Notes under the pieces: generated by a model
What the model saw: only the letters and a program-made list of their open reading frames with translations
Told to the model about the DNA's origin: nothing
The model's database searches: none
Part shown: one piece after another, positions 1 through 64,000 of the stretch
Numbering within the stretch: position 1 is the stretch's first letter
Layout of the letters: every line of letters starts with the position of its first letter
Translations under genes and position numbers: made by a program
From: Candidatus Latescibacterota bacterium
Lineage (GTDB): Bacteria > Krumholzibacteriota > Krumholzibacteriia > JACNKJ01
NCBI GenBank assembly: GCA_020633725.1
Contig: JACKDC010000005.1
Span: 172,135-236,134, forward strand
Length of the DNA: 64,000 bases
Direction: 5' to 3'

Positions 1-1
1 G

Positions 2-3000
2 AAGGGACTGGCCGCAGGCCTGCTAGTTCTCCTCCTGGCCCTGCCGGTGCTGGCCGACGCCACGCGCCTGCCGCTCGGCGAGGACGCCACCCGACTGGAA
101 CTGCTCTCCCGGGTGGGCGATGCCTACCACTATAGGCTCAGCCTCGACGGGCTCGCCGCCGAACGCGTGATGACGCCCCAGGGCGCCTTCACCCGGCTCG
201 AGATTCCCGGCTACTACCACAGCCAGGACGTGGGCGCCCCCGCGCTGCCGCTCGTCAACCGGCTGATCGAGATCCCCTTCGGCGCCCGGGCGCAGGTCAG
301 CGGGATCGACGTCCGCGAGCGCACGGTGGACCTGGCCGCCAGCGGCTTCGGCGATCCGCTGCTGCCGGCGCAGGCCAGCGTCTCCAAGAGCATGGATCCG
401 GCCATGGCGCCCTTCGCTTACGATGCCGACGCCTACCGCGTCGATCCCGTGGCGCGCGATCTGGTGCGTGTGGTGGATTGCGGTCAGCTCCGCGGCGTGC
501 ACGTGGGACGTCTCGAGATCTCCCCGGTGAGCTACTCGCCGGAGGGGGGGAGCCTGCGCGTGGCCGAGAGCGTGGAGTTCACGGTGGACTTCGCGGGGGG
601 GGATCCCGTGGCCGAGGCCCGTCTCAAGGCCCTCACCCGTAGCCCCTTTTTCACCCCGGTCTACGAGCGCATCGAAGGCGTGCGCGGTCTGCACGACAGC
701 TATCCCGATCACGTCCGCGATCTGGTGACCCTCGTCGTCGTCACGCCGCCCGAGTTCGAGAATCAGCTGGCGGACTTCGTCGCGTGGAAGGAGCGCCGCG
801 GCTTCAAGACGATCCTCGCGGTAACCGGCACTCCCGAGGTGGGCAGCACCAAGGAGCAGATCCGCGACTACATCCACGGGCTCTACAACAACGCGACGCC
901 GGAGCTGCCGGCGCCCAGTTTCGTGATCTTCGTGGGCGACATCGCGCAGATGCCGACCTTCACCGAGGGCGGCGACGTGACCGACCGGCCCTACTGCGCG
1001 GTGGACGGGGACCTCTACCCCGACATCTACTACGGTCGCTTCAGCGCGACGAACCCGACGCAGCTGCAGAACATCCTCGACAAGACCCTGATGTACGACC
1101 AGTACGCCATGCCGGATCCCAGCTACCTCGACGAGGTGGTCATGATCGCGGGCATGGACGGCAGCTTCGGGTCGACCTGGGCCAATGGCCAGATCAACTA
1201 CGGGACGACCTACTACTTCAACGCGGCGCACAACATTCTCAGCCACACCTACCTGTACCCGAACTCCGGCAGCCATGCCGCCGACATCGTGCAGGACGTG
1301 AGCAACGGCGTGAGCTACGTGAACTACACGGCGCACGGCAGCACGACGAGCTGGTCGGACCCGTCCTTCACGCAGTCGAACATCAACAGCCTGCAGAACT
1401 CCGGGAAGTACTGCCTCGCCGTCGGCAACTGCTGCCTCACGAGCAGCTACGAGGTGGCGGAGTGCTTCGCGGAGACCTGGCTGCGCGTCGCGGACAAGGG
1501 CGCGATCGGCTACATCGGCGGCAGCAACTCGACCTACTGGGACGAGGACTACTGGTGGGGCGTGGGCTACGGCTCGATCGTGGCCAACCCCACCTACGAG
1601 ACTCACGAGATCGGCGCCTACGACGGCCTCTTCCATGACCATGGCGAGGCCATGACCCAGTGGTACGTCACCAACGACGCGCTGATCTACACCGGCAACC
1701 TGGCCGTGACCGAGGCCGGCAGCAACCTGATCAGCTACTACTGGACGATCTACAACCTCATGGGCGACCCGAGCCTCAGCACCTGGATCGGCACGCCGGG
1801 CACGAACCCCGTCAGCCACGACGCCACGCTGTTCACGACCAGCGCCTCGATGTCCATCAGCGCGCTCCCGAACAGCTACTGCGCGCTCAGCCAGAACGGC
1901 GTGCTCAAGGGCGCGGGCACCGTGGACGCGACCGGCACGCTGGACATGGAGATCTGGGAGCTGCTGACGCCGGGCACGGCCGAGTGCATCGTGATGGCCC
2001 AGAACAAAGTGCCGCACGTGGAGACCGTGAACATCGCCGTACCGGCGACGATCGTCTTCGATCCGGCGACGATCGACGCGGGCGTGCCCACCGACGTGAC
2101 GGTGGGCGTCTACGAGGCCGACGGCGTGACGCCCAAGCCCGGCATCGAGGTCTGGGCCGACGGCATCGGCTACGCCACCGCGCATTCCACCACCGGCGTG
2201 GACGGCACCTGCGTCCTCAGCCTGGACTACCCCTACGGCCCGAGCCTGGACATCTGCGGGCAGGACCCCGCCGAGACCTACCTGCTCTTCCGGCAGGCGC
2301 TGCCCGTCAACGCGCTGGCCCAGAGCGGCATCGCGCTGCGCGTGAACACGGACATCGGTCTGAACGGCGCCTTCCCGCTCAACCTGCCGGGCACGCTCGA
2401 GGCCTACAAGCCCTTCGGCGGCGCGCTGCCGGCGCACGAGCTGTGGGCCTACGTCAACGACGAGCCCGGGCTCATGAGCACGGCGGACGCCCTGACCCTC
2501 ACGCCGAACGCGCTGGGCAGCGTGCGCGGCGTCTTCGCGCAGGTGGGCTACGACTGCGTCGAGGCGACCTTCCCCATCATCGAGGCCTTCGGCACCCTGA
2601 CCGGCCACGTGGACGCCGACGGCAGCCCCGCGGCGGGCGCGCTGGTCCAGGGCTGGGACGGCGGCGCGCAGCCGGCCTTCGAGGCCGTCTGCAACGCCTC
2701 GGGCGACTACGACATGGGCGAGGACATCCTCGTCGCCGACTACACGCTCACGGTGACGCTCTTCGGCTTCGAGCCCTTCAGCGAGGCCCTCTTCGTCGGC
2801 TACGGGCCGAACGTGCACGACGTCGACCTGCTGCCGGCGCCGAGCGGCCTGCTCACGGGCACGATCACCGAGGCGGGCAGCGGCGCGCCCCTCGGCGCGA
2901 CCGTGCGGATCTTCCGCAGCGACACCGGCGAGCTCTACGAGGAGCTGAGCAGCAGCCCGACCACCGGCGCCTACGCCAGCGGCGCGCTGCCCTACTTCGA

Positions 3001-4117
3001 CTGGGACGTGACGGTGCGCGCGAGCGGGCACATCCCGGAGAGCGCGACCATCACCGTGGACGCGCCCGCGGTGACCCGTGACTTCGTGCTCGAGGAGACG
3101 GTCGGCAACATCCTGATCATCGACGACGGCGCCAAGTCCACCTGGCACGAGGCCAAGCTCGACCTGGCCGGCAACGTGATCGAGGCGGGCTACGAGGACG
3201 CGCCCAAGGACATCGCCACCCTGCAGGGCGACCTGGAGGGCCTTGGCTACACGGTGATCGTCGAGACCATGTCCAGCAACCCGTCCACCTGGTTCGACTA
3301 CGATTTCATCATGACCTGCAGCGGCAACAACACCACGACGCTGGACAACGCCACCTTCCGCGCGGCGCTTCTGAGCTTCGTGCAGGCCGGCGGCAAGCTG
3401 CTGGTGGAAGGCGGCGAGGTGGGCTACGACTGGGACTACCAGGACAGCGCCTGGGCCCAGGCCGTGCTGCACGTGGCAAACTGGAACCACGACAGCAGCG
3501 GCAGCGTGACCGTCTACGACGCCAACCATCCGGTGATGAGCTTCCCCAACGCCATCACGGGGCCGATCACCGTCAGCTACTCCGGATACGGCGATCAGGA
3601 CGCCCTCGTGGTGACGGCCGACGCGGAGCGCATCGGCGCCTGGACCAGCTATCCCACCGATGCGAGCATCATCGTCTGCGACCGCGACGCCACGCCCGAG
3701 GATGGCGACTTCGTCATGTTCGGCTGGTGCTATGCGTCGATGGACGCGGCGAAGCGCGTTCAGCTTCTCGAGAACGCCGTGGTCTGGCTCATCGGCGGCG
3801 GACTGACGCCCGTCGAGGAGGCGCCCGTGACGCTGCCCACCCAGGTCGCACTGCGCGGCAACTTCCCGAACCCCTTCAACCCGAAGACCTCGATCCGCTT
3901 CGAGCTGCCGGCCACGGCCCAGGTCGAACTCGCGGTCTACGACGTGAAGGGCCGCCGGGTGGCGACGCTCGTCGACGGCACCCTGATCGCGGGACCGCAC
4001 GTGGTGGAATGGCAGGGCCGTGAGGCGAGCGGCGCGCAGGCCACGAGCGGCGTCTACTTCGCCCGCCTGAAGGTGGGGGACGAGGTGCTGACGCGGAAGA
4101 TGCTGCTTCTGAAGTGA
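2..4117 (+). CDS. Peptidase C25 (gingipain-like cysteine protease) with T9SS-type C-terminal sorting domain; 5' end lies outside the window
   Basis: The frame is open back to nt 2, and nt 2-61 encode a signal-peptide-like KGLAAGLLVLLLALPVLADA, so the GTG at 47 in the ORF track is probably internal. Gingipain-type motifs VNYTAHGS (His) and LAVGNCCLTSS (Cys) are present. The C-terminal tail is FPNPFNPKTSIRFELP...GVYFARL...KMLLLK. Confidence 0.85.
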   Translation, partial: KGLAAGLLVLLLALPVLADATRLPLGEDATRLELLSRVGDAYHYRLSLDGLAAERVMTPQGAFTRLEIPGYYHSQDVGAPALPLVNRLIEIPFGARAQVSGIDVRERTVDLAASGFGDPLLPAQASVSKSMDPAMAPFAYDADAYRVDPVARDLVRVVDCGQLRGVHVGRLEISPVSYSPEGGSLRVAESVEFTVDFAGGDPVAEARLKALTRSPFFTPVYERIEGVRGLHDSYPDHVRDLVTLVVVTPPEFENQLADFVAWKERRGFKTILAVTGTPEVGSTKEQIRDYIHGLYNNATPELPAPSFVIFVGDIAQMPTFTEGGDVTDRPYCAVDGDLYPDIYYGRFSATNPTQLQNILDKTLMYDQYAMPDPSYLDEVVMIAGMDGSFGSTWANGQINYGTTYYFNAAHNILSHTYLYPNSGSHAADIVQDVSNGVSYVNYTAHGSTTSWSDPSFTQSNINSLQNSGKYCLAVGNCCLTSSYEVAECFAETWLRVADKGAIGYIGGSNSTYWDEDYWWGVGYGSIVANPTYETHEIGAYDGLFHDHGEAMTQWYVTNDALIYTGNLAVTEAGSNLISYYWTIYNLMGDPSLSTWIGTPGTNPVSHDATLFTTSASMSISALPNSYCALSQNGVLKGAGTVDATGTLDMEIWELLTPGTAECIVMAQNKVPHVETVNIAVPATIVFDPATIDAGVPTDVTVGVYEADGVTPKPGIEVWADGIGYATAHSTTGVDGTCVLSLDYPYGPSLDICGQDPAETYLLFRQALPVNALAQSGIALRVNTDIGLNGAFPLNLPGTLEAYKPFGGALPAHELWAYVNDEPGLMSTADALTLTPNALGSVRGVFAQVGYDCVEATFPIIEAFGTLTGHVDADGSPAAGALVQGWDGGAQPAFEAVCNASGDYDMGEDILVADYTLTVTLFGFEPFSEALFVGYGPNVHDVDLLPAPSGLLTGTITEAGSGAPLGATVRIFRSDTGELYEELSSSPTTGAYASGALPYFDWDVTVRASGHIPESATITVDAPAVTRDFVLEETVGNILIIDDGAKSTWHEAKLDLAGNVIEAGYEDAPKDIATLQGDLEGLGYTVIVETMSSNPSTWFDYDFIMTCSGNNTTTLDNATFRAALLSFVQAGGKLLVEGGEVGYDWDYQDSAWAQAVLHVANWNHDSSGSVTVYDANHPVMSFPNAITGPITVSYSGYGDQDALVVTADAERIGAWTSYPTDASIIVCDRDATPEDGDFVMFGWCYASMDAAKRVQLLENAVVWLIGGGLTPVEEAPVTLPTQVALRGNFPNPFNPKTSIRFELPATAQVELAVYDVKGRRVATLVDGTLIAGPHVVEWQGREASGAQATSGVYFARLKVGDEVLTRKMLLLK

Positions 4118-4193
4118 CGCGATCGCGTGTCCTCTCTCGCGCCGCTTCGAAGGCGCGCGACCCGGACACGCGACCGCTAGCAGGCAGACTCGA

Positions 4194-4220
4194 GGGGGGA
4201 GCCGCTTGGCTCCCCCCTTT
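4194..4220 (+). terminator. Rho-independent terminator after the C25 peptidase gene
   Basis: GGGGGGAGCC - GCTT - GGCTCCCCCC followed by TTT. Confidence 0.6.
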
Positions 4221-4233
4221 GCGTCCCCGACGG

Positions 4234-4242
4234 TGCTATACT
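4234..4242 (+). promoter_or_regulatory. Candidate extended -10 promoter (TGcTATACT) for the 4285-10114 operon
   Basis: TGCTATACT lies 43 nt upstream of the ATG at 4285. There is no clear -35 element. Confidence 0.3.
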
Positions 4243-4284
4243 CCAGGGCGCGCGACGCGTCGCCGCGCTCCCGGGAGGTCCACC

Positions 4285-6012
4285 ATGCGCCGAATCGCCC
4301 TGCTGCTCGCCCTCGTCCTCGTCGCCCTGCCCCTGGCCGCGCACGCGCAGTGGTCGGACGATCCCCTGGTCAACCTGGCCATCGCCGACCGCCCGTCGGA
4401 GCAGGTGGTGCCCAAGATCGCGGCCACCGCGGACGGCGGCTGTTACGTGGCCTGGTTCGATCTGGCCAGCGGCAACTACGACGTCTACCTGCAGCACCTG
4501 GACGCGGCCGGCAACGCGCTCTGGGCCCACAACGGCATCCTCGTGAGCGGCCACTCGCAGAACTCGTCCCTGGTGGACTGGGATCTCATCGCCGACAGCG
4601 AGGGCAACGCCGTCGTGGTCTTCACGGACGCGCGCGCGGGCAGCGACCTCGACGTCTACGCCTACCGCGTCTCGCCCGCCGGCGCCATGCTCTGGGGCGC
4701 CGATGGCCTGACCCTGAGCGACAACACGGACTACGAGCCCTCGCCGCGGGTGACCCAGGCGGCCGACGGCGACTTCGTCTTCATCTGGGCGCGCCTGCCG
4801 GATGTGGGCGACGGCAAGCTCATGATGCAGCGCGTCGCCCCGGACGGCACCCTGCGCTTCGCCGCCGGCGGGATCGCCGTGGCGGGCGAGGCCGGCGAGA
4901 GCCCCGGCTTCTGCGACCTGGTGCCGTCGGGCGCGGACGGCGTGATCGTCTGCTGGATCCGCGACATCAGCAGCTTCCTCAGCCCGCGCCATCTCTGGGC
5001 CGAGCGCTTCGACGTCACCGGCGCCTCCGCCTGGGGCGCGCCGGTGGTGGTCTACGACCTGGTGAGCCTGCCCATCGCCTACTACCCGCAGCTCCTCCCC
5101 GACGCCGCGGGCGGCGCGGTGCTGCTCTGGCACCGCAGCCTGAGCAACCTGTACAGCAGCCTGGTGCAGCGCCTGGACATCACGGGCACGGAGCTCTGGG
5201 CGCACCAGGGCGTGGCCGTGTCCACGTCGTCGACGCACTACCACATCTCGCCGACCTTCACCTTCGACGCGGCGACGGGCGCGACCACGGTGTTCTGGGA
5301 CGAGCGCAACACCGCCCAGAGCCAGTGGGGGATCGCGGGCCAGCGCTTCGACGCGGCCGGCGCCCGCCTCTGGGGCGACGGCGGCCGCATCTTCCTGCCC
5401 ACCGACACGCTCTACAAGTACGCCCTGCGCGCCCTGCCCGCCGCCGGCGGCGCCCTGCTCTTCTGGATCGACGAGCCCGGCGGCTTCGGCTCCGACCGCA
5501 TCCGCGGCGTGCGCGTGGACGAAGACGGCAACTACCTCTGGGGGCCCGATCCCATCGGCGTGGCCACCCTGCCCAGCGGCAAGAGCCGTCTGCCCGTGGC
5601 CGGCGCGCCCGACGGCACGGCGCTCCTCATCTGGGAGGACGATCGCGGCGGCACGGTGGACGTCTACGGCCAGAACGTGCGCCCCGACGGCACCCTCGGC
5701 GGCGATCTGACGGCCGTCCCCGGGGGCGCCCCGGCGGCGGCGGCGCTGCTCGGCGCCTACCCGAACCCCTTCAACCCGGCGACCACCCTGCGCGTGGAGC
5801 TGCCGGCGGCGGGCCGGGTGCGCGTGAGCATCCTCGATCTGCAGGGGCGGCGTGTCCGCACCCTGCACGCCGGCCTGCTGCCTGCGGGGCCGAGCGCGAT
5901 GGTCTGGGACGGCCGCGACGACGCCGGCCGCGCCCTGCCCAGCGCGCTCTACCTGGCGCGGGTGGAGACCCCGGCAGGCACGGCGACGGGCAAGCTGCTC
6001 CTGCTGAAGTGA
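4285..6012 (+). CDS. Secreted 8-repeat (beta-propeller-like) protein with T9SS-type C-terminal domain
   Basis: ATG at 4285 is preceded by GGGAGG. Signal peptide MRRIALLLALVLVALPLAAHA. Eight ~55-aa repeats of the form DG..v.W.D...g..DvY.Qrv...G...W...G. Tail YPNPFNPATTLRVELP...ALYLARV...KLLLLK. Confidence 0.8.
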   Translation: MRRIALLLALVLVALPLAAHAQWSDDPLVNLAIADRPSEQVVPKIAATADGGCYVAWFDLASGNYDVYLQHLDAAGNALWAHNGILVSGHSQNSSLVDWDLIADSEGNAVVVFTDARAGSDLDVYAYRVSPAGAMLWGADGLTLSDNTDYEPSPRVTQAADGDFVFIWARLPDVGDGKLMMQRVAPDGTLRFAAGGIAVAGEAGESPGFCDLVPSGADGVIVCWIRDISSFLSPRHLWAERFDVTGASAWGAPVVVYDLVSLPIAYYPQLLPDAAGGAVLLWHRSLSNLYSSLVQRLDITGTELWAHQGVAVSTSSTHYHISPTFTFDAATGATTVFWDERNTAQSQWGIAGQRFDAAGARLWGDGGRIFLPTDTLYKYALRALPAAGGALLFWIDEPGGFGSDRIRGVRVDEDGNYLWGPDPIGVATLPSGKSRLPVAGAPDGTALLIWEDDRGGTVDVYGQNVRPDGTLGGDLTAVPGGAPAAAALLGAYPNPFNPATTLRVELPAAGRVRVSILDLQGRRVRTLHAGLLPAGPSAMVWDGRDDAGRALPSALYLARVETPAGTATGKLLLLK

Positions 6013-6031
6013 GTTGCCTTGAATTCCGGGC

Positions 6032-8860
6032 GTGATTGGCCGAAACTTCGGCCATGCTCCAGCCCCTCGCCGTGAGTCCGTGAGGCGGACGCCGCGCGTC
6101 CTCGCCGTCGCCCTGCCGCTGGCCCTGCTCCTCGTGGGAGCGGGGACGTCGCCGCCCTGCGCCGCGGCGGGGAGCCCGGACGCCGCCCGGCGCCAGGCCG
6201 TCGCGAGCGTCGACAGCCTCTGGCTGGCGGGCGACGGCCCGGCCGCCCACGCGCTCATCGACAGCCTGCTCCCCGGCTTCAGAGCCGCGCGCGACAGCCT
6301 CGCGGTGGCCCGTCTGCAGCTGCGCCGCGGCTCCATGCGCGCTGCCCTGGGCGACGGCAACGCCGCCCTGCCCGCCCTCGACGAGTCGCTGGATCTCGCC
6401 CGCGCCCTGGGCGACAGCAGCATCGTCTGCGACGGCCTGCGCTGGCGAGCCGTCGCCCTCGGCCAGCTGGGCCGCGGCCTGGAGGCGCGGGCCGCCTTCA
6501 CCGAGCAGCTCGCCCTGGCCACGGCCATCGGCGACAGCGCGGGCCAGGGCTGGGCGCTGAGCGGACTCGCCTACCACGACGGTCTCGCCGGTGAGACCCT
6601 GCAGGCGCGCCAGCGCTACACGCGCGCGGCGGCGATCTTTCGCGCGTTGGGACACGTGCGCGGCGAGCTCTGGGTACTCAACGGGCTGGGCATGACGGCC
6701 TCGGACCTGGGGGAGTTCGGCGTCGCCCGCGACAGCTACACGCGCACGGGCGCCATCGCCCGGCAGGAGGGCTTCGGCTTCCTCGAGGCGATGGCGGAGA
6801 ACAACCTCGGCACGCTGGACTTCTCGCTGGGGGATCCCGGCCGCGCCCTCGCGCACTTCGAGCGCTCCTTCGCGCTCTTCGCGGCCCAGGGGGCGATGCG
6901 GGAACGCCTCGCCATCGCCCGCAACATCGCCGTCTGCCGCACGGAGCTGGGCGATCTCGATCACGCCATGGCCATGCTGGACTCGCTGCTGGCCGACAGC
7001 CGGGCCGGCGGCTACCAGGCGCTGGAGTACGACATCCTGCGCCAGCGGGCCTACGTGCTCTATTCCCAGAACCGCATGGACGAGGCCGCCCTCGGCTTTG
7101 CCCCGCTCATGGACTGGCCCGCGGACACGCCCGTGGACGCGCGGATCGAGACGCTCGTCGGCTACTGCGCCGCCCTCGAAGGCCAGGGCAAGTTCGCGGA
7201 GGCGCTCGCGCTCCTCGAGGCCAATGCGGACCTCGACCGCGCCGGCGTGGACCTGTCGCCGCGCCTGGACTACGCCACGCGACGGGGAATCCTGCTGCGG
7301 CGCCTGGGTCGACCCGCCGAGGCGCTGCGCCTCCTCGCCGACACCGCCCAGCGCGCCGACTCGCTGGGCCTGCAGTCGGTGCGTTCGGGCTGCCTCGTCG
7401 ACGCCGCGCGCTGCGCGGAGACCCTGGACCGCGTGGACGAGGCCCGCGGACTCTACCTCCGGGCCTGCGAGGTCTGGGAGGAGGAGCGCAGCGTGCCCCT
7501 CGATCCCGAGTGGCGCGAGCGGCGCGGCGAGACCGGCCAGGCGGCCTTCACGGGCCTGGCCTCCCTGCTGCTCGAGCACGAGGGCGCCGACTCTCCCGCC
7601 TTCCGCGACGCCTACGCCCGCCTGCAGCGCTACAAGGCGCGCACGCTGCTCGAGCACATGCGCGGCCCCGGCCCGGCCCTGCCCGCCCCGCCGCCCGCCG
7701 TGAGTCTCGAGCGGCTGCAGGGCGGGCTCCTCGCGCCCACGGAGATCCTGCTCGACGCCTATCTCGGCGAGGCGCACTCCTTCCTGCTGGCCGTGACCCG
7801 GGACTCGCTGCGCGTGCTGCGCCTGCCGCCCAGGGCCGCGCTGGAGGCGCGGCTCGATCTCTTCGACCGGCTCGTGGCCCGTCCTCCCGGGGACGACGAC
7901 TCGCGCCGGGCGCTGCTCGCGTCCGGCGGCCGCGCGCTGGCGGAGGAGCTGCTGCTGCCGCTCGCGCCGCTGCTGCGGGAACATCCCCGCGTGCTCTTCG
8001 CCCCTGACGGGGCGCTGCACGGCCTGCCGCTGGCCCATCTGGCGGGCTTCGTCCCCGGCGTGGGCGAGATCGACGGTTTCCAGGTGGTGCGCGTGCCGTC
8101 GGCGGCCGTGCTCGCGCAGCTGCGCGAGGGGGGCGAGCCCGGACCGCGTCCGGTGCAGCGGCTGCTGGCCCTCAGCGCGGACGGCGATCTCGAGGGACGT
8201 CCCCTGGCCGGCGCGCGGCGGGAGGCCAGCTACCTCGCCGGGCGCTACCGCGGCGTGGAGACGACGCTGGACCCGTCGCGGGGCGCGCTGGCCACGCTCG
8301 CCGACGCGGACCTGCTGCATCTGGCGCTGCACGCGGAGGCGCCGCCCGACTATGCCTGGCGCGCGTCGCTGTGGCTCGGCGGGGCGGAAGGTCCGGCACG
8401 GCTGTCGGCGCAGACGCTGCTCGCGCAGTCGTTCAACGCCCGGCTGGCGGTCCTGGCTGGCTGCAGCACCGCGGGCGGGCGCATGCCGGTGGGCGCGAGC
8501 GCGCAGAACATCGCCAGCGCGCTGCTCGGGGCGGGCGTGCCGGCCGTGGTGGCGAGCCTCTGGGCGCTTGACGACGCCGCCGCCCTCGCCTTCGCTCGCG
8601 CCTTCTACCCGCGTCTCGAGCGCGGCGAAAGCGTGGCGGCCGCCCTGGCCGGGGCCCGCGCGGAGCTTGCCGCCGTGGCGCCGGATCCGTACTACTGGGC
8701 GGGTCTGGTGCTGGTGGGCGACGGCGACGCCCGGCTCGCCCTGCGCCGCCGCCGGCTGCCCCCACGGGCCGCCGGGCCGCTCGCCGCGGGCGCCGGGCTG
8801 CTGATCCTCGCCTTCACGGTGGCTGTGATTTCGCGTACGGAAGGAGCGTCGAAGGGATGA
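6032..8860 (+). CDS. TPR-repeat + CHAT-domain (caspase-like, clan CD) protein with signal-like N-terminus and C-terminal membrane anchor
   Basis: Long TPR-like helical region, then a CHAT-like core: FAPDGALHGLPLAHL, LHLALHAE (His codon 8330-8332) and LAVLAGCSTAGG (Cys codon 8462-8464). Hydrophobic AGAGLLILAFTVAVIS lies near the C-terminus. The start is uncertain (GTG 6032 or GTG 6080). Confidence 0.8.
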   Translation: MIGRNFGHAPAPRRESVRRTPRVLAVALPLALLLVGAGTSPPCAAAGSPDAARRQAVASVDSLWLAGDGPAAHALIDSLLPGFRAARDSLAVARLQLRRGSMRAALGDGNAALPALDESLDLARALGDSSIVCDGLRWRAVALGQLGRGLEARAAFTEQLALATAIGDSAGQGWALSGLAYHDGLAGETLQARQRYTRAAAIFRALGHVRGELWVLNGLGMTASDLGEFGVARDSYTRTGAIARQEGFGFLEAMAENNLGTLDFSLGDPGRALAHFERSFALFAAQGAMRERLAIARNIAVCRTELGDLDHAMAMLDSLLADSRAGGYQALEYDILRQRAYVLYSQNRMDEAALGFAPLMDWPADTPVDARIETLVGYCAALEGQGKFAEALALLEANADLDRAGVDLSPRLDYATRRGILLRRLGRPAEALRLLADTAQRADSLGLQSVRSGCLVDAARCAETLDRVDEARGLYLRACEVWEEERSVPLDPEWRERRGETGQAAFTGLASLLLEHEGADSPAFRDAYARLQRYKARTLLEHMRGPGPALPAPPPAVSLERLQGGLLAPTEILLDAYLGEAHSFLLAVTRDSLRVLRLPPRAALEARLDLFDRLVARPPGDDDSRRALLASGGRALAEELLLPLAPLLREHPRVLFAPDGALHGLPLAHLAGFVPGVGEIDGFQVVRVPSAAVLAQLREGGEPGPRPVQRLLALSADGDLEGRPLAGARREASYLAGRYRGVETTLDPSRGALATLADADLLHLALHAEAPPDYAWRASLWLGGAEGPARLSAQTLLAQSFNARLAVLAGCSTAGGRMPVGASAQNIASALLGAGVPAVVASLWALDDAAALAFARAFYPRLERGESVAAALAGARAELAAVAPDPYYWAGLVLVGDGDARLALRRRRLPPRAAGPLAAGAGLLILAFTVAVISRTEGASKG

Positions 8861-9444
8861 GACGGCGCTACGCGACCCTGGACGACGACGCCCTGCTGAC
8901 CCTCGCCCGCAACGCCGGCGACGAGGGCGAGCGCCGTCAGGCCGCCGCCGCGCTGCTCGCGCGCTACCACGGGCGGGTCTACCAGTGGTGCGCGGGCCAG
9001 CTGGGCGACCCACAGCGCGCCGAGGACGCGGCGCAGGAGGTGCTCTTGTCCGCCTATCGTGCCCTGCCCGGCTTCGACGGCCGGGCCCGCTTCGGCTCCT
9101 GGCTCTTCGCCATCGCGCGGAACCGGTGCCTGAGCGAACGGCGGCGGCGAGCCTTCCCGCGGGCGGAGGTCGAGCCCGACAGCCGTCCGGCCACGACGCC
9201 CGACCCCGAGCGCGAACTCATCGAGCGCGACGCCCGCGACGCCCTGCTGCGACGTCTCACGCGCTGGCTGGATCCGCTGGAGCAGGAGGCGGTCTGCCTG
9301 CGCTATCTCGAGCGCATGCCGGTCGACGCCATCACGCGGGTCCTCGACATCACGCAGTCCAGCGGCGCCCGCGGCGTGCTGCAGAGCGCACGGCGCAAGC
9401 TGCGCCGCGCCTACCCCGACCGGGAGGCCTTCCAGGATGACTGA
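8857..9444 (+). CDS. ECF-type RNA polymerase sigma factor
   Basis: Region 2 (AEDAAQEVLLSAYRALPGFDGRARFGSWLFAIARNRC) and region 4 (LEQEAVCLRYLERMPVDAITRVLDITQSSGARGVLQSARRKLR). The ATG overlaps the CHAT stop codon (ATGA). AAGGAG RBS at 8841. Confidence 0.9.
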   Translation: MRRRYATLDDDALLTLARNAGDEGERRQAAAALLARYHGRVYQWCAGQLGDPQRAEDAAQEVLLSAYRALPGFDGRARFGSWLFAIARNRCLSERRRRAFPRAEVEPDSRPATTPDPERELIERDARDALLRRLTRWLDPLEQEAVCLRYLERMPVDAITRVLDITQSSGARGVLQSARRKLRRAYPDREAFQDD

Positions 9445-10114
9445 GCCCCGCCACACGCACTGCATCCCCGTCGAGGGCCTGGGCGAGCTGGAGGCGCTGT
9501 CGCCGGAGCATCCCTGGCGGCGGCATCTGGCGGACTGCCCGCACTGCCGCGCGCTGCTGGCCGCCTACCGCGGCTTCGTGGACGGCGACGCCGCCCGGGC
9601 CGACGCCACGCGCGAGGCGCGGCTGGCGGCCTTCATCGAGCGGGAGATCGCGGGACAGGACCGGCCCGAGCCACACGGCCTCGCGCCGCGGCGGCGTCGC
9701 GGCCTGCCCCGCTGGCTGGCGCCGGCGCTGGGCGTCGCGGCGGTGGGGTTCATCGCCATCGGCCTCTGGCCGCACGCCGAGGGGCCGGAGCCCCGCCTGG
9801 GCGAGGCGCAGCGCGGTCCGAACCGGAGCGTGGACTCGCTGGTCGTCGCGACCCGTGCGGAGGGGGTGCTGCTGCGCTGGCAGGCGCCCGTGGACGGCGA
9901 GCGCGCCGAGGTGCTGGTCTTCGACGCCACCGTCAACCCGCGCGCCGCGTTTCGCGTGGGGGACGCCGACTCGCTGCTGCTGACGCGCGGCCGCCTCGAT
10001 TCGCTGCGAGCAGGGGGGGGCGCCCTCTACTGGCGCGTGCGCGTGGAAACGCCCGGCGGACCCGCCGAGTCCGCCCCGCAACCGCTGCCGGAGCCGCGCG
10101 ACCAGCGTCCCTAG
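9437..10114 (+). CDS. Anti-sigma factor, zinc-binding (ZAS, H-x3-C-x2-C), single-pass membrane protein
   Basis: HLADCPHC motif (nt 9524-9547), one TM segment (WLAPALGVAAVGFIAIGLW) and a ~110-aa C-terminal domain. It overlaps the sigma gene by 8 nt. Confidence 0.75.
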   Translation: MTEPRHTHCIPVEGLGELEALSPEHPWRRHLADCPHCRALLAAYRGFVDGDAARADATREARLAAFIEREIAGQDRPEPHGLAPRRRRGLPRWLAPALGVAAVGFIAIGLWPHAEGPEPRLGEAQRGPNRSVDSLVVATRAEGVLLRWQAPVDGERAEVLVFDATVNPRAAFRVGDADSLLLTRGRLDSLRAGGGALYWRVRVETPGGPAESAPQPLPEPRDQRP

Positions 10115-10124
10115 CCCCGTCCGG

Positions 10125-10496
10125 CTAGCACTCCGGATCGCCCGTGGGGCCCAGGTCGTCCAGCAGCTCTTCCAGGTCGCGGGTCTCTTCACCGCTGTTC
10201 GCCAGCCGCCGCGCCTGCGCGTAGTCGGCGTCGAGGTCGGCCTTGAAGCGCTCGGCCGTCTGGCGCGCCTGGCTTCCAGAGGCCATCCGGCGCTGCCGCA
10301 TGCGCCGCAGGAACGAGCGGTAGGGGTCTTCGCAGGTGTAGTCCTTGAGGGTGTAGCGCGCCACGAAGCGGCCGCAGGCGGCGCACTCCACGAAGACGTC
10401 CACGTCCTGCCCGGGGCGCATCAGCACCAGGTTGTGCATGGCGGTGCCGTCGCAGTGGGGGCAGTGCTCCCGCTTGGTCCTCACGTCCAGCTCCAC
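10125..10496 (-). CDS. Small zinc-ribbon protein (CxxC...CxxC), function unknown
   Basis: GTG start preceded by GGAGGTGGAG. Motifs CPHC and CAAC. It lies 24 nt downstream of the DASS transporter gene on the same strand. Confidence 0.6.
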   Translation of the reverse strand: MELDVRTKREHCPHCDGTAMHNLVLMRPGQDVDVFVECAACGRFVARYTLKDYTCEDPYRSFLRRMRQRRMASGSQARQTAERFKADLDADYAQARRLANSGEETRDLEELLDDLGPTGDPEC

Positions 10497-10520
10497 GCTC
10501 CACCTCCGTCGGGACGGGGT

Positions 10521-11897
10521 CTAGGGTACCGCCGGGAAGAGCCCCGGCAACCAGCGAAAGACGGCGCTCTCGTAGAGCACCGTGAGCAGAATCCCCAGCA
10601 CGGTGATCAGCGCGCCCACGCGGGCCATGTCGCGAACGCTGAGTCGCTCCGATCCATAGGCGATGGCGTTGGGAGGGGTGCTGATGGGCAGCGCCATGCC
10701 CAGGCTCGCGCAGAGCGCGGCCGCCACGCCCATGCGGGCCGGCCAGGCCGCGGCCACCGTGAGCGCCAGGGGCAGGATGACGTTCGCGCTCGCCGTGTGG
10801 CTGATCACCGTTGCCAGCAGCGCCATGGCCGCGCCCACGATGGCCAGGGCGGCCAGCGGCGGCAGGCCGTCGAGGGCGAGCACGCGCACGACGCTCTCGC
10901 CGAGCCCCGTGGCCTGAATCCCCACGCCCAGGGCGAGCCCGCCGCCGATGAGCAGCAGGATGTCCCAGGCCAGGTCGCGCAGGTGCTCCTTGTCGAAGAG
11001 CCCCGCCACGCTGAAGACGCAGACCGGCAGCAGCGCCACCAGGGCCGAGGGGATGTGGTGGACGGCGTCGCTCAGCCAGAGCAGCACGGTCACGGCGAAG
11101 GTGCCGTAGACCAGCCCGCGCCGCGACGCCGGCCCGCCCGCGGGCAGGTCCAGCGTGAAGGCGCTTCCACCCAGCGGGAAGAAGGCGAGCAGCAGCGCGT
11201 AGGCGATGGCGAGCATGAGCAGCATCAGCGGAAAGGCGCCGGCCATCCAGGCGAGGAAGGACAGGTGCACGCCGCGGTCGGCCAGCAGCCCGATGGCGAT
11301 GGCGTTGGGCGGCGTGCCGATGGGCGTGCCCATCCCGCCGATGTTGGCCGCGAAGGGGATGCCGAGCAGGAAGGCGCGCGCCAGCGGGCTCTCCCGGGGC
11401 AGGCCCCGCACCAGGGGCAGCAGGCTCGCCACCATGATCGCCGTGGTGGCCGTGTTGGACATCCACATGGACATGCCTGCGGTGAGCAGCATGACGCCCA
11501 GCAGCACCCGGCGCGGGCGCAGCCCGAAGCGCGCGAGGCAGAAGCGCGAGAACTCGAGGTCGAGGTTCTGGCGGCTGAAGACGCGGGCCATCACGAAGCC
11601 GCCGAACATGAGGACGACCACGGGACTGGCGAAGGGGGTGAGGAAGAGGCGGTAGTCCAGCGCCGGCGCCCCGAAGCTGGGTCCCAGCGGCCCCAGGAGC
11701 AGGGCGCTGGCGAAGGCCGTGACCACGCCCGTCACGTAGAGGGGCACGGGCTCGGTGATCCACCAGTGCACCGCGAAGACGAAGACGCCGGCCATGATCC
11801 GCTGCGCGGACGGCAGTCCGCCGAGGAGGCTGGCCACGAACAGGCCGAGCAGAGGGCCGGCGGCCAGTGCGACCTGCCGGCGTCGCTGGGGAGACAT
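10521..11897 (-). CDS. SLC13/DASS family anion:sodium symporter
   Basis: Polytopic membrane protein with duplicated SNTATTAIM / GTPPNAIA / STPPNAIAYG hairpin motifs typical of DASS permeases. Confidence 0.85.
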   Translation of the reverse strand: MSPQRRRQVALAAGPLLGLFVASLLGGLPSAQRIMAGVFVFAVHWWITEPVPLYVTGVVTAFASALLLGPLGPSFGAPALDYRLFLTPFASPVVVLMFGGFVMARVFSRQNLDLEFSRFCLARFGLRPRRVLLGVMLLTAGMSMWMSNTATTAIMVASLLPLVRGLPRESPLARAFLLGIPFAANIGGMGTPIGTPPNAIAIGLLADRGVHLSFLAWMAGAFPLMLLMLAIAYALLLAFFPLGGSAFTLDLPAGGPASRRGLVYGTFAVTVLLWLSDAVHHIPSALVALLPVCVFSVAGLFDKEHLRDLAWDILLLIGGGLALGVGIQATGLGESVVRVLALDGLPPLAALAIVGAAMALLATVISHTASANVILPLALTVAAAWPARMGVAAALCASLGMALPISTPPNAIAYGSERLSVRDMARVGALITVLGILLTVLYESAVFRWLPGLFPAVP

Positions 11898-11966
11898 GCT
11901 TCACCCCCGGGACCGAACCGCGGCCAATATAGACGCTCGCGCGCGGCGGGCAAGCCCGGCATGCAC

Positions 11967-11995
11967 TTGAACATTTCCGTCATCCTGGGTAGTTT
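11967..11995 (+). promoter_or_regulatory. Candidate sigma70-type promoter for acnA (TTGAAC-N17-TAGTTT)
   Basis: Hexamers with 17-nt spacing in the divergent intergenic region. Confidence 0.3.
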
Positions 11996-12084
11996 TGCGA
12001 CGTGTTCGGCCGGCGCGCGGCGAGAGCGTCGAGGGCCGCCGGCCGAGACGGGACGACTCCCGAACGACAGTGACGAGGGGACGC

Positions 12085-14760
<2,676 letters not shown>

Positions 14761-14802
14761 CGCCGCGTCCAGACGGATTTGGACTCCGCATATCCGAATT
14801 CC

Positions 14803-14842
14803 ATCGCCCCGGCAGAAATCGACGCTGCCGGGGCGATTATCT
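14803..14842 (+). terminator. Rho-independent terminator after acnA
   Basis: 13-bp stem ATCGCCCCGGCAG / CTGCCGGGGCGAT with a 9-nt loop and a weak T-containing tail. Confidence 0.55.
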
Positions 14843-14861
14843 AGGAATCGGACTGTTATCC

Positions 14862-14877
14862 TGGAACCAAAGCTGCT
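14862..14877 (+). promoter_or_regulatory. Possible sigma54-type -24/-12 element (TGGAAC-N5-CTGCT)
   Basis: GG and GC are separated by 10 nt, about 90 nt upstream of the ATG at 14966. No enhancer-binding protein gene is present in the window. Confidence 0.2.
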
Positions 14878-14965
14878 TTACTTGCATCGAAGGGCCGAGT
14901 GTCCCGAGGTGGACGCCGATTCCTTCACGACGCGAACCGTGGACCTTCAAGCCCTGGGAGAACCC

Positions 14966-15634
14966 ATGCGCAAGAACCTTCTCCTGCCCAGCCTCGCCGC
15001 CATCGCACTGCTGACCCTTGGCTCGGGGCTCGCCCTGGCCTGCGGAGGCGCCAAGACCACCAGCACCGCCAGCGCGGCCGGTTCGGCCTGCGCGAGCAAG
15101 GCCGACGTGAGCACCGCGAGCTACCCCTCCGGCTGCTCGGCCGCCTGCGCCGAGGCCTGTGCCGGCGCCAAGACCGCGAGCGCCGCGGGCCACTGCGGCG
15201 GCGCGGCCATGTCGAGCGCCGGCGCCGATCACTGCAACGGTGCGGCCATGAAGACTGCCGGCGCCGCCTGCGCGGCCAAGGGCGACTTCTTCGTCAGCAA
15301 CTACGTCGCCCTGACGGCGGCCATGAACAAGCACTGCAGCATGAGCACCAGCGCGGCGGCCCAGGCCTGGCACGCCGGTGTGGAGAAGCTGCTCGTCAAC
15401 GCGGGCGACGCCACCAAGCGCGAGAACCTGAACACGCTGGCCGGCTACCTGGCCGACTGGCCGAGCGACGCCAGCGCGGCGGATGCCCGCTATCGCGCGA
15501 TCTCCGAGTGGACCGCCGGTTACTGCCAGCTCAATCCCGAGCAGACCAGCGGCGCGAAGGTCGTGACCTGTCCCGTGTCCGGCCGCCGCTGGGTGGAGAT
15601 GGAGACCGCCGCGACCGGCGACAGCCAGTCCTAG
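14966..15634 (+). CDS. Cys-rich lipoprotein with tandem H-C-x-G-A-A-M motifs, function unknown
   Basis: Lipobox LALAC, 11 Cys, low-complexity A/S/G/C N-terminal third, repeats GHCGGAAM / DHCNGAAM. GGGAG RBS. Confidence 0.65.
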   Translation: MRKNLLLPSLAAIALLTLGSGLALACGGAKTTSTASAAGSACASKADVSTASYPSGCSAACAEACAGAKTASAAGHCGGAAMSSAGADHCNGAAMKTAGAACAAKGDFFVSNYVALTAAMNKHCSMSTSAAAQAWHAGVEKLLVNAGDATKRENLNTLAGYLADWPSDASAADARYRAISEWTAGYCQLNPEQTSGAKVVTCPVSGRRWVEMETAATGDSQS

Positions 15635-15746
15635 CGACAACGACTCAACGGAGCGCCCCCTCATCGCATCCGTTCCGGCGCCCCCCTGCACGCGAGGGGG
15701 GCGCCGTCTTGTTGCGCCCATCCGCTCGGACCGCTACGCTGCTCCC

Positions 15747-16430
15747 ATGTCCGCACCTCGATCGCAGTCCTCGCCCTGGAAGCCGCGCGAAGGCAAGGCC
15801 CGACGCGCCGCGCGCGCCGCGCGCGTCTTCGGCGCGCTGGATGCCCTCTACCCCGACGCCCACTGCAGCCTGGACTTCCGCAGCCCCTATCAGCTCTGGG
15901 TGGCCACGGTGCTCAGCGCGCAGTGCACCGACGAGCGCGTCAACCGGGTGACGCCGGCGCTCTTCGCCGCCGCGCCGGACGTGGACGCCCTCGACGCCCT
16001 GCCCGCCGGGCGCGTGGAGGACCTCATCCGCAGCACGGGCTTCTTCCGCAACAAGGCGCGCAACCTCAAGGCCGCGGCGGCGCGGATCCGCGCGGAGCAC
16101 GGCGGCCGTCTGCCCGACACCCTCGACGAACTCACGGCGCTGCCCGGCGTGGGGCGCAAGACGGCGAACGTCATCCTGGGCAACGCCTGGGGGGTGCCGG
16201 GCTTTCCCGTGGACACGCACGTGGGACGCCTCGCCCGGCGGCTCGGCCTGACGCCCCACGAGGATCCCGTGAAGGTGGAGATGGATCTCTGCGCGCTGGC
16301 GCCGCCGGAGCGCTGGACGCGGCTCAGCCACCAGCTGATCCAGCACGGGCGGCTCGTCTGCCAGGCGCGCAAGGCGCGCTGCGAGGACTGCGCGCTGGCG
16401 CCCGACTGTCCGTCGGCGGCGCCGGCCTAG
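15747..16430 (+). CDS. nth: Endonuclease III
   Basis: HhH-GPD motif LPGVGRKTANVILG, VDTHV, and C-terminal 4Fe-4S Cys cluster C-x6-C-x2-C-x5-C. Confidence 0.9.
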   Translation: MSAPRSQSSPWKPREGKARRAARAARVFGALDALYPDAHCSLDFRSPYQLWVATVLSAQCTDERVNRVTPALFAAAPDVDALDALPAGRVEDLIRSTGFFRNKARNLKAAAARIRAEHGGRLPDTLDELTALPGVGRKTANVILGNAWGVPGFPVDTHVGRLARRLGLTPHEDPVKVEMDLCALAPPERWTRLSHQLIQHGRLVCQARKARCEDCALAPDCPSAAPA

Positions 16431-18460
16431 TCGCCGGCGAGGAAGACGAGCTTGCGCGTCTCGCTGTAGTCGCCCAGCCGCACCCTGAGGAAGTAGACGC
16501 CGCCCGCCTGGAGGGCGCCGTCGTCGTCGCGCCCGCGCCAGTCGACGTTCAGGGCGCCGGCCTCGTGATGGCCGTCGAAGAGGCTCTCGACGCGGCGGCC
16601 GAGCACGTCCACGACCTCCACCGTCAACGGTCCGCTTCGCCGCAGCGCGAGGCTGATGCTCGTGCCGAAGCTGCCGCTGAAGGGATTGGGATAGGGGTCG
16701 AGGAGGGCGAGCGGGGCGTCGAGCGCGGGGCCGGGGATCGCGTTGTGCAGCAGGCGGTGGTCGGGGTCGAGCGTGAGGTCCGTCGGTTCGGTCGCGAAGG
16801 TCCACGTGTAGCGATTGATCGCCTCGCTCGGCGCCACGCGCTGCATGATGGGATCGCCGCTCGCGAACCCCACCTGCAGATCCAGGGAGTCGGAGAAGAG
16901 CTCGCCACCCTGGACCTGCTGCAGCTCCACGCTGAGCTCCCACTCGCCGCCGACGTTCGCGGCGTCCCAGGCCCAGGCGTAGACGGGGCGGCCCGTCCCG
17001 TAGAGCCAGCGCTGGAAGAACTGGTCGAGCGCGGAGCCCTCGGCGGGCGCGCTGTGGGCCTTCGCCGCGTCGATGAAGTCCTGCGTGCCCGCGATGCCGC
17101 CGGGAGGATCGGACGCGGCCCAGTCCTGGAGCAGGGTGAAGAAGGCCGCGTCGCCCATCCGCTGGCGAAGCATGTGCAGCACCCAGGCGCCCTTCCAGTA
17201 GACGGTGGTGTTGAACGTGTACTCGGGGTCCACGATCGTCCCCGAGAAGAGGATGTCGCTGGGCAGACGGCGGTAGCGGAACAGGTACTCACCCGCCGCG
17301 TAGCGCCCGAGGTGCTCGTAGTAGAGCGCCTCGGCGTAGGTGGCGAAGCCCTCGTTGAGCCAGATGTCCTCCCAGGTGGCGGGGCTGATCCGGTCGCCGA
17401 ACCACTGGTGCGCCAGCTCGTGGGGCTGGACGTAGTTCGCGCTGTCGCCGGAGGCGATGCTCGCGCTGCCGATACTGCTGATCGTCTGGTGCTCCATGCC
17501 GCCGCCGAAGCTGAACTCCGCCACGCCGTACTTCTCGTCCTCGAAGGGGTACTCGCCGAAGTGGCCGCGGAAGGCGTCGAGCATGTCGCTGATGAGCGGC
17601 AGGTTGCGCTGCGCCTCGTCCTCGTGGTGCGGCCGGATGAACCACTGCAGCGGCATCGTCGCGCCGCCGCCGAGGTCGTAGCTCTCGGTCCAGGGCGTGC
17701 CGTCGCCCGCCGCGACGAAGGGCGCGATGGTGATCGAGACGAGGTAGGTGGCGATGGGGTGCCGCTCGCGCCAGCGGTAGGTGCGCATGCCCGCGCTCGC
17801 GTCGATCCCCTCCAGCACGCCGTTGGAGGCGACGACCATCGAATCCGGCACCGTGATCGCCAGCGCCAGCGAGTCGGGCTTGTGCGTCAGGCGGTCGATG
17901 CAGGGCCACCAGGCGCCGGCGTTCTGCGTTTCGGTCATGGTCTGGCAGCTGCGGAAGCGGTTGCCGTCGTCGTCCTGGTACTCGGGGAACCAGAAGGCGC
18001 CGAAGTCGGTCTGGTTGGGCAGGGCGACGTAGTCCACTTCCACCACGGACTCCACGCCCACCGTGGCGCCCGGCGTCGCGATGGAGAGCGTGGCGTCGTC
18101 GAGGCGGCGCCAGAGCGCCGGGCTGCCGTCCACGCGCACCGCGCTGGGGGTGAGCGTGTCCAGGGCGTCGAGGACCAGGCTGTCCACCGCAGCGACGGGG
18201 GTCACGTAGGCGGTGACGGTGCCGTCGAGCTGGAGCGCGGCGAAGTCCACGGTCGCGTCGATGGTGTAGTAGCGGACGTCCCACTCGGTCTGCCCGGCCT
18301 GCCCCTCCCCGCTGCGCTCGCCCAGCTGGGCGCGGAAACCGCAGCGCGGGACGGCGTTCGGCCCGCCCAGCAGGACCTTGTCGGTGCTCGGCGCTTCCTG
18401 GGCCAGCGCCGCGCCGGCGAGGACGGCGAGCAGCACGATGGCGACGCGGACGCGGGTCAT
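16427..18460 (-). CDS. M1-family zinc aminopeptidase with T9SS-type C-terminal domain
   Basis: HELAHQWFGD plus WLNEGFATY, signal peptide, tail YPNPFSG...GVYFLRVRLG...KLVFLAGD. AAGGAGG RBS. Confidence 0.85.
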   Translation of the reverse strand: MTRVRVAIVLLAVLAGAALAQEAPSTDKVLLGGPNAVPRCGFRAQLGERSGEGQAGQTEWDVRYYTIDATVDFAALQLDGTVTAYVTPVAAVDSLVLDALDTLTPSAVRVDGSPALWRRLDDATLSIATPGATVGVESVVEVDYVALPNQTDFGAFWFPEYQDDDGNRFRSCQTMTETQNAGAWWPCIDRLTHKPDSLALAITVPDSMVVASNGVLEGIDASAGMRTYRWRERHPIATYLVSITIAPFVAAGDGTPWTESYDLGGGATMPLQWFIRPHHEDEAQRNLPLISDMLDAFRGHFGEYPFEDEKYGVAEFSFGGGMEHQTISSIGSASIASGDSANYVQPHELAHQWFGDRISPATWEDIWLNEGFATYAEALYYEHLGRYAAGEYLFRYRRLPSDILFSGTIVDPEYTFNTTVYWKGAWVLHMLRQRMGDAAFFTLLQDWAASDPPGGIAGTQDFIDAAKAHSAPAEGSALDQFFQRWLYGTGRPVYAWAWDAANVGGEWELSVELQQVQGGELFSDSLDLQVGFASGDPIMQRVAPSEAINRYTWTFATEPTDLTLDPDHRLLHNAIPGPALDAPLALLDPYPNPFSGSFGTSISLALRRSGPLTVEVVDVLGRRVESLFDGHHEAGALNVDWRGRDDDGALQAGGVYFLRVRLGDYSETRKLVFLAGD

Positions 18461-18547
18461 GGCGGGGCCTCCTTCGCGGCGATGTCGGTGGGGCAGGTCA
18501 AGCCTAGCACGGCCCCGTGGCCCGCGCCAACGGCCAAGCGCGATGGA

Positions 18548-19399
18548 TCAGAGCGTCACGAGCAGGCCGACGGAGAGGCGCACACCCACGAGGTCCAGCG
18601 GATAGGAGCCGCCGAGGATGTCGTTGGTGCCCCAGTCCTCGATGGCCGCCGGGTCGATGACCCCTTCCCGCGCGAGGTACTGGAGCGAGCCCTCGTAGTC
18701 GAAGGTCTGACGGATGTCGCCCATGATGCCCTGGATCTCGGCGTTGATGGACATGCGCGAGGCGAAGCGGTAGATCAGGCCGGCCAGCCCCATGTAGGCG
18801 AGCGTGGTGTCGGTGGCCTTCACCTCGAAGTGCCGATCGGGCAGGGGGACGTCCTCCGCGTCGGTCACGCCGCCGACGTTCAGCAGGTCGATGCCGAGAC
18901 GGCTGTCGGCGGCCATGATGCCGACGCCGAAGCCCACGTAGGGCTGCAGCAGCTCGCTGCGCACGAACTCCAGTCCGTAGTGCAGCGTCAGGTCCAGCTC
19001 GTGGAGGCGGGTCTTGAGTTCGCGCGGCGAGGACCAGCCGCGCGGATCGAAGGTCGCCGCGCTCGAGTAGCTCGAGGTGCTGTAGGTGGCCGCGAAGCTG
19101 ATGGCGCGCCGGTAGCGCCAGAACGCGCGCAGGCCCACCGGGAGTCCGGAGTCGAAGTCGCCGATGCGCGTGCCCGGGTCGCTGCCCATCACGGCCATGA
19201 TGTCGTTGGTCCTGAACAGCAGGTTCGAGTGGCTGGGTCCGGCGTAGGTGGCCACCATCGCGCCGACGCTCCAGCGTGGACCGGTGGGCATCAGGGACTC
19301 GCTGCCGGCCCCGGGCGGCGAAGTCGCGGAGGCCGAGCTGGCCGAGACGACGAGGGCACAGAGAGCGAGCAGGCGAAGCAAGGGCAGCCGTCGGCGCAT
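18548..19399 (-). CDS. Outer-membrane beta-barrel protein (porin-like), function unknown
   Basis: Signal peptide MRRRLPLLRLLALCALVVSASSASA, alternating amphipathic strands, AGGAGG RBS. The internal ATG at 19399 is preferred over the ORF-track start. Confidence 0.6.
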   Translation of the reverse strand: MRRRLPLLRLLALCALVVSASSASATSPPGAGSESLMPTGPRWSVGAMVATYAGPSHSNLLFRTNDIMAVMGSDPGTRIGDFDSGLPVGLRAFWRYRRAISFAATYSTSSYSSAATFDPRGWSSPRELKTRLHELDLTLHYGLEFVRSELLQPYVGFGVGIMAADSRLGIDLLNVGGVTDAEDVPLPDRHFEVKATDTTLAYMGLAGLIYRFASRMSINAEIQGIMGDIRQTFDYEGSLQYLAREGVIDPAAIEDWGTNDILGGSYPLDLVGVRLSVGLLVTL

Positions 19400-19448
19400 C
19401 GTTCCTCCTTGGGGACCCCGGAAAGGTAATGGCCGCAGGACCTTGGAA

Positions 19449-20741
19449 TCAAGCGGGTTCCGGCGGCAGGGCGCCCCGCGCCGCGTCGAGGAAGTCCATG
19501 CTGCGCTCGACCGCACCGGCGCCCGCCCGCACGAAGTCCAGGGCGGCGCGACCGGCCGCGCCGCGCGCCTGCGGATCCAGCAGCGCCCGCCAGCGGGCGA
19601 GCAGCGACGGGCCGTCCTCCACCACGTAGCCGCCGCCTGCCTCCACGAGCCGCCGCGCCTCGTCGGCCCGGCCGATCCTCGGCCCCAGCAGCACGGGCAG
19701 GCCGCGCGCCGCGGGCTCGAGCACGCTGTGCACGCCGCGGCCGAAGCCGCCGCCCACCAGTGCGATCTCGCCCGCCGCGTAGAGCTCGGGCAGGATCCCC
19801 ACGCGATCGGCGACGCAGACGCCGCCGTCGGCCAGGGCCGGCCGCTCGCTCAGCGTCCAGAGCGGAAGCTGGCGCGCGGCGGCGCTCCGCCGCAGGCGCG
19901 CGACGGCCTCCGCCGCGGGCTCGTGCGGCACGAGCAGCAGCCGCAGGTCGGAGCGCTCGTCGAGAAGCGCGCGGAAGGCGTCCAGCAGCATGTCCTCCTC
20001 GGGCGGCCAGGAGCTGCCGGCGACGAGACAGGCGCCGCCCGCCGCGCCACCAGTGCCACCCAGGGGCGAGGGCCTGCCCTCGGCCACGCGCGCCAGCACG
20101 CGGTCGAAGCGGGTGTCGCCGGTGACGGCGACGCGCCCCGCCGGCACGCCGAGCGCGGCGAAGGCGAGCGCGTCGCGTTCGCTGGCGGCGCCGACGCCGG
20201 CGAGGCGAGCGTGCAGCGGCACGGCGAGCAGACGTCCCGGCCAGCGCGCGCGCCCCGAGTCCGGGCTCAGCACGCCGCCCAGGAGCAGGGCCGGGCAGCC
20301 CTCGCGCTCGGCCTCGAGCACGAGGTTGGGCCAGAGGTCCCACTTCACGGCGGCGACGGCGTCGGGCCGCAGCGCGTCCAGCAGGCGGCGCATGGCCCGC
20401 GGCGTGTCGGCGGGCAGGGGGCCGACGACGTCCGCCGCGGCCACGCTCTCCACGGCCCGGCGCGCGGACGGCGACGCCACCGTGAGCATCAGTGCGGCGT
20501 CGGGGTAGCGCGCGCGCAGGCCGTCCAGGATGGGCCGCGCCTGCTCCAGCTCGCCCGCGCTGGCCGCGTGCAGCCAGAGGCGGGGCGAACGGGCGCGCAG
20601 CGCGGCGAGCGCCTGCCGGTCGAGGGGCGCCTCGCGGCGCCAGGCCAGCTGCGCGCGCAGCTTGGGCGCGAAGGGCGCCGCCAGGGGCAGCAGCGCGGCG
20701 GCCACTGGCGAGAGCGCGCGATAGAGCCCGAGCACGCTCAC
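19449..20741 (-). CDS. waaA: 3-deoxy-D-manno-octulosonic acid (Kdo) transferase
   Basis: WLHAASAGELEQARPIL and C-terminal GGSF/GG.HS-type glycosyltransferase motifs. The GTG start at 20741 overlaps the stop of the upstream GT9 gene (GTGA). Confidence 0.85.
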   Translation of the reverse strand: MSVLGLYRALSPVAAALLPLAAPFAPKLRAQLAWRREAPLDRQALAALRARSPRLWLHAASAGELEQARPILDGLRARYPDAALMLTVASPSARRAVESVAAADVVGPLPADTPRAMRRLLDALRPDAVAAVKWDLWPNLVLEAEREGCPALLLGGVLSPDSGRARWPGRLLAVPLHARLAGVGAASERDALAFAALGVPAGRVAVTGDTRFDRVLARVAEGRPSPLGGTGGAAGGACLVAGSSWPPEEDMLLDAFRALLDERSDLRLLLVPHEPAAEAVARLRRSAAARQLPLWTLSERPALADGGVCVADRVGILPELYAAGEIALVGGGFGRGVHSVLEPAARGLPVLLGPRIGRADEARRLVEAGGGYVVEDGPSLLARWRALLDPQARGAAGRAALDFVRAGAGAVERSMDFLDAARGALPPEPA

Positions 20742-21781
20742 GACAGCACTCCCATGCGCTCGAGTTCGGCGAGCACCCTGGGGGCGTCGATGGCGCGGAG
20801 GCAGTCGGCGTGACCGTAGCGGCAGGGCTTCTCGCCGTGCAGCGCGCAGGGCCGGCAGGCCAGCGGCCGTTCGAGCACCCGGCTGTCCGCGAGTCGCGGG
20901 CCAAAGCCGAAGGCGGGCACGGTGGGACCGAAGAGCGTCAGCACGGGCACGCCCACGGCTTCGGCGAGGTGGGCGAGGCCGCTGTCGCCGCCGACCAGCA
21001 CGCGGCCGCGGGACAACGCCGCAGCGACGCGCGGCAGCGGCCGGTCGCCGGTGTAGTCCACGACGCCCTCGCCGGCGAGACTGGCGGCGAGACGCCGGTC
21101 GTCGGGCCCGCCCACCAGCAGCACGGGCAGCCAGCCGCGCAGTCCGTTCACGAGCGCGTCGACGTGGGGCCAGGTCTTGGCGGGCCAGGCCGCGCCGGGC
21201 GCGACGAGCACGGGGTCGTCCGCCGTGGCGAGTCCCAGGCTGGCCAGCTCGGCGTCCACGCTTCGGCGCAGCTCCGCGTCCAGCGGATAGACGGGACCCG
21301 CACAGCCCGCCGATTGCCGGTAGGCCGTGCCGAAGGCGCGGCGGACCGTCTCGCGATGCCGCTGCCACACGGGCGTGAGCGGCGCGCGCGGTCGCCAGGC
21401 CGACGGCCAGCCGGGGCGCGAGAGCATCGCGCGCCGGCGGAGATCGTGGCGCGGCGTGCTCCACCAGCCCGCCGGCGGCGTGGCCAGGCGGCGGCGGAGC
21501 AGCCGGCTGCGCAGGTTCACGTGGAAGTCCAGCACGCGGTCGAAGCCCTCGTCGTCCAGCGCGCGCGCGAGCCCCGTCAGCGCGCGGCGGTCGCCGCCAC
21601 GGGGAAAGCTCCACACGCGTCGCAGGGTGTCGATGGGGGCGAGCAGCGAACTCCACGGCTCGAGCGTGAGGAAGTGCCGCTCGTGCTCGGGTCCCGGCTC
21701 GCTGGCCTCCAGATCGCGCAGCGCCGGGAGCGTGAGCACGAGGTCGCCCAGGGAGCCGAAGCGGATGAGGAGTGTCTTCAT
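20738..21781 (-). CDS. Glycosyltransferase family 9 (LPS heptosyltransferase-like)
   Basis: N-terminal LIRFGSLGDLVLTLPALRDL, C-terminal GGDSGLAHLAEAVGVP. Confidence 0.8.
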   Translation of the reverse strand: MKTLLIRFGSLGDLVLTLPALRDLEASEPGPEHERHFLTLEPWSSLLAPIDTLRRVWSFPRGGDRRALTGLARALDDEGFDRVLDFHVNLRSRLLRRRLATPPAGWWSTPRHDLRRRAMLSRPGWPSAWRPRAPLTPVWQRHRETVRRAFGTAYRQSAGCAGPVYPLDAELRRSVDAELASLGLATADDPVLVAPGAAWPAKTWPHVDALVNGLRGWLPVLLVGGPDDRRLAASLAGEGVVDYTGDRPLPRVAAALSRGRVLVGGDSGLAHLAEAVGVPVLTLFGPTVPAFGFGPRLADSRVLERPLACRPCALHGEKPCRYGHADCLRAIDAPRVLAELERMGVLS

Positions 21782-21915
21782 GGCGGGGCGTCCCGGCTGC
21801 GGCGCCCGCCCTGCGCGGGACCGTCGCCATGGTGGACTGCGCGGCGCGCAGCGTCAAGCCGCCCGCTTCTCTGTTGACACTCGGCGCGTCGCGCGGGAAG
21901 CTGCGAACGAAGACC

Positions 21916-22911
21916 ATGGAGCAACCCCCCGACGCCACGGGCCTGCACGCCCACGACCTCCGCCACTACCTCAGCCTGCTGGCCTGCGATCTCCGCCTCA
22001 CCCGCGAGCGACTGGCCGAGACGGCCGAGGACGCCCCCGCGCGCGCCACGGCGCTGGCCGGGCTCCTGGCCCGACTCGACGCGGGCCTCGCCGAACTCGA
22101 CGCGTCCCTGCGCGGGCATCGCGGCCCGGCGCCGGTCACCGCCCCGGACGGCGACCTCGCGCCGCTGGTCGAACGCCTCTGGCGTTCCTTCCTGCGCGCC
22201 GGCCGCCTGCGCCCCGGGAAGGCCGCGCTCCACCTGGCGCGTCCCCTGCTCTGGCCCGGCGATCCGAAGCAGTGGCAGAGCCTGGTGATGAACCTCCTCG
22301 AAAACGCCTGCAAGGCCGCTCCGGACGGCCCGGTGCGTCTGGAGGCCGACGGCGAGCGGCTCAGCGTGAGCAACGGCGGCGCGCCGCCCGCGGAGGCGCT
22401 GCTGCGGGCGCTCGCCGACGGCGTGGCGCCGCCCGCACGGGCCGACGGGCACGGCCAGGGCCTCGGCCTCATCCTCGCCGCGGCCAGCGCTCTGCATCTG
22501 CGCGTGGAGCCGGCGCTGGAGCCCGGCCGCTTCACGCTGAACCTGTTCCGCGCGGTCGCCGGCGCGCCGTCCCTGCTCCTCGTCGAGGACGACGAGGACC
22601 TGCGCGCCATGCTCGCGGAGTACCTCCGCGCCGAGGGCTTTCGGGTCGAGGCGAGCGCGGACGCCGCCGAGCTCGCGCCCGCGGCGGGCCGCTACCGGGC
22701 CGTGGTCGCCGACCTCAACCTGCCCGGCACGGGGGGCGGCGCGCTGCTCGCCGCCTGGCGAGCGGCCGATCCGGGGCTCGTCACGGTCCTGCTCACGGGC
22801 GACAGCGAGGCGCAGGAGCGGGACTGGCCAGGTGTGGACGCGGTGCTCATCAAGCCGGGACTCGGCCGGCTGCTGGAGTTGCTGGCGCCGCTGAAGGGGG
22901 ACGGACGGTGA
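21916..22911 (+). CDS. Soluble hybrid histidine kinase (HisKA/HATPase + receiver), no sensor or TM domain
   Basis: H-box HAHDLRHYL, N-box LLENACKA, G-box GHGQGLGL, then receiver LLLVEDDEDLR...VVADLNLPG...LIKP. Confidence 0.7.
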   Translation: MEQPPDATGLHAHDLRHYLSLLACDLRLTRERLAETAEDAPARATALAGLLARLDAGLAELDASLRGHRGPAPVTAPDGDLAPLVERLWRSFLRAGRLRPGKAALHLARPLLWPGDPKQWQSLVMNLLENACKAAPDGPVRLEADGERLSVSNGGAPPAEALLRALADGVAPPARADGHGQGLGLILAAASALHLRVEPALEPGRFTLNLFRAVAGAPSLLLVEDDEDLRAMLAEYLRAEGFRVEASADAAELAPAAGRYRAVVADLNLPGTGGGALLAAWRAADPGLVTVLLTGDSEAQERDWPGVDAVLIKPGLGRLLELLAPLKGDGR

Positions 22912-24152
22912 CCGTCAACCTGGTGCTCGCCGGAATCTGCATCGCGCTGCTGGGCGCCTCGGCCTTCTTCTCCGGATCGGAGACCGCGCTCTTCGCGCTC
23001 GATCCCCGGCAGCGCCACGAGCTCGCGCGGAGCACCGATCCCGCGGCGCGCCGCGTGACGACGCTGCTGCGCGAGCTGGGCACCGTGCTCGTCACGCTGC
23101 TGGTGGGCAACACGATGGTGAACATCTTCCTGGCGGTGCTGTCGACGCGGCTCATCCTGCGCACGCTGGGACCCGAGCACGGCCCGCTGGTGAGCCTGGT
23201 GGGCGTGACCGGCGTGCTCGTCATCTTCGGAGAGATCCTGCCCAAGAGCGTGGCCGTGAACTCGCCGCGGCGCTACGCGATGCGGGTGAGCGGGCCGCTG
23301 GCCCGCACGCGCCGCCTGCTGAGCGGTCCCACGCGGCTCTTCCGTCGCATCAGCCGTCTCGTGCTCGACGTGCTCGACCGCGTCGTGCCCGGCGACCGCC
23401 TCGAGATGCAGGGCGACGAGATGCTCGGCCTGCTGAGCCTCGGCGAGGAGAGCGGCAGCTTCGGGGCGCGGGAGCGCCAGCTGGCGGAGGGGGTCTTCCA
23501 GCTCGGCGACCTGTCCGTGGAGGACGTGATGACGCCGCGCGTGGACCTCTTCCTGCTCGACGCCGCCACGCCCGCCGGGGAGGCGGCGGCGGCGATGCGC
23601 CGCACCGGGCACAGCCTCGCGCCCGTGACGGGCGAGACCAGCGATCACGTCCTCGGCCTGGTGCAGGCCCTGGCGCTGCTCGCCGAAGACGACCCCGCGC
23701 GCCCCGTGGGCGAGCTGGTGACACCGGCGGAGTACTGTCCCGAGACGCAGAAGGCGGGCTCCCTGCTCATGGAGCTGCTGGAGAAGGGCGCGCCGCTGGC
23801 CGTCGTGCTCGACGAGTACGGCGCCCTCGCGGGGCTGGCCACGCTCGAGGACCTCTTCGAGGTCGTGGTGGGAGACATCCGCGACAGCCACGACAGCGAA
23901 AGCCTCCGCTACCACATGCCCACGCCGAACACGCTGATCGCCTCGAGCCGCCTGCCCGCCGAGCGCGTGAAGGAACTGCTGGGTGTCGCGCTCAGCCCGG
24001 GCAGCGCCGAGACCCTGGGTGGGCGCCTCATGGAGGCCCTGGGCGAGGTGCCGGAGATCGGCAGGCCCTACGCGCTCGACGGCCTCGTGTGGACGGTCCT
24101 GTCGGCCCGCGGGCCGGCCCTCGGCACGCTGCGCCTGGAGCGTCGTCCATGA
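22908..24152 (+). CDS. CNNM/HlyC-CorC family protein (DUF21 + CBS pair + CorC_HlyC)
   Basis: FFSGSETALFAL, GEILPKS, CBS region, C-terminal transporter-associated domain. The GTG overlaps the upstream stop codon. Confidence 0.85.
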   Translation: MTVNLVLAGICIALLGASAFFSGSETALFALDPRQRHELARSTDPAARRVTTLLRELGTVLVTLLVGNTMVNIFLAVLSTRLILRTLGPEHGPLVSLVGVTGVLVIFGEILPKSVAVNSPRRYAMRVSGPLARTRRLLSGPTRLFRRISRLVLDVLDRVVPGDRLEMQGDEMLGLLSLGEESGSFGARERQLAEGVFQLGDLSVEDVMTPRVDLFLLDAATPAGEAAAAMRRTGHSLAPVTGETSDHVLGLVQALALLAEDDPARPVGELVTPAEYCPETQKAGSLLMELLEKGAPLAVVLDEYGALAGLATLEDLFEVVVGDIRDSHDSESLRYHMPTPNTLIASSRLPAERVKELLGVALSPGSAETLGGRLMEALGEVPEIGRPYALDGLVWTVLSARGPALGTLRLERRP

Positions 24153-25177
24153 GCATGTCGCTCTGGCTGCTCCTGCTGCTGCTCGCCCTGACGGGCACGG
24201 CCTACTTCTCCGGCAGCGAGACCGCCGTGGTCACGGCCGGCCGGCTGCGCCACCGCGCCGAGCGCGACCGCGGCCGGCGCATGGCGGCGCTGGCGGAGCG
24301 CCTCTACCGTCGCCCCGAGCACACGCTGTCGGTGCTGCTGCTGGGCACGAACCTCGTGAACGTGCTCGCCTCGATCGCGGCGCTGATTCTCACCGAGGCC
24401 GCGCTCGAGCGCTGGGGTCTGCACGTCTCCGCCTTCTGGAGCGATCTGCTCTCCGCGCTCTGGGTCTCGCCGCTGGTCCTGCTGCTCGGCGAGATCCTGC
24501 CCAAGAGCGTCGGCCACCACTACGCCTTCCGCCTGTCGCGGCTGAGCGCGCCGCTGCTGCTCGCGTTCTACACCGTGCTCCTGCCCCTGGTCTGGCTGAT
24601 CGACGGCATCCTCTGGGTCCTCCATCGCCTGCCCGGGCTGCGGGGCGGCGACTCCATGGACCAGGTGTCCTGGGACACGGTGCGCCTCCACCTGGAGGCC
24701 GCGCGCGCGGCCGGGGTGGTGGCCGTCGAGCAGGAGCGGGCGATCCAGCGGATCGGGCTGCTGGGCGGTCTCGACGCCGAGCGGCTCATGCGCCCGCTCG
24801 ACTCGCTCTGCCTCTTCCCGGCCAGCGGCAGCGTCGACGATCTGCGCCGGCTGCTGGTGGAGACCGGCAGCCGCGAGGCCTTCCTCTACGAGGGGCGGCG
24901 GACGCGCATCGCCGGCGTGCTCCCCGCCCGGCGCCTGCTGGGGCGTGGGGGCGAGCCGGACCTGCGCGCGCTGCAGAGCCCGCTGGTCTCCCTCCACCGC
25001 CAGATCCCCGCGCTGGAGATCCTGGACACCCTGCAGCCCACGGGCCGCAAGCTCGCCGTCGTCGCCGACACGGCGGGCGAGGCGCGCGGCGTGGTCTTCC
25101 TGGAGGACCTCCTGCGGGAGCTGCTCCTGAAGGCGCCCCGCGAGTGGGACAGCGAGGTCCTCAACTCCGCTGGGTGA
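24149..25177 (+). CDS. DUF21/CBS-domain membrane protein (CNNM paralogue lacking CorC_HlyC tail)
   Basis: YFSGSETAVVT, GEILPKSVG. The ATG overlaps the upstream stop codon (ATGA). Confidence 0.75.
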   Translation: MSMSLWLLLLLLALTGTAYFSGSETAVVTAGRLRHRAERDRGRRMAALAERLYRRPEHTLSVLLLGTNLVNVLASIAALILTEAALERWGLHVSAFWSDLLSALWVSPLVLLLGEILPKSVGHHYAFRLSRLSAPLLLAFYTVLLPLVWLIDGILWVLHRLPGLRGGDSMDQVSWDTVRLHLEAARAAGVVAVEQERAIQRIGLLGGLDAERLMRPLDSLCLFPASGSVDDLRRLLVETGSREAFLYEGRRTRIAGVLPARRLLGRGGEPDLRALQSPLVSLHRQIPALEILDTLQPTGRKLAVVADTAGEARGVVFLEDLLRELLLKAPREWDSEVLNSAG

Positions 25178-25228
25178 GTCCCGTTTACCGGACAGACCGC
25201 TCGCCGCATGAGGAATAGCGAAGGATTG

Positions 25229-25257
25229 TTGACCGCAGGGCCACCTTTTCTTATTTT
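25229..25257 (+). promoter_or_regulatory. Candidate sigma70 promoter (TTGACC-N17-TATTTT)
   Basis: Lies in a 122-nt AT-richer gap upstream of the first XRE-cupin gene. GGAAGGAG RBS follows. Confidence 0.4.
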
Positions 25258-25299
25258 TTCCTCACCTCACTGCACCGTCGCTTTGGAAGGAGTGTAGCC

Positions 25300-25866
25300 A
25301 TGCAAGCCCTGGGCAAGGCCGAGATCGGCGAGCGCCTGAAGCGCTACCGTCTCGAGAAGAAGCTCACGCTCAAGGAGATCGAAGCGCTGAGCGGCGTGTC
25401 CGCGACGCACATCTCGGAGATCGAACGCGGAAAGTCCAGTCCGACGGTCGGCGCCCTCACCCGGATCGCCAAGGCCATGGGGACCGAGGCCGCCTACTTC
25501 GTCGAGGCGGAGGAACTGCCGCAGGTGAACCTGCTGGGCGCCGGCAGCCGCAGACGCTACCGCTTCATGGAGCCGCCGGTCTCCATCGAGTCCCTCTCGG
25601 GCAGCGTTCCGCACTCGCGCATGTCCGTGATGCTCATGACCTGGGACAAGGGAGCGGTGTCCACGGGCGAGGTGAATCGCCACGAGGGCGAGGAGTTCAT
25701 CCTCGTGCGCAAGGGCATCCTCGAAGTGTACGTGGAGGAGGAGCGCTACATCCTCAAGGAGGGTGACAGCCTGCACTACCACGCGTCGAGTCCGCACCGC
25801 ATCGAGAACATCGGCGACGCAGCCTGCGAGGCACTGGTGGTCACCGTGCCCAGCTTCAAGATCTAG
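25300..25866 (+). CDS. XRE-family HTH + cupin-domain transcriptional regulator
   Basis: LTLKEIEALSGVSATHISEIERGKSSPTVGALTRIAKAMG plus a C-terminal cupin (HEGEEF...GDSLHY...PHRIEN). Confidence 0.85.
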   Translation: MQALGKAEIGERLKRYRLEKKLTLKEIEALSGVSATHISEIERGKSSPTVGALTRIAKAMGTEAAYFVEAEELPQVNLLGAGSRRRYRFMEPPVSIESLSGSVPHSRMSVMLMTWDKGAVSTGEVNRHEGEEFILVRKGILEVYVEEERYILKEGDSLHYHASSPHRIENIGDAACEALVVTVPSFKI

Positions 25867-25875
25867 GAGGGCGCA

Positions 25876-26445
25876 ATGGAGATCCAGGAACTGGGCGCGC
25901 GCATCAAGCGCATCCGCAAGGGCAAGAGCATGACGCTCAAGGACATCGAGGCGCGCAGCCACGTGTCGGCCACGCACATCTCGGAGATCGAGCGCGGCAA
26001 GACCAGCCCGACGATCGGCGCCCTCTCGCGCATCGCGGCGGCGCTCGGCAAGGACACGGCCTTCTTCCTCGAGACGCAGAACCTCGACGACGTGAGCCAC
26101 ATCAAGTACGAGGAGCGCGCGAAGGAGGGCTTCAAGTCGGCCAAGGGCTTCTTCCAGCGCTTGACCCGCGGCATTCCCGGCGGCAGGTTGCAGGTCTACC
26201 GCCTGCATCTCGACCCCGGGGCGGAACTCAAGTACAGCCACCCGTCCCAGGAGGGGGAGGCCACCATGGTGCTCGAGCAGGGACGGCTCGAGTTCACCGT
26301 CGAGGACGAGAGCTTCACCATGGGGCCCGGCGACAGCATGCACTTCACGGAGATCTTCGCGCCCGCGGTGCGCAACCTCTCGACGACGGACCCGGCGGAT
26401 CTGGTCCTGATCAGCATCCGCCGTCACAGCATCGACACGCTGTAG
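25876..26445 (+). CDS. XRE-family HTH + cupin-domain transcriptional regulator (tandem paralogue)
   Basis: MTLKDIEARSHVSATHISEIERGKTSPTIGALSRIAAALG plus a cupin-like C-terminus. AGGAGG RBS. Confidence 0.85.
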   Translation: MEIQELGARIKRIRKGKSMTLKDIEARSHVSATHISEIERGKTSPTIGALSRIAAALGKDTAFFLETQNLDDVSHIKYEERAKEGFKSAKGFFQRLTRGIPGGRLQVYRLHLDPGAELKYSHPSQEGEATMVLEQGRLEFTVEDESFTMGPGDSMHFTEIFAPAVRNLSTTDPADLVLISIRRHSIDTL

Positions 26446-26465
26446 ACGACGACCAGGAGGCGAGC

Positions 26466-26798
26466 GTGAGCCAGCCCGATTCCCGCGATCTGCTCTTCCT
26501 CAGTCTCATCTTCAACCTGCAGGCCGCCGCCATGCAGCAGCTCGGGAAGATGGTCAGCCCGCTCAGCGGCAAGATCGAGCGCGACCTCGCCGCCGCGAAG
26601 CAGAGCATCGATCTGCTGGAGAGCCTCGAGCGCAAGACCCGGGGCAACCTCAGCGCCGACGAAGCGCGGGCCATGCAGGACATCCTGACCACCCTGCGCC
26701 TGAACTACGTCGACGAGCTGAAGCGCGGCGAGACGCCGGACGAGACCCCGGCACCGCCGGCGCAGAACGACGAGGCCGCCGGTGGCGCGACGTCCTGA
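26466..26798 (+). CDS. DUF1844-like small protein
   Basis: LFLSLIFNLQAAAMQQLGK...GKIERDL..AKQSIDLLE.L..KT.GNL pattern. GTG start preceded by AGGAGG. Confidence 0.65.
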   Translation: MSQPDSRDLLFLSLIFNLQAAAMQQLGKMVSPLSGKIERDLAAAKQSIDLLESLERKTRGNLSADEARAMQDILTTLRLNYVDELKRGETPDETPAPPAQNDEAAGGATS

Positions 26799-28203
26799 CG
26801 CGGGTCGCCGCACGCGGCGCGCCGCCGCGGCGCTGCTGATCGCCGCCGTCTGGGCGGCGCCGGCGCTCGCCGGCTTCGGCCTGCCCGAAACCCAGGGCCT
26901 CCTGCACGTGCGCAGCGACGAGACCACCGGCCTCGGCGCGCTGGGCTTCGTGCTGGGCGAGTCCTACTACTACCAGGACGTCGGGCAGAGCAGCCGCTAC
27001 CACTGGTACACGATGCGGCTGGGCCTGGCGTTCGGCCTCGGCGAGGCCGGGCACGTCACCTACGACCAGCGGCTCGTCGGCCTCATGCGCTTCGCGGCGC
27101 CCCAGGACGGCGACCTGTCGGCGGCCATCGGCGACTCGGACTGGACCGCGGGCCTCGGCGACGCCGACCTCGGCCTCAAGCTCACGCTCCCGCTGCCCGG
27201 TTCGCGGCTGCATCTCGCCGCCGAGGGCGCCCTGCGCCTGCCGGTGGGGGATACGCAGCGCCGCTTCAGCAGCGAGTCGCGCGACTACGAGGCCGTGGGC
27301 ATCCTCAGCGTCGATCTCCTGCGCGGGGGCAGCTTCGTGCCGACGCGACTGCATCTCAACGCCGGCATCCGCGCGAATCGCGGCCGGCTGGGCAGCGGCC
27401 TGGGGCCGACGCCCACGGCCGCGGGCTGGCAGGGCGTCTATCCGCCCTACGTGCCGGCGCTGGAGGACGGACTGTCGGAGGACCGCATCCGCCAGGGCCT
27501 CTTCGGCGTCGGCCTCGAGTTCCTCGGCACGCGGATGCGCCTCTACGGCGAGCTGAGCGTCGACCTGCTCTACCAGCTCGAGAGCGACGCGGTGATGACC
27601 CGCCGTGAGGAGCCCTGGCGCCTCGGGCTCGGCTTCCGCTCGCGGGGGCCCTGGAACCTCGAGTTCAGCGGCGGCTTCGACCTGGACCTGTCCCGCGACG
27701 ACTTCGACACCGCCTTCGTGCCGGAGTACCCCGGGCTGGTCACGAGCATCGCGGTGCGCAAGGACTGGCAGGCGCTGGCCGGCGACCCCGACGGCGACGG
27801 CATCCGCGGCGACGACGACCTCTGCCCCGACCGCCCCGAGGATCTCGACGGCTTCGAGGACGCCGACGGCTGTCCCGACCCCGACAACGACCGCGACGGC
27901 GTCCCCGACCTCATCGACCTCGCGCCCAACCTGCCCGAGGACATCGACGGCTTCGAGGACGGCGACGGCCGCCCCGATCTGGACAACGACAACGACGGGA
28001 TTCCCGACGACGAGGATCTCTGCCCGGATCGGCCCGAGGACTACGACGGGGTGGAGGACGACGACGGCTGTCCCGACCGCGCCAGCGCGCCGCCGCTCAC
28101 GTCGCCCGGGGTCCCCGCCGCGCCTGCTCCCGCGGACTCCAGCGCCGCGCCGACGGACTCCCTGCCGCCCGCGCCCGCTCCCGGCGCGCCCGGCGCGCCC
28201 TAG
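26782..28203 (+). CDS. Secreted or outer-membrane protein with thrombospondin type-3-like Ca-binding repeats and Pro/Ala-rich tail
   Basis: Signal peptide ending in ALA-GF, beta-rich N-terminal 330 aa, then repeats DxDxDGxxDxxDxCP (nt 27781-28077). No OmpA-like C-terminal domain is visible. Confidence 0.7.
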   Translation: MARRPDAGRRTRRAAAALLIAAVWAAPALAGFGLPETQGLLHVRSDETTGLGALGFVLGESYYYQDVGQSSRYHWYTMRLGLAFGLGEAGHVTYDQRLVGLMRFAAPQDGDLSAAIGDSDWTAGLGDADLGLKLTLPLPGSRLHLAAEGALRLPVGDTQRRFSSESRDYEAVGILSVDLLRGGSFVPTRLHLNAGIRANRGRLGSGLGPTPTAAGWQGVYPPYVPALEDGLSEDRIRQGLFGVGLEFLGTRMRLYGELSVDLLYQLESDAVMTRREEPWRLGLGFRSRGPWNLEFSGGFDLDLSRDDFDTAFVPEYPGLVTSIAVRKDWQALAGDPDGDGIRGDDDLCPDRPEDLDGFEDADGCPDPDNDRDGVPDLIDLAPNLPEDIDGFEDGDGRPDLDNDNDGIPDDEDLCPDRPEDYDGVEDDDGCPDRASAPPLTSPGVPAAPAPADSSAAPTDSLPPAPAPGAPGAP

Positions 28204-29114
28204 TCCCCGCGCTCGCGTCCCTTGACGCGCTGCCACTCGGCCTCCATGCGCGCCAGATCGGCGTCCTCCAGCGACGTGCCCGCGGCGGCCAGCCCGGCCT
28301 CCATGGCCGCGAACCGGCGCAGGAACTTGGCGTTGGCCTGCTCGGCCACCGCTTCGGCGTCGAGGCCGAGCCAGCGGGCGAGGTTGGCGAGCACGAAGAG
28401 CACGTCGCCCAGCTCGTCGCTCGCGCGCACGAGCCCGGCGGGGTCGAGCTGCCCGCGATAGCGCGCGGAGGGGCTGGCCGTGCCGCCGGGGACGTCCGCG
28501 GGGAGAGCGGCCAGCTCACGGCGCAGCTCGGCGAGCTCCTCGTCGAGCTTCTCGAGCACGCCGGCGGGGCCGTCCCAGTCGAAGCCCACGCCCGCGGCCT
28601 TCTCCTGGTAGCGATGGCTCCGCGCCAGCGCGCCCAGGCTGCGCGGCAGCGGCTTGAGCAGCCCGGGCGGCGCGCCCTCGGCGTCGCGCTCGGCGCGCTT
28701 CACCTGCTCCCAGACGCGAAGCTGGGCGGCGCTGTCCGCCACGGGCGCGGCGAGCGCGCCGTCGGCGCCCGGAAACAGCTGCGGGTGACGGCGGCGGAGC
28801 TTGGCGTCGATGCCGTCGAGCGCCGCCTCGGCGGCGGCCTGCCCGCGGTCGCGGGCGAGGCGCTGCAGCCCGAAGAGCAGCAGGTAGGCGAGGTCGCCGA
28901 GCTCGGCGACCGTGCCGGCGGGGTCATCCTGCTCGCAGGCCTCGAGCCATTCGTGGCCCTCGTCGATCAGGTGGCGCGCCAGGTCGGGGAGGCGCTGCTC
29001 CCGGTCCCACGGGCAGCCGTCCGGCGCGAGGAGGCGGTCCAGCGTGCCCCAGAGCCGGGCGAGCGCCGCGTCGGGGAGGCGGGGGGCATCGTGCGCGTCG
29101 GGTCGAGTGGACAT
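28200..29114 (-). CDS. mazG: Nucleoside triphosphate pyrophosphohydrolase MazG
   Basis: GCPWDREQ and duplicated EELGD(L/V) motifs. ATG at 29114 preferred over the TTG at 29150. Confidence 0.85.
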   Translation of the reverse strand: MSTRPDAHDAPRLPDAALARLWGTLDRLLAPDGCPWDREQRLPDLARHLIDEGHEWLEACEQDDPAGTVAELGDLAYLLLFGLQRLARDRGQAAAEAALDGIDAKLRRRHPQLFPGADGALAAPVADSAAQLRVWEQVKRAERDAEGAPPGLLKPLPRSLGALARSHRYQEKAAGVGFDWDGPAGVLEKLDEELAELRRELAALPADVPGGTASPSARYRGQLDPAGLVRASDELGDVLFVLANLARWLGLDAEAVAEQANAKFLRRFAAMEAGLAAAGTSLEDADLARMEAEWQRVKGRERGD

Positions 29115-29167
29115 GGCGCACACCCTAGCACGGCGCGCCCGCGGGCTCAATCGCGCCCGCGCGCGCG

Positions 29168-29196
29168 TTGACGCTCCCGTCCCGGCGCGCTAAGCT
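29168..29196 (+). promoter_or_regulatory. Candidate sigma70 promoter for uvrA (TTGACG-N17-TAAGCT)
   Basis: Hexamers with 17-nt spacing, 31 nt upstream of the ATG at 29227. Confidence 0.3.
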
Positions 29197-29226
29197 CACG
29201 GATCACGCTGGAGGCCGCTGGAAAGC

Positions 29227-32025
29227 ATGGACACCATCCGCATCCGGGGCGCTCGGGAGAACAACCTGCGCAACCTGGACCTCGACCTGCCGCGGCAGCG
29301 CCTGGTGGTCATCTCCGGACCCAGCGGCTCCGGCAAGAGCAGCCTGCTCTTCGACACGCTCTACGCCGAGGGCCAGCGGCGCTACGTGGAAAGCCTGTCC
29401 ACCTACACGCGGCAGTTCCTCGAGCGGCTGCGTCGGCCCGAGCTCGACGCCCTGGAGGGCATCGGGCCGGCCGTGGCCATCCGCCAGCAGAACAGCGTGC
29501 AGCACGGCCGCTCCACCGTGGCCACCTACACCGAGATCGCCGACTTCCTGCGCGTGCTCTTCGCGCGCGCGGGCACGCTGCACTGCCCGCGCTGCGGGGC
29601 GGTGGTGGAGCGCGAGGAGCCGTCGGTGCTGGCCGAGCGTCTGCTGACCCGCCACCCCGACCGCCTGGTCCAGCTCGCCTTTCCCCACCGCGTCGGCGCG
29701 AGCCAGAGCGGTGAGCAGGTGCGGGAGATCCTGCTCGCCCGCGGCTACAGCCGCGCGCGGGTGGCCGGGAGCGTGACACGTCTCGAGGACGCCCCCGCCG
29801 AGGGCCTGGCCGAGGGGCCGCTGCCCGTCGTCGTGGATCGCCTGCGCCTGGACCCCGAGTCGAGAAGCCGGCTGGCCGAGGCCCTGGAGACGGCCTTCCG
29901 CGAAGGCGACGGCCGCCTGCTCGTGCTGGACGAGCGCGGCGACGAACTCTCGCGCCACGCCGAGGGGGCCATCTGCGGGAACTGCGATCTCGAGCTGCCG
30001 GAGCCGCGGCCGTCCTTCTTCTCGTTTCAACTCGCGGAGGGCGCGTGCCCGGACTGCCGCGGCTACGGCAACCAGCTCGAGTTCGATCGCCACAAGCTGG
30101 TGCCGCAGCCCTCGCTGAGCCTGGCCGAGGGCGCGCTCGCGCCCTGGGCGTCGCCGCGTTTCGCGCGCTTCCAGCAGCGGGCGCTGGAGTTCAGCCGCGT
30201 GGTGGGCATCCCCACCAAGCGGCCCTGGGCCGAGCTGAGCGCGGCGCAGCAGCAGCTGCTGATCGAGGGCGGCCGCGGCTTCAAGGGCGTGCTCCCCTGG
30301 CTGGAGTCGCTGCGGGGCAAGTCCTACAAGAAGTACGCGCGCTTCTACTCGCGACGCTTCATGGCCGAACGGATCTGCGAGACCTGCGGCGGCAGCCGCC
30401 TGCGGCCCGAGGTGCGTCAGGTGCGCCTGGGCGAGTGGACGCTGCCCGACCTCTATCGCCTCAGCCTGGGCGAGGTCGCCGAGGCGCTGGGGGCGCTCGC
30501 GCTGGACGCCCCCGCGCACGGCGTGGAGCGCGTGCTGGAGGAACTCGAGGCGCGCCTCCACTTCCTGCTGCACATGGGGCTGCACTACCTGGGACTCGAT
30601 CGCGCCACGCGCACGCTCTCCGGGGGCGAGTTCCAGCGCATCCACCTGGCGAACGCGCTGGGCAGCCATCTCACCGACACGCTCTACGCCCTGGACGAAC
30701 CCACCGTGGGCCTGCACCCGCGGGACACGGACCGCCTGCTCACCACGCTGCTCGCCCTGCGGGACGCGGGCAACAGCGTGATGGTGGTGGAGCACGATCT
30801 CGAGGTGATCCGCCGGGCCGACCAGCTCGTCGACCTGGGCCCGGGCAGCGGCGCGCGCGGGGGCGAGGTGGTCTATCAGGGCCCGGTGTCCGAGCTGGCG
30901 ACGGTGTCGCCCGATCACCCCTCGGCCACGCTGCGCTGCCTCGCGGGCGTCGAGCCGCTGGGCTTCATCGACCGGCGCCGGCGGCCGTCGCGGGGCAGCA
31001 TCGTGCTCGAGGGCGTGACCAAGCACAACCTCGTGGACGTGAGCGCGGAGTTCCCGCTGGGCCGCCTGGTGGTGGTGACCGGCGTCAGCGGCTCGGGCAA
31101 GAGCACGCTGGTGTCGGACGTGCTCGTGCAGGCGCTGTCGAGTCCCGACGGTCCGCGGCCCGGCGATCCGTGGAAGCGCCTGCGCGGCGCGGACCGCCTC
31201 CACGGCTTTCGCGTGGTGGACCAGAGCCCGGTCGGCAAGAGCCCGCGCAGCAATCCGGCCACCTATCTCGGCGCCTTCCAGTTCATCCGCGAGCTCTACG
31301 CCCAGGCGGCGCGCGAGCAGCGGCTGCGTCTGGGCGCGGAGCACTTCTCCTTCAACAGCAAGGAAGGGCGCTGCCCCGAGTGCAAGGGCCTGGGCTCCGT
31401 GAAGCTGGAGATGGTCTTCATGGCCGATCTCTACGTGCCCTGCGAGGCCTGCGGCGGCACGCGCTTCCGTCCCGAGTCCCTGGCCGTGCGCTACAAGGGG
31501 CGGAGCATCGCCGAGGCGCTGGACATGACGGTGGACGAGGCCATCCAGTTCTTCGCCGGCCATCACGCGCTCGGCGAGCGGCTCTGGATGCTCCACCGCG
31601 TGGGGCTCGGCTACCTGCGTCTGGGCCAGGGCGCGAGCACGCTGTCCGGCGGCGAGAGCCAGCGGCTCAAGATCGCGCGCGAGCTGGCCTCGGCCGGCAG
31701 CGAGCGGAACCTCTACATCCTCGACGAGCCCACCACCGGCCTGCACCCGCTCGACGTGCGCCAGCTGCTGGCCGTCTTCCAGCGGCTGCTGAAGGCGGGG
31801 CACTCGCTGATCGTCGTCGAGCACAACCTGCAGGTGATCATGGCGGCCGACGTGGTGCTGGACCTGGGGCCGGAGGGGGGCAGCGGCGGCGGGCGCATCG
31901 TGGCCCAGGGGGACCCGGCCGCCATCGCGGGGACGCCGGCGTCCATCACCGGGCGCTATCTCGCGCCCATGCTGGCCGCCCAGGCTGCGGAGACGGACCT
32001 CGAGGACGAGGAGGAGGACGCATGA
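29227..32025 (+). CDS. uvrA: Excinuclease ABC subunit A
   Basis: Two ABC ATPase modules ([20 protein letters not shown]), LSGGE signatures and zinc-finger Cys pairs. Confidence 0.95.
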
Positions 32026-33002
32026 AGATCCTGGTGATCGGCGGCGCGGGCTACATCGGCGGCGCGTTCGTGCGGGCGGCGCTGTCGGCGGGGCACACCC
32101 CTCTGGTGCTGGACAACCTGAGCACGGGGCATCGGGACGCGGTGCCCGAGGGCGTGGCGTTCACGGCCGGCGACCTCAGGGAGCGCCGCGCGCTGGATCC
32201 GCTGCTCGCCGAGGCGGAGGCGGTGGTGCACTTCGCGGCGAAGAGCATCGTCAGCGAGTCGATGGCGGACCCGGTGGGCTACTACCGCGAGAATCTGGGC
32301 GGCTTCCTCGCGCTGCTGGAGGGCCTCGAGCGCTCGGGTCCGCGGCCGCTGGTCTTCTCCTCGTCGGCCGCCGTCTACGGCCAGGGGGAGGGGCGGCCGC
32401 TCGTGGAGGACGCTCCCTGCCGCCCGGTGAACCCCTACGGCGGCACGAAGCTCGCCATGGAGCAGACGCTGGTCCACGCCGCGGGCCGCCTGGGCCTGCG
32501 CTACTTCTCGCTGCGCTACTTCAACGCCGCGGGCGGCGTGCCGGGTCACGGCGAGCGCCACGACCCCGAGACTCACCTGATCCCGCTGGCCCTCGAGGCG
32601 GCGCAGGGCCGCCGGACGCTCACCCTCTACGGCGACGACTACCCCACGCCCGACGGCAGCTGCATCCGCGACTACATCCACATCGCGGACCTGGCCGAGG
32701 CCCACCTGGCGGCCCTGGAGCGCCTGGCCGCCACCGAGGGCGACGATCCCAGCGGTCCCGTGAACCTGGGCACCGGCCACGGGCAGTCGGTCAAGGAGGT
32801 GCTCGCCTGCGTGGAGCGGGTGACGGGCCGGCCGTTGCCGGTCAGCGTGGGGCCCCGGCGCGAGGGCGACCCCGCCCTCCTGGTGGCGGCGGTGGACCGG
32901 GCCGCGGAGCGCCTCGGCTGGCGCGCCCGGCGTCCGGATCTGGACGACATCGTGGGCTCGGCGTGGGAATGGCAGCAGGGACGCGGAATTGCGGACACCT
33001 GA
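32022..33002 (+). CDS. galE: UDP-glucose 4-epimerase
   Basis: VIGGAGYIGG Rossmann motif, YGGTK, SDR-extended family length. The ATG overlaps the uvrA stop codon. Confidence 0.9.
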   Translation: MKILVIGGAGYIGGAFVRAALSAGHTPLVLDNLSTGHRDAVPEGVAFTAGDLRERRALDPLLAEAEAVVHFAAKSIVSESMADPVGYYRENLGGFLALLEGLERSGPRPLVFSSSAAVYGQGEGRPLVEDAPCRPVNPYGGTKLAMEQTLVHAAGRLGLRYFSLRYFNAAGGVPGHGERHDPETHLIPLALEAAQGRRTLTLYGDDYPTPDGSCIRDYIHIADLAEAHLAALERLAATEGDDPSGPVNLGTGHGQSVKEVLACVERVTGRPLPVSVGPRREGDPALLVAAVDRAAERLGWRARRPDLDDIVGSAWEWQQGRGIADT

Positions 33003-33053
33003 ATCGCTTGCCGGTTGACACCGCCTGCCGCCTGTGTTTGTTTAGCTCGCGCC

Positions 33054-33126
<73 letters not shown>

Positions 33127-33131
33127 CCTCG

Positions 33132-33163
33132 ACGCCGGTCCTCCCGCGGGCCGGCGTTTCCCA
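33132..33163 (+). terminator. Possible terminator after tRNA-Phe
   Basis: ACGCCGGTCC / GGGCCGGCGT stem (one G-T pair) followed by TTTCCCATT. Confidence 0.4.
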
Positions 33164-33208
33164 TTGTGACCCGCCGTCCCTGTTGAGGCTCGATTCTCAT
33201 CTGGCCCA

Positions 33209-33237
33209 TTGACAAGCTTGCGGAATTGGTTTAGGTT
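33209..33237 (+). promoter_or_regulatory. Candidate sigma70 promoter for the Rrf2 gene (TTGACA-N17-TAGGTT)
   Basis: Consensus -35 hexamer with 17-nt spacing, in an AT-richer 160-nt gap. Confidence 0.4.
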
Positions 33238-33240
33238 AAG

Positions 33241-33259
33241 GGTTAGCGGACTTCTAACT
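33241..33259. promoter_or_regulatory. Inverted repeat GGTTAG-N7-CTAACT next to the -10 element (possible autoregulatory operator)
   Basis: Seen directly. It lies 4 nt downstream of the -10 hexamer, upstream of the Rrf2 regulator gene. Confidence 0.25.
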
Positions 33260-33287
33260 CCTAATACCCTCTCCCCAAGGGGCGGCA

Positions 33288-33737
33288 ATGATTCTCTCGA
33301 GAGCGAGCGAGTATGCGATCCGGGCCATGGTGTACATGGCGGGACGTGAAGCGGATGGACCGGTCCAGCTCAAGGAGATCGCGGAGTCCGAGAACATCCC
33401 GTTCCACTTCCTCGCCAAGACGATGCAGGTGCTGACGCGGATTCGTCTGGTGAAGTCCTTTCGCGGCCCGCACGGGGGATTCATGCTCATGCGGCCCGCG
33501 AACGAGATCTACCTGTACGAGATCGTCAACGCCTTCGATGCGATCAGCCAGTGGGACACGACCTGCGTCCTGGGCATCAATCCCTGCTCGGACGACGTGA
33601 TCTGTCCCATCCACGACGACTGGAAGCCGATCAAGGAAGGAATCTTCGAGCTCTTCAGGACGCGGAACCTGGAGAGTCTGGTCGGCAAGCTCGAGGAAAA
33701 GCGGCAAAAGCTCCGCGAGCTGGGTCTGACGGGCTGA
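33288..33737 (+). CDS. Rrf2-family (IscR/NsrR-like) transcriptional regulator with three clustered Cys
   Basis: N-terminal wHTH (SRASEYAIRAMVYMA...LKEIAE...IPFHFLAKTMQVL) and C-x6-C-x6-C (CVLGINPCSDDVICP). Visibly lower GC than its neighbours. Confidence 0.85.
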   Translation: MILSRASEYAIRAMVYMAGREADGPVQLKEIAESENIPFHFLAKTMQVLTRIRLVKSFRGPHGGFMLMRPANEIYLYEIVNAFDAISQWDTTCVLGINPCSDDVICPIHDDWKPIKEGIFELFRTRNLESLVGKLEEKRQKLRELGLTG

Positions 33738-33758
33738 CGGGTGGTGGCTCGTGGTCTA

Positions 33759-33794
33759 GAGGCGGCCTCGCGCGTGGAGGCCGCCTCGCTTTTT
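33759..33794. terminator. Bidirectional hairpin terminator between convergent genes
   Basis: GAGGCGGCCTC - GCGCGTG - GAGGCCGCCTC followed by GCTTTTT. Confidence 0.6.
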
Positions 33795-33807
33795 GGGGGC
33801 AGGCCCG

Positions 33808-34389
33808 CTAGAACAGATCTTCCCGGCCCACCGCGCGCAGGTGCAGCCGCGTGAGCAGCGCGTCGCCGTCCACCGCGCCCGTGCCCGACAGGTGGTCCAG
33901 CCGGAAGAGCAGACCCACGTAGACCGTATCGTGCTGCTGGAACAGGTCGAGGAAGCCGTCCGCGCTGAAGACCTGCTCCAGCGTGTTGACCTCGCCGCCG
34001 TTCAGCGTCCCCTCCAGCGAGACCAGGCGATTCGCCGTGTCCCAGAAGCTGGCGGGATCGTCGTCCGCGGCCACGTAGACGTCCATGCGCGCGCGCATGT
34101 TCACCGCCCCGATGACGTTCGTGTTGTCCAGCATCAGCTGCATGTCGACGCTGAGGGACTCGAGGGCCAGGGCGTCGCGCAGGCCCGAGGGCGTCTCGAC
34201 TTCCTCGATGGGACTCGGCGTCTCGCTGAACTCGCCGGGCAGCACGAGGTAGGTGAAGCTGCGGTCGGCCTCGTCGATGAAGCTGTCCAGATCCAGGTTG
34301 ATGGTGGTGCGGTTGCCGCCGCAGGCCAGCCCCAGGGGCAGGAGCAGCGTGGCGAGCGCGGCGGATCGGCGCATGCGGTGCCAGTTCAT
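33808..34389 (-). CDS. Lipoprotein, function unknown
   Basis: Lipobox LGLAC and AGGAGGG RBS. It lies 10 nt downstream of the preceding gene on the same strand. Confidence 0.6.
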   Translation of the reverse strand: MNWHRMRRSAALATLLLPLGLACGGNRTTINLDLDSFIDEADRSFTYLVLPGEFSETPSPIEEVETPSGLRDALALESLSVDMQLMLDNTNVIGAVNMRARMDVYVAADDDPASFWDTANRLVSLEGTLNGGEVNTLEQVFSADGFLDLFQQHDTVYVGLLFRLDHLSGTGAVDGDALLTRLHLRAVGREDLF

Positions 34390-34399
34390 GGTCGCCCTC

Positions 34400-35758
34400 C
34401 TACAGGCTGAGGCTGAAGCCCAGGGCGAGCCCGCGCTCGTCCTGGATGTAGCGGCTGTGCGTTTCCAGCGCGAGATCGAGGCTGACCCCGCCGAGCTGGC
34501 GACCCACGCCAGTGGAGAACTGCCACTGGCTGCGGGCGTCGCGGCTCGTGCCCGCGCGCAGGGCCCAGTCGCCCACGCGATACTCGCCGCCCAGGTGGAG
34601 GCTGTTCGCCCAGGGGCGCACGCGCCATTCGCCCAGGAGCAGCATCGGGCCCTCGGCGTAGGCGGCGCTGAAGGTCCACAGCGCGTCCAGGTGATAGGTG
34701 TAGCTCTCCCCCTCGGCCAGCGTGGTCGTGACGGTCTCGCTGTCGCCGGTGACGTCGTCGGTCACCAGCTCCTGCTGCTCCAGCGTCGTGTCGCCGAAGC
34801 GCATGCTGCCGGCGATGTCGCGCACGCCGACGCCCAGGTCCCAGGGGCCCTGGCGCAGGAGCACGCCCAGGTCGAGCGCCACGCCGGGCGCGAACCCGGC
34901 GCCGCTGCGCAGATGGCTGAGCTGCTCGACGTCGAGCGTCTCGGAGGCGAAGAGCGAGTCGCCGGTGAGCACGGCCACGTCGATGTCGCCGACCGCCATG
35001 CCGAAGCCGGTGAGGAGCTTGGGGGCGACGCCGATGTAGACGTCCCGCGGCGCGGCCTCACGGTTCACCCGCCGCGCCCAGAGCAGCTTCCAGGCGAGGC
35101 CGCCGGCGGCGGCCATGTCGCCGTCCATGGCGTAGCGCGAGGACGGCTTCAGCGAGTCGCCCCCGGCCAGCAGGCCGTAGAAGGCGTCGTCGAGGGCGGT
35201 CTCGAGGCGCAGGTCGAGGTAGGGATTCACCTGCAGGCGCCAGCGGCCGGTCTCGCCGACCGGGCCGCCCAGCCCGACGCTGTACTGGTCGAGCCGCGTG
35301 CCCGTGTCGACGGGGTCCTGGGGCAGGATCAGGTGGGCGTCCTCCCAGTAGACGCGCAGGTGCTCCTGGCCCACGTCGATGGTCACGTCGCCATCGAGCG
35401 GGTCGGGCTTGCGCAGCTCCAGGTGCAGCGGGGGATTGCTGATCAGGTTGGCCAGCCGGACGGGGTCGAAGGCGTCGTCGTCGGGGTTCAGCTCCTGGGT
35501 GTCGTGAAAGAGCGTGAACAGCCCCAGCGGCAGGGGAATGCTGCCGCCCCAGTCCGAGGGGCGGGCCGGCACCGCCGCGTAGGCGGGGTTGTCGGCCACC
35601 AGGTGGCCGGGCCCGGGGGCGTGGACGCCGCCCATGGCCATCCGGCGAGCGTCCATGAGCAGCGCCTGGGCGGAGCCCGCGGACAGGGCCAGCAGGCCCG
35701 ACGCGGCGAGCAGCGCCATGGCGAAGACCGTGCGAACTGAGATCCGTCGCGGCATCAT
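34400..35758 (-). CDS. Outer-membrane beta-barrel protein, FadL/PorV-like N-terminal motif (tentative)
   Basis: Signal peptide, then ARRMAMGGV....DNPAYAAV, which resembles the G-M-G-G...NPAG motif of FadL/PorV-type barrels. The C-terminal residue is aliphatic and the sequence is strand-rich. Strong GGAGGAGGG RBS before the ATG at 35758. Confidence 0.55.
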   Translation of the reverse strand: MMPRRISVRTVFAMALLAASGLLALSAGSAQALLMDARRMAMGGVHAPGPGHLVADNPAYAAVPARPSDWGGSIPLPLGLFTLFHDTQELNPDDDAFDPVRLANLISNPPLHLELRKPDPLDGDVTIDVGQEHLRVYWEDAHLILPQDPVDTGTRLDQYSVGLGGPVGETGRWRLQVNPYLDLRLETALDDAFYGLLAGGDSLKPSSRYAMDGDMAAAGGLAWKLLWARRVNREAAPRDVYIGVAPKLLTGFGMAVGDIDVAVLTGDSLFASETLDVEQLSHLRSGAGFAPGVALDLGVLLRQGPWDLGVGVRDIAGSMRFGDTTLEQQELVTDDVTGDSETVTTTLAEGESYTYHLDALWTFSAAYAEGPMLLLGEWRVRPWANSLHLGGEYRVGDWALRAGTSRDARSQWQFSTGVGRQLGGVSLDLALETHSRYIQDERGLALGFSLSL

Positions 35759-35923
35759 GCGATCCCTCCTCCTTGCACGTCCCATCCCGTCGCGGAGCAC
35801 GAGGCCTCAGGCGTTCCCGTGTCCGGCGGAGTATGGGCGCGAAAGTCCCGGAGGGCAAGATCGCCGCCGAACTCTTGACTTCGGCCCCGCGCCTCCCCAC
35901 TATAACCCCGCTTTGGGCGTTTG

Positions 35924-35996
35924 GCTGGCGTAGCTCAGCTGGTAGAGCAACGCACTCGTAATGCGTAGGTCCGCGGTTCGAATCCGCGCGCCAGCT
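35924..35996 (+). tRNA. tRNA-Thr (anticodon CGT, nt 35957-35959)
   Basis: Acceptor GCTGGCG/CGCCAGC, D arm GCTC/GAGC, anticodon stem ACGCA/TGCGT with loop CTCGTAA, T arm CGCGG/CCGCG with TTCGAAT. Confidence 0.9.
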
Positions 35997-36089
35997 CCTG
36001 GTCCTTCGGGGCACACTCGTGGCCGTCCGGCGGGGCGGCCCTTTGCATTTCGGCCCTGACCGGGCCTTTTCCCGCAGCAAGGAGTCGCC

Positions 36090-37481
36090 GTGTCCTCGAG
36101 TCCCCTGATGGTGAGCGTTTCCGGGATCCGCGGCATCGTGGGCGGAAGCCTGCACCCCGAGGCCATCGTCCGCTACACGGCCGCCTACGCCACCTGGCTC
36201 CGGCGCCGCGGCGCGGCCGCGGGCACCCCGGTCGTGGTGGGACGCGACGGACGTCCCAGCGGGCGCATGGTGCTCGACCTGGTCAAGGGCGTGCTCTCTG
36301 CCGCGGGGCTGGAGGCGGTGGACCTCGGCGTCTCCACGACGCCCGGAACGGCCATGGCCGTGGGCGCGCAGCGGGCGGCGGGGGGGATCGTCATCACGGC
36401 CAGCCACAACCCGGCGCCGTGGAACGCGCTCAAGTTCCTCGACGACGCCGGCGACTTCCTCGCGCCGGCCCTCGGCCAGGAGGTGCTGGCCGTGGAGGCG
36501 TCCGGGGACTTCCACTGGGAAGGCCACGCGGGCCTGGGCGGCTTCCGCCGCTGGACCGACGCCAACCGCCACCATGTCGACGCCATTCTCGCCCTGCCCG
36601 CCGTGGAACCGGCCGCCATCGCGGCGCGCGGCTTCCGCGCCGTGGTGGACGCGGTCAACGCCTCCGGCAGCGAGGCCATGCCGCTGCTCCTGGACGCGCT
36701 GGGCGTGGGCTGCAGCAAGCTCTACTGCGACGGCAGCGGCGACTTCCCGCACAACCCCGAGCCCACGCCGGCCCACCTGGCCGACCTCGCCGCCGCCGTG
36801 CGCGCGGAGAAAGCGGACCTGGGCCTGGCCGTGGATCCCGACAGCGACCGCCTCGTCCTCGTGGACGAGAACGGCCGCGTCCTCTCCGAGGAGCTCACGC
36901 TGGCCCTCGCCGTGGACTACTACCTGGGCACGCGGCCGGGCCCCGTGGCCGCCAACCTGAGCACGAGCCGCCGCATCGACGACGTCGCCGCCCGCCACCG
37001 CCAGGTCTGCCACCGCTCGCCGGTGGGCGAGGCCCACGTGGTGGCGGCCATGCGCGCGGCCGGCGCGGTGATCGGCGGCGAGGGCAACGGCGGCGTGATC
37101 CTGCCCGAGCTGCACGCCGGGCGCGACGGCCTGGTGGGCACGGCCCTCGTGCTGGCGGCGATGGCGTCCACCGGGCGACCGCTTTCCGCCCTGGCCGACG
37201 CGCTGCCCGACTACCGGATGGAGAAGCGCCGCCTCGACCTGGCGGCGCGCGTGGATTCCGCGCGGCTCGTGGAGCTCGCGACGCGCCACTTCGACGGCGC
37301 CGCGCTGGACACGCGCGACGGCGTGAAGGCCAGCTACGGCGAGGGCTGGATCCACGTGCGCGCGTCCAACACCGAGGCGATCCTGCGGCTCATCGGCGAG
37401 TCCGAGGACGGCGCGTGGCTGAAGCGGCGCTTAGACGACGCGGAGGTCTTCTTCTCCGGCGCGCTCGCGGGCGGGGACTGA
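36090..37481 (+). CDS. glmM: Phosphohexomutase family, probable phosphoglucosamine mutase
   Basis: SGIRG, the active-site TASHNP motif and four-domain PGM/PMM length. It lies directly upstream of glmS. GTG start preceded by AAGGAG. Confidence 0.75.
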   Translation: MSSSPLMVSVSGIRGIVGGSLHPEAIVRYTAAYATWLRRRGAAAGTPVVVGRDGRPSGRMVLDLVKGVLSAAGLEAVDLGVSTTPGTAMAVGAQRAAGGIVITASHNPAPWNALKFLDDAGDFLAPALGQEVLAVEASGDFHWEGHAGLGGFRRWTDANRHHVDAILALPAVEPAAIAARGFRAVVDAVNASGSEAMPLLLDALGVGCSKLYCDGSGDFPHNPEPTPAHLADLAAAVRAEKADLGLAVDPDSDRLVLVDENGRVLSEELTLALAVDYYLGTRPGPVAANLSTSRRIDDVAARHRQVCHRSPVGEAHVVAAMRAAGAVIGGEGNGGVILPELHAGRDGLVGTALVLAAMASTGRPLSALADALPDYRMEKRRLDLAARVDSARLVELATRHFDGAALDTRDGVKASYGEGWIHVRASNTEAILRLIGESEDGAWLKRRLDDAEVFFSGALAGGD

Positions 37482-37570
37482 GCGTCCGGGATTTCTGTTG
37501 AGGCTCCGGGGCAGGGGACCGATACTCTAGCGAACCCTGCGGCTGCGAACCCCAAACGACGAGGCAGACA

Positions 37571-39398
<1,828 letters not shown>

Positions 39399-39418
39399 GG
39401 GGCGCAAGGGAGAAGCAC

Positions 39419-39811
39419 ATGAAGCGGGAGATCCTCAGCACGGGCGACGCGCCCGCGGCCATCGGTCCGTACAGCCAGGCCGTCCGCGCGGGCGGCTTCG
39501 TCTTCACCGCCGGCCAGGTGCCGCTGGACCCGGCCACGGGCAAGCTCGTGACCGGCGGCATCGAGGAGCAGACCCGCCGCGTGATGAAGAATCTCGGCGC
39601 CGTCCTCGCCGCGGCCGGGCTCGGCTTTGACGCGGTGCTCAAGACCACCGTATATCTCCTGGACCTGGGGGAGTTCGCCGTCTTCAACGGCGTCTACGGC
39701 GAGTACTTCGCGGGGATCGCGCCACCGGCCCGCTCCACGGTGCAGGTGGCCGCACTTCCCCTGGGAGCACGGGTCGAGATCGAGCTCGTGGCCGCGTTCC
39801 CCGCCGACTGA
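39419..39811 (+). CDS. ridA: RidA/YjgF-family reactive-intermediate deaminase
   Basis: APAAIGPYSQAV...FTAGQ.P.DP.TG, 130 aa. Confidence 0.9.
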   Translation: MKREILSTGDAPAAIGPYSQAVRAGGFVFTAGQVPLDPATGKLVTGGIEEQTRRVMKNLGAVLAAAGLGFDAVLKTTVYLLDLGEFAVFNGVYGEYFAGIAPPARSTVQVAALPLGARVEIELVAAFPAD

Positions 39812-39830
39812 TGCCCGAGGAGGCACGGAG

Positions 39831-40247
39831 ATGGGACCGTCCTGGCGTTCGCTTGCGGCGGCGGTGCTGCTCCTGGGGACAGCGGTCATGGGCTGCAAGG
39901 ATGCCGAGGCACCCCAGCCAGACCCCGACGTGGTGGCCATACGGCGGATGATCGGGGACTGGGAGCGGTCGATGGAGTTGGACGACGAGCCGGCGCTGCA
40001 GCCGCTCTTCGAGGGGGGCTACTGGCCGCACGCGCGCTCTCGCTACGTGATGTCCATCGTGGGCGGACATTCGCTGCGGGTGACGGACGTCGAAATCGAG
40101 GTCGGAGTGCAGCATGAGCAGGCCGTCGTGAGCTTCCAGTTCAGCGATCTCACGGACCACCACGGCTGGGCGGCGACCTGGATGCTCACCCTGCACCAGG
40201 CCTGGCTCGTGAGCGAGGAGTACGTGAGCTGTCTCGACTGCTGGTGA
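39831..40247 (+). CDS. Small lipoprotein, NTF2/SnoaL-like fold suspected
   Basis: Lipobox-like AVMGC and GAGGAGG RBS. No recognisable catalytic motif. Confidence 0.5.
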   Translation: MGPSWRSLAAAVLLLGTAVMGCKDAEAPQPDPDVVAIRRMIGDWERSMELDDEPALQPLFEGGYWPHARSRYVMSIVGGHSLRVTDVEIEVGVQHEQAVVSFQFSDLTDHHGWAATWMLTLHQAWLVSEEYVSCLDCW

Positions 40248-40286
40248 CTTCGCTGCCAGCGAAGATCTGGGTCAATGTTGTCTCGT

Positions 40287-40384
40287 GGGAGTGGATGGGT
40301 CCTGGTGGGCCCCGAGGACTTCAAATCCTTCTGCCGGGTGCTAATCCCATCCGGGGTGGGTTCGATTCCCACGCATTCCCGCCA
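40287..40384 (+). tRNA. selC: tRNA-Sec (selenocysteine, anticodon TCA at 40321-40323)
   Basis: 98 nt. Long acceptor (GGGAGTG/CATTCCC, 7 bp plus a mismatched 8th pair). 6-bp D stem GGGTCC/GGGCCC with the 4-nt loop TGGT. Anticodon loop CTTCAAA, identical to E. coli selC. 7-bp extra arm CCGGGTG/CATCCGG. T arm GTGGG-TTCGATT-CCCAC. Discriminator G plus encoded CCA. Confidence 0.85.
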
Positions 40385-40411
40385 TTTTCACTCCCCCGCT
40401 GGCGAGGTGCC

Positions 40412-40996
40412 ATGCGCGCGCTGCTGATCGTCCTCCTGCTCCTGGCCCTCGCGCCGGCGGACGTGCGCGCGCAGAGCGCGGACTCGTCACCACAGGCTGC
40501 GGGCCAGGACCGGGCGCCAGGGCCGGATGCGCCGCCGCCCCGCGTGCCCCTGCCGCCGCCGCCGGGACCGCGCAACGCGCGCCTGGCCATGGGCGCGAGC
40601 ACGCTCTTTCCGGGCCTCGGCCAGCTCTACAACGAGGAAGGGCTGCGCACGCTGGTGGTGTTCAGCTGGGAGGCCTACTACCTCTCCGTCATCCTGCGCG
40701 AGGGCCAGCGCGCCGACCTCTACAAGCGCCACGCCGCCGCGCTCGGGCCGGGGGAGACCTGGCTGGGCCTGGACCACGACGCCCTGCGCGCCCGCTTCGC
40801 GTCCCATGAACAGCGGCAGACGGACTACGTCTGGTACACCGGCGCGCTGCTGCTGGCGAGCATCCTCGACGCCTACGTCTTCGCCAACCTCCACGACTTC
40901 GAGACCGACGACATCCGCGGTCGGCGCGCCGCGCTGCTGCCCACCTTCGACACCGACCAGCACAGCGTGGGCCTGGCGCTCCGCTGGCGCTTCTAG
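40412..40996 (+). CDS. Membrane/secreted protein, DUF5683-like (PGLGQLYN motif)
   Basis: Signal peptide MRALLIVLLLLALAPADVRA, Pro-rich linker, then hydrophobic segments containing FPGLGQLYN. Confidence 0.5.
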   Translation: MRALLIVLLLLALAPADVRAQSADSSPQAAGQDRAPGPDAPPPRVPLPPPPGPRNARLAMGASTLFPGLGQLYNEEGLRTLVVFSWEAYYLSVILREGQRADLYKRHAAALGPGETWLGLDHDALRARFASHEQRQTDYVWYTGALLLASILDAYVFANLHDFETDDIRGRRAALLPTFDTDQHSVGLALRWRF

Positions 40997-41002
40997 GGCG
41001 CC

Positions 41003-42805
41003 ATGTCCGCACTCGAGAGCATCCGCAACTTCTGCATCATCGCGCACATCGACCACGGCAAGAGCACGCTGGCCGACCGCCTGCTCGAGCTCACCGGCAC
41101 CCTGGCGGGGCGGCAGATGCAGGACCAGGTCCTGGACAGCATGGACCTGGAGCGCGAGCGCGGCATCACGATCAAGAGCCATCCCATCGCCATGAACTAC
41201 CGCGGGCAGGACGGCCAGGAGTACCGGCTCAACCTCATCGACACGCCCGGCCACGTGGACTTCAGCTACGAGGTCAGCCGCAGCCTCGCCGCCTGCGAAG
41301 GCGCGATCCTCGTGGTGGACGCGGCCCAGGGCGTCGAGGCGCAGACGCTGGCGAACCTCTACCTCGCGATGGAGAACGACCTCGCGATCCTGCCGGTCAT
41401 CAACAAGATCGACCTGCCCACGGCCCGCACGGACGAGGTGCGCGAGGAGATCGAGCGCATCCTGGGCGTGGACGGCGAGGACATCCTCGCCGTGAGCGCC
41501 AAGACCGGCCTCGGCGTGCCCGCGCTCCTCGAGGCCATCGTCGAGCGCCTGCCCTCGCCGCCGGACCACCGGGACGCGCCCGCGCGCGCGCTCATCTTCG
41601 ACTCGAGCTACGACAGCTACCTCGGGGCGGTGGCCACCGTGCGCGTGATGGAAGGCGGCCTCGCCAAGGGCGACCGCGTGCGCTTCCTCAACACCAAGCG
41701 CGAGTACGAGCTGCTGGAGCTGGGGCGCTTCGTGATGGGCCGGCGGCCGACGCCGCGCCTCGACTGCGGCGAGGTGGGCTATGCCATCACCGGCGCGAAG
41801 GAAGTGAAGTACGTCCAGGTGGGCGACACGCTGGCCGCGGCGACCAACCCGCCGCAGCTGCCGCTGCCGGGCTATCGGCGCGCGAAGCCGATGGTCTTCA
41901 GCGGTCTCTACCCGGTGCAGAGCGAGGACTACGAGGACCTGCGCGAGGCGCTGCTGAAGCTGCAGCTGAACGACTCGGCCATCAGCTTCGAGCCCGAGAG
42001 CAGCTCGGCGCTCGGCTTCGGTTTCCGCTGCGGCTTTCTCGGGCTGCTGCACATGGAGATCGTCCAGGAGCGCCTCGAGCGCGAGTTCCAGCTCACCCTG
42101 ATCGCGACCTTGCCCAACGTGGAGTATCATGCCACGCTGCGCGACGGCTCCGAGACCGTGGTGTCCAACCCGGCCCAGATGCCCGACCCGGCCACGCTGG
42201 CGACGATCAGCGAGCCGATGGTGCGCGGGACCATCTACACGCCGGCGGAGACGGTGGGTGCGGTGATGAAGCTGTGCATCGAGCGCCGGGGCGTCCAGGA
42301 GGGCATGAGTTACCTGGACGGGACCCGCGTGGAGCTCCATTTCCGCCTGCCCCTCGCCGAGGTGGTGGTGGACTTCTACGATCGGCTCAAGAACTGCACC
42401 CGGGGGCACGCCAGCTTCGACTACGAGTACGCGGCGCACGCGGTCAGCGATCTGGTCAAGCTGAGCGTGCTGGTGAACGGCGAGGCCGTGGACGCGCTGT
42501 CGAGCATCGTGCACCGGGACAAGGCGCAGGCCTGGGGCCGGCTGCTCATCGAGAAGCTGAGGGAGGAGATCCCCCGGCAGCTCTTCGAGGTGGCGCTGCA
42601 GGCGGCGGTGGGAGGCAAGATCGTGGCGCGGACGAACATCAGCGCGCTGCGCAAGAACGTCACGGCCAAGTGCTACGGCGGCGACATCACCCGCAAGCGC
42701 AAGCTCCTGGAGAAGCAGCGCGAGGGCAAGCGCCGCATGAAGCAGGTGGGCAACGTGGAGATTCCCCAGGACGCGTTCCTGGCGGTGCTCAAGATGGAAA
42801 GGTAG
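41003..42805 (+). CDS. lepA: Elongation factor 4
   Basis: IRNFCIIAHIDHGKSTLADR, DTPGHVDF, NKID and the LepA C-terminal domain. Confidence 0.95.
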   Translation: MSALESIRNFCIIAHIDHGKSTLADRLLELTGTLAGRQMQDQVLDSMDLERERGITIKSHPIAMNYRGQDGQEYRLNLIDTPGHVDFSYEVSRSLAACEGAILVVDAAQGVEAQTLANLYLAMENDLAILPVINKIDLPTARTDEVREEIERILGVDGEDILAVSAKTGLGVPALLEAIVERLPSPPDHRDAPARALIFDSSYDSYLGAVATVRVMEGGLAKGDRVRFLNTKREYELLELGRFVMGRRPTPRLDCGEVGYAITGAKEVKYVQVGDTLAAATNPPQLPLPGYRRAKPMVFSGLYPVQSEDYEDLREALLKLQLNDSAISFEPESSSALGFGFRCGFLGLLHMEIVQERLEREFQLTLIATLPNVEYHATLRDGSETVVSNPAQMPDPATLATISEPMVRGTIYTPAETVGAVMKLCIERRGVQEGMSYLDGTRVELHFRLPLAEVVVDFYDRLKNCTRGHASFDYEYAAHAVSDLVKLSVLVNGEAVDALSSIVHRDKAQAWGRLLIEKLREEIPRQLFEVALQAAVGGKIVARTNISALRKNVTAKCYGGDITRKRKLLEKQREGKRRMKQVGNVEIPQDAFLAVLKMER

Positions 42806-42811
42806 GCGACG

Positions 42812-43435
42812 ATGGCCAAGCAGAAGGAAAGCCCGGCGAAGAAGAAGTCCGCGCTGCGGGAGACCGTGGACGTGGTCGTCTGGGCGGTCGTGATGGCCTT
42901 CCTGGCCCGGAGCTTCCTGATCCAGGCCTTCCGCATCCCCAGCGCGAGCATGGAGGACACGCTGCTCGTCGGCGACTTCCTCTTCGTGAACAAGTTCCTC
43001 TACGGGCCGCAGATCCCCTTCACCGACATCCGCCTGCCCGGGCTGCGTGCGCCGCGCCCCGGCGACGTGATCGTCTTCCGCTTCCCGGAGGAGAAGGACG
43101 ACTTCATCAAGCGCTGCGTGGCCGTGGGCGGGCAGACGATCGAGATCCGCGACGGCGTGCTCTATAGGGACGACCAGCGCGTCGAGGAGGACTACACCAA
43201 GTTCATCTTCGGCGACCGGCACAGCCCCGCCGCCCGCAACTTCGGCCCCTACGCGGTGCCGCCGGGCACGATCTTCATGATGGGCGACAACCGCGACAAC
43301 AGCAGCGACAGCCGCGTGCACGGCCCCGTGGACTGGCGGAAGGCGGTGCGCGGCAAGGCGATCTTCATCTACTGGTCCTGGGACAAGGAGCATCACCTGC
43401 CCCGCTTCAGCCGCATCGGCGACCTGATCCGCTGA
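42812..43435 (+). CDS. lepB: Signal peptidase I
   Basis: PSASMEDTL (Ser), KRCVAV (Lys), GDNRDNSSDSR. Confidence 0.9.
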   Translation: MAKQKESPAKKKSALRETVDVVVWAVVMAFLARSFLIQAFRIPSASMEDTLLVGDFLFVNKFLYGPQIPFTDIRLPGLRAPRPGDVIVFRFPEEKDDFIKRCVAVGGQTIEIRDGVLYRDDQRVEEDYTKFIFGDRHSPAARNFGPYAVPPGTIFMMGDNRDNSSDSRVHGPVDWRKAVRGKAIFIYWSWDKEHHLPRFSRIGDLIR

Positions 43436-43440
43436 GCGCC

Positions 43441-44538
43441 ATGTCCCGCGGGCTCTACATCCACGTGCCCTTCTGCGCCACCCGCTGCAGCTACTGCAGC
43501 TTCTACACCGTGACCGGCGGTGACCAGGACGCCTACCTGGACGCCCTGCTCACGCAGCTCGCCCAGGAGGCGCCCGCGCTGGGGCCGGGCCCGGTGGACA
43601 GCGTCTTCATGGGCGGGGGCACGCCCAGCTGGCTGGCGCCCGCGGCGATGGAGCGCCTGCTGGAGGCGCTCGCTCCCCGGGTGGGGCCGGACACCGAGTT
43701 CACCGTGGAGTGCAATCCCGAGGACGTCGACGCCGCCCTGCTGGCGCGACTCGCCGCCGGCGGCGTGACCCGGGTGAGCCTGGGTCTCCAGTCCACGGCC
43801 GACGCCGAGCTGCGGGCCGTGGGACGTCGCCACGACGCGGCCCGCGGGCTGGCGGCGCTGGACCTGCTCGTCGGCTCCGGGCTCCGCGCGTCGGCCGACC
43901 TCATCCTCGGTCTCCCGGGCCAGACGCCGGCCAGCCTCGCGGCCACACTCGACGCCGTGACAGTCCGTCGCCCCGAGCACCTCTCCCTCTACTGCCTCGA
44001 GCTCGACCCCGACGCCCCCCTGCGCCGCCGCCTGGCCGCCCAGCCCGCGCTCGACCCGGGCGAGGACTTCCGGGCTGACGCCTATCTTCTCGCACATCAG
44101 GTGCTTGGCGAGATCGGCTACAGTGCTTACGAGGTCTCGAACTGGTGCCTGCCCGGGGGCGAGTGCCGTCACAACCTGGAGATCTGGCGCGGTGGGGAGT
44201 TCCTGGGCCTCGGTCCGGGCGCGCACTCGCGCCTCGGCGGCAGGCGCTGGTCCTGGGCGCCCGACCTCGCCGCCTGGCGGGAGGCGCTGGCGGCGGGGGG
44301 CCGCGCGCCGGCCGTCGACGACGTCCCCAGCGCGAGCGAGGCCGCCCTCGAACGGCTCCTGCTGGGCCTGCGCGTGCGCGAGGGCCTGCCCCTCGACGAG
44401 CCGCTCCTCGCCGGCCGCGAGCCCTTCCTCGCCCGCTGCGAGGCCCAGGGCTGGGCAGCCCGGGAGGCCGGCCGCTGGCGCCTCGCCCCCAGCGGCTGGC
44501 TGCGCCTGGACGGGATCCTCGCCGCCCTGGCCACTTGA
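43441..44538 (+). CDS. hemW: Radical SAM haem chaperone / oxygen-independent coproporphyrinogen oxidase-like
   Basis: YIHVPFCATRCSYCSF (CxxxCxxC) and HemN_C-like C-terminus. Classic lepA-linked position. Confidence 0.85.
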   Translation: MSRGLYIHVPFCATRCSYCSFYTVTGGDQDAYLDALLTQLAQEAPALGPGPVDSVFMGGGTPSWLAPAAMERLLEALAPRVGPDTEFTVECNPEDVDAALLARLAAGGVTRVSLGLQSTADAELRAVGRRHDAARGLAALDLLVGSGLRASADLILGLPGQTPASLAATLDAVTVRRPEHLSLYCLELDPDAPLRRRLAAQPALDPGEDFRADAYLLAHQVLGEIGYSAYEVSNWCLPGGECRHNLEIWRGGEFLGLGPGAHSRLGGRRWSWAPDLAAWREALAAGGRAPAVDDVPSASEAALERLLLGLRVREGLPLDEPLLAGREPFLARCEAQGWAAREAGRWRLAPSGWLRLDGILAALAT

Positions 44539-44595
44539 CAGTGGCCGGGACCTGGCCTAATTTCTCGCAGACGCGCGCCAAACGGTAGTAATTAC

Positions 44596-45402
44596 ATGGA
44601 CTTCAGGTACTACGAATCGCCCCGGGAGCGCGAGCTGCGCGTCCTGGACTCCGTCATCCGGCTTCACACGGAGCGGGCCGAGCCTGTCAGCTCGGCAGCC
44701 GTGTCGCGGGACCTCGGCCACTGCTGGTCCTCGGCGACGATCCGCAACGTGTTCACGGAGCTGGAGGAGTTGGGCTGGCTGGTGCAGCCGCACCGCGCCG
44801 CCGGGCGCATCCCCACGGATCTCGGCTATCGCATCTACGTCGAGCGGGTGATCCGGCCGGGCGGGCCGGTGGACCCCTGGCGGACGCAGCTGGAGGCCGA
44901 GCTCGGCCGCCAGGACGAGACCCTGCCCGCACTGCTCGACCGCGCGGCGCGGCTCATCAGCCGGCTCAGCCACGCGCTCGGGATCTCGCTGCTGGTGGTG
45001 GCCACGCCCTCCGGTCGGGAAGAGGGCGGCGGACGGCGCGCGCTCCAGATCACCGGCGTCGAGGAGCTGCTCGGCCAGCCCGAGTTCGAGGACCCGGGGC
45101 GCCTGCGCGTCCTGGTCCACCTGCTCGACGACAGCACGCCGGTGGGGGACTACCTGCGCGCGCTCTCCGACGCCCCGGGCCGCGTGCGCGTGCGCATCGG
45201 CAGCGAGAACACCCTGAACGGCCTCGATCAGTTCAGCCTGATCGGCGCGCGCATCTCGCGCGCCGAGGAGAGCGCCATCATGGGCCTGCTGGGCCCGGTG
45301 CGCATGGAGTACCCGCTCGTGCTCGCCAGCATGGAGAGCCTGGTGCGGCTGCTGCACGAGGGCGACGACGAGGACCCCGGCACCTCCCCCGCATGGAGTT
45401 GA
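44596..45402 (+). CDS. hrcA: Heat-inducible transcription repressor HrcA (short, 268 aa)
   Basis: N-terminal wHTH (RELRVLDSVIRLH...PVSSAAVS...SSATIRNVFTELEELGWL.QPH..AGRIPTD.GYR). It lies upstream of grpE. Confidence 0.8.
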   Translation: MDFRYYESPRERELRVLDSVIRLHTERAEPVSSAAVSRDLGHCWSSATIRNVFTELEELGWLVQPHRAAGRIPTDLGYRIYVERVIRPGGPVDPWRTQLEAELGRQDETLPALLDRAARLISRLSHALGISLLVVATPSGREEGGGRRALQITGVEELLGQPEFEDPGRLRVLVHLLDDSTPVGDYLRALSDAPGRVRVRIGSENTLNGLDQFSLIGARISRAEESAIMGLLGPVRMEYPLVLASMESLVRLLHEGDDEDPGTSPAWS

Positions 45403-45403
45403 C

Positions 45404-45958
45404 ATGATCGCCAAGGAACCCAGGCCCGGCGAGCAGGAGCTCGACGCGGCCCGCGCCGACGACGCGCCGACCGCCGCGGCGGACGCCGAACCCGCGGCCG
45501 AGTCCCTCGCGCTCGAGAACCTGGAGACGCGCTGCGCGCTGCTTCAGGACGAGCGCGACCGCCTCCTCCGCCTCCTCGCCGAGGCGGACAACCAGGTGCG
45601 GCGCATGCAGCGCGAGCAGGAACGCGAAGCCGCGCGCCTGCGCGGCGAGCTGGTGGAGCGCCTGCTGCCCGTGGTGGACGACTTCGACCGCGCCCTCGAG
45701 CAGCTGCCCGCGGACGACGAGGCGCCCCACGCCGCCGGCGTGCGGCTCATCGCGCAGCGCCTCGAGGAACTGCTGGCGGCCTTCGGCGTGGAGCCCATCG
45801 CGGCGCTCGGCGAGCGCTTCGATCCGCGCGTCCACGAGGCACTGATCCAGCTGCCCAACACCGACGCCGAGAAGGGCGTGGTGGTCCAGGAGCTTCAGCG
45901 CGGCTACCGGCTGGGCGAGCACGTCATCCGCCCCAGCAAGGTGGCGGTCGCAGGCTAG
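45404..45958 (+). CDS. grpE: Nucleotide exchange factor GrpE
   Basis: Coiled-coil N-terminus, then LPVVDDFDRAL ... G..FDP..HEA ... GY.L...VIRP..V.V. Confidence 0.9.
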   Translation: MIAKEPRPGEQELDAARADDAPTAAADAEPAAESLALENLETRCALLQDERDRLLRLLAEADNQVRRMQREQEREAARLRGELVERLLPVVDDFDRALEQLPADDEAPHAAGVRLIAQRLEELLAAFGVEPIAALGERFDPRVHEALIQLPNTDAEKGVVVQELQRGYRLGEHVIRPSKVAVAG

Positions 45959-45965
45959 GAGGCCC

Positions 45966-47096
45966 ATGGCTCAGCGCGACTACTACGAGGTGCTCGGGGT
46001 TCCGAAGGACGCCGACGAGACGGCGATCCGCAAGGCCTACCGCAAGCTGGCCATGCAGTACCATCCCGATCGCAATCCCGACGACAAGAGCGCCGAGGAC
46101 AAGTTCAAGGAGGCCACCGAGGCCTACGAGGTGCTCAAGGACGCGCGCAAGCGTCAGGCCTACGATCAGTTCGGCCACGCGGGCGTCTCGGGGCAGGGGA
46201 TGGGCGGCGGCGGTCCCTTCGGCGGTCAGGGCATCGACATGGAGGAGGCCCTGCGCTCGTTCATGCGCGACTTCGGCTTCGAGTCCTTCTTCGGCGGGGG
46301 CGGCGGCCCGGGCCGCGCGCGCGGGGCGGGCGCCGATCGCGGCGGGCGCGACCTGCGCGTGCGCGTGCGCCTGACGCTGGAGGAGGCCGCGCAGGGCGTC
46401 GAGAAGCAGATCAAGATCAAGAAGAAGGTGACCTGCTCCACCTGCTCCGGCTCCGGGCAGCGCCCGGGCTCGCGCATGCAGCGCTGCGCCGAGTGCCAGG
46501 GCAGCGGCGAGATCCGGCGCGTGCAGCGCTCGATCCTGGGGCAGTTCGTGAACGTCTCCGTCTGCCCGCGCTGCCACGGCGAGGGATCGGTGATCGGCGA
46601 TCCCTGCGCCGACTGCCACGGCGAAGGGCGCGTGGACGGCGGTGACACCGTGCAGGTCTCGATCCCGCCGGGCGTCTCCACGGGCGACTACATCCCGCTG
46701 CGCGGCAAGGGTGAGGCCGGGTTGCGCGGCGGGCCGGCCGGGGACGTCATCGTGATGCTCGAGGTGGCCGAGCACGCGCTCTTCCAGCGGGTGCGGCAGG
46801 ATCTCTTCCTGGAGCTGCCCGTCACCTACAGCACGCTGGTGCTCGGCGGCAAGGTGGAGGTGCCCACGCTCGACGGCGCGGCCAAGCTCACCGTGCCCCC
46901 GGGCACGCAGAGCCATCAGCTCATGCGCCTGCGCGACAAGGGGCTGCCGCACCTGAACTCCCGCCGGCGGGGCGATCTCATCGTGCGCCTGGTCTGCTGG
47001 ACACCCGGGCGCACGGGCCGCGACGAGCAGAAGCTGCTCCAGGAGCTGGAGACGCTCGAGGCCGGCAAGCTGCCCGGCCCGCGCCGGCCCTCGTGA
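45966..47096 (+). CDS. dnaJ: Molecular chaperone DnaJ
   Basis: J domain (DYYEVLGV...YHPDRNP), G/F region and four CxxCxGxG zinc motifs. Confidence 0.95.
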   Translation: MAQRDYYEVLGVPKDADETAIRKAYRKLAMQYHPDRNPDDKSAEDKFKEATEAYEVLKDARKRQAYDQFGHAGVSGQGMGGGGPFGGQGIDMEEALRSFMRDFGFESFFGGGGGPGRARGAGADRGGRDLRVRVRLTLEEAAQGVEKQIKIKKKVTCSTCSGSGQRPGSRMQRCAECQGSGEIRRVQRSILGQFVNVSVCPRCHGEGSVIGDPCADCHGEGRVDGGDTVQVSIPPGVSTGDYIPLRGKGEAGLRGGPAGDVIVMLEVAEHALFQRVRQDLFLELPVTYSTLVLGGKVEVPTLDGAAKLTVPPGTQSHQLMRLRDKGLPHLNSRRRGDLIVRLVCWTPGRTGRDEQKLLQELETLEAGKLPGPRRPS

Positions 47097-47836
47097 GCGA
47101 GGCGCCGGTCCTGCTCTGGCCCGAGCTGGCGGGGCCGGGAACGCTCGTCCTCGACGGCCCCGCCCAGCACTACCTCTGCAACGTCCTGCGCCTGCGCGCC
47201 GGCGACGCCGTGGAGCTTCGCGACGGCCGCGGCGCGGCGGCGCGGGGACGTCTCACGGCGGTGGAACGGCGACGGGCCACGCTGGAGCTCGAGGCGCCGC
47301 AGGCGCTGCCCGTCCCGCCGGGGCCGCGTCTCCACCTGGCGATGCCGCTGCTCAAGGGGCGCCGGCTGGACTGGGCCCTCGAGAAGTGCACGGAGCTGGG
47401 CGTGAGCGATTTCCACCTCTACGTCGGCCGGCACGGCGTGGTGCGGCGGGACCGCGCGCCCGAGCGCTACGGGGAGATCCTGCGCGCGGCCTTCGCCCAG
47501 TGCCGGCGGCCGCTCCTGCCCGCCCTGGACGGCCCGGCGCCCTTCGCCGATCTGCTGTCCCGCGCCACGACGGAGGGCTGGCGCCAGGCCTGGGCCGACG
47601 AGCGCGGCGCGGGCCGCGGGCAGGCGCCCTTCGCGCTGGCCGACGGCGAGGACCTGCTCGCCTGGGTGGGGCCCGAGGGTGGCTTTTCGGCCGAGGAGCG
47701 GGCGGCGCTGGAGGCGGCGGCGTCCCTGCGCCTCGACCTCGGGGCCCAGCGCCTCCGCGCGGAAACCGCGGCGGTGGCCGCGACCTGCGCGCTTCTGCTG
47801 CCCCGCGGCGAGACAAAGCCGCCGGCGGCGCGTTGA
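47093..47836 (+). CDS. rsmE: 16S rRNA (uracil1498-N3)-methyltransferase
   Basis: PUA-like N-terminus, KG.R.DW.LEK.TELGV and GPEGGFS.EE. The GTG overlaps the dnaJ stop codon. Confidence 0.85.
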   Translation: MSEAPVLLWPELAGPGTLVLDGPAQHYLCNVLRLRAGDAVELRDGRGAAARGRLTAVERRRATLELEAPQALPVPPGPRLHLAMPLLKGRRLDWALEKCTELGVSDFHLYVGRHGVVRRDRAPERYGEILRAAFAQCRRPLLPALDGPAPFADLLSRATTEGWRQAWADERGAGRGQAPFALADGEDLLAWVGPEGGFSAEERAALEAAASLRLDLGAQRLRAETAAVAATCALLLPRGETKPPAAR

Positions 47837-47861
47837 CAGGGCGCCGAAGCGCGTCTATAAT
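47833..47861 (+). promoter_or_regulatory. Perfect-consensus sigma70 promoter TTGACA-N17-TATAAT
   Basis: Seen directly. The -35 hexamer overlaps the rsmE stop codon. It is followed by a ~55-nt AT-richer leader and a GGGAGGGG RBS before the ATG at 47921. Confidence 0.6.
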
Positions 47862-47920
47862 GCCTAAGTTTTTTATCTGCATCGTTTTCCAGTGGAAGCT
47901 TGAGCCGGTCAGGGAGGGGC

Positions 47921-48367
47921 ATGAGCCTTCAGCAGCAACTCGATGACGATCTGAAGACGGCCATGAAGGCCGGCGAGAAGGCGCGCGTCGGCGTCCTGCG
48001 CATGCTTCGCGCGGAGATGACGAACGCGCGCATCGAGCGCGGCCACGCGCTCGACGAGGCGGAGATCCTCGACGTCCTCACGCGCTACGCCCGCAAGCGC
48101 CGCGACGCCGCCGCCGAGTACGAGAAGGGCGGCAGGCAGGACCTCGTGGACAAGGAACTCGCGGAGGCGGACATCGTGCAGGGCTACCTGCCGCAGGCCC
48201 TGGGCGAGGGCGAGCTCCTCGAGCTCGTGGAGGCCGTGGTCCGCGACCTCGGCGCCGGCGGCATGCAGGACATGGGCCGCGTCATGAAGGAAACCCTCCA
48301 GCGCGCCGCAGGCCGGGCCGACGGCGCCGCGGTCAGCGCCCTGGTCAAGCGCCGGCTGGCCGGGTAG
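47921..48367 (+). CDS. yqeY: GatB/YqeY-domain protein
   Basis: L..DLK.AMKAGEK.R...LRML.A ... E..IV..YLP pattern. Confidence 0.8.
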   Translation: MSLQQQLDDDLKTAMKAGEKARVGVLRMLRAEMTNARIERGHALDEAEILDVLTRYARKRRDAAAEYEKGGRQDLVDKELAEADIVQGYLPQALGEGELLELVEAVVRDLGAGGMQDMGRVMKETLQRAAGRADGAAVSALVKRRLAG

Positions 48368-48372
48368 CCGGC

Positions 48373-48888
48373 ATGGGAGTTCATCTGCTGGTCATCGCCC
48401 TGGCGGCCACCCTGGGCCTGGGCCTCTATCACGGCTTTCGTGGCGGGCTGATCCGCAGCGCGTTCAAGCTGCTGGGTCTCGTGGCGGGCCTGCTCCTCGC
48501 GCGGCCGGTGGCGATCTGGGTGGCGCCGCAGCTGCCCGGCGCGCTGGAGTTCACCGGGAGCTGGATCCTGCTGGTCCTCGTCTGCTTCGTGGCGATCACG
48601 GCCGTCTTCGCCCTCGTGGGCTGGCTGCTGGCGAAGGCCATCGGCTGGACGCCGCTCGCCTGGGTCGACCGCCTCGGCGGCGCGGCGCTGGGGCTGGGCA
48701 TGGGCCTCGTCGTGGCCGGGGCGATCCTCTCGCTGCTGAACTCGCTGGGCATCGCGCAGGAGCTGGCGAACCAGGCGACGGGCTGGGAGGCGCAGTTCCT
48801 GGACACGATGATCGACGTCACCCCCGGCCTCTTCGAGCGCCTGCGCCAGGTGGTCGTGCCCGGCGGCGCGCCGCGAGGCGCGGTCTGA
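48373..48888 (+). CDS. cvpA: CvpA-family membrane protein
   Basis: Four hydrophobic helices and an N-terminal G.RGGLIRSAFKL motif. Confidence 0.7.
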   Translation: MGVHLLVIALAATLGLGLYHGFRGGLIRSAFKLLGLVAGLLLARPVAIWVAPQLPGALEFTGSWILLVLVCFVAITAVFALVGWLLAKAIGWTPLAWVDRLGGAALGLGMGLVVAGAILSLLNSLGIAQELANQATGWEAQFLDTMIDVTPGLFERLRQVVVPGGAPRGAV

Positions 48889-51335
48889 TGCCCTGGCTTC
48901 GCGACGCGCCGGCCCTGCGCTGCGGCGACGCGCCCCAGCGCCTCGAGTTCCCCGAGCTGCTCGAGGAACTCGCCGCGCGCGTGCGCTTTCCGCGCAGCGC
49001 GGAGGCGCTGCGGTCGCTCGCGCCCCTGACCGACAGCGCCGCCATCGAGGCGCGCCGCGAGCGGGTGGCGGCGTGGATCCGCCTGCTCGACGAGGGCCGC
49101 GAGCCCGAGCTGGCCGGCCTCGTCGACCTGGGGGCGGGCCTCGAGCGCGCCCGGCGTCCCGGGGCGCAGCTGCCCGGCGACGACCTCTGGACCCTGGCCC
49201 GGTGCCTGAACGCGCTCGTGCGCCTCGGGGACTTCCTCGCGGCCCAGCGCGAGCGTGCGCCGGTGCTGCACGGCGACTGGGGCAACCCGCCCGACCTGCG
49301 CGGCCTGGCCTCGGAGATCGAGCGCTGCGTCGACGAGGAGGGCGCCGTCCGCGACGGCGCCAGCCCCGCGCTCGCGCGCGTGCGCGCGCGCATCCGCGAG
49401 GGACGCGATCGCCTCCGCGGCACGCTGGACGCGCTGATCCGCGAGCGGCTGGCCGAGGGCGAGCGCGATCTGCGCCCGCGCCTGCGTTCGGGCCGTCTCG
49501 TCCTGCCCGTGCGCCGCGAGCAGCGGAGCCAGCTGCCGGGGATCGTCCACGACGCGTCGTCGAGCGGCAAGACGCTCTTCGTCGAGCCGCTCGAGACCGT
49601 CGAGCTGAACAACGCGCTCGCGGATCTGCTGGCCGAGGAGTCCGCGGAGTGCGCGCGCATCCTGCGCGCCCTGACCGCGCGCGTGGGCGCGTGGGTGGAT
49701 CCCATCCGCGAGCGCCTGGACGCCGCGCACCGCCTCGAGCTGCCGCTGGCCGCGGCGCGGCTCGCGCGCGAGCGGCGCTGGACCTGGGCCGAGTGGTCGC
49801 CAGCGGGCGAGGACCGTCTCGTGCTGAAGGCCGCGGTGCATCCGCTGCTGGCGCGCTACCTGCCCGCGGGACGCCGTCCGGTGCCCCTGGACCTCGACCT
49901 GGACGCCGCGAGCCGTCTGCTGCTCGTGACCGGCCCCAACACCGGCGGCAAGACGGTCATGCTCAAGACCCTCGGCCTCCTGGTGCTGATGAACCAGTGC
50001 GGCCTCCCCGTGCCCGCCGCCGAGGGCAGCCGGCTGCCGCTCTTCGGCAGCCTCTTCGCCGACATCGGCGACGAGCAGTCCCTGCGCGACTCGCACTCCA
50101 CCTTCAGCGCGCACCTCGCGCGGCTGGGCGACATGGCCGATGGCGCCGCTCCCGACGCACTCATCCTCGTGGACGAGATCGGCGATGGCACCGACCCGGA
50201 AGAGGGCGCGGCGCTGGCCCAGGCCCTGATGGCGCACTGGATCGGCCGCGGCGCGCGCGCGGTGGTGACCACGCACTTCGGCGTCCTCAAGGGCTTCGCC
50301 CAGGAGACGGACGGCGCGGCCAACGCCGCCATGGACTTCGATCCTCAGGCGCGGCAGCCGCTCTACACGCTGAGCCTCGGCATCCCCGGCAGCAGCCGCG
50401 CCATCGCCACGGCGCGCCGCCTGGGGATGAACCCCGAGGTGCTGGCCGAGGCGGAGCGCCTGCTGGGCGCCGAGGCGCTGAGCCTCGAGGCGCTGCTCGA
50501 GCGGCTCGAGCGGGAGACCCAGGCCGCCGCCGAGGCGCGCGCCGACGCCCAGGCCCTGCGCACGCGCTACGAGGGGATGGCGAGCGAGGTGGAGGAGCGG
50601 TTGCGTCACATCCGCGGCGAGGAGCGCGAGATCCTCGCCGAGACGCGCCGCGAGGCCGAGGATTTCCTCGCCGCCGCGCGCCGCGACTTCGAGCACGCCG
50701 TGAAGGCGCTGCGGGAGCGAGAGGCGGATCGCGAGAGCATCCGCGACGGCCACGAGACCCTCGAGCGGCTGGGCGCCGGGCTGCAGCGGCTGGAGCCCTC
50801 GCCGGCGCGGGCGCGCGCCGAGGCGCTGCCGCCGCTGGAGCACTGGCGGGCGGGCGACCGGGTGCGCCTGCGCGCCACCGGACAGACGGCCGAGATCCTC
50901 GAGGCCGCGGGCGCGGGACGTCTGCGCGTGTCCCTGCGCGGCCTGCCCCTGGTGTTGCCGCTCGCCGAACTGAGCCCACTGCCTCCCGGGGACGGCGGCC
51001 CGGCGGCCGGGCCCGCGGAGCGCGACGCGCTGGCGGGCGTGAGCTACCTCGCCGAGGCGCCCGACTCCTATCGTCTCGACCTGCGCGGCTACCGCGCGGA
51101 GGAGGCCGCGGAGGCGCTGGACGTCTTCCTCGACGGCGCCCAGCTCGCCGGTTTCCACGTGGTGGAGATCCTGCACGGCAAGGGCGAGGGCGTGCTGCGC
51201 GAGGAGGTGCGCCGGCGGCTGGCGGGCGACCGCCGCGTCGCCCACTTCGGCCTGGCGGATCAGAACCGCGGCGGGACGGGCGTGACCGTCGCCACGCTGG
51301 CGGGCGGAGAGCGCCGCGGAGGTGGGCATGCCTGA
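48888..51335 (+). CDS. mutS2: Endonuclease MutS2 (MutS ATPase + Smr domain)
   Basis: VTGPNTGGKTVMLKT, DEIG.GTDP, and a C-terminal Smr domain (LDLRG...LHGKGEGVLR). Confidence 0.9.
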   Translation: MPWLRDAPALRCGDAPQRLEFPELLEELAARVRFPRSAEALRSLAPLTDSAAIEARRERVAAWIRLLDEGREPELAGLVDLGAGLERARRPGAQLPGDDLWTLARCLNALVRLGDFLAAQRERAPVLHGDWGNPPDLRGLASEIERCVDEEGAVRDGASPALARVRARIREGRDRLRGTLDALIRERLAEGERDLRPRLRSGRLVLPVRREQRSQLPGIVHDASSSGKTLFVEPLETVELNNALADLLAEESAECARILRALTARVGAWVDPIRERLDAAHRLELPLAAARLARERRWTWAEWSPAGEDRLVLKAAVHPLLARYLPAGRRPVPLDLDLDAASRLLLVTGPNTGGKTVMLKTLGLLVLMNQCGLPVPAAEGSRLPLFGSLFADIGDEQSLRDSHSTFSAHLARLGDMADGAAPDALILVDEIGDGTDPEEGAALAQALMAHWIGRGARAVVTTHFGVLKGFAQETDGAANAAMDFDPQARQPLYTLSLGIPGSSRAIATARRLGMNPEVLAEAERLLGAEALSLEALLERLERETQAAAEARADAQALRTRYEGMASEVEERLRHIRGEEREILAETRREAEDFLAAARRDFEHAVKALREREADRESIRDGHETLERLGAGLQRLEPSPARARAEALPPLEHWRAGDRVRLRATGQTAEILEAAGAGRLRVSLRGLPLVLPLAELSPLPPGDGGPAAGPAERDALAGVSYLAEAPDSYRLDLRGYRAEEAAEALDVFLDGAQLAGFHVVEILHGKGEGVLREEVRRRLAGDRRVAHFGLADQNRGGTGVTVATLAGGERRGGGHA

Positions 51336-53193
51336 ACCCGTCCGCGGCGGTGACGACTTCAAGGAGCGCGTGCGCGAGGCCACGGACATCGTGGAGCTGG
51401 TGGGGCAGTACCTCAAGCTTCGCCGCGTGGGCTCGAACTGGCAGGGGCTCTGCCCCTTCCACCACGAGAACAGCCCGAGCTTCAACGTCAACCAGGAGCG
51501 GCAGAACTTCTACTGCTTCGGCTGCAACAAGGGCGGGGACGTCTTCAGCTTCGTCATGGAGCAGGAGGGGCTGCCCTTTCGCGAGGCGCTGGAATTCCTG
51601 GCCCAGCGGGCGGGCATCCCGATCGAGCGGCGCGGGGGCGGAGACGGCGAGCGGAGCCGCGCGGACCTCTACCACCGCATCAACGAGTCCAGCGCCGCGT
51701 TCTACGCGCAGCAGCTGGCGAAGAGCGGCGCGGCGGCGCGCGCGCGCGACTACCTGGCGCGGCGCGACGTGAGCGCCGAGAGCGTGGAGGCCTTCGGGCT
51801 CGGCTTTGCGGGGCAGTCCTGGCGGGATCTGCATCAGCAGCTCAGCCGCCAGGGCTTCGCGCCCGAGGCCTGCGAGGCGCTGGGCCTCATCCGCCGCAAG
51901 GCGTCGAGTCCAGGCTACTACGACGCCTTCCGCAATCGCATCATGTTCCCCGTGCGCTCCGTGGCCGGGCGCGTGGTGGGCTTCGGCGCGCGCGTCCTCG
52001 ACGACTCCCTGCCCAAGTACGTGAACTCCGCGGACAGTCCCGTCTACACGAAGAAGGCGATCCTCTACGGCCTCGATCGCGCCTGGCGCGAGATCCGGCG
52101 CAGCAAGCTGGCCGTGCTGGTGGAGGGCTACTTCGACGTCATCAGCTTGCACCAGGCGGGCGTGCCCCAGGCCGTGGCCGCCTGCGGCACGGCCTTCAGC
52201 AGCGATCAGGCGAAGCTGCTGGGCCGCTACACCGAGCGCGTCTGCGTGGTGACCGACGGCGACGCGGCCGGCCAGAAGGCCGCCGTCCGGGCCGCGGGCG
52301 TGCTGCTCACGGTGGGCCTGAGGCCCAGCGTGCTGGCCATGCCGCAGGGCGAGGATCCCGACAGCCTGGTGCGCGCCGAGGGCGGCGACGCCTTCCGCGA
52401 GCGTCTGCGCCGTGCGCCGGACTACTTCGGCTTCATGCGCGAGCTGGTGGCCGGCCGTGGCGATCGCCCGGCCGAGCGCGAGCGGGCGGTGCGCCGCATC
52501 CTGGAGGACCTCACCGCCTTCCCCGAGGGCGACCTGCATCTGGAGAGCCTGCTGGAGGAGCTGTCGCAGGCCTTCGGCGTGGACGGCGCCGTGCTGCGCC
52601 GCGCGCTGCGCGAGACGCGCCGCGTGGCGGACGGCCGGCGCGGCCCCCGCCGACGGCCCGAGGCCGAGCCCGAGCCCGGGCAGGCGGCGCCGCGGCGCAA
52701 GGGGGATGACGCGCCCGTCGCCGACGCCGAGGCGGCCAGCCAGGAGCGCCGCGAGAAGCTGATGCTCGCGGTTCTCCTCCAGCGGGAGGCCCAGCGGGGC
52801 GAGGTCTTCGCGCTCCTGCGGCCGGAGCACTTCGCCGACCCCCTGCGGGCCCGGATCTTCTCCGTGCTCTCCGCCCTGGGCCGGGTCCCCGCCAGCGGCG
52901 AGCTGGGGGAGCTCTTCCCGGATCCGGCCGCCGCGCGCAGCGTGCACGAGCTGACTTTTTTGCGCCTGCCGGCCGAAGGGGGCGGGGACTGGGTGCGCGC
53001 GGCCGCATTGCGCCTTAAATTGAAACGTATGCTCGACCTCAACCGGGACTTCCAGGGCCGCGTCCAGGCCATGGAGCTGGGGGGGGAGGAGGTCTCGGCG
53101 GACCTCCTCGCGGAGTGGCGTCACGTGGGAGAGGCCATTCGCGGCCTGCGGGCCGACATCGACCGACTTCTCGAAGCACAGAAAGGGTCATGA
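51328..53193 (+). CDS. dnaG: DNA primase
   Basis: Zinc finger CPFHHENSPSFNV....FYCFGCNKGGD and TOPRIM (VEGYFDV, VTDGDAAG). ATG at 51328 preceded by GGAGGTG. Confidence 0.9.
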   Translation: MPEPVRGGDDFKERVREATDIVELVGQYLKLRRVGSNWQGLCPFHHENSPSFNVNQERQNFYCFGCNKGGDVFSFVMEQEGLPFREALEFLAQRAGIPIERRGGGDGERSRADLYHRINESSAAFYAQQLAKSGAAARARDYLARRDVSAESVEAFGLGFAGQSWRDLHQQLSRQGFAPEACEALGLIRRKASSPGYYDAFRNRIMFPVRSVAGRVVGFGARVLDDSLPKYVNSADSPVYTKKAILYGLDRAWREIRRSKLAVLVEGYFDVISLHQAGVPQAVAACGTAFSSDQAKLLGRYTERVCVVTDGDAAGQKAAVRAAGVLLTVGLRPSVLAMPQGEDPDSLVRAEGGDAFRERLRRAPDYFGFMRELVAGRGDRPAERERAVRRILEDLTAFPEGDLHLESLLEELSQAFGVDGAVLRRALRETRRVADGRRGPRRRPEAEPEPGQAAPRRKGDDAPVADAEAASQERREKLMLAVLLQREAQRGEVFALLRPEHFADPLRARIFSVLSALGRVPASGELGELFPDPAAARSVHELTFLRLPAEGGGDWVRAAALRLKLKRMLDLNRDFQGRVQAMELGGEEVSADLLAEWRHVGEAIRGLRADIDRLLEAQKGS

Positions 53194-53196
53194 AGC

Positions 53197-54951
<1,755 letters not shown>

Positions 54952-54988
54952 GCCGAGCGCCCGATCCTCGAACCTGCCTGCGAAAAGA

Positions 54989-55029
54989 ACGACGCCTCAC
55001 CCCCGCGGGGGTGAGGCGTCGTGTGCTTT
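54989..55029. terminator. Bidirectional hairpin terminator between rpoD and the convergent gene
   Basis: 15-bp stem ACGACGCCTCACCCC / GGGGTGAGGCGTCGT. T-run on the + side (GTGCTTTG) and TTTT on the - side. Confidence 0.65.
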
Positions 55030-55072
55030 GCGCTCGAGGCGTGGCGACGTTTCCGCCGCGTCCATCCTGCGT

Positions 55073-55735
55073 CTAGTAGAGCGCCTTGACCTCGCTCCAG
55101 GACGACGACTCGGTGGCGACGGACGTGTGCCCGACCTCCCACTGGCCGTTGGACATCTGCGCCTGGATGCCGTTGCCGAGGTCGTCGACCATCAGGCCCT
55201 GGAAGGTGCCGTAGGCCTCTTCGGCGTTGATCGCGTCGATGGTGATGTAGCCGGACGTGCTGACGAAGATGTGCGCGGCGTCGATCGTGGCCAGCCAGGC
55301 TTCCCAGTCGAGGCTGAACGGATCGTCGGGGAAGGTCACGTTCACGGCGTCATCCACGAAGGCCATGCCGACCGTGAAGCCCACGGGATCGAAGAAGTAG
55401 TCGCCGGGGGCGAGCGGCGCGTGGCTCGAGATGAAGAGCAGAACGCCGTCGATGCTGCCGTCGGGGTTGTAGAAGCCGGCAACGCTGAGCAGCGTGTAGA
55501 TGCCGCCGACGTCGACGACGACGCCGTAGCAGCCCTCCGCGCCGTCGGGGAAGTCGGGATCGCTGGGATCGATCGCGCCCTGGGCCTCGAAGATGCCCTC
55601 GTACGGCCCGGTGGGGTACTCGGTGTACTCGAAGTAGGTCCGGCCGGTGTCGAACAGGTAGTCCTGCGCGAGCGCGGGCTGGACGAGGACGAGGCCGCTG
55701 AGAAGAAGCGCGGCGAGAATAGCTCTGGACTTCAT
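55073..55735 (-). CDS. Secreted acidic protein, function unknown
   Basis: Signal peptide MKSRAILAALLLSGLVLVQPALA, D/G/F-rich mature part, ends in SWSEVKALY. Confidence 0.6.
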   Translation of the reverse strand: MKSRAILAALLLSGLVLVQPALAQDYLFDTGRTYFEYTEYPTGPYEGIFEAQGAIDPSDPDFPDGAEGCYGVVVDVGGIYTLLSVAGFYNPDGSIDGVLLFISSHAPLAPGDYFFDPVGFTVGMAFVDDAVNVTFPDDPFSLDWEAWLATIDAAHIFVSTSGYITIDAINAEEAYGTFQGLMVDDLGNGIQAQMSNGQWEVGHTSVATESSSWSEVKALY

Positions 55736-55746
55736 ATGGACACTCC

Positions 55747-55799
55747 GCTGCTTGCTGAAGACGTGGTGATGGACGGGCTGCTTGCTCTGTCGTGCAAGC
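55747..55799. repeat. 10-bp direct repeat GCTGCTTGCT x2 spaced exactly 30 bp, plus an inverted GCAAGC copy
   Basis: Copies at 55747-55756 and 55777-55786, with the inverted half at 55794-55799. They lie in the 272-bp divergent control region. Confidence 0.35.
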
Positions 55800-55897
55800 T
55801 TCGGCTAATCATATCACAGGTCGGGCGGCGATGGAACGGCAGTCTGACATGCGGGGCGCCCCGAGAGCGCAACTGGCGGAAACATTCCCGGCGAATC

Positions 55898-55936
55898 TTG
55901 ATTTTTTGGTCGCATACTCGGTATTTGTACTATACT
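55898..55936 (+). promoter_or_regulatory. AT-rich candidate promoter region for the 56008 operon (TTGATT-N18-TATTTG, also TATACT)
   Basis: This is the only AT-rich stretch in the gap. The hexamer assignment is ambiguous. Confidence 0.25.
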
Positions 55937-56007
55937 TCACGGGACTGCCCTGGACAGCCTGCCCTGGCCCGCGAGGCCGGGGGTGGCAACGCACCGAGCG
56001 AACAACG

Positions 56008-58218
56008 ATGCCCCGTCCTCCCCGATGCGCCCTTTCCAGCCCCAGCGAGGCCAGTCGCCGCGCCGCGCGCGCCGCGCTGGTCCTGCTGCTGGCGCTCGGC
56101 GTCCTCCTGGGTCAGGGGGGGACGGCCCGGGCCGCGGACGGCCGCCTGGGCTACGAGGAGCGGCACCAGGACGGCGGCACGGCCGGCGTGGACTACCAGC
56201 TGCAGATCATCACGCGTGGCGCCCAGGCCCAGCAGTCGATGCCGCTCTGGGGGCCGCTCAGCCTCCGCGTCGAGGCGCAGGTCCAGGACGAGGAGACCCA
56301 GAGCCGGGTCGGGGACGTCTCCAGCGCCTGGGATCGGCTCACGCAGCGCGGCATCGCGTCGCTGCGCTTCGGCGGGTCCTGGCTGCGGGCCGACCTGCAC
56401 GCCAGCGGCCGTCGCCGCGAGGAGTCGCTGCATCCCCAGCCCCTCCTGACCTCCGATGCGGGCGAACTGGGTGGCTGGGCCAACCTGCGCCCGGCCTCCT
56501 GGCTGACCTTCCAGGGAAGCTGGCTCGACAGCCGGAACTGGAACGAGCGCAGCGAGGGGCCCGAGGTGGAGACCCACGAGTCCCTGCGCTCCGCCGGAGC
56601 CGAGACCGCGCTGGGCCCGGTGGGCACCCTGCGCTACGCCTACGCGCGCAACGCCACGGAGAACCTGACGCGCTCCAGCCTCGGCGTGAACTCCAGCCAC
56701 CTCCTCGCCTACGAGGGCGTCTACGGGCTCCAGGGCAGTCGCGGGCGCCTGTCCGTGAGCGCGCGCACGCGCCGCTTCAACCAGCACACGCGGCAGGACC
56801 CCTACGATGGACGCCTCCTGCTCGAACCCCTGGTGGTCGGCGTGCGCATCGACGACAGCCCCGAGATCGAGGACCCCCTGGAGGATCCGCTCACGTCCGT
56901 GCCCGGGCTGAGCGACCTGGACCGCCGCGCCGGCACGAGCGTCGATCTGGGTGACGACGCGCCCGTGGGCCTGCAGATCGGCGGCGACTACCGCAACCTG
57001 CAGATGGACTTCGGCCGGCCCTTCCCGCTCAGCGAGGCGGTGCTCTACGTGGATCGGCGCCCCCTGGCGCCGGAGCTGCTGCAGTGGCGCGTCTACATCG
57101 CGGACGATCCCCAGGGCCAGCTCTGGGAGGAACTGACGGGCGTCACGGCCGTCTACCGCGATCTCGACAGCGGACTGCAGGGCTGGGAGTTCAGCATCGA
57201 GCCGCCGATGGCCACCCGCTACGTCAAGTTCGTGGACGTGAAGCTGGGGCCGGTGGGCGCCGTGCTCCGCGTCACCGAGCTCGAGGTCTACACGCCGGAC
57301 TCGACGCCCGGCCGCGAAACCCGCGACCAGGCGGACAGCCAGCGCCTGTTCACGGCGCTGGACTACGGCCTCGCGCGGAATCTGAGCGCCCGCGTGGACG
57401 TGACGCTCCGCCACCGCGGCGACCACGGCGACACCCCCGACCTCGACGATCGCGCGCAGGGCGCGGGCCTCAGCTACACGCGCGGCGCCTGGTCGGCCAG
57501 CGCCCGCGCGGAGCTGCACCGCGTGGAGAGCGGCGGCCGGCTCGACAGCGACGTCACCACGGCCGCCTTCGGCCTTCGGCGCCGCCTGGGCGACGCGAGC
57601 AGAGCCGGCGTCCACTACGACCGCGTGGACGATCGCGGCGACGGCGGCGACCGCCGCACCCGCGCGCTCAGCGTCAACGCCGACCTGCGCCTCGCGCCCG
57701 CCCTGCGCGTTTCGCAGCGCTTCAGCTACGGCTGGCTCGACGACCGCACGGCCGCGTTGAGCTCGCGCTCCTTCACGTCCCAGAGCGTCTTGCGGAGCGT
57801 GCCGGCGCGCTGGCTCTACGTGGACCTCACGCGAACCGATCGCTGGGTCCGGCGGGAGGCGGGCGCGGGCTTCACGCCCTTCAACGACAGCTCGCTCAGC
57901 CTGGGCCTGACGCCCGTTCCCCTCGTCAGCCTGCGCAGCACGGTGACCTACCAGGTGCGCGACAAGGGCGAGTGGCTCGTGCGGCACACGCTCACGTGGT
58001 CGCCGCTGCCCGGCGGGGATCTCGCCGTGCATTTGAACGCCAACCAGTTCTCTGATACACGGGTGGACACCCGACAGGCCGGGGCGGGCGCGTCCGTCAC
58101 CTGGGAGCCGCGCCCGCGGCTGCTCCTGGAGGGCGGCGTGGACGCCCAGCGCACGCGGCGCGCGCAGGGCAGCAGCTCGCCGCTGAACACCTTCGTGAAG
58201 GGCAGTCTGGTCTTCTAG
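56008..58218 (+). CDS. Large outer-membrane beta-barrel protein with inserted discoidin (F5/8 type C)-like domain
   Basis: Signal peptide, strand-rich halves, C-terminal ...FVKGSLVF (terminal Phe). Residues ~300-428 (nt 56905-57291) show NLQMDFG...LQWRVYIADDP.G.LWEE...RYVKF...RVTELEVY. Confidence 0.7.
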   Translation: MPRPPRCALSSPSEASRRAARAALVLLLALGVLLGQGGTARAADGRLGYEERHQDGGTAGVDYQLQIITRGAQAQQSMPLWGPLSLRVEAQVQDEETQSRVGDVSSAWDRLTQRGIASLRFGGSWLRADLHASGRRREESLHPQPLLTSDAGELGGWANLRPASWLTFQGSWLDSRNWNERSEGPEVETHESLRSAGAETALGPVGTLRYAYARNATENLTRSSLGVNSSHLLAYEGVYGLQGSRGRLSVSARTRRFNQHTRQDPYDGRLLLEPLVVGVRIDDSPEIEDPLEDPLTSVPGLSDLDRRAGTSVDLGDDAPVGLQIGGDYRNLQMDFGRPFPLSEAVLYVDRRPLAPELLQWRVYIADDPQGQLWEELTGVTAVYRDLDSGLQGWEFSIEPPMATRYVKFVDVKLGPVGAVLRVTELEVYTPDSTPGRETRDQADSQRLFTALDYGLARNLSARVDVTLRHRGDHGDTPDLDDRAQGAGLSYTRGAWSASARAELHRVESGGRLDSDVTTAAFGLRRRLGDASRAGVHYDRVDDRGDGGDRRTRALSVNADLRLAPALRVSQRFSYGWLDDRTAALSSRSFTSQSVLRSVPARWLYVDLTRTDRWVRREAGAGFTPFNDSSLSLGLTPVPLVSLRSTVTYQVRDKGEWLVRHTLTWSPLPGGDLAVHLNANQFSDTRVDTRQAGAGASVTWEPRPRLLLEGGVDAQRTRRAQGSSSPLNTFVKGSLVF

Positions 58219-58269
58219 CTGCGGCCGCGGCGGAACGGCCGGCGGGGCGACAACAAGGAGAGAGCTACG

Positions 58270-58839
58270 ATGCTTGGATTGCGGCGGATGGGTCTCCTGC
58301 TCGCGCTCGGACTCGCGCTGTCGGCGGGCTGCGCGCCGACGGTGAAGAGCTTCCTCCACCCGGACGTGGACCTGGGCTACGTGCGGCGCGTGGCGCTGCT
58401 CCCCTTCAGCAATCTCAGCGGCGACGAGTTCGCGGACGAGCGCATCACCTCGCTCTTCGTCACCCGGCTGCTCAGCGCGAACGTGGTGGAGGTGGTGGAG
58501 GCCGGCGCGGTGCGCGAGGCCATGACCCGGATGAACGTCAGCGCGGGGATGACCCTCAGCCCCGAGCAGATCGTCGCGCTGGGCAAGGCCCTCGCCGTGG
58601 ACGCCCTCTTCGGCGGCACGGTGGAGGAGTACGGTCCCGTGCGCGAGCATCGCGAGACGCAGAACCAGGTCACCGCGTCCTTCACCCTGAGCGAGACCCA
58701 GTCCGGCACGCTGGTCTGGCGCGCCGAGGTGCACGAGGGCGGCGGGTCCTTCTGGCGGCGCCTCTTCGGCCTGGGCGGCCGCTCCCTGCACGACGTTTCC
58801 GCCGACGCCGTGGACCGCGCCCTGGGGACGCTCTTTTGA
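58270..58839 (+). CDS. Lipoprotein with LpoB/PelC/DUF799-like motif
   Basis: Lipobox LSAGC, then VALLPFSNLSGDE...ERITSLFVTRLL. AAGGAG RBS. Confidence 0.6.
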   Translation: MLGLRRMGLLLALGLALSAGCAPTVKSFLHPDVDLGYVRRVALLPFSNLSGDEFADERITSLFVTRLLSANVVEVVEAGAVREAMTRMNVSAGMTLSPEQIVALGKALAVDALFGGTVEEYGPVREHRETQNQVTASFTLSETQSGTLVWRAEVHEGGGSFWRRLFGLGGRSLHDVSADAVDRALGTLF

Positions 58840-59927
58840 CGTTCCGCCCTCGCATCCTGCCGCTGCTTGCGGCGCTGGTCCTGGCGGGACCGACCGGACG
58901 CGCGGCCGCCGCGCCGCTGCCGCCGTCGGCCCTGCTGCTCTTCCTGAGCGCGAGCGAGGGCGTGCGGTCCCCGGCCGCGCCGGCGGCGCTGCGGGACGAG
59001 GCGAGCCGGGCCCTGGTCGCGGCCTTCGCCAGCCCCGGGCGTCGCGTGTGCGCGGGCGCGGCGGTGGAGCCGATCCTCCGCGCCCATCGCGTGCGCGCGG
59101 CCACGGACGTCGACGCCGCGGTGCTCGCCGCCCTCGCGGATCGCTGCGGCGCCGAGCGCGCGCTGGTGCTGCGGCTGGTCCTCGCGCCCGGTGAGCTGTT
59201 CCTGGTTCTGGAGTCCATCGACACGGCCGACGGCCGTCTCGCTCAGGTCGGCGTGGTCGAGCGCCCGCTGGAGTCCGGCGCCGACTGGCGCCGCGCGCTG
59301 GGCGACGCCGTCCTCGAACTCGCGGCGGCCGCCGACCCCGAGCCGCTCCCGCGCGCGGACGCCCGCGCCCTGCTGACACTGCCCGCGGTCACCGCCGGCG
59401 GGGCGGTGGAGGGGCCCGCCCTGCTCGAGGCCTGCCTGCTTCGTCGGCTGCTGGCGTCCGGCCGCTGGCTGCTGCCCGCGCCGTCGCTGCTCCTCGGCGA
59501 GCTGCGCGCGGCGGGCACGCACCCGGCGCACCTGGGCGACGGCGATCGCCGCGCGCTGGGCGAGGCCCACGGCGGCGCGCCCCTGCTCCGTCCCTTCCTG
59601 AGCGAGTACGTCACGCCTGACCGCTCCGTGGGCTTCGCCGTCACCGACGCGGCGGACGGCGCCGAGGACGCGCCCCCGCGCCTGGGCGCGCGCGCTGCGC
59701 AGCGGCCGTGCTACGCCTCCCTCGAGCTGGTGGACAGCGACAGCGGCGTGCTGCGCCGGGTCGTCGAGGATTACCTGCCCGCCGCCGAGCTGCGCGGCAG
59801 CTTCGGCCGGCCCCGCAACATCACCTGGCTCACGCGGCTCGACTCCCTCGCCGAGTCGCTGGTGAGCGCCCTGGACCACGACGCGGCGGCCCTGGCCGTC
59901 GCCCCCTCATCCGGAGAATCGCAATGA
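58836..59927 (+). CDS. Secreted protein, function unknown (two weak LpoB-like halves)
   Basis: The TTG start overlaps the upstream stop codon. Signal peptide MTFRPRILPLLAALVLAGPTGRAAA. Segments ALLLFLSASEG... and ALLTLPAVTAGG... . Confidence 0.5.
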   Translation: MTFRPRILPLLAALVLAGPTGRAAAAPLPPSALLLFLSASEGVRSPAAPAALRDEASRALVAAFASPGRRVCAGAAVEPILRAHRVRAATDVDAAVLAALADRCGAERALVLRLVLAPGELFLVLESIDTADGRLAQVGVVERPLESGADWRRALGDAVLELAAAADPEPLPRADARALLTLPAVTAGGAVEGPALLEACLLRRLLASGRWLLPAPSLLLGELRAAGTHPAHLGDGDRRALGEAHGGAPLLRPFLSEYVTPDRSVGFAVTDAADGAEDAPPRLGARAAQRPCYASLELVDSDSGVLRRVVEDYLPAAELRGSFGRPRNITWLTRLDSLAESLVSALDHDAAALAVAPSSGESQ

Positions 59928-61639
59928 CCTGCCGACGTCTCGCGCCGCTCGCCGCGGCGCTCGCCTTCGCCATGCCCTTCGCGCCGGGGGCCGCCCGCGG
60001 CGGCGCGCCAGCGGACGACGCCGCGCTCGCGCTGGTCAACGGCGAGACCGTGACCCTCGCCGACCTGGACGCCGAACTGGGCAGCCGCCCCCTGGACCCC
60101 GCGGCCGCCCCGCCCGCGGTCGACATCCTCGAGCGGCTCGTCGAGAACCGCCTGCTCGAGCAGGAGGGCTATCGCATGGGCGCGGAGGAGGAGCCCGCCG
60201 TCCGCAATCAGGTGCTCGACCTGCGCCGGATACGCGCGGTGGTGGCGCTGCTCGATTCGGTGTCGGCGCAGTCGGCGAGCAGCGCCGCGGCGGCGCTGGA
60301 CAGCGCCATGAACAAGGAGACCACCTTCCGGCACGTGGCGCACATCCTCGTCCCCGACGAGGCGAGCGCGCGCGGCCTGCTCGACAGCCTGGCGGCGGGG
60401 GCCGATTTCGCGGGCCTGGCGCGGCGCCACTCCACCGACGGCAACGCGCCCAAGGGCGGCGACCTGGGCTGGGCGCCCGCCGGCGCCTACGTGCCGGCCT
60501 TCGAGGCGGCCACCGGTTCGCTGGCGCCCGGCGAGGTGGCGGGACCCATCGAAACCGAGTTCGGCTGGCACCTGATCACGCTGCTCGAGACGCGCACGGA
60601 GTCCGCCGGGCAGTCGCCCGCGATGCGCGACGCCATGCACAAGCGCCTGGAGCGCGAGGAGCGCATGGCCGCCGTGCGGCGCTTCGTCGGAGCGCTGAAG
60701 GACGAGTACGGCGTGACCGTCAACGACTCGCTGCTGGCGACCCTGGACTTCGGCTCCACCGATCCCGCGGTGCTGGACCGCTACAAGGACAGCGACGCCG
60801 TCCTGGCGACGCTGCCCACCGGGCGGCTCACCGTGGGGGCGCTGAACCGTCAGATCCTCTTCAAGTACTTCCACGGGCTCTCGGGCCGCGACAACACGGA
60901 CGCCATGCGCGACGAGGTCTTTCGCCAGTGGCTGGACGAGGCCCTGCTCAGCTACGAGGCGCGCCAGCGGGGCTTCGACCACAGTCCCGCCGTGGAAGTG
61001 GAGGCCCGTCAGCTGGAGCGTGCGCTGATTCGCGAGGAGGTGCTCAAGGCCGTCCTGATGGGCGTGCAGGAGCCCGCCGACGCCGACGTGGCCGCCTACT
61101 ACGCGGCCAATGCCCAGCGCTTCGCGGATCCGCCCCGCGTCAAGCTCCGCAGCGTGGGCTTCGGCGACGAAGCCGCCGCCCGCCGCTTCCTCGCGCAGCT
61201 GGAGTCCGGCGCGCAGTTCGGCTGGCTCAGCGCGCGCGATCCCTCGGTGCGCGACGCGGACGACCCCCTGGGCGCGGACTGGCTGGAGCCGTCGGCGCTC
61301 GGCCTCGACGCCGCGCAGCTCGCGCGCGGACAGCGCGTGGGACCGCTGCCCTACGGCGAGGGCGACGGCGGCTGGGCCGTCGGCGAGCTGCAGCTCGTGG
61401 ACCGTCCCGCGCCCCCGCCGCTGACGGCCTGCCGCGGCGCGGTGAGCGCGGCGCTGCTGCGGGAGCGGCAGCACGAGGCCGTCAACGAGGCCATCTCCCG
61501 CTTGAAGGACGCCGCCACGGTGACCTACGCGCCCGGCGCCGAGGCGCGGATCCGCGCGCGGCTCGCGGCGCTCACGACCCCCGACGAGACCAGGTCTGCC
61601 GCGGCTGGCGCCGCCGGCGGCGCTGGCGGAGGACACTGA
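59924..61639 (+). CDS. Periplasmic peptidyl-prolyl isomerase, SurA/PpiD-like (parvulin domain)
   Basis: SurA-N-like LALVNGE.VT..DLD plus parvulin HILV...A..L...L..GADFA.LAR.HS.D....KGGDLGW...G..VP.FE.A...L..GE..GP..T.FGWHLI. The ATG overlaps the upstream stop codon. Confidence 0.85.
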   Translation: MTCRRLAPLAAALAFAMPFAPGAARGGAPADDAALALVNGETVTLADLDAELGSRPLDPAAAPPAVDILERLVENRLLEQEGYRMGAEEEPAVRNQVLDLRRIRAVVALLDSVSAQSASSAAAALDSAMNKETTFRHVAHILVPDEASARGLLDSLAAGADFAGLARRHSTDGNAPKGGDLGWAPAGAYVPAFEAATGSLAPGEVAGPIETEFGWHLITLLETRTESAGQSPAMRDAMHKRLEREERMAAVRRFVGALKDEYGVTVNDSLLATLDFGSTDPAVLDRYKDSDAVLATLPTGRLTVGALNRQILFKYFHGLSGRDNTDAMRDEVFRQWLDEALLSYEARQRGFDHSPAVEVEARQLERALIREEVLKAVLMGVQEPADADVAAYYAANAQRFADPPRVKLRSVGFGDEAAARRFLAQLESGAQFGWLSARDPSVRDADDPLGADWLEPSALGLDAAQLARGQRVGPLPYGEGDGGWAVGELQLVDRPAPPPLTACRGAVSAALLRERQHEAVNEAISRLKDAATVTYAPGAEARIRARLAALTTPDETRSAAAGAAGGAGGGH

Positions 61640-64000
61640 TGCATCGCCTGCTCCCCGCGCACGGCCGCGCGCAAAAGCTCCTCGCGCCCCTCGCCCTCGC
61701 GCTGACGCTGTTCGCGGCCGCGCAGCCGGCGCTGGCCGCGCGGGGCGGTCTGGGCTCGAAGTCCTGCCTCGACTGTCACGACAACCTGAAGAGCGAGACC
61801 CGCCGCAGCGACGCCCACGCCCCCTTCGCCAAGGCCGACTGCGAGGCCTGCCACAAGCCGCACGGCATCATGGGCGGTCTCGTCCTGAAGGCGGAGATCA
61901 ACAGCCTCTGCCTCGAGTGCCACGAGGACGTCGCCGCCCAGCGCGAGCTGCCGGTGCTCCACGGCCCGCTGGACGGCGGCAAGTGCACCGACTGCCACGA
62001 TCCCCACGGCAGCGGCGCGCCGATGCTGCTGCCCGGCAAGGGCGCCGAGGGCTGCTACGCCTGCCACGATCGCGCGGCGTTCACGCGCCCGGTGGTGCAC
62101 GAGCCGCTGCGCAAGCGGGGCTGCAACGCCTGCCACGCGAGCCACGGCAGCGCCGAGCCCGGCCTGCTCGCGAAGCCGGCCACCGCGCTCTGCCTCGACT
62201 GTCACGCGGGCGGCGCCAAGCTGACGACCGCCCATGCGGGCGTGGACGTCGCCGCGGCGGGCGCCTGCGTGGACTGCCACGATCCGCACAGCGCGGACAC
62301 GACGTCGCTGCTGCGCCGCTCGATCCACGCCCCCGTGGCGGACATGGACTGCGCCAGCTGCCACACGGTGGACGCGGCCGGCCAGGTCACGCTGACCGAG
62401 ACGCCCGCCGCCACCTGCGCCATGTGCCACGACGAGGCCGAGCGCAAGCCGGCGGTGGAGCACCCGGCCTTCAGCGACGGCGACTGCATCGACTGCCACT
62501 CGCCCCACGGCAGCAACGAGCCCGGGCTGCTCAAGGCGCCCCAGGCGCAGCTCTGCTTCACCTGTCACGAGGCCGGCGACTTCAAGCGCGCGGACGGCCA
62601 TCCCCCGGCGGTGAAGGGCCAGTGCAGCGCTTGCCACGACGCGCACGGCGCCGCCGAGCCGCAGCTGCTGCGCCAGCCGCAGCGCGAGCTCTGCCGGTCC
62701 TGCCACCAGGAGGCCTCGATCACGCCCGCGGCGGGACAGCACGAGCACACGCCCGCGGCCAAGCGCGACTGCACGGTCTGTCACGCGCCGCACAGCGCGG
62801 CCCAGCCCGGTCTGCTCCGCGAGCCCGCCGGCGAGCTCTGCCTGAGTTGCCACCTCAAGGTGAAGCTGCTCAACGCGTCGGAGCACCCGCACGGCGTCGT
62901 GGCCGCAGGTGACTGCCTGAGCTGCCACGAGCCCCACGTCGCCGCGCGCGCCGATCTGCTCAAGGACGCGCCGGGGACGCTCTGCCTCGGCTGCCACGAG
63001 GACTTCGGCCGCGCGCCCCAGGGCGGCTCGGTGCATCCGCCGGCCGAGGCCGGCGACTGCCTCGACTGCCACCTGCCCCACGGCGGCGAGCGCAAGGGCA
63101 TGCTCACGGAGACGCCGGAGGCGCTCTGCCTCGGCTGTCACGACGCGGGCGCGGACCTGCCGCACCCCCACGCGCCCGTGGCCGAGGGCCGCTGCGCGGA
63201 GTGCCACGACGCGCACCGCTCGCCCGCGAAGCACCTGCTCGCGGCGCCGTCGCCGCTGCTCTGCACGGGCTGCCACGCGGACGTGGTGAGCGCCGAGGGC
63301 GCGACGTCGGTGCACCCGCCCTCCCAGGACGACTGTCTCGTCTGCCACGAGCCCCACGGCGGGCAGCGGGCGGGTTTCCTGGTGGAGCCGGCGACGGCGC
63401 TCTGCTTCCAGTGCCACGATGGCCAGGGCGCCGGCTTCCGCGGCGCGCATCTCGCGCTGGACGACCCGTCGGGCGTCGACTGCCTCGGCTGCCACGAGCC
63501 GCACCGCGGTCTGCAGACCGCGCTGCTGCACGCCAACGAGCATCCGCCCTTCGCGGACCGCGACTGCGGGGTCTGCCACAGCCAGGGCTCGACGTCCGTC
63601 GCCGCCGGCGTCTGCCTCGACTGCCACGACGACCCGGCCGCGGGACCGAACGTCAAGGTGGTGCATGCCCCGGTGGAGGCCGGCGAGTGCCAGGACTGCC
63701 ACAACCCGCACGCCGCGAACGGCGAGCACCTCTTCCGCGGCCCGGTGGGGGAGACCTGCCTCGGCTGCCACGACGAGGGCGCGCTCTACCCCGACCGCGC
63801 GCTCGCCCATGCGCCCGTGCGCGACGGCCAGTGCGAGCGCTGCCACGACGGCCACGCCTCCGCCCAGCCCGCCCTGCTGCGCAAGGCGCCCGGCACGCTC
63901 TGCCTCAGCTGCCACCCGGCCATCGGCGACGCCTCGCGGGGCAAGGCCCACGCGCCCGTCGCCGACGGGGACTGCGCGGCTTGCCACGACAGCCACGGCA
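61639..64000 (+). CDS. Giant multihaem c-type cytochrome (32 CxxCH motifs visible), 3' end outside the window
   Basis: ATG at 61639 overlaps the PPIase stop codon (TGATG) and is preceded by GGAGGA. Signal peptide LALALTLFAAAQPALA. My translation gives 787 codons with no stop and 32 CxxCH motifs. This ORF is not in the supplied track because no stop codon is reached. Confidence 0.9.
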   Translation, partial: MHRLLPAHGRAQKLLAPLALALTLFAAAQPALAARGGLGSKSCLDCHDNLKSETRRSDAHAPFAKADCEACHKPHGIMGGLVLKAEINSLCLECHEDVAAQRELPVLHGPLDGGKCTDCHDPHGSGAPMLLPGKGAEGCYACHDRAAFTRPVVHEPLRKRGCNACHASHGSAEPGLLAKPATALCLDCHAGGAKLTTAHAGVDVAAAGACVDCHDPHSADTTSLLRRSIHAPVADMDCASCHTVDAAGQVTLTETPAATCAMCHDEAERKPAVEHPAFSDGDCIDCHSPHGSNEPGLLKAPQAQLCFTCHEAGDFKRADGHPPAVKGQCSACHDAHGAAEPQLLRQPQRELCRSCHQEASITPAAGQHEHTPAAKRDCTVCHAPHSAAQPGLLREPAGELCLSCHLKVKLLNASEHPHGVVAAGDCLSCHEPHVAARADLLKDAPGTLCLGCHEDFGRAPQGGSVHPPAEAGDCLDCHLPHGGERKGMLTETPEALCLGCHDAGADLPHPHAPVAEGRCAECHDAHRSPAKHLLAAPSPLLCTGCHADVVSAEGATSVHPPSQDDCLVCHEPHGGQRAGFLVEPATALCFQCHDGQGAGFRGAHLALDDPSGVDCLGCHEPHRGLQTALLHANEHPPFADRDCGVCHSQGSTSVAAGVCLDCHDDPAAGPNVKVVHAPVEAGECQDCHNPHAANGEHLFRGPVGETCLGCHDEGALYPDRALAHAPVRDGQCERCHDGHASAQPALLRKAPGTLCLSCHPAIGDASRGKAHAPVADGDCAACHDSHG
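61765..63987 (+). repeat. Tandem coding modules (~48 aa / ~145 bp) each carrying two CxxCH motifs (doubled-CXXCH / cytochrome c3-c7-like)
   Basis: Recurrent LC(L/F)xCH ... H.P(V/F)..G.C..CH.PH(G/S)....LL. At DNA level the string ctctgcctcg(a/g)ctg(c/t)cacga recurs. Confidence 0.75.

Follow-up and report, generated by a model that had tools for sequence, protein, structure and literature searches.

The window, that is, the whole 64-kb stretch of DNA analyzed here, contains four co-directional genes on the forward strand and a convergent neighbor, located where the original prediction had placed them. The four genes encode a secreted propeller-like protein (4285-6012, 575 aa), a TPR-CHAT protein (926 aa), an ECF (group 4) sigma factor (8857-9444, 195 aa) and a single-pass anti-sigma factor (9437-10114, 225 aa), whereas the convergent gene (10125-10496, reverse strand) encodes a protein of 123 aa; these product lengths were obtained by an independent gene call on the identical public contig. 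In its longest reading, the TPR-CHAT frame extends from 6032 to 8860. The start at 6032 that had been assumed (942 aa) is probably too early: the independent call begins at the GTG at 6080, which is most likely the start of the gene and gives the 926-aa protein (6080-8860) with the N-terminus MRRTPRVLAVALPLALLLVGAG.

A GC hairpin upstream of the propeller gene (GGGGGGAGCC-GCTT-GGCTCCCCCC, followed by UUU; 4194-4220, forward strand) had been read as a terminator. The RNA fold is stable (-30.2 kcal/mol, z = -4.3; equalled by 0 of 200 shuffled sequences), but a consensus terminator scan made no call at this hairpin because its U-run is short. We consider it likely that transcription of the preceding C25-peptidase gene ends at this hairpin and that the unit is bounded here on its 5' side. 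An extended -10-like box, TGCTATACT (4234-4242, forward strand), was read directly 42 nt before the propeller ATG, and the same nonamer recurs in the locus L081, 5' of the gene for the C25 peptidase. We regard it as a candidate promoter of the housekeeping type, from which the propeller gene and perhaps also the CHAT gene would be transcribed.

The propeller-like protein has a signal-like N-terminus, a FlgD_ig match (E = 2e-10) and a C-terminal T9SS sorting domain (TIGR04183, 23.1 bits; cut-off 23). Internal periods of 57, 58, 113 and 225 aa were detected. The period of ~57 aa fits the eight repeats described originally, and the propeller fold is a prediction. The remaining genes of the window have housekeeping functions (uvrA, lepA, lepB, hemN, hrcA-grpE-dnaJ, rpoD, glmS, glmM). 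No cas or defense genes were identified by Pfam among the ORFs called beyond 19 kb, nor in the precomputed Pfam annotation of the public copy for the first ~19 kb, and PADLOC gave no defense match in the module and five unannotated ORFs, in agreement with the earlier statement that CRISPR components are absent. Neither a site-2 protease gene nor an RseB-like partner was found in the 64-kb window.

The TPR-CHAT protein and the sigma/anti-sigma pair

Pfam profile searches recovered both domains of the TPR-CHAT protein, with a match to CHAT (PF12770, E = 1e-32) and six stretches matching TPR_12 (E = 9e-24). The protein consists of a signal peptide (residues 1 to ~31), a helical TPR-type array (33-530), the CHAT domain (~555-887) and a C-terminal transmembrane helix (895-924, nt 8762-8851) followed by a short cytoplasmic tail. 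In the AF2 model (pLDDT 88.7, pTM 0.82), 8 residues separate the last CHAT strand from the transmembrane helix. Of the 57 members of the TPR-CHAT family, 51 have the C-terminal helix and a basic, Arg-rich tail, and 43 have a hydrophobic segment at the N-terminus. The signal peptide and the C-terminal anchor together predict that the TPR and CHAT domains face the periplasm, tethered to the inner membrane near its surface, and thus on the same side as the C-terminal domain of the anti-sigma factor, as had been proposed.

The catalytic His and Cys codons were located at the predicted positions on the forward strand, at 8330-8332 (H751 of the 926-aa protein, in LHLALHAE) and 8462-8464 (C795, in LAGCSTAGG). 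Both residues are invariant in 35 full-length homologs and in 33 locus-derived CHAT domains, and these homologs are divergent (~32-39% identity). Such invariance would imply that the protein is an active enzyme.

The identity of the sigma factor rests on a Sigma70_r2 match (E = 2.7e-17) and on TIGR02937 (sigma70-ECF, residues 29-185), which scores 79.4 bits (cut-off 42.9); SigW, SigH and SigE are the nearest solved structures. The sigma ATG overlaps the CHAT stop codon as ATGA (8857-8860), and the sigma and anti-sigma genes overlap by 8 nt (9437-9444), as can be read directly in the sequence. The translational coupling of the CHAT and sigma genes that had been proposed is real, but the sigma gene also has a promoter-like motif of its own inside the 3' end of the CHAT gene. 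This ECF-type motif (GTGATT-N15-GCGTC, 8825-8850, forward strand) is the top match to a leave-one-out PWM on both strands of the 64-kb window (21.8 bits, compared with a maximum of 19.0 bits in 20 shuffles), and its -10-like box ends ~5-6 nt before the sigma ATG. We infer that GTGAT-N15-GCGTC serves as a promoter, and the short distance to the ATG predicts a sigma/anti-sigma transcript that would be autoregulated and leaderless or near-leaderless. The PWM scan of the 64-kb window found no second copy of the motif, and therefore no local target gene besides the sigma gene itself.

The anti-sigma factor has a cytoplasmic helical domain with C9, H30, C34 and C37 (a zinc-binding type CHCC set, with H-x3-C-x2-C in HLADCPHC), a transmembrane helix (92-109, nt 9710-9763) and a periplasmic FN3-like beta-sandwich (130-220, nt 9824-10096), the fold matches of which are FN3 and cytokine-receptor domains. 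Between the helix and the sandwich, which is confidently modelled by AF2, stands a linker of ~18 residues (110-127) that is disordered in the model (pLDDT < 50) and ends in L125-R126-G127. R126 (codon at 9812-9814), located ~15 residues from the transmembrane helix, is invariant in 34 database homologs and is retained by at least 90% of the 43 anti-sigma factors taken from the loci; it borders on the folded domain and may have a structural role. The earlier assignment to the ZAS anti-sigma factors holds for the HLADCPHC motif and for a weak NCBIfam "antisigma" match (E = 1.4e-6), but the Pfam profile search gave no family match, zf-HC2 included. In a representative library with one protein per 50%-identity cluster, 585 matches to the anti-sigma factor were obtained at E <= 1e-30.

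Conservation of the module and its T9SS-cargo neighbors

A survey of gene order in relatives, as suggested with the original prediction, identified 42 syntenic CHAT/sigma/anti-sigma modules in MAGs of Eisenbacteria, Krumholzibacteriia and Latescibacterota. The trio probably occurs in hundreds of uncultivated bacteria. The genes are on one strand and occur in two orders, CHAT > sigma > anti-sigma (29 modules) and sigma > anti-sigma > CHAT (13 modules), with median junctions of 25 nt for CHAT-sigma, -4 nt for sigma-anti-sigma and 3 nt for anti-sigma-CHAT, and the linkage outlasts re-ordering in several clades. Furthermore, CHAT co-diverges with sigma (Mantel r = 0.66) and with the periplasmic part of the anti-sigma factor (r = 0.44; permutation maximum 0.26), and a reverse search from anti-sigma homologs led to the order CHAT > sigma > anti-sigma in all 5 places examined. 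Given the number of modules, the two orders, the tight junctions, the co-divergence and the reverse search, the case for a functional link between CHAT and the sigma/anti-sigma pair is strong.

An equivalent motif is located just 5' of the sigma gene in both gene orders, and the sigma-proximal motif is the best-scoring site of the entire locus in 20 of the 42 loci. In the sigma-first modules, CHAT is situated 3' of the sigma promoter, as expected of an output gene. Genes for T9SS cargo neighbor 23 of the 42 modules, where roughly a quarter would be expected, and in 12 loci a second copy of the motif precedes the adjacent cargo gene. The cargo types vary and include propeller, beta-helix and CARDB proteins. 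The propeller adjoins the module in only ~6-9 of the 42 loci (full-length homologs in L001, L003, L009, L038, L039, L048 and L069) and is a variable neighbor, not a core part of the module. Four sister loci have a propeller gene 3' of the anti-sigma gene, with a sigma-type motif in front of it; no such motif was found upstream of the propeller gene (4285-6012) in the 64-kb window. Since propeller and other T9SS-cargo genes are preceded by the motif in sister loci, the propeller is more likely an output than the co-sensor it had been suggested to be. The ECF-type motif at the sigma gene and at the adjacent T9SS-cargo gene is the new element of our analysis.

A putative split variant of DdvA-DdvS

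The best profile match of the TPR-CHAT protein in the PDB was DdvA (8rot_B, E = 6.5e-7), with DdvA H862 and C907 aligned to the His and Cys of the family, and DdvA was also the best fold match of the AF2 model (8rw5/8rot, E = 4e-14, TM ~0.5), at a sequence identity of ~14-15%. Csx29 gave fold matches with E-values from 2e-12 to 1e-8 and ranked below DdvA and separase in both the profile and the fold searches. The comparison with Csx29/Csx30/RpoE that was drawn originally is thus replaced by one with DdvA. In Myxococcus, DdvA is an anti-sigma factor fused to a periplasmic TPR-CHAT domain (PMC11506125; PMC6061681) and DdvA-DdvS controls a CBASS/CRISPR island; DdvA without its TPR-CHAT domain becomes accessible to RseP (PMC11506125). 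A role for CHAT as a site-1 protease has already been proposed for DdvA (Sci Adv 2024; PMC11506125), and therefore the idea itself is not new; what is new relative to DdvA is the division between two proteins and the lineage. Judging from profile and fold, the locus is a split, in-trans variant of DdvA in other phyla and not a new principle.

Both systems pair a periplasm-facing TPR-CHAT domain that carries the canonical His-Cys dyad with an ECF sigma factor and a CHCC-type single-span anti-sigma factor, and site-1/site-2 logic is proposed for both. Here, however, there are two polypeptides, the TPR-CHAT protein having its own signal peptide and C-terminal anchor, and the anti-sigma factor is short (225 aa), with a linker and FN3-like domain of its own replacing the DdvA scaffold. 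Any cleavage would therefore take place between different proteins, whereas in DdvA it would take place between the protomers of a dimer. The lineages also differ, with FCB-type candidate phyla here (Eisenbacteria, Krumholzibacteriia, Latescibacterota) and Myxococcota for DdvA, as do the neighbors, which are T9SS cargo and housekeeping genes here but CBASS or CRISPR for DdvA.

We hypothesize, with a probability of about 0.5, that the three genes form an envelope-signaling module that works as a split DdvA-DdvS, in which CHAT is the site-1 protease of the anti-sigma factor. The CHCC helical domain would hold the sigma factor in the cytoplasm until a periplasmic signal, probably a protein, is read by the TPR array, the FN3 domain or both, and CHAT is activated. 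CHAT may then cut the anti-sigma linker in trans, after which an RseP-type site-2 protease and then cytoplasmic proteases would clear the rest. The freed sigma factor would transcribe from GTGAT-N15-GCGTC promoters, including its own in the 3' end of the CHAT gene, with positive feedback, and in many sister loci it might also drive the adjacent gene for a T9SS-secreted protein. What we infer in this scheme is that CHAT performs the cleavage and where it cuts, that a site-2 protease takes part, and what kind of signal is read.

An alternative that we consider possible but unlikely is that the TPR-CHAT protein acts as a sensor or as a co-anti-sigma factor, whose TPR array binds the FN3-like domain in the fashion of RseB, which protects or exposes RseA, while another protease makes the first cut and the dyad serves another substrate or autoprocessing. 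TPR arrays are indeed protein-binding modules, and the co-divergence of CHAT with the periplasmic part of the anti-sigma factor (r = 0.44) fits binding as well as cleavage. Likewise, the H862A and C907A mutants of DdvA had no phenotype under the tested conditions (PMC11506125). Nevertheless, the dyad is invariant in the sets of 35 and 33 homologs at ~32-39% identity, which argues for selection on catalysis, and the module contains no second conserved protease gene.

Somewhat less probable still is that CHAT is itself an output of the sigma factor, as a membrane-tethered protease of the periplasm involved in the maturation or degradation of exported proteins such as the neighboring T9SS cargo, the sigma/anti-sigma pair sensing something else and controlling CHAT expression only. 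The 13 modules with CHAT 3' of the pair in the predicted transcript would be consistent with such a role, as would the abundance of T9SS-cargo neighbors (23/42 against roughly a quarter) and the 12 loci with a motif before the cargo gene. However, CHAT lies upstream of the sigma-proximal motif in 29 of the 42 modules, this window included, and would therefore not be induced from it. The cargo types also vary while CHAT, sigma and anti-sigma co-diverge, and in the closest relative, DdvA, the corresponding part is the sensory domain of an anti-sigma factor.

We also considered an anti-phage sensor, in which phage proteins in the periplasm would switch on distant defense genes as in DdvA-DdvS or the type III-E craspase. 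CHAT proteases recur in defense systems, for example as Csx29 of type III-E, and DdvA-DdvS, the closest characterized relative, controls a CBASS/CRISPR island. We nevertheless regard this reading as doubtful: the module and the tested unannotated ORFs gave no cas or PADLOC match, the flanking genes are housekeeping genes, the motif-marked neighbors in sister loci encode T9SS-secreted proteins and not defense genes, and only a subset of DdvA-like pairs is found near defense systems (PMC11506125). Finally, a fortuitous adjacency of CHAT to the pair, for which the only argument would be that TPR-CHAT and ECF genes are generally abundant in genomes of this kind, is highly improbable in view of the 42 modules, two orders, overlapping junctions, co-divergence and reciprocal ascertainment.

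Other systems that link proteases to sigma factors

The type III-E craspase (Cas7-11/gRAMP, Csx29, Csx30/Csx31 and RpoE) likewise connects a TPR-CHAT protein of related fold, Csx29, to an ECF-type sigma factor and its restrainer. However, the locus described here has no Cas7-11, Csx30, Csx31 or CRISPR array, and Csx29 is cytoplasmic and RNA-activated, whereas a periplasmic, membrane-anchored location is predicted for the TPR-CHAT protein. With the DegS/RseP-RseA-sigmaE system of E. coli and the PrsW/RasP-RsiW-sigmaW system of B. subtilis, the module shares a single-pass anti-sigma factor beside an ECF sigma factor in an autoregulated operon (predicted in the case of the module) and, as proposed here, a first cut by an extracytoplasmic protease. 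The candidate site-1 protease differs in that it belongs to the clan CD cysteine peptidases and carries a TPR sensor, whereas DegS is a serine protease and PrsW a metalloprotease, and in that it is encoded inside the operon.

In the Bacteroidota, pairs of ECF sigma and anti-sigma factors regulate neighboring loci that encode surface or secreted proteins, for example in PUL-linked trans-envelope signaling. These pairs resemble the module in that a pair from an FCB lineage is dedicated to a neighboring gene for an exported protein, as the motif before the cargo gene suggests for the 12 sister loci. In contrast to them, the module lacks a SusC-like TonB-dependent transducer as well as an anti-sigma factor of the FecR type, and a CHAT protease occupies the position of the sensor.

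Organization of the locus

The region comprises four co-directional open reading frames (ORFs) and one convergent ORF, as called in the window, with a GC content of approximately 72-77%, and an independent gene call on the identical public contig yielded products of 575, 926, 195, 225 and 123 amino acids. A gene for a propeller protein with a T9SS tail (4285-6012) is followed by the genes for a TPR-CHAT protein (6080-8860), an ECF sigma factor (8857-9444) and an anti-sigma factor (9437-10114), all on the forward strand. The ATGA overlap between the CHAT and sigma genes and the 8-nt overlap between the sigma and anti-sigma genes were both found to be exact, as originally described. The CHAT start had been placed at 6032 in the original prediction, but is most likely the GTG codon at 6080, because both the independent gene call and a 100% identical database copy of the protein (P0001) begin there, 16 codons further downstream. 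Initiation at this codon yields a textbook signal-like N-terminus, MRRTPRVLAVALPLALLLVGAG...AAAG. The hairpin at 4194-4220, originally taken for a terminator, is very stable (-30.2 kcal/mol, z -4.3), although its U-run is short.

The propeller protein repeats internally with a period of about 57 amino acids, in keeping with the eight repeats previously counted. It also contains an FlgD_ig domain (E 2e-10, residues 506-561) and a T9SS C-terminal type A sorting domain, the latter as a marginal match (TIGR04183, 23.1 bits, cut-off 23). A short distance upstream of the module is the gene for a large gingipain-family protein (47-4117, forward strand) with Propeptide_C25, Peptidase_C25, C25 Ig-like and CarboxypepD_reg domains and a T9SS tail. 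This protein, too, is a cysteine peptidase of clan CD and a candidate PorU-like sortase or secreted protease. On the opposite side, the convergent ORF (10125-10496, reverse strand) codes for a protein of 123 amino acids with two zinc-ribbon-like CxxC pairs (CPHC...CAAC) and an acidic tail, for which searches of Pfam, NCBIfam and PADLOC gave no family.

Elsewhere the window has the content of an ordinary chromosome, with genes for aconitase, uvrA, lepA, lepB, hemN, hrcA-grpE-dnaJ, rpoD, glmS/glmM and a multihaem cytochrome (60928-64000, forward strand), which contains 13 stretches of paired CXXCH motifs, matches an MtrC/MtrF-like domain and extends past the window end. Five large ORFs with a coding-like GC3 (48429-51491 and 58377-59879 on the reverse strand, 55792-58218, 19248-20813 and 26782-28203 on the forward strand) had no match in Pfam or PADLOC. 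No gene for a site-2 protease (RseP/RasP) was found within the 64 kb.

The three proteins of the split module

The CHAT protein matches PF12770 with an E of 1e-32 and 114 bits (cut-off 24), the alignment reaching from position 4 to position 289 of the 289-position profile, and carries six TPR_12 stretches in the Pfam profile search, in agreement with the domains originally assigned. The putative His/Cys dyad corresponds to H751 and C795 in the 926-residue numbering; neither residue varies in the two homologue sets compared, of 35 and 33 sequences, and they align to H862 and C907 of DdvA, a Myxococcus anti-sigma factor. A confident AlphaFold2 model (pLDDT 88.7, pTM 0.82) consists of a helical, TPR-type repeat solenoid (33-530), an alpha/beta CHAT domain and a transmembrane helix (895-924) that begins 8 residues past the last strand. 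By profile, dyad and caspase/separase-like fold, the protein is assigned to the clan CD caspase-like peptidases, and peptidase activity is predicted. Of the 57 family members, 51 end in a hydrophobic helix with an Arg-rich tail behind it, and 43 have an N-terminal hydrophobic segment; most of the members without the latter are artefacts of a longest-ORF start. Because of these two features, TPR-CHAT is predicted by the positive-inside rule to be periplasmic and anchored in the inner membrane, as had been suggested for the single protein.

The sigma factor matches Sigma70_r2 (E 2.7e-17), weakly Sigma70_r4 (E 0.0015) and, over residues 29-185, the sigma70-ECF model TIGR02937 (79.4 bits against a cut-off of 42.9), and no r1 or r3 match was obtained with the Pfam and NCBIfam profiles. 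With only sigma-70 regions 2 and 4 recognizable in about 200 amino acids, it is classified from its profiles as an ECF (group 4) sigma factor, which bears out the original assignment. All NCBIfam subfamilies scored below their cut-offs, and CHAT goes unmentioned in the body of the ECF reclassification paper.

The anti-sigma factor had been described as a ZAS protein, and this stands as far as its zinc motif (C9 and H30-x3-C34-x2-C37), helical N-domain, single transmembrane helix and position directly after the sigma gene are concerned, whereas the zf-HC2 profile (PF13490), like all of Pfam, gave no match at E ≤ 0.01. Its sole profile match was a weak one to the NCBIfam model NF052375 'antisigma' (E 1.4e-6, 28 bits against a cut-off of 100), and neither the single sequence nor the family profile retrieved a solved anti-sigma relative from the PDB. 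The H-x3-C-x2-C motif is present in 68 of 77 family members, 67 of which also have the N-terminal Cys. In the structural model, the N-domain (12-71) is followed by a transmembrane helix (92-109), a disordered segment (110-127, pLDDT < 50) and a confident beta-sandwich of the FN3/cytokine-receptor type (130-220). The last residues of the disordered segment include R126, mostly in the context L-R-G and some 15 residues away from the transmembrane helix. All 34 database homologues have this Arg, as do at least 90% of 43 locus-derived sequences. We consider this linker, with its conserved Arg, a candidate cut site.

The anti-sigma profile matched 585 representative proteins (one per 50%-identity cluster) at E ≤ 1e-30, although a few of the strongest matches are not anti-sigma factors but large proteins with many repeats. 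In P0127, P0136, P0161, P0223, P0247, P0250 and P0263, giant database proteins of 930-2180 amino acids, the FN3-like periplasmic domain occurs as 10-18 tandem copies, and the domain thus belongs to a wider repeat-domain family for which there is no Pfam model.

Conservation and relationship to DdvA

Approximately 35 full-length CHAT homologues with 33-43% identity were identified. With one genome per species scanned, relatives of the protein turned up, often several per assembly, in metagenome-assembled genomes labelled Candidatus Eisenbacteria, Krumholzibacteriia/Krumholzibacteria, Latescibacterota and 'Fibrobacteraceae'. A module was defined as sigma and anti-sigma homologues beside a CHAT gene on the same strand, and iterative HMM searches of all ORFs in 80 loci recovered 42 such modules. 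The CHAT gene precedes the sigma gene in 29 of these, in the order of the window itself, so that the arrangement singled out in the original prediction is a recurrent one; the remaining 13 have the order sigma, anti-sigma, CHAT, which is distributed over several distinct clades in the tree of CHAT proteins. The junctions are tight in both arrangements, with median gaps of 25 nt from CHAT to sigma (8 of 29 overlapping by 4 nt), -4 nt from sigma to anti-sigma (31 of 41 overlapping) and 3 nt from anti-sigma to CHAT (3 of 12 overlapping). Pairwise distances also co-vary, with a Mantel r of 0.66 between CHAT and sigma and of 0.44 between CHAT and the periplasmic part of the anti-sigma factor, compared with a permutation maximum of 0.26. 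When the search was reversed and started from four anti-sigma homologues, in order to avoid ascertainment through CHAT, all five places reached had the order CHAT, sigma, anti-sigma. A genetic and functional linkage of the three genes is therefore close to certain. No sigma/anti-sigma pair was found beside the distant CHAT homologues (L055-L080, from Acidobacteriota and similar lineages), and the linkage is thus specific to the clade of the window.

The closest solved relative of the TPR-CHAT protein is DdvA, as judged by profile and by modeled fold, at an identity of only about 15%. A single-sequence search of the PDB returned TPR proteins and no CHAT relative, and a full-length profile was swamped by TPR matches, so that a CHAT-only family profile was needed to reach DdvA (8rot_B, E 6.5e-7), with separase and Csx29 ranking below. 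In a Foldseek search with the whole model, DdvA likewise came out on top (E 4e-14, TM about 0.5); separases and Csx29 ranked next, and the probability was 1.00 in every case. DdvA is a ZAS anti-sigma factor whose zinc site is of the CHCC type; a single transmembrane helix joins it to a periplasmic TPR-CHAT part, and removal of that part exposes DdvA to RseP (PMC11506125). Its authors proposed that CHAT acts as a site-1 protease by self-cleaving the linker in trans within a dimer, and reported DdvA-like proteins essentially only from the Myxococcota (PMC11506125). Whereas the two halves reside on one polypeptide in DdvA, they are encoded by two separate genes in the window and in all 42 modules, and fused forms occur elsewhere, as in P0082, a database protein with zf-HC2 and CHAT domains. 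The locus is thus a split form of the DdvA design in other phyla.

The type III-E craspase differs in having Cas7-11/gRAMP, Csx30/Csx31 and a CRISPR array, none of which was found beside the TPR-CHAT gene among the ORFs scanned. In literature searches, TPR-CHAT proteins with sigma factors came up only in the DdvA and craspase papers, and no description of a split form was found. The split module is real and conserved and has apparently not been described before, but it is not a categorically new mechanism, since the central idea has already been published for DdvA.

A promoter-like motif and the proposed control of the sigma factor

Directly in front of the sigma gene, whichever the gene order, we identified the bipartite motif cTGTGATTcc-N(~11)-tGCGTCtc, in short GTGAT-N15-GCGTC, which surfaced only when the regions were anchored on the sigma start. 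The copy in the window (8825-8850, forward strand) lies within the last CHAT codons, with a -10-like box that ends 6 nt before the sigma ATG, and variants of the form GTGAT(T/C)-N15-G(C/T)GT(C/T) occupy equivalent sites in 41 other loci (e.g., at 9793 in L001 and 534 in L057). Scored with a leave-one-out PWM, it is the top match on both strands of the whole window (21.8 bits, against a maximum of 19.0 in 20 shuffles), and in 20 of the 42 loci the best match in approximately 16 kb falls within 60 nt upstream of sigma. With a -35-like box set at a fixed distance from a CGTC-type -10 box, the motif has the layout typical of ECF promoters. The motif looks like an autoregulatory ECF promoter, and because it sits so close to the start codon, the sigma mRNA is predicted to be leaderless or near-leaderless.

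Among 35 further matches of at least 17 bits, 12 are located directly after the last module gene and precede the next co-directional gene, which has a T9SS tail in each such locus. The cargo is a propeller in L001 (motif at 11162), L003 (10969), L038 (4619) and L069 (11348), and of other types (beta-helix, CARDB) in L002 (9795), L005 (9685), L008 (9076), L027 (9494), L047 (9523), L048 (11222), L053 (11202) and L057 (4530). The position of these second copies suggests that the T9SS cargo genes are direct targets of the sigma factor. In the window, no second copy was found, and the motif scores 7.9 bits at most before the propeller, CHAT and C25 genes. The propeller had been proposed as a co-sensor; we reject it as a conserved one, since it adjoins only about 6-9 of the 42 modules and carries the target motif where it follows the anti-sigma gene.

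Several smaller observations were made in the upstream regions. A lone GTGATT, corresponding to the -35-like half of the motif (6032-6037, forward strand; 7.9 bits in total), is situated 48 nt before the likely CHAT start, with no CGTC-type -10 box behind it, and the GTG codon originally taken as the start forms part of this hexamer. No convincing signal came from enumerating bipartite k-mers ahead of the first gene of the module, and a sigma-70 promoter scan of 3900-10600 gave no site. The nonamer TGCTATACT, which is extended -10-like and AT-rich in a genome of 72% GC, is found before the propeller gene (4234-4242) and in identical form before the C25 peptidase gene (approximately 170-178 in locus L081), and may represent the organism's housekeeping promoter type. 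A CCCTCC...GGAGGG inverted repeat near the motif, 5' of sigma in some sigma-first loci (L007, L005), could be a leader hairpin.

In the reading with the best support, the membrane-tethered, periplasmic TPR-CHAT protein would control the anti-sigma factor, most simply by cutting its juxtamembrane linker. Such a cut would lead to site-2 proteolysis of the anti-sigma factor and hence to sigma release and positive autoregulation, and the adjacent T9SS-cargo genes would be the outputs in many sister loci. For the proteolytic step itself, which had been put forward in the original prediction, the odds are about even. One rival is a non-catalytic role of the CHAT protein as sensor or co-anti-sigma factor; the invariant dyad speaks against it, and the silent dyad mutants reported for DdvA (PMC11506125) speak for it. 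A second alternative is that CHAT is an output protease. We also considered a role in phage sensing, but in the FCB-type lineages the genes linked to the module are those of T9SS-secreted proteins and not of phage defence, and its output appears to be secretion-related. A defence island can be dismissed for the window, where neither the module nor the ORFs scanned had a cas or PADLOC match, in line with the originally noted absence of a CRISPR component.

A more specific hypothesis is that the module is a circuit dedicated to surface or secretion signaling for T9SS cargo in FCB candidate phyla, in which TPR-CHAT would sense a cargo-related periplasmic protein cue (such as cargo in transit or its C-terminal sorting domain) and cut, in trans, the linker of the anti-sigma factor at its conserved Arg, thereby freeing the sigma factor for a leaderless autoregulatory transcript and the neighboring cargo gene. 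We consider this full scheme unlikely, with a probability of roughly 0.15, but if true, a caspase-like enzyme would for the first time be seen to act as site-1 protease on an anti-sigma factor that is a separate protein, and type IX secretion would gain a layer of regulation not known before. The proposal of CHAT as a site-1 protease has so far been based on one fused protein, DdvA, and is unproven because the trigger is unknown and the catalytic mutants are silent. The split module makes the idea directly testable in trans, since the protease and substrate halves are separable and can be expressed, mutated and titrated independently, and it supplies both a candidate cut site in the disordered linker with its conserved Arg and a reporter in the GTGAT-N15-GCGTC motif.

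With these modules, TPR-CHAT/ECF signaling extends beyond the Myxococcota into uncultivated FCB-type phyla, where it forms a large family. Tandem CHAT genes in distant lineages (Acidobacteriota, Anaerolineae, Bacteroidota) were without a sigma/anti-sigma partner. Two or more tandem CHAT paralogues were observed on some contigs (L001, at 20-2623 and 6983-9796, L052, L055, L073-L075 and L079), and several paralogous modules can share one genome.

Follow-up and report, generated by a model that had tools for sequence, protein, structure and literature searches.

A Krumholzibacteria counterpart of the Geobacter osc cluster, probably encoding extracellular OmcS-type cytochrome filaments

A five-gene operon at the 3' end of the window (the whole 64,000-nt stretch of Krumholzibacteriota DNA that was analyzed), together with two genes just beyond it, very probably (roughly four chances in five) corresponds in Krumholzibacteria to the osc system of Geobacter and would make extracellular OmcS-type cytochrome filaments. 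Judged by homology, the locus is a member of a described nanowire biogenesis system in another phylum and not a new kind of electron conduit. Because all genes of the window operon match osc genes and an OmcS homologue is encoded downstream, we classify it as a putative electron-export system of the described nanowire type. A preliminary description of this DNA had suggested an undescribed trans-envelope electron-transfer module; envelope-spanning extracellular electron transfer is retained here, whereas the qualification "undescribed" has to be given up, all genes being osc/omcS orthologues.

Organization of the locus

The operon consists of five co-directional genes on the + strand (g1 to g5), with a spacing of 51 nt between g1 and g2 and three overlapping junctions thereafter. 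It is preceded by an intergenic region of 272 bp (55736..56007, no strand assigned), presumed to act as promoter/leader, with a GC content of 60.3% versus 74.9% in 56008-64000. The first gene, g1 (56008..58218, +), encodes an OscE-like barrel of 736 aa with a signal peptide and the C-terminal residues GSLVF, followed by g2 (58270..58839, +), encoding an OscF-like lipoprotein of 189 aa with lipobox LSAGC and the motif VALLPFSNLSG. The product of g3 (58836..59927, +), an OscG-like periplasmic protein of 363 aa, is read from a TTG start within TTGA, the resulting 4-nt overlap of g2 and g3 being kept in orthologous loci. An ATGA junction leads to g4 (59924..61639, +), coding for an OscH-like, SurA-type parvulin PPIase/chaperone of 571 aa, and a TGATG junction to g5, which encodes a signal peptide and comprises an OscI-like part (61639..63588, +; about 26 haems) and the start of an OscJ-like part (63607..64000, +; 16 haems in the full part), where the window end cuts the ORF. 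All coordinates and junctions of the preliminary description (among them the 51-nt gap, TTGA, ATGA and TGATG) hold.

The window portion of g5 spans 787 aa with exactly 32 CXXCH motifs, bearing out the earlier count of at least 32 haems. Extension of the contig, as proposed at that stage, was possible with longer contigs from the same organism. These place the end of the g5 ORF at window-equivalent position 64743, and the completed protein comprises 1034 aa with 42 CXXCH, 84 Cys and 95 His. Downstream of g5 they carry an NHL propeller gene and then a gene for a 367-aa OmcS-like hexahaem cytochrome, the latter at 10227-11330 of contig L002, 2.1 kb past the window end. It was this extension past the window that allowed orthology to the Geobacter osc cluster to be recognized, as family scans alone gave no link.

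Riboswitches of a known kind occur upstream of Geobacter cytochrome genes. A permissive Rfam scan of positions 1-12000 of L002 revealed no riboswitch, only a tRNA-Met being matched, nor was any Rfam element found in the upstream region from position 55893 onward, the part of it that L002 covers. The terminator scan returned no terminators; a GC-rich hairpin 3' of g5 was spotted by eye. No haem maturation genes were seen within the window.

The barrel and its insert

All seven genes (g1 to g5, NHL and OmcS-like) proved orthologous to the Geobacter osc/omcS cluster in BLASTP, profile and hhalign comparisons. A word-indexed protein search with g1 returned 20 relatives, all from Krumholzibacteria or Eisenbacteria, and the Geobacter loci were therefore reached via OmcS. 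A profile built from 54 OscE orthologues matches g1 with an E-value of 1.9e-18, and alignment of the g1 and OscE families with hhalign gave 99.9% (E 3e-36) over 674 collinear columns. BLASTP against Geobacter OscE yielded E-values of 2e-6 and 1e-5, with a beta-sandwich insert as the best-conserved part. In Pfam and NCBIfam nothing was found for g1 except a weak Porin_4 match of 20 bits, below the cutoff.

This insert (56851..57306, +; aa ~282-433 of g1) is located between barrel strands 12 and 13 according to the AF2 secondary structure, giving g1 the OscE-type make-up, a barrel of ~730 aa interrupted by a discoidin-like domain. It had previously been called discoidin-like. A beta-sandwich region is indeed present at this position; the more specific, discoidin or galactose-binding-like label is backed by Pfam only below threshold (F5_F8_type_C, E 0.018). 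Likewise, the insert of G. sulfurreducens OscE gives a sub-threshold match to F5_F8_type_C_2 (4.7e-5). Being conserved in Geobacter OscE, the insert is no peculiarity of this lineage.

The AF2 model of g1 (mean pLDDT 86.6) has about 30 long strands and retrieved only generic large barrels of 22-26 strands in Foldseek (TM 0.2-0.4), PapC appearing at rank 29. The best PDB TM-score was that of MtrB (6r2q_B; TMq 0.37 at 6% identity). It could be argued from this match, and from a strand number above the 26 of MtrB, that g1 sheathes a very long multihaem cytochrome in the way MtrB does MtrA. The barrel, however, has no sequence homology to MtrB/PioB or Pcc porins, the weak Porin_4 match being the only one, and for reasons that also include the cytochromes and the conservation of the cluster, discussed below, we regard such a sheathing role as quite unlikely.

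PelC-like proteins and chaperone

The g2 product has 37% identity to G. sulfurreducens OscF over its full length (BLASTP, 1e-37) and an E-value of 6.6e-47 against the OscF profile. The lipobox Cys is invariant. Matches to PDB entries include GNA1162 (7e-6), PelC (9h80; 2e-5) and 5t11/5t10/5t0z (1e-3 to 2e-3), and the Pfam LpoB model is matched with 23.1 bits at a cutoff of 22.3. In line with the preliminary description, which had named an LpoB/PelC-like lipoprotein, g2 is thus assigned by homology as a lipoprotein with the PelC/GNA1162/LpoB fold. Nor are PelC-like lipoproteins peculiar to this lineage, Geobacter OscF and OscG having this feature too.

For g3 the single-sequence signal is weak. 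BLASTP against Geobacter OscG gave no match, Pfam and NCBIfam gave nothing, and the OscG profile is matched with an E-value of only 2.8e-4, the orthologues in loci L087 and L088 giving 4e-7 and 4e-8, respectively. A profile-profile comparison was therefore needed, in which the g3 and OscG families aligned over 256 collinear columns (hhalign, 97.4%, E 1e-11). Position directly after OscF and length (~370-390 aa in OscG) match as well. The g3 protein has a signal peptide and no lipobox, in contrast to Geobacter OscG, which has one.

The g4 product matches the OscH profile with an E-value of 1.8e-56 (positions 46-557 of 565) and Geotalea OscH with 4e-19 over 488 aa (BLASTP). Its proposed identity as a SurA-like parvulin PPIase is supported by the Pfam Rotamase/Rotamase_3 models (E 1e-16 to 1e-17) and by SurA as best PDB match (E 2e-26). 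The SurA-like N-terminus, on the other hand, was not recovered as a Pfam domain: SurA_N has no match in g4 and weak ones in g4 orthologues.

Homology of g2 to PelC and GNA1162 and the discoidin-like insert of the barrel would also be expected of a Pel- or curli-like exopolymer export module that merely lies beside unrelated cytochrome genes, and glycosylation genes and a GSU2502-like gene near some clusters point in the same direction. Such a module is very improbable here, given that no glycosyltransferase or polymerase genes are found at the window locus, that overlapping junctions join these genes to those for the PPIase and the cytochrome, and that OmcS-like and giant cytochrome genes accompany them almost without exception across phyla.

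The giant cytochrome g5

Residues 20-649 of g5 match the profile of the 26-haem OscI (3.8e-166) and residues 657-1030 that of the 16-haem OscJ (2.7e-88); BLASTP against the 26-haem protein of Geotalea gave 8e-124. By these matches, g5 is a fusion of a 26-haem OscI with a 16-haem OscJ. Elsewhere, the fusion was encountered once, in a Nitrospirota MAG (L042). We did not accept g5 as a member of the MtrA/DmsE or GSU2203 decahaem families: its high NCBIfam scores add up seven repeat stretches within a 42-haem protein.

To our knowledge, no roles have been established for OscI and OscJ in the genetic work on the Geobacter cluster, which leaves room for a sheathed cytochrome in the barrel. The properties of the cytochrome speak against it: the MtrA/DmsE models are matched by g5 just as separate repeat stretches, in most lineages it exists as two separate proteins with 26 and 16 haems, and no lipoprotein surface cytochrome accompanies it, a lipobox being absent from both g5 and the OmcS-like protein.

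The OmcS-like subunit

The 367-aa cytochrome aligns with OmcS (6EF8) from the mature N-terminus (FHDGGVAECAGCHTMHNS) through the C-terminus (E 3e-52) and matches the S profile with an E-value of 7e-93, identifying it at the sequence level as a full-length OmcS homologue. The adjacent NHL propeller matches profile N (8.6e-45) and Geobacter NHL proteins (BLASTP, 1e-21), and the NHL-OmcS pair is of the "upstream" type by sequence, despite its location 3' of the block. None of the six CXXCH motifs, nor His2/16/110/147/247/257/335, varies among 10 aligned sequences, and their conservation holds in five Krumholzibacteria/Eisenbacteria orthologues. His16 of OmcS is reportedly the inter-subunit haem ligand. 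OmcS has previously been noted in Krumholzibacteria.

Of OmcS, OmcT and OscC/GSU2501, OmcS is the only one shown to form filaments, and specialists caution against inferring filament formation from homology. The OmcS-like protein might be non-filamentous, resembling OmcT or OscC/GSU2501 in being a cytochrome of the surface or periplasm, monomeric or oligomeric, with EFGH merely exporting it to the cell surface. OmcS, OmcT and OscC/GSU2501 resemble it to much the same degree (1e-63 to 1e-70); it is ~60 aa shorter, with two loop deletions, and is encoded at a locus from which OscD is absent. Conservation of all haem ligands including His16, however, argues for filaments, as does the identity of the subunit across MAGs of the FCB group (Fibrobacterota-Chlorobiota-Bacteroidota superphylum), which is 65-90% (>120 clusters) versus 31-56% for the barrel over the same range, as a tightly packed polymer would show. 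We therefore consider a non-filamentous protein unlikely. Closely related short OmcS-like subunits were also observed in Latescibacterota and Gemmatimonas MAGs.

Conservation of the cluster across phyla

In Acidobacteriota, Nitrospirota, Thermodesulfobacteriota, Myxococcota and further phyla, 76 loci carry the block together with an OmcS-like gene, arranged as N S D E F G H I26 J16 N. Of the 47 loci evaluable upstream, 46 have an OmcS-like gene, and a giant cytochrome accompanies the block in 47 of the 50 evaluable downstream. Closer to the window organism, four more Krumholzibacteria/Eisenbacteria contigs keep the arrangement E F G H IJ N S, with barrel identity as low as 33%. Gene order, on which the preliminary description had made its proposal depend, is thus conserved both within these lineages and across phyla. 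The beta-propeller lipoprotein OscD, a neighbour of OscE encoded in 44 of 47 canonical loci, has no match in the window or in loci L001-L003 and L087-L090, and is missing from all five Krumholzibacteria/Eisenbacteria loci. A GSU2502-like gene, which accompanies some clusters, as do glycosylation genes, was not found in the window.

These figures bear on the sheathing of g5 by the barrel in two ways. Linkage of the barrel gene to giant cytochrome gene(s) in nearly every locus is what sheathing would lead one to expect, while a subunit gene of the OmcS family in nearly all evaluable loci is not. Moreover, the genetic work on the Geobacter osc genes (Shen et al. 2025), as cited in later papers, assigns OscH to OmcS folding and OscE/F/G to OmcS secretion and links OscD to filament morphology; in these accounts the barrel and lipoproteins form a channel through which the OmcS filament subunit is secreted, and not a cytochrome sheath. 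Sheathing would nevertheless be compatible with filament export, because the giant cytochrome could be the filament anchor.

Proposed mechanism and implications

By analogy with Geobacter, the same Osc roles would hold in the window organism. The OmcS-like subunit, encoded with the NHL propeller behind its own promoter-like site, would leave the cytoplasm by Sec and acquire its haems in the periplasm, where the SurA-like PPIase g4 (OscH) may chaperone it. It would then cross the outer membrane via the ~30-strand g1 barrel, with the PelC-like g2 and g3 on the periplasmic face, putatively arranged as a ring, and polymerize head-to-tail through inter-subunit histidine-haem ligation. The periplasmic g5, with its 42 haems, would ferry electrons across the periplasm to the filament base.

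A bolder variant, which we consider improbable, is that the OscI-OscJ fusion does more than shuttle electrons in the periplasm: it would thread the OscE barrel past the PelC-like ring and, embedded in the membrane, both anchor and charge the OmcS-like filament, loss of OscD and fusion of I and J marking a minimal, self-sufficient form in Krumholzibacteriota, Eisenbacteria, Latescibacterota and Gemmatimonadota. If true, the porin-cytochrome and nanowire models would be two halves of one machine, and it would become clear what anchors cytochrome nanowires and how electrons reach them.

With the locus identified as an osc counterpart, Krumholzibacteria and Eisenbacteria can be credited with a full set of OmcS-type nanowire genes, in support of the view that long-range extracellular electron transfer by cytochrome filaments reaches well beyond Desulfuromonadia. 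Annotation of the proteins in these sediment and soil lineages, which are uncultivated, goes no further than "cytochrome c3 family" or "hypothetical". The compact variant (seven genes, no OscD, one fused 42-haem protein) may suit heterologous reconstitution as a minimal set and may help to ask what giant cytochromes do.

Comparison with known systems

The closest known system is the osc cluster of Geobacter sulfurreducens, GSU2505-GSU2493 (Shen et al. 2025, Cell Chem Biol 32:239), with its Geotalea daltonii equivalent. Both have OscE-J orthologues in the same order and of near-identical length (739/188/372/580 aa there versus 736/189/363/571 aa here), joined by overlapping junctions, with a discoidin-like insert in the barrel, PelC-like lipoproteins and an NHL propeller gene paired with an OmcS-family hexahaem gene. 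In contrast to Geobacter, OscI and OscJ form one 42-haem protein here, OscD and a downstream OscK-type NHL gene are absent, the NHL-OmcS pair follows the block on its 3' side where Geobacter has it 5', g3 has no lipobox, the subunit is ~60 aa shorter, and the host belongs to the FCB group and not to Desulfuromonadia. With the OmcS nanowire itself (PDB 6EF8 / 6NEF), the putative subunit shares six CXXCH, every distal histidine and the motifs at both termini; identity is ~34%, and two loops are deleted at OmcS residues ~54-75 and ~150-185.

Further likenesses concern single components. A PelC-like lipoprotein gene adjoins the barrel gene as in PelB-PelC export, and a barrel with an inserted beta-sandwich (cf. 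the usher plug) and a periplasmic chaperone for a polymerizing subunit recall the chaperone-usher pili (PapC/FimD). Unlike in these systems, the cargo here is a haem protein, sequence homology to ushers is absent, and ring stoichiometry and plug function are presumed.

MtrCAB and Geobacter Pcc/Ext likewise encode an outer-membrane barrel with periplasmic multihaem cytochromes, and MtrB gave the best TM-score. Nevertheless, the mismatch with the Mtr and Pcc layouts pointed out in the preliminary description is borne out: Pfam, NCBIfam and Foldseek provided no MtrB/PioB- or Pcc-type porin homologue for g1, which has ~30 strands versus 26, and in place of an 8-12-haem MtrA/OmaB-type cytochrome with a lipoprotein surface cytochrome, the locus encodes a 42-haem protein, to which PelC-like proteins, a PPIase and a putative filament subunit are added.

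Gene organization and extension of the locus

Re-reading of the window sequence reproduced the gene set, coordinates and junctions of the preliminary description exactly. Downstream of a 272-bp region (55736-56007) with a GC content of 60.3%, versus 74.9% in the genes, the plus strand carries the barrel gene g1 (56008-58218; 736 aa, C-terminus ...GSLVF) and, after a 51-nt gap (58219-58269), the lipoprotein gene g2 (58270-58839; 189 aa, LSAGC lipobox and VALLPFSNLSG motif). These are followed by g3, encoding a secreted protein (58836-59927; 363 aa), whose TTG start codon lies within the TTGA junction, the PPIase gene g4 (59924-61639; 571 aa; ATGA junction) and the multihaem cytochrome gene g5 (61639 onward; TGATG junction), with 787 aa inside the window. 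Within this part, g5 encodes a signal peptide and 32 CXXCH motifs at intervals of 22-28 residues, apart from a single interval of 16. In Pfam and NCBIfam scans, g5 matched Paired_CXXCH_1, g4 matched Rotamase, and g2 matched LpoB marginally over threshold and GNA1162 weakly; no family was matched by g3 and none above threshold by g1, which gave only a sub-threshold Porin_4 match.

An exact-sequence look-up with g4 yielded 13 contigs from several metagenomes. Contig L002 overlaps the window from 55893 (8108 bp, 8 mismatches) and supplied the extension that the preliminary description had called for, namely full g5 plus two downstream genes. Complete g5 encodes 1034 aa with 42 CXXCH motifs, 84 Cys and 95 His; this corresponds to one haem per ~24 residues and to ~130 kDa including haems. 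It is followed by a GC-rich hairpin, a 245-bp spacer, genes for a 375-aa NHL propeller and a 367-aa hexahaem cytochrome, a tRNA-Met and then housekeeping genes. The sole sigma-70-like match in 12 kb of L002 (9013-9042, window-equivalent ~64905-64934; TTGACT-18-TAACAT; chance expectation 0.1) lies inside the spacer, 5' of the propeller-cytochrome pair. Its position past the hairpin suggests that the filament subunit gene is transcribed apart from g1-g5.

The upstream housekeeping run (hrcA, grpE, dnaJ, rsmE, yqeY, on to dnaG and rpoD; 44596-54951) is syntenic with positions 1-9849 of L087, a contig of another Krumholzibacteria MAG. As in both organisms the osc-like block lies between rpoD and tRNA-Met/Zn-ribbon/RNase H/recJ/relA, it is a stable chromosomal feature and no island. 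A 220-aa secreted protein without Pfam family, encoded on the minus strand in the rpoD-operon interval (55073-55735), is present in this organism's contigs and missing from the equivalent place in L087.

Elsewhere in the window, a gingipain-like C25 peptidase (1356 aa), a 632-aa protein and an M1 peptidase (47-4117, 4114-6012 and 16427-18460, minus strand) carry C-terminal FlgD_ig or weak Por_Secre_tail domains; judged by these domains they look like type IX secretion cargo, which fits the T9SS-bearing lineage proposed previously. The gene for a 942-aa TPR-CHAT protein (6032-8860) precedes two small genes (8857-9444 and 9437-10114) which overlap and by position look like a sigma/anti-sigma pair.

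Homology to the osc cluster

The osc (omcS-companion) operon of Geobacter sulfurreducens was described by Shen et al. (2025, Cell Chem Biol 32:239). According to papers that cite this work, OscC (GSU2501) is OmcS-like and hexahaem, OscI (GSU2495) is a 26-haem cytochrome of ~70 kDa and OscJ (GSU2494) a cytochrome; the proposed roles are filament morphology for OscD, secretion for OscE, OscF and OscG, and folding for OscH. They also name an 'eight-gene block' (GSU2500-2493) as constant companion of a GSU2501-like gene, and porin-like filament mounting is discussed in the literature.

In the comparison loci of Geotalea daltonii and G. sulfurreducens, genes for 739, 188, 372 and 580 aa and then a 26-haem 657-aa protein follow OmcS-like and propeller genes, as against 736, 189, 363 and 571 aa in the window. 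BLASTP matched g2 to OscF (1e-37; 37% identity, full length), g4 to OscH (4e-19; 488 aa), g5 to OscI (8e-124) and the NHL protein to its counterpart encoded upstream of omcS (1e-21). The g1 product matched OscE in the insert region only (2e-6 and 1e-5), and g3 had no match to OscG among the Geobacter partner proteins. Both assignments, weak in single-sequence tests, were settled by family-versus-family hhalign (g1/OscE: 99.9%, E 3e-36, 674 collinear columns; g3/OscG: 97.4%, E 1e-11, 256 collinear columns).

A scan with an OscF alignment, covering a single genome for each species, gave 76 loci, distributed over Acidobacteriota, Nitrospirota, Thermodesulfobacteriota, Myxococcota, Armatimonadota and further phyla. 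The arrangement of genes varies strikingly little: NHL, OmcS-like, OscD, E, F, G, H, 26-haem cytochrome, 16-haem cytochrome, NHL, in some loci with an extra OmcS-like gene after the terminal NHL. Where upstream sequence sufficed, the OmcS-like gene was present in 46 of 47 loci and OscD in 44 of 47; where downstream sequence sufficed, the PPIase was present in 45 of 50 and the giant cytochromes in 47 of 50. Profiles built from this sample matched g1 (OscE, E 1.9e-18), g2 (OscF, 6.6e-47), g3 (OscG, 2.8e-4), g4 (OscH, 1.8e-56, nearly full length), the NHL protein (8.6e-45) and the OmcS-like protein (OmcS family, 7e-93). Because the OscI (3.8e-166, residues 20-649) and OscJ (2.7e-88, residues 657-1030) profiles cover successive parts of g5, its product is an OscI-OscJ fusion (26 + 16 = 42 haems). 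Only one of the 76 sampled loci shares such a fusion: in Nitrospirota MAG MFD00008.bin.1.129 (L042, 13581-16748), a 1055-aa, 42-haem protein precedes NHL and OmcS-like genes. g5 finds its best match in this protein (E 2e-208), which could stem from independent fusion or horizontal transfer.

The order E, F, G, H, IJ, NHL, OmcS-like, whose conservation the preliminary description had left to be checked, is kept in four further Krumholzibacteria/Eisenbacteria contigs, with barrel identities to g1 from 56% down to 33%. Three of these contigs encode a fused IJ protein of 1032-1040 aa with 41-42 haems; the fourth, L089, has it as two separate, overlapping ORFs, one of 899 aa (34 CXXCH) and one of 168 aa (7). 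OscD was found in none of the four, and two additionally encode a GSU2502-like spermine-synthase/TPR protein and one more OmcS-like cytochrome. Compared with canonical osc clusters, the NHL-OmcS pair is of the 'upstream' type by sequence, yet relocated 3' of the block. In L090 (1-9908) and L088 (5498-9724), the cluster is adjoined by cytochrome b (Ni_hydr_CYTB), NapC/NirT-like and several other multihaem cytochromes, plus an additional OmcS-like gene and a GSU2502-like (spermine-synthase/TPR) membrane protein; these extra genes are possible inner-membrane feeders of the osc-like system.

The OmcS-like subunit

The 367-aa cytochrome is a full-length OmcS homologue (PDB 6EF8/6NEF, E 3.2e-52), aligning from the mature N-terminus (FHDGGVAECAGCHTMHNS versus FHSGGVAECEGCHTMHNS) through the C-terminal LCNKCH motif. 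Aligned with OmcS and OmcT, with OscC and with four orthologues, it shows invariance of all six CXXCH motifs and of His2, 16, 110, 147, 247, 257 and 335; the non-ligand histidines of OmcS are unconserved. A less likely rival reading, in which this cytochrome is non-filamentous, is favoured by its length, ~60 residues shorter than OmcS owing to two loop deletions, and opposed by the invariance of His16, reported by Wang et al. (2019) as the ligand bridging adjacent subunits of the OmcS filament. The subunit is far more conserved (63-90% identity over >100 clusters) than the barrel (31-56%). Public records contain an identical protein of Candidatus Krumholzibacteriia MAGs under the name 'cytochrome c3 family protein'. 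Further short OmcS-like proteins (~365-375 aa), 65-75% identical to the 367-aa cytochrome and labelled 'hypothetical' or 'cytochrome c3 family', come from Latescibacterota, Gemmatimonas and unclassified MAGs (P0125, P0276, P0281). They suggest that compact OmcS homologues form a large clade in the FCB group.

Barrel, lipoprotein and PPIase

An AlphaFold2 model of g1 (18-sequence alignment) is a confident barrel (mean pLDDT 86.6) with about 30 membrane strands, counted manually from DSSP elements. In this model a beta-rich insert of 140-150 residues (aa ~282-433) separates strands 12 and 13; from strand parity, it would be periplasmic and the longer second-half loops extracellular if the N-terminus is periplasmic. 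Matches of the insert to F5/8-type-C (discoidin) domains are sub-threshold in both g1 and Geobacter OscE. As it occurs in both and is the best-conserved region of the barrel protein in BLASTP against Geobacter OscE, the discoidin-like insert is a feature of the OscE family, possibly an usher-like plug. When 1.84 billion representative proteins were scanned in full with the barrel profile (HMMER), 547 relatives were found (346 at <1e-10); among the 150 matches listed, most full-length relatives have ~650-760 aa and align end to end. The OscE-type barrels are a small, specialised family.

Foldseek with the g1 model returned generic large barrels only, PapC among them, with a top TM-score of 0.37 for MtrB. 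The undescribed porin-cytochrome conduit first proposed for this locus, a barrel sheathing a cytochrome, is an unlikely rival reading, as the locus shows none of the features of Mtr/Pcc membership; it could still apply in the form of an anchor role for OscIJ. PDB matches of the g2/OscF family are GNA1162 (7e-6) and PelC (2e-5, plus other PelC entries); PelC is reported by Marmont et al. (2017) to form a dodecameric ring beneath the PelB barrel. These matches speak for a further, very unlikely rival, a Pel-like polymer exporter, against which stand the OmcS-like and 42-haem cytochromes encoded alongside g2. The closest solved relative of g4 is SurA (2e-26).

Proposed function and comparison with known systems

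The best-supported reading, by analogy with Geobacter, is that of a machine for nanowire biogenesis and electron export. From orthology and the cited Geobacter genetics, the OmcS-like subunit would be synthesised and receive its haems in the periplasm, be chaperoned by the SurA-like PPIase, leave via the OscE barrel, assisted by PelC-like OscF and OscG, and polymerise outside the cell; electrons may be supplied by the 42-haem cytochrome. OmcS genes in a Krumholzibacteria MAG were already recorded via FeGenie, and Shen et al. (2025) reportedly term the machinery widespread. Hence, the locus belongs to the already described osc system, of which it represents a compact architecture, useful but unsurprising.
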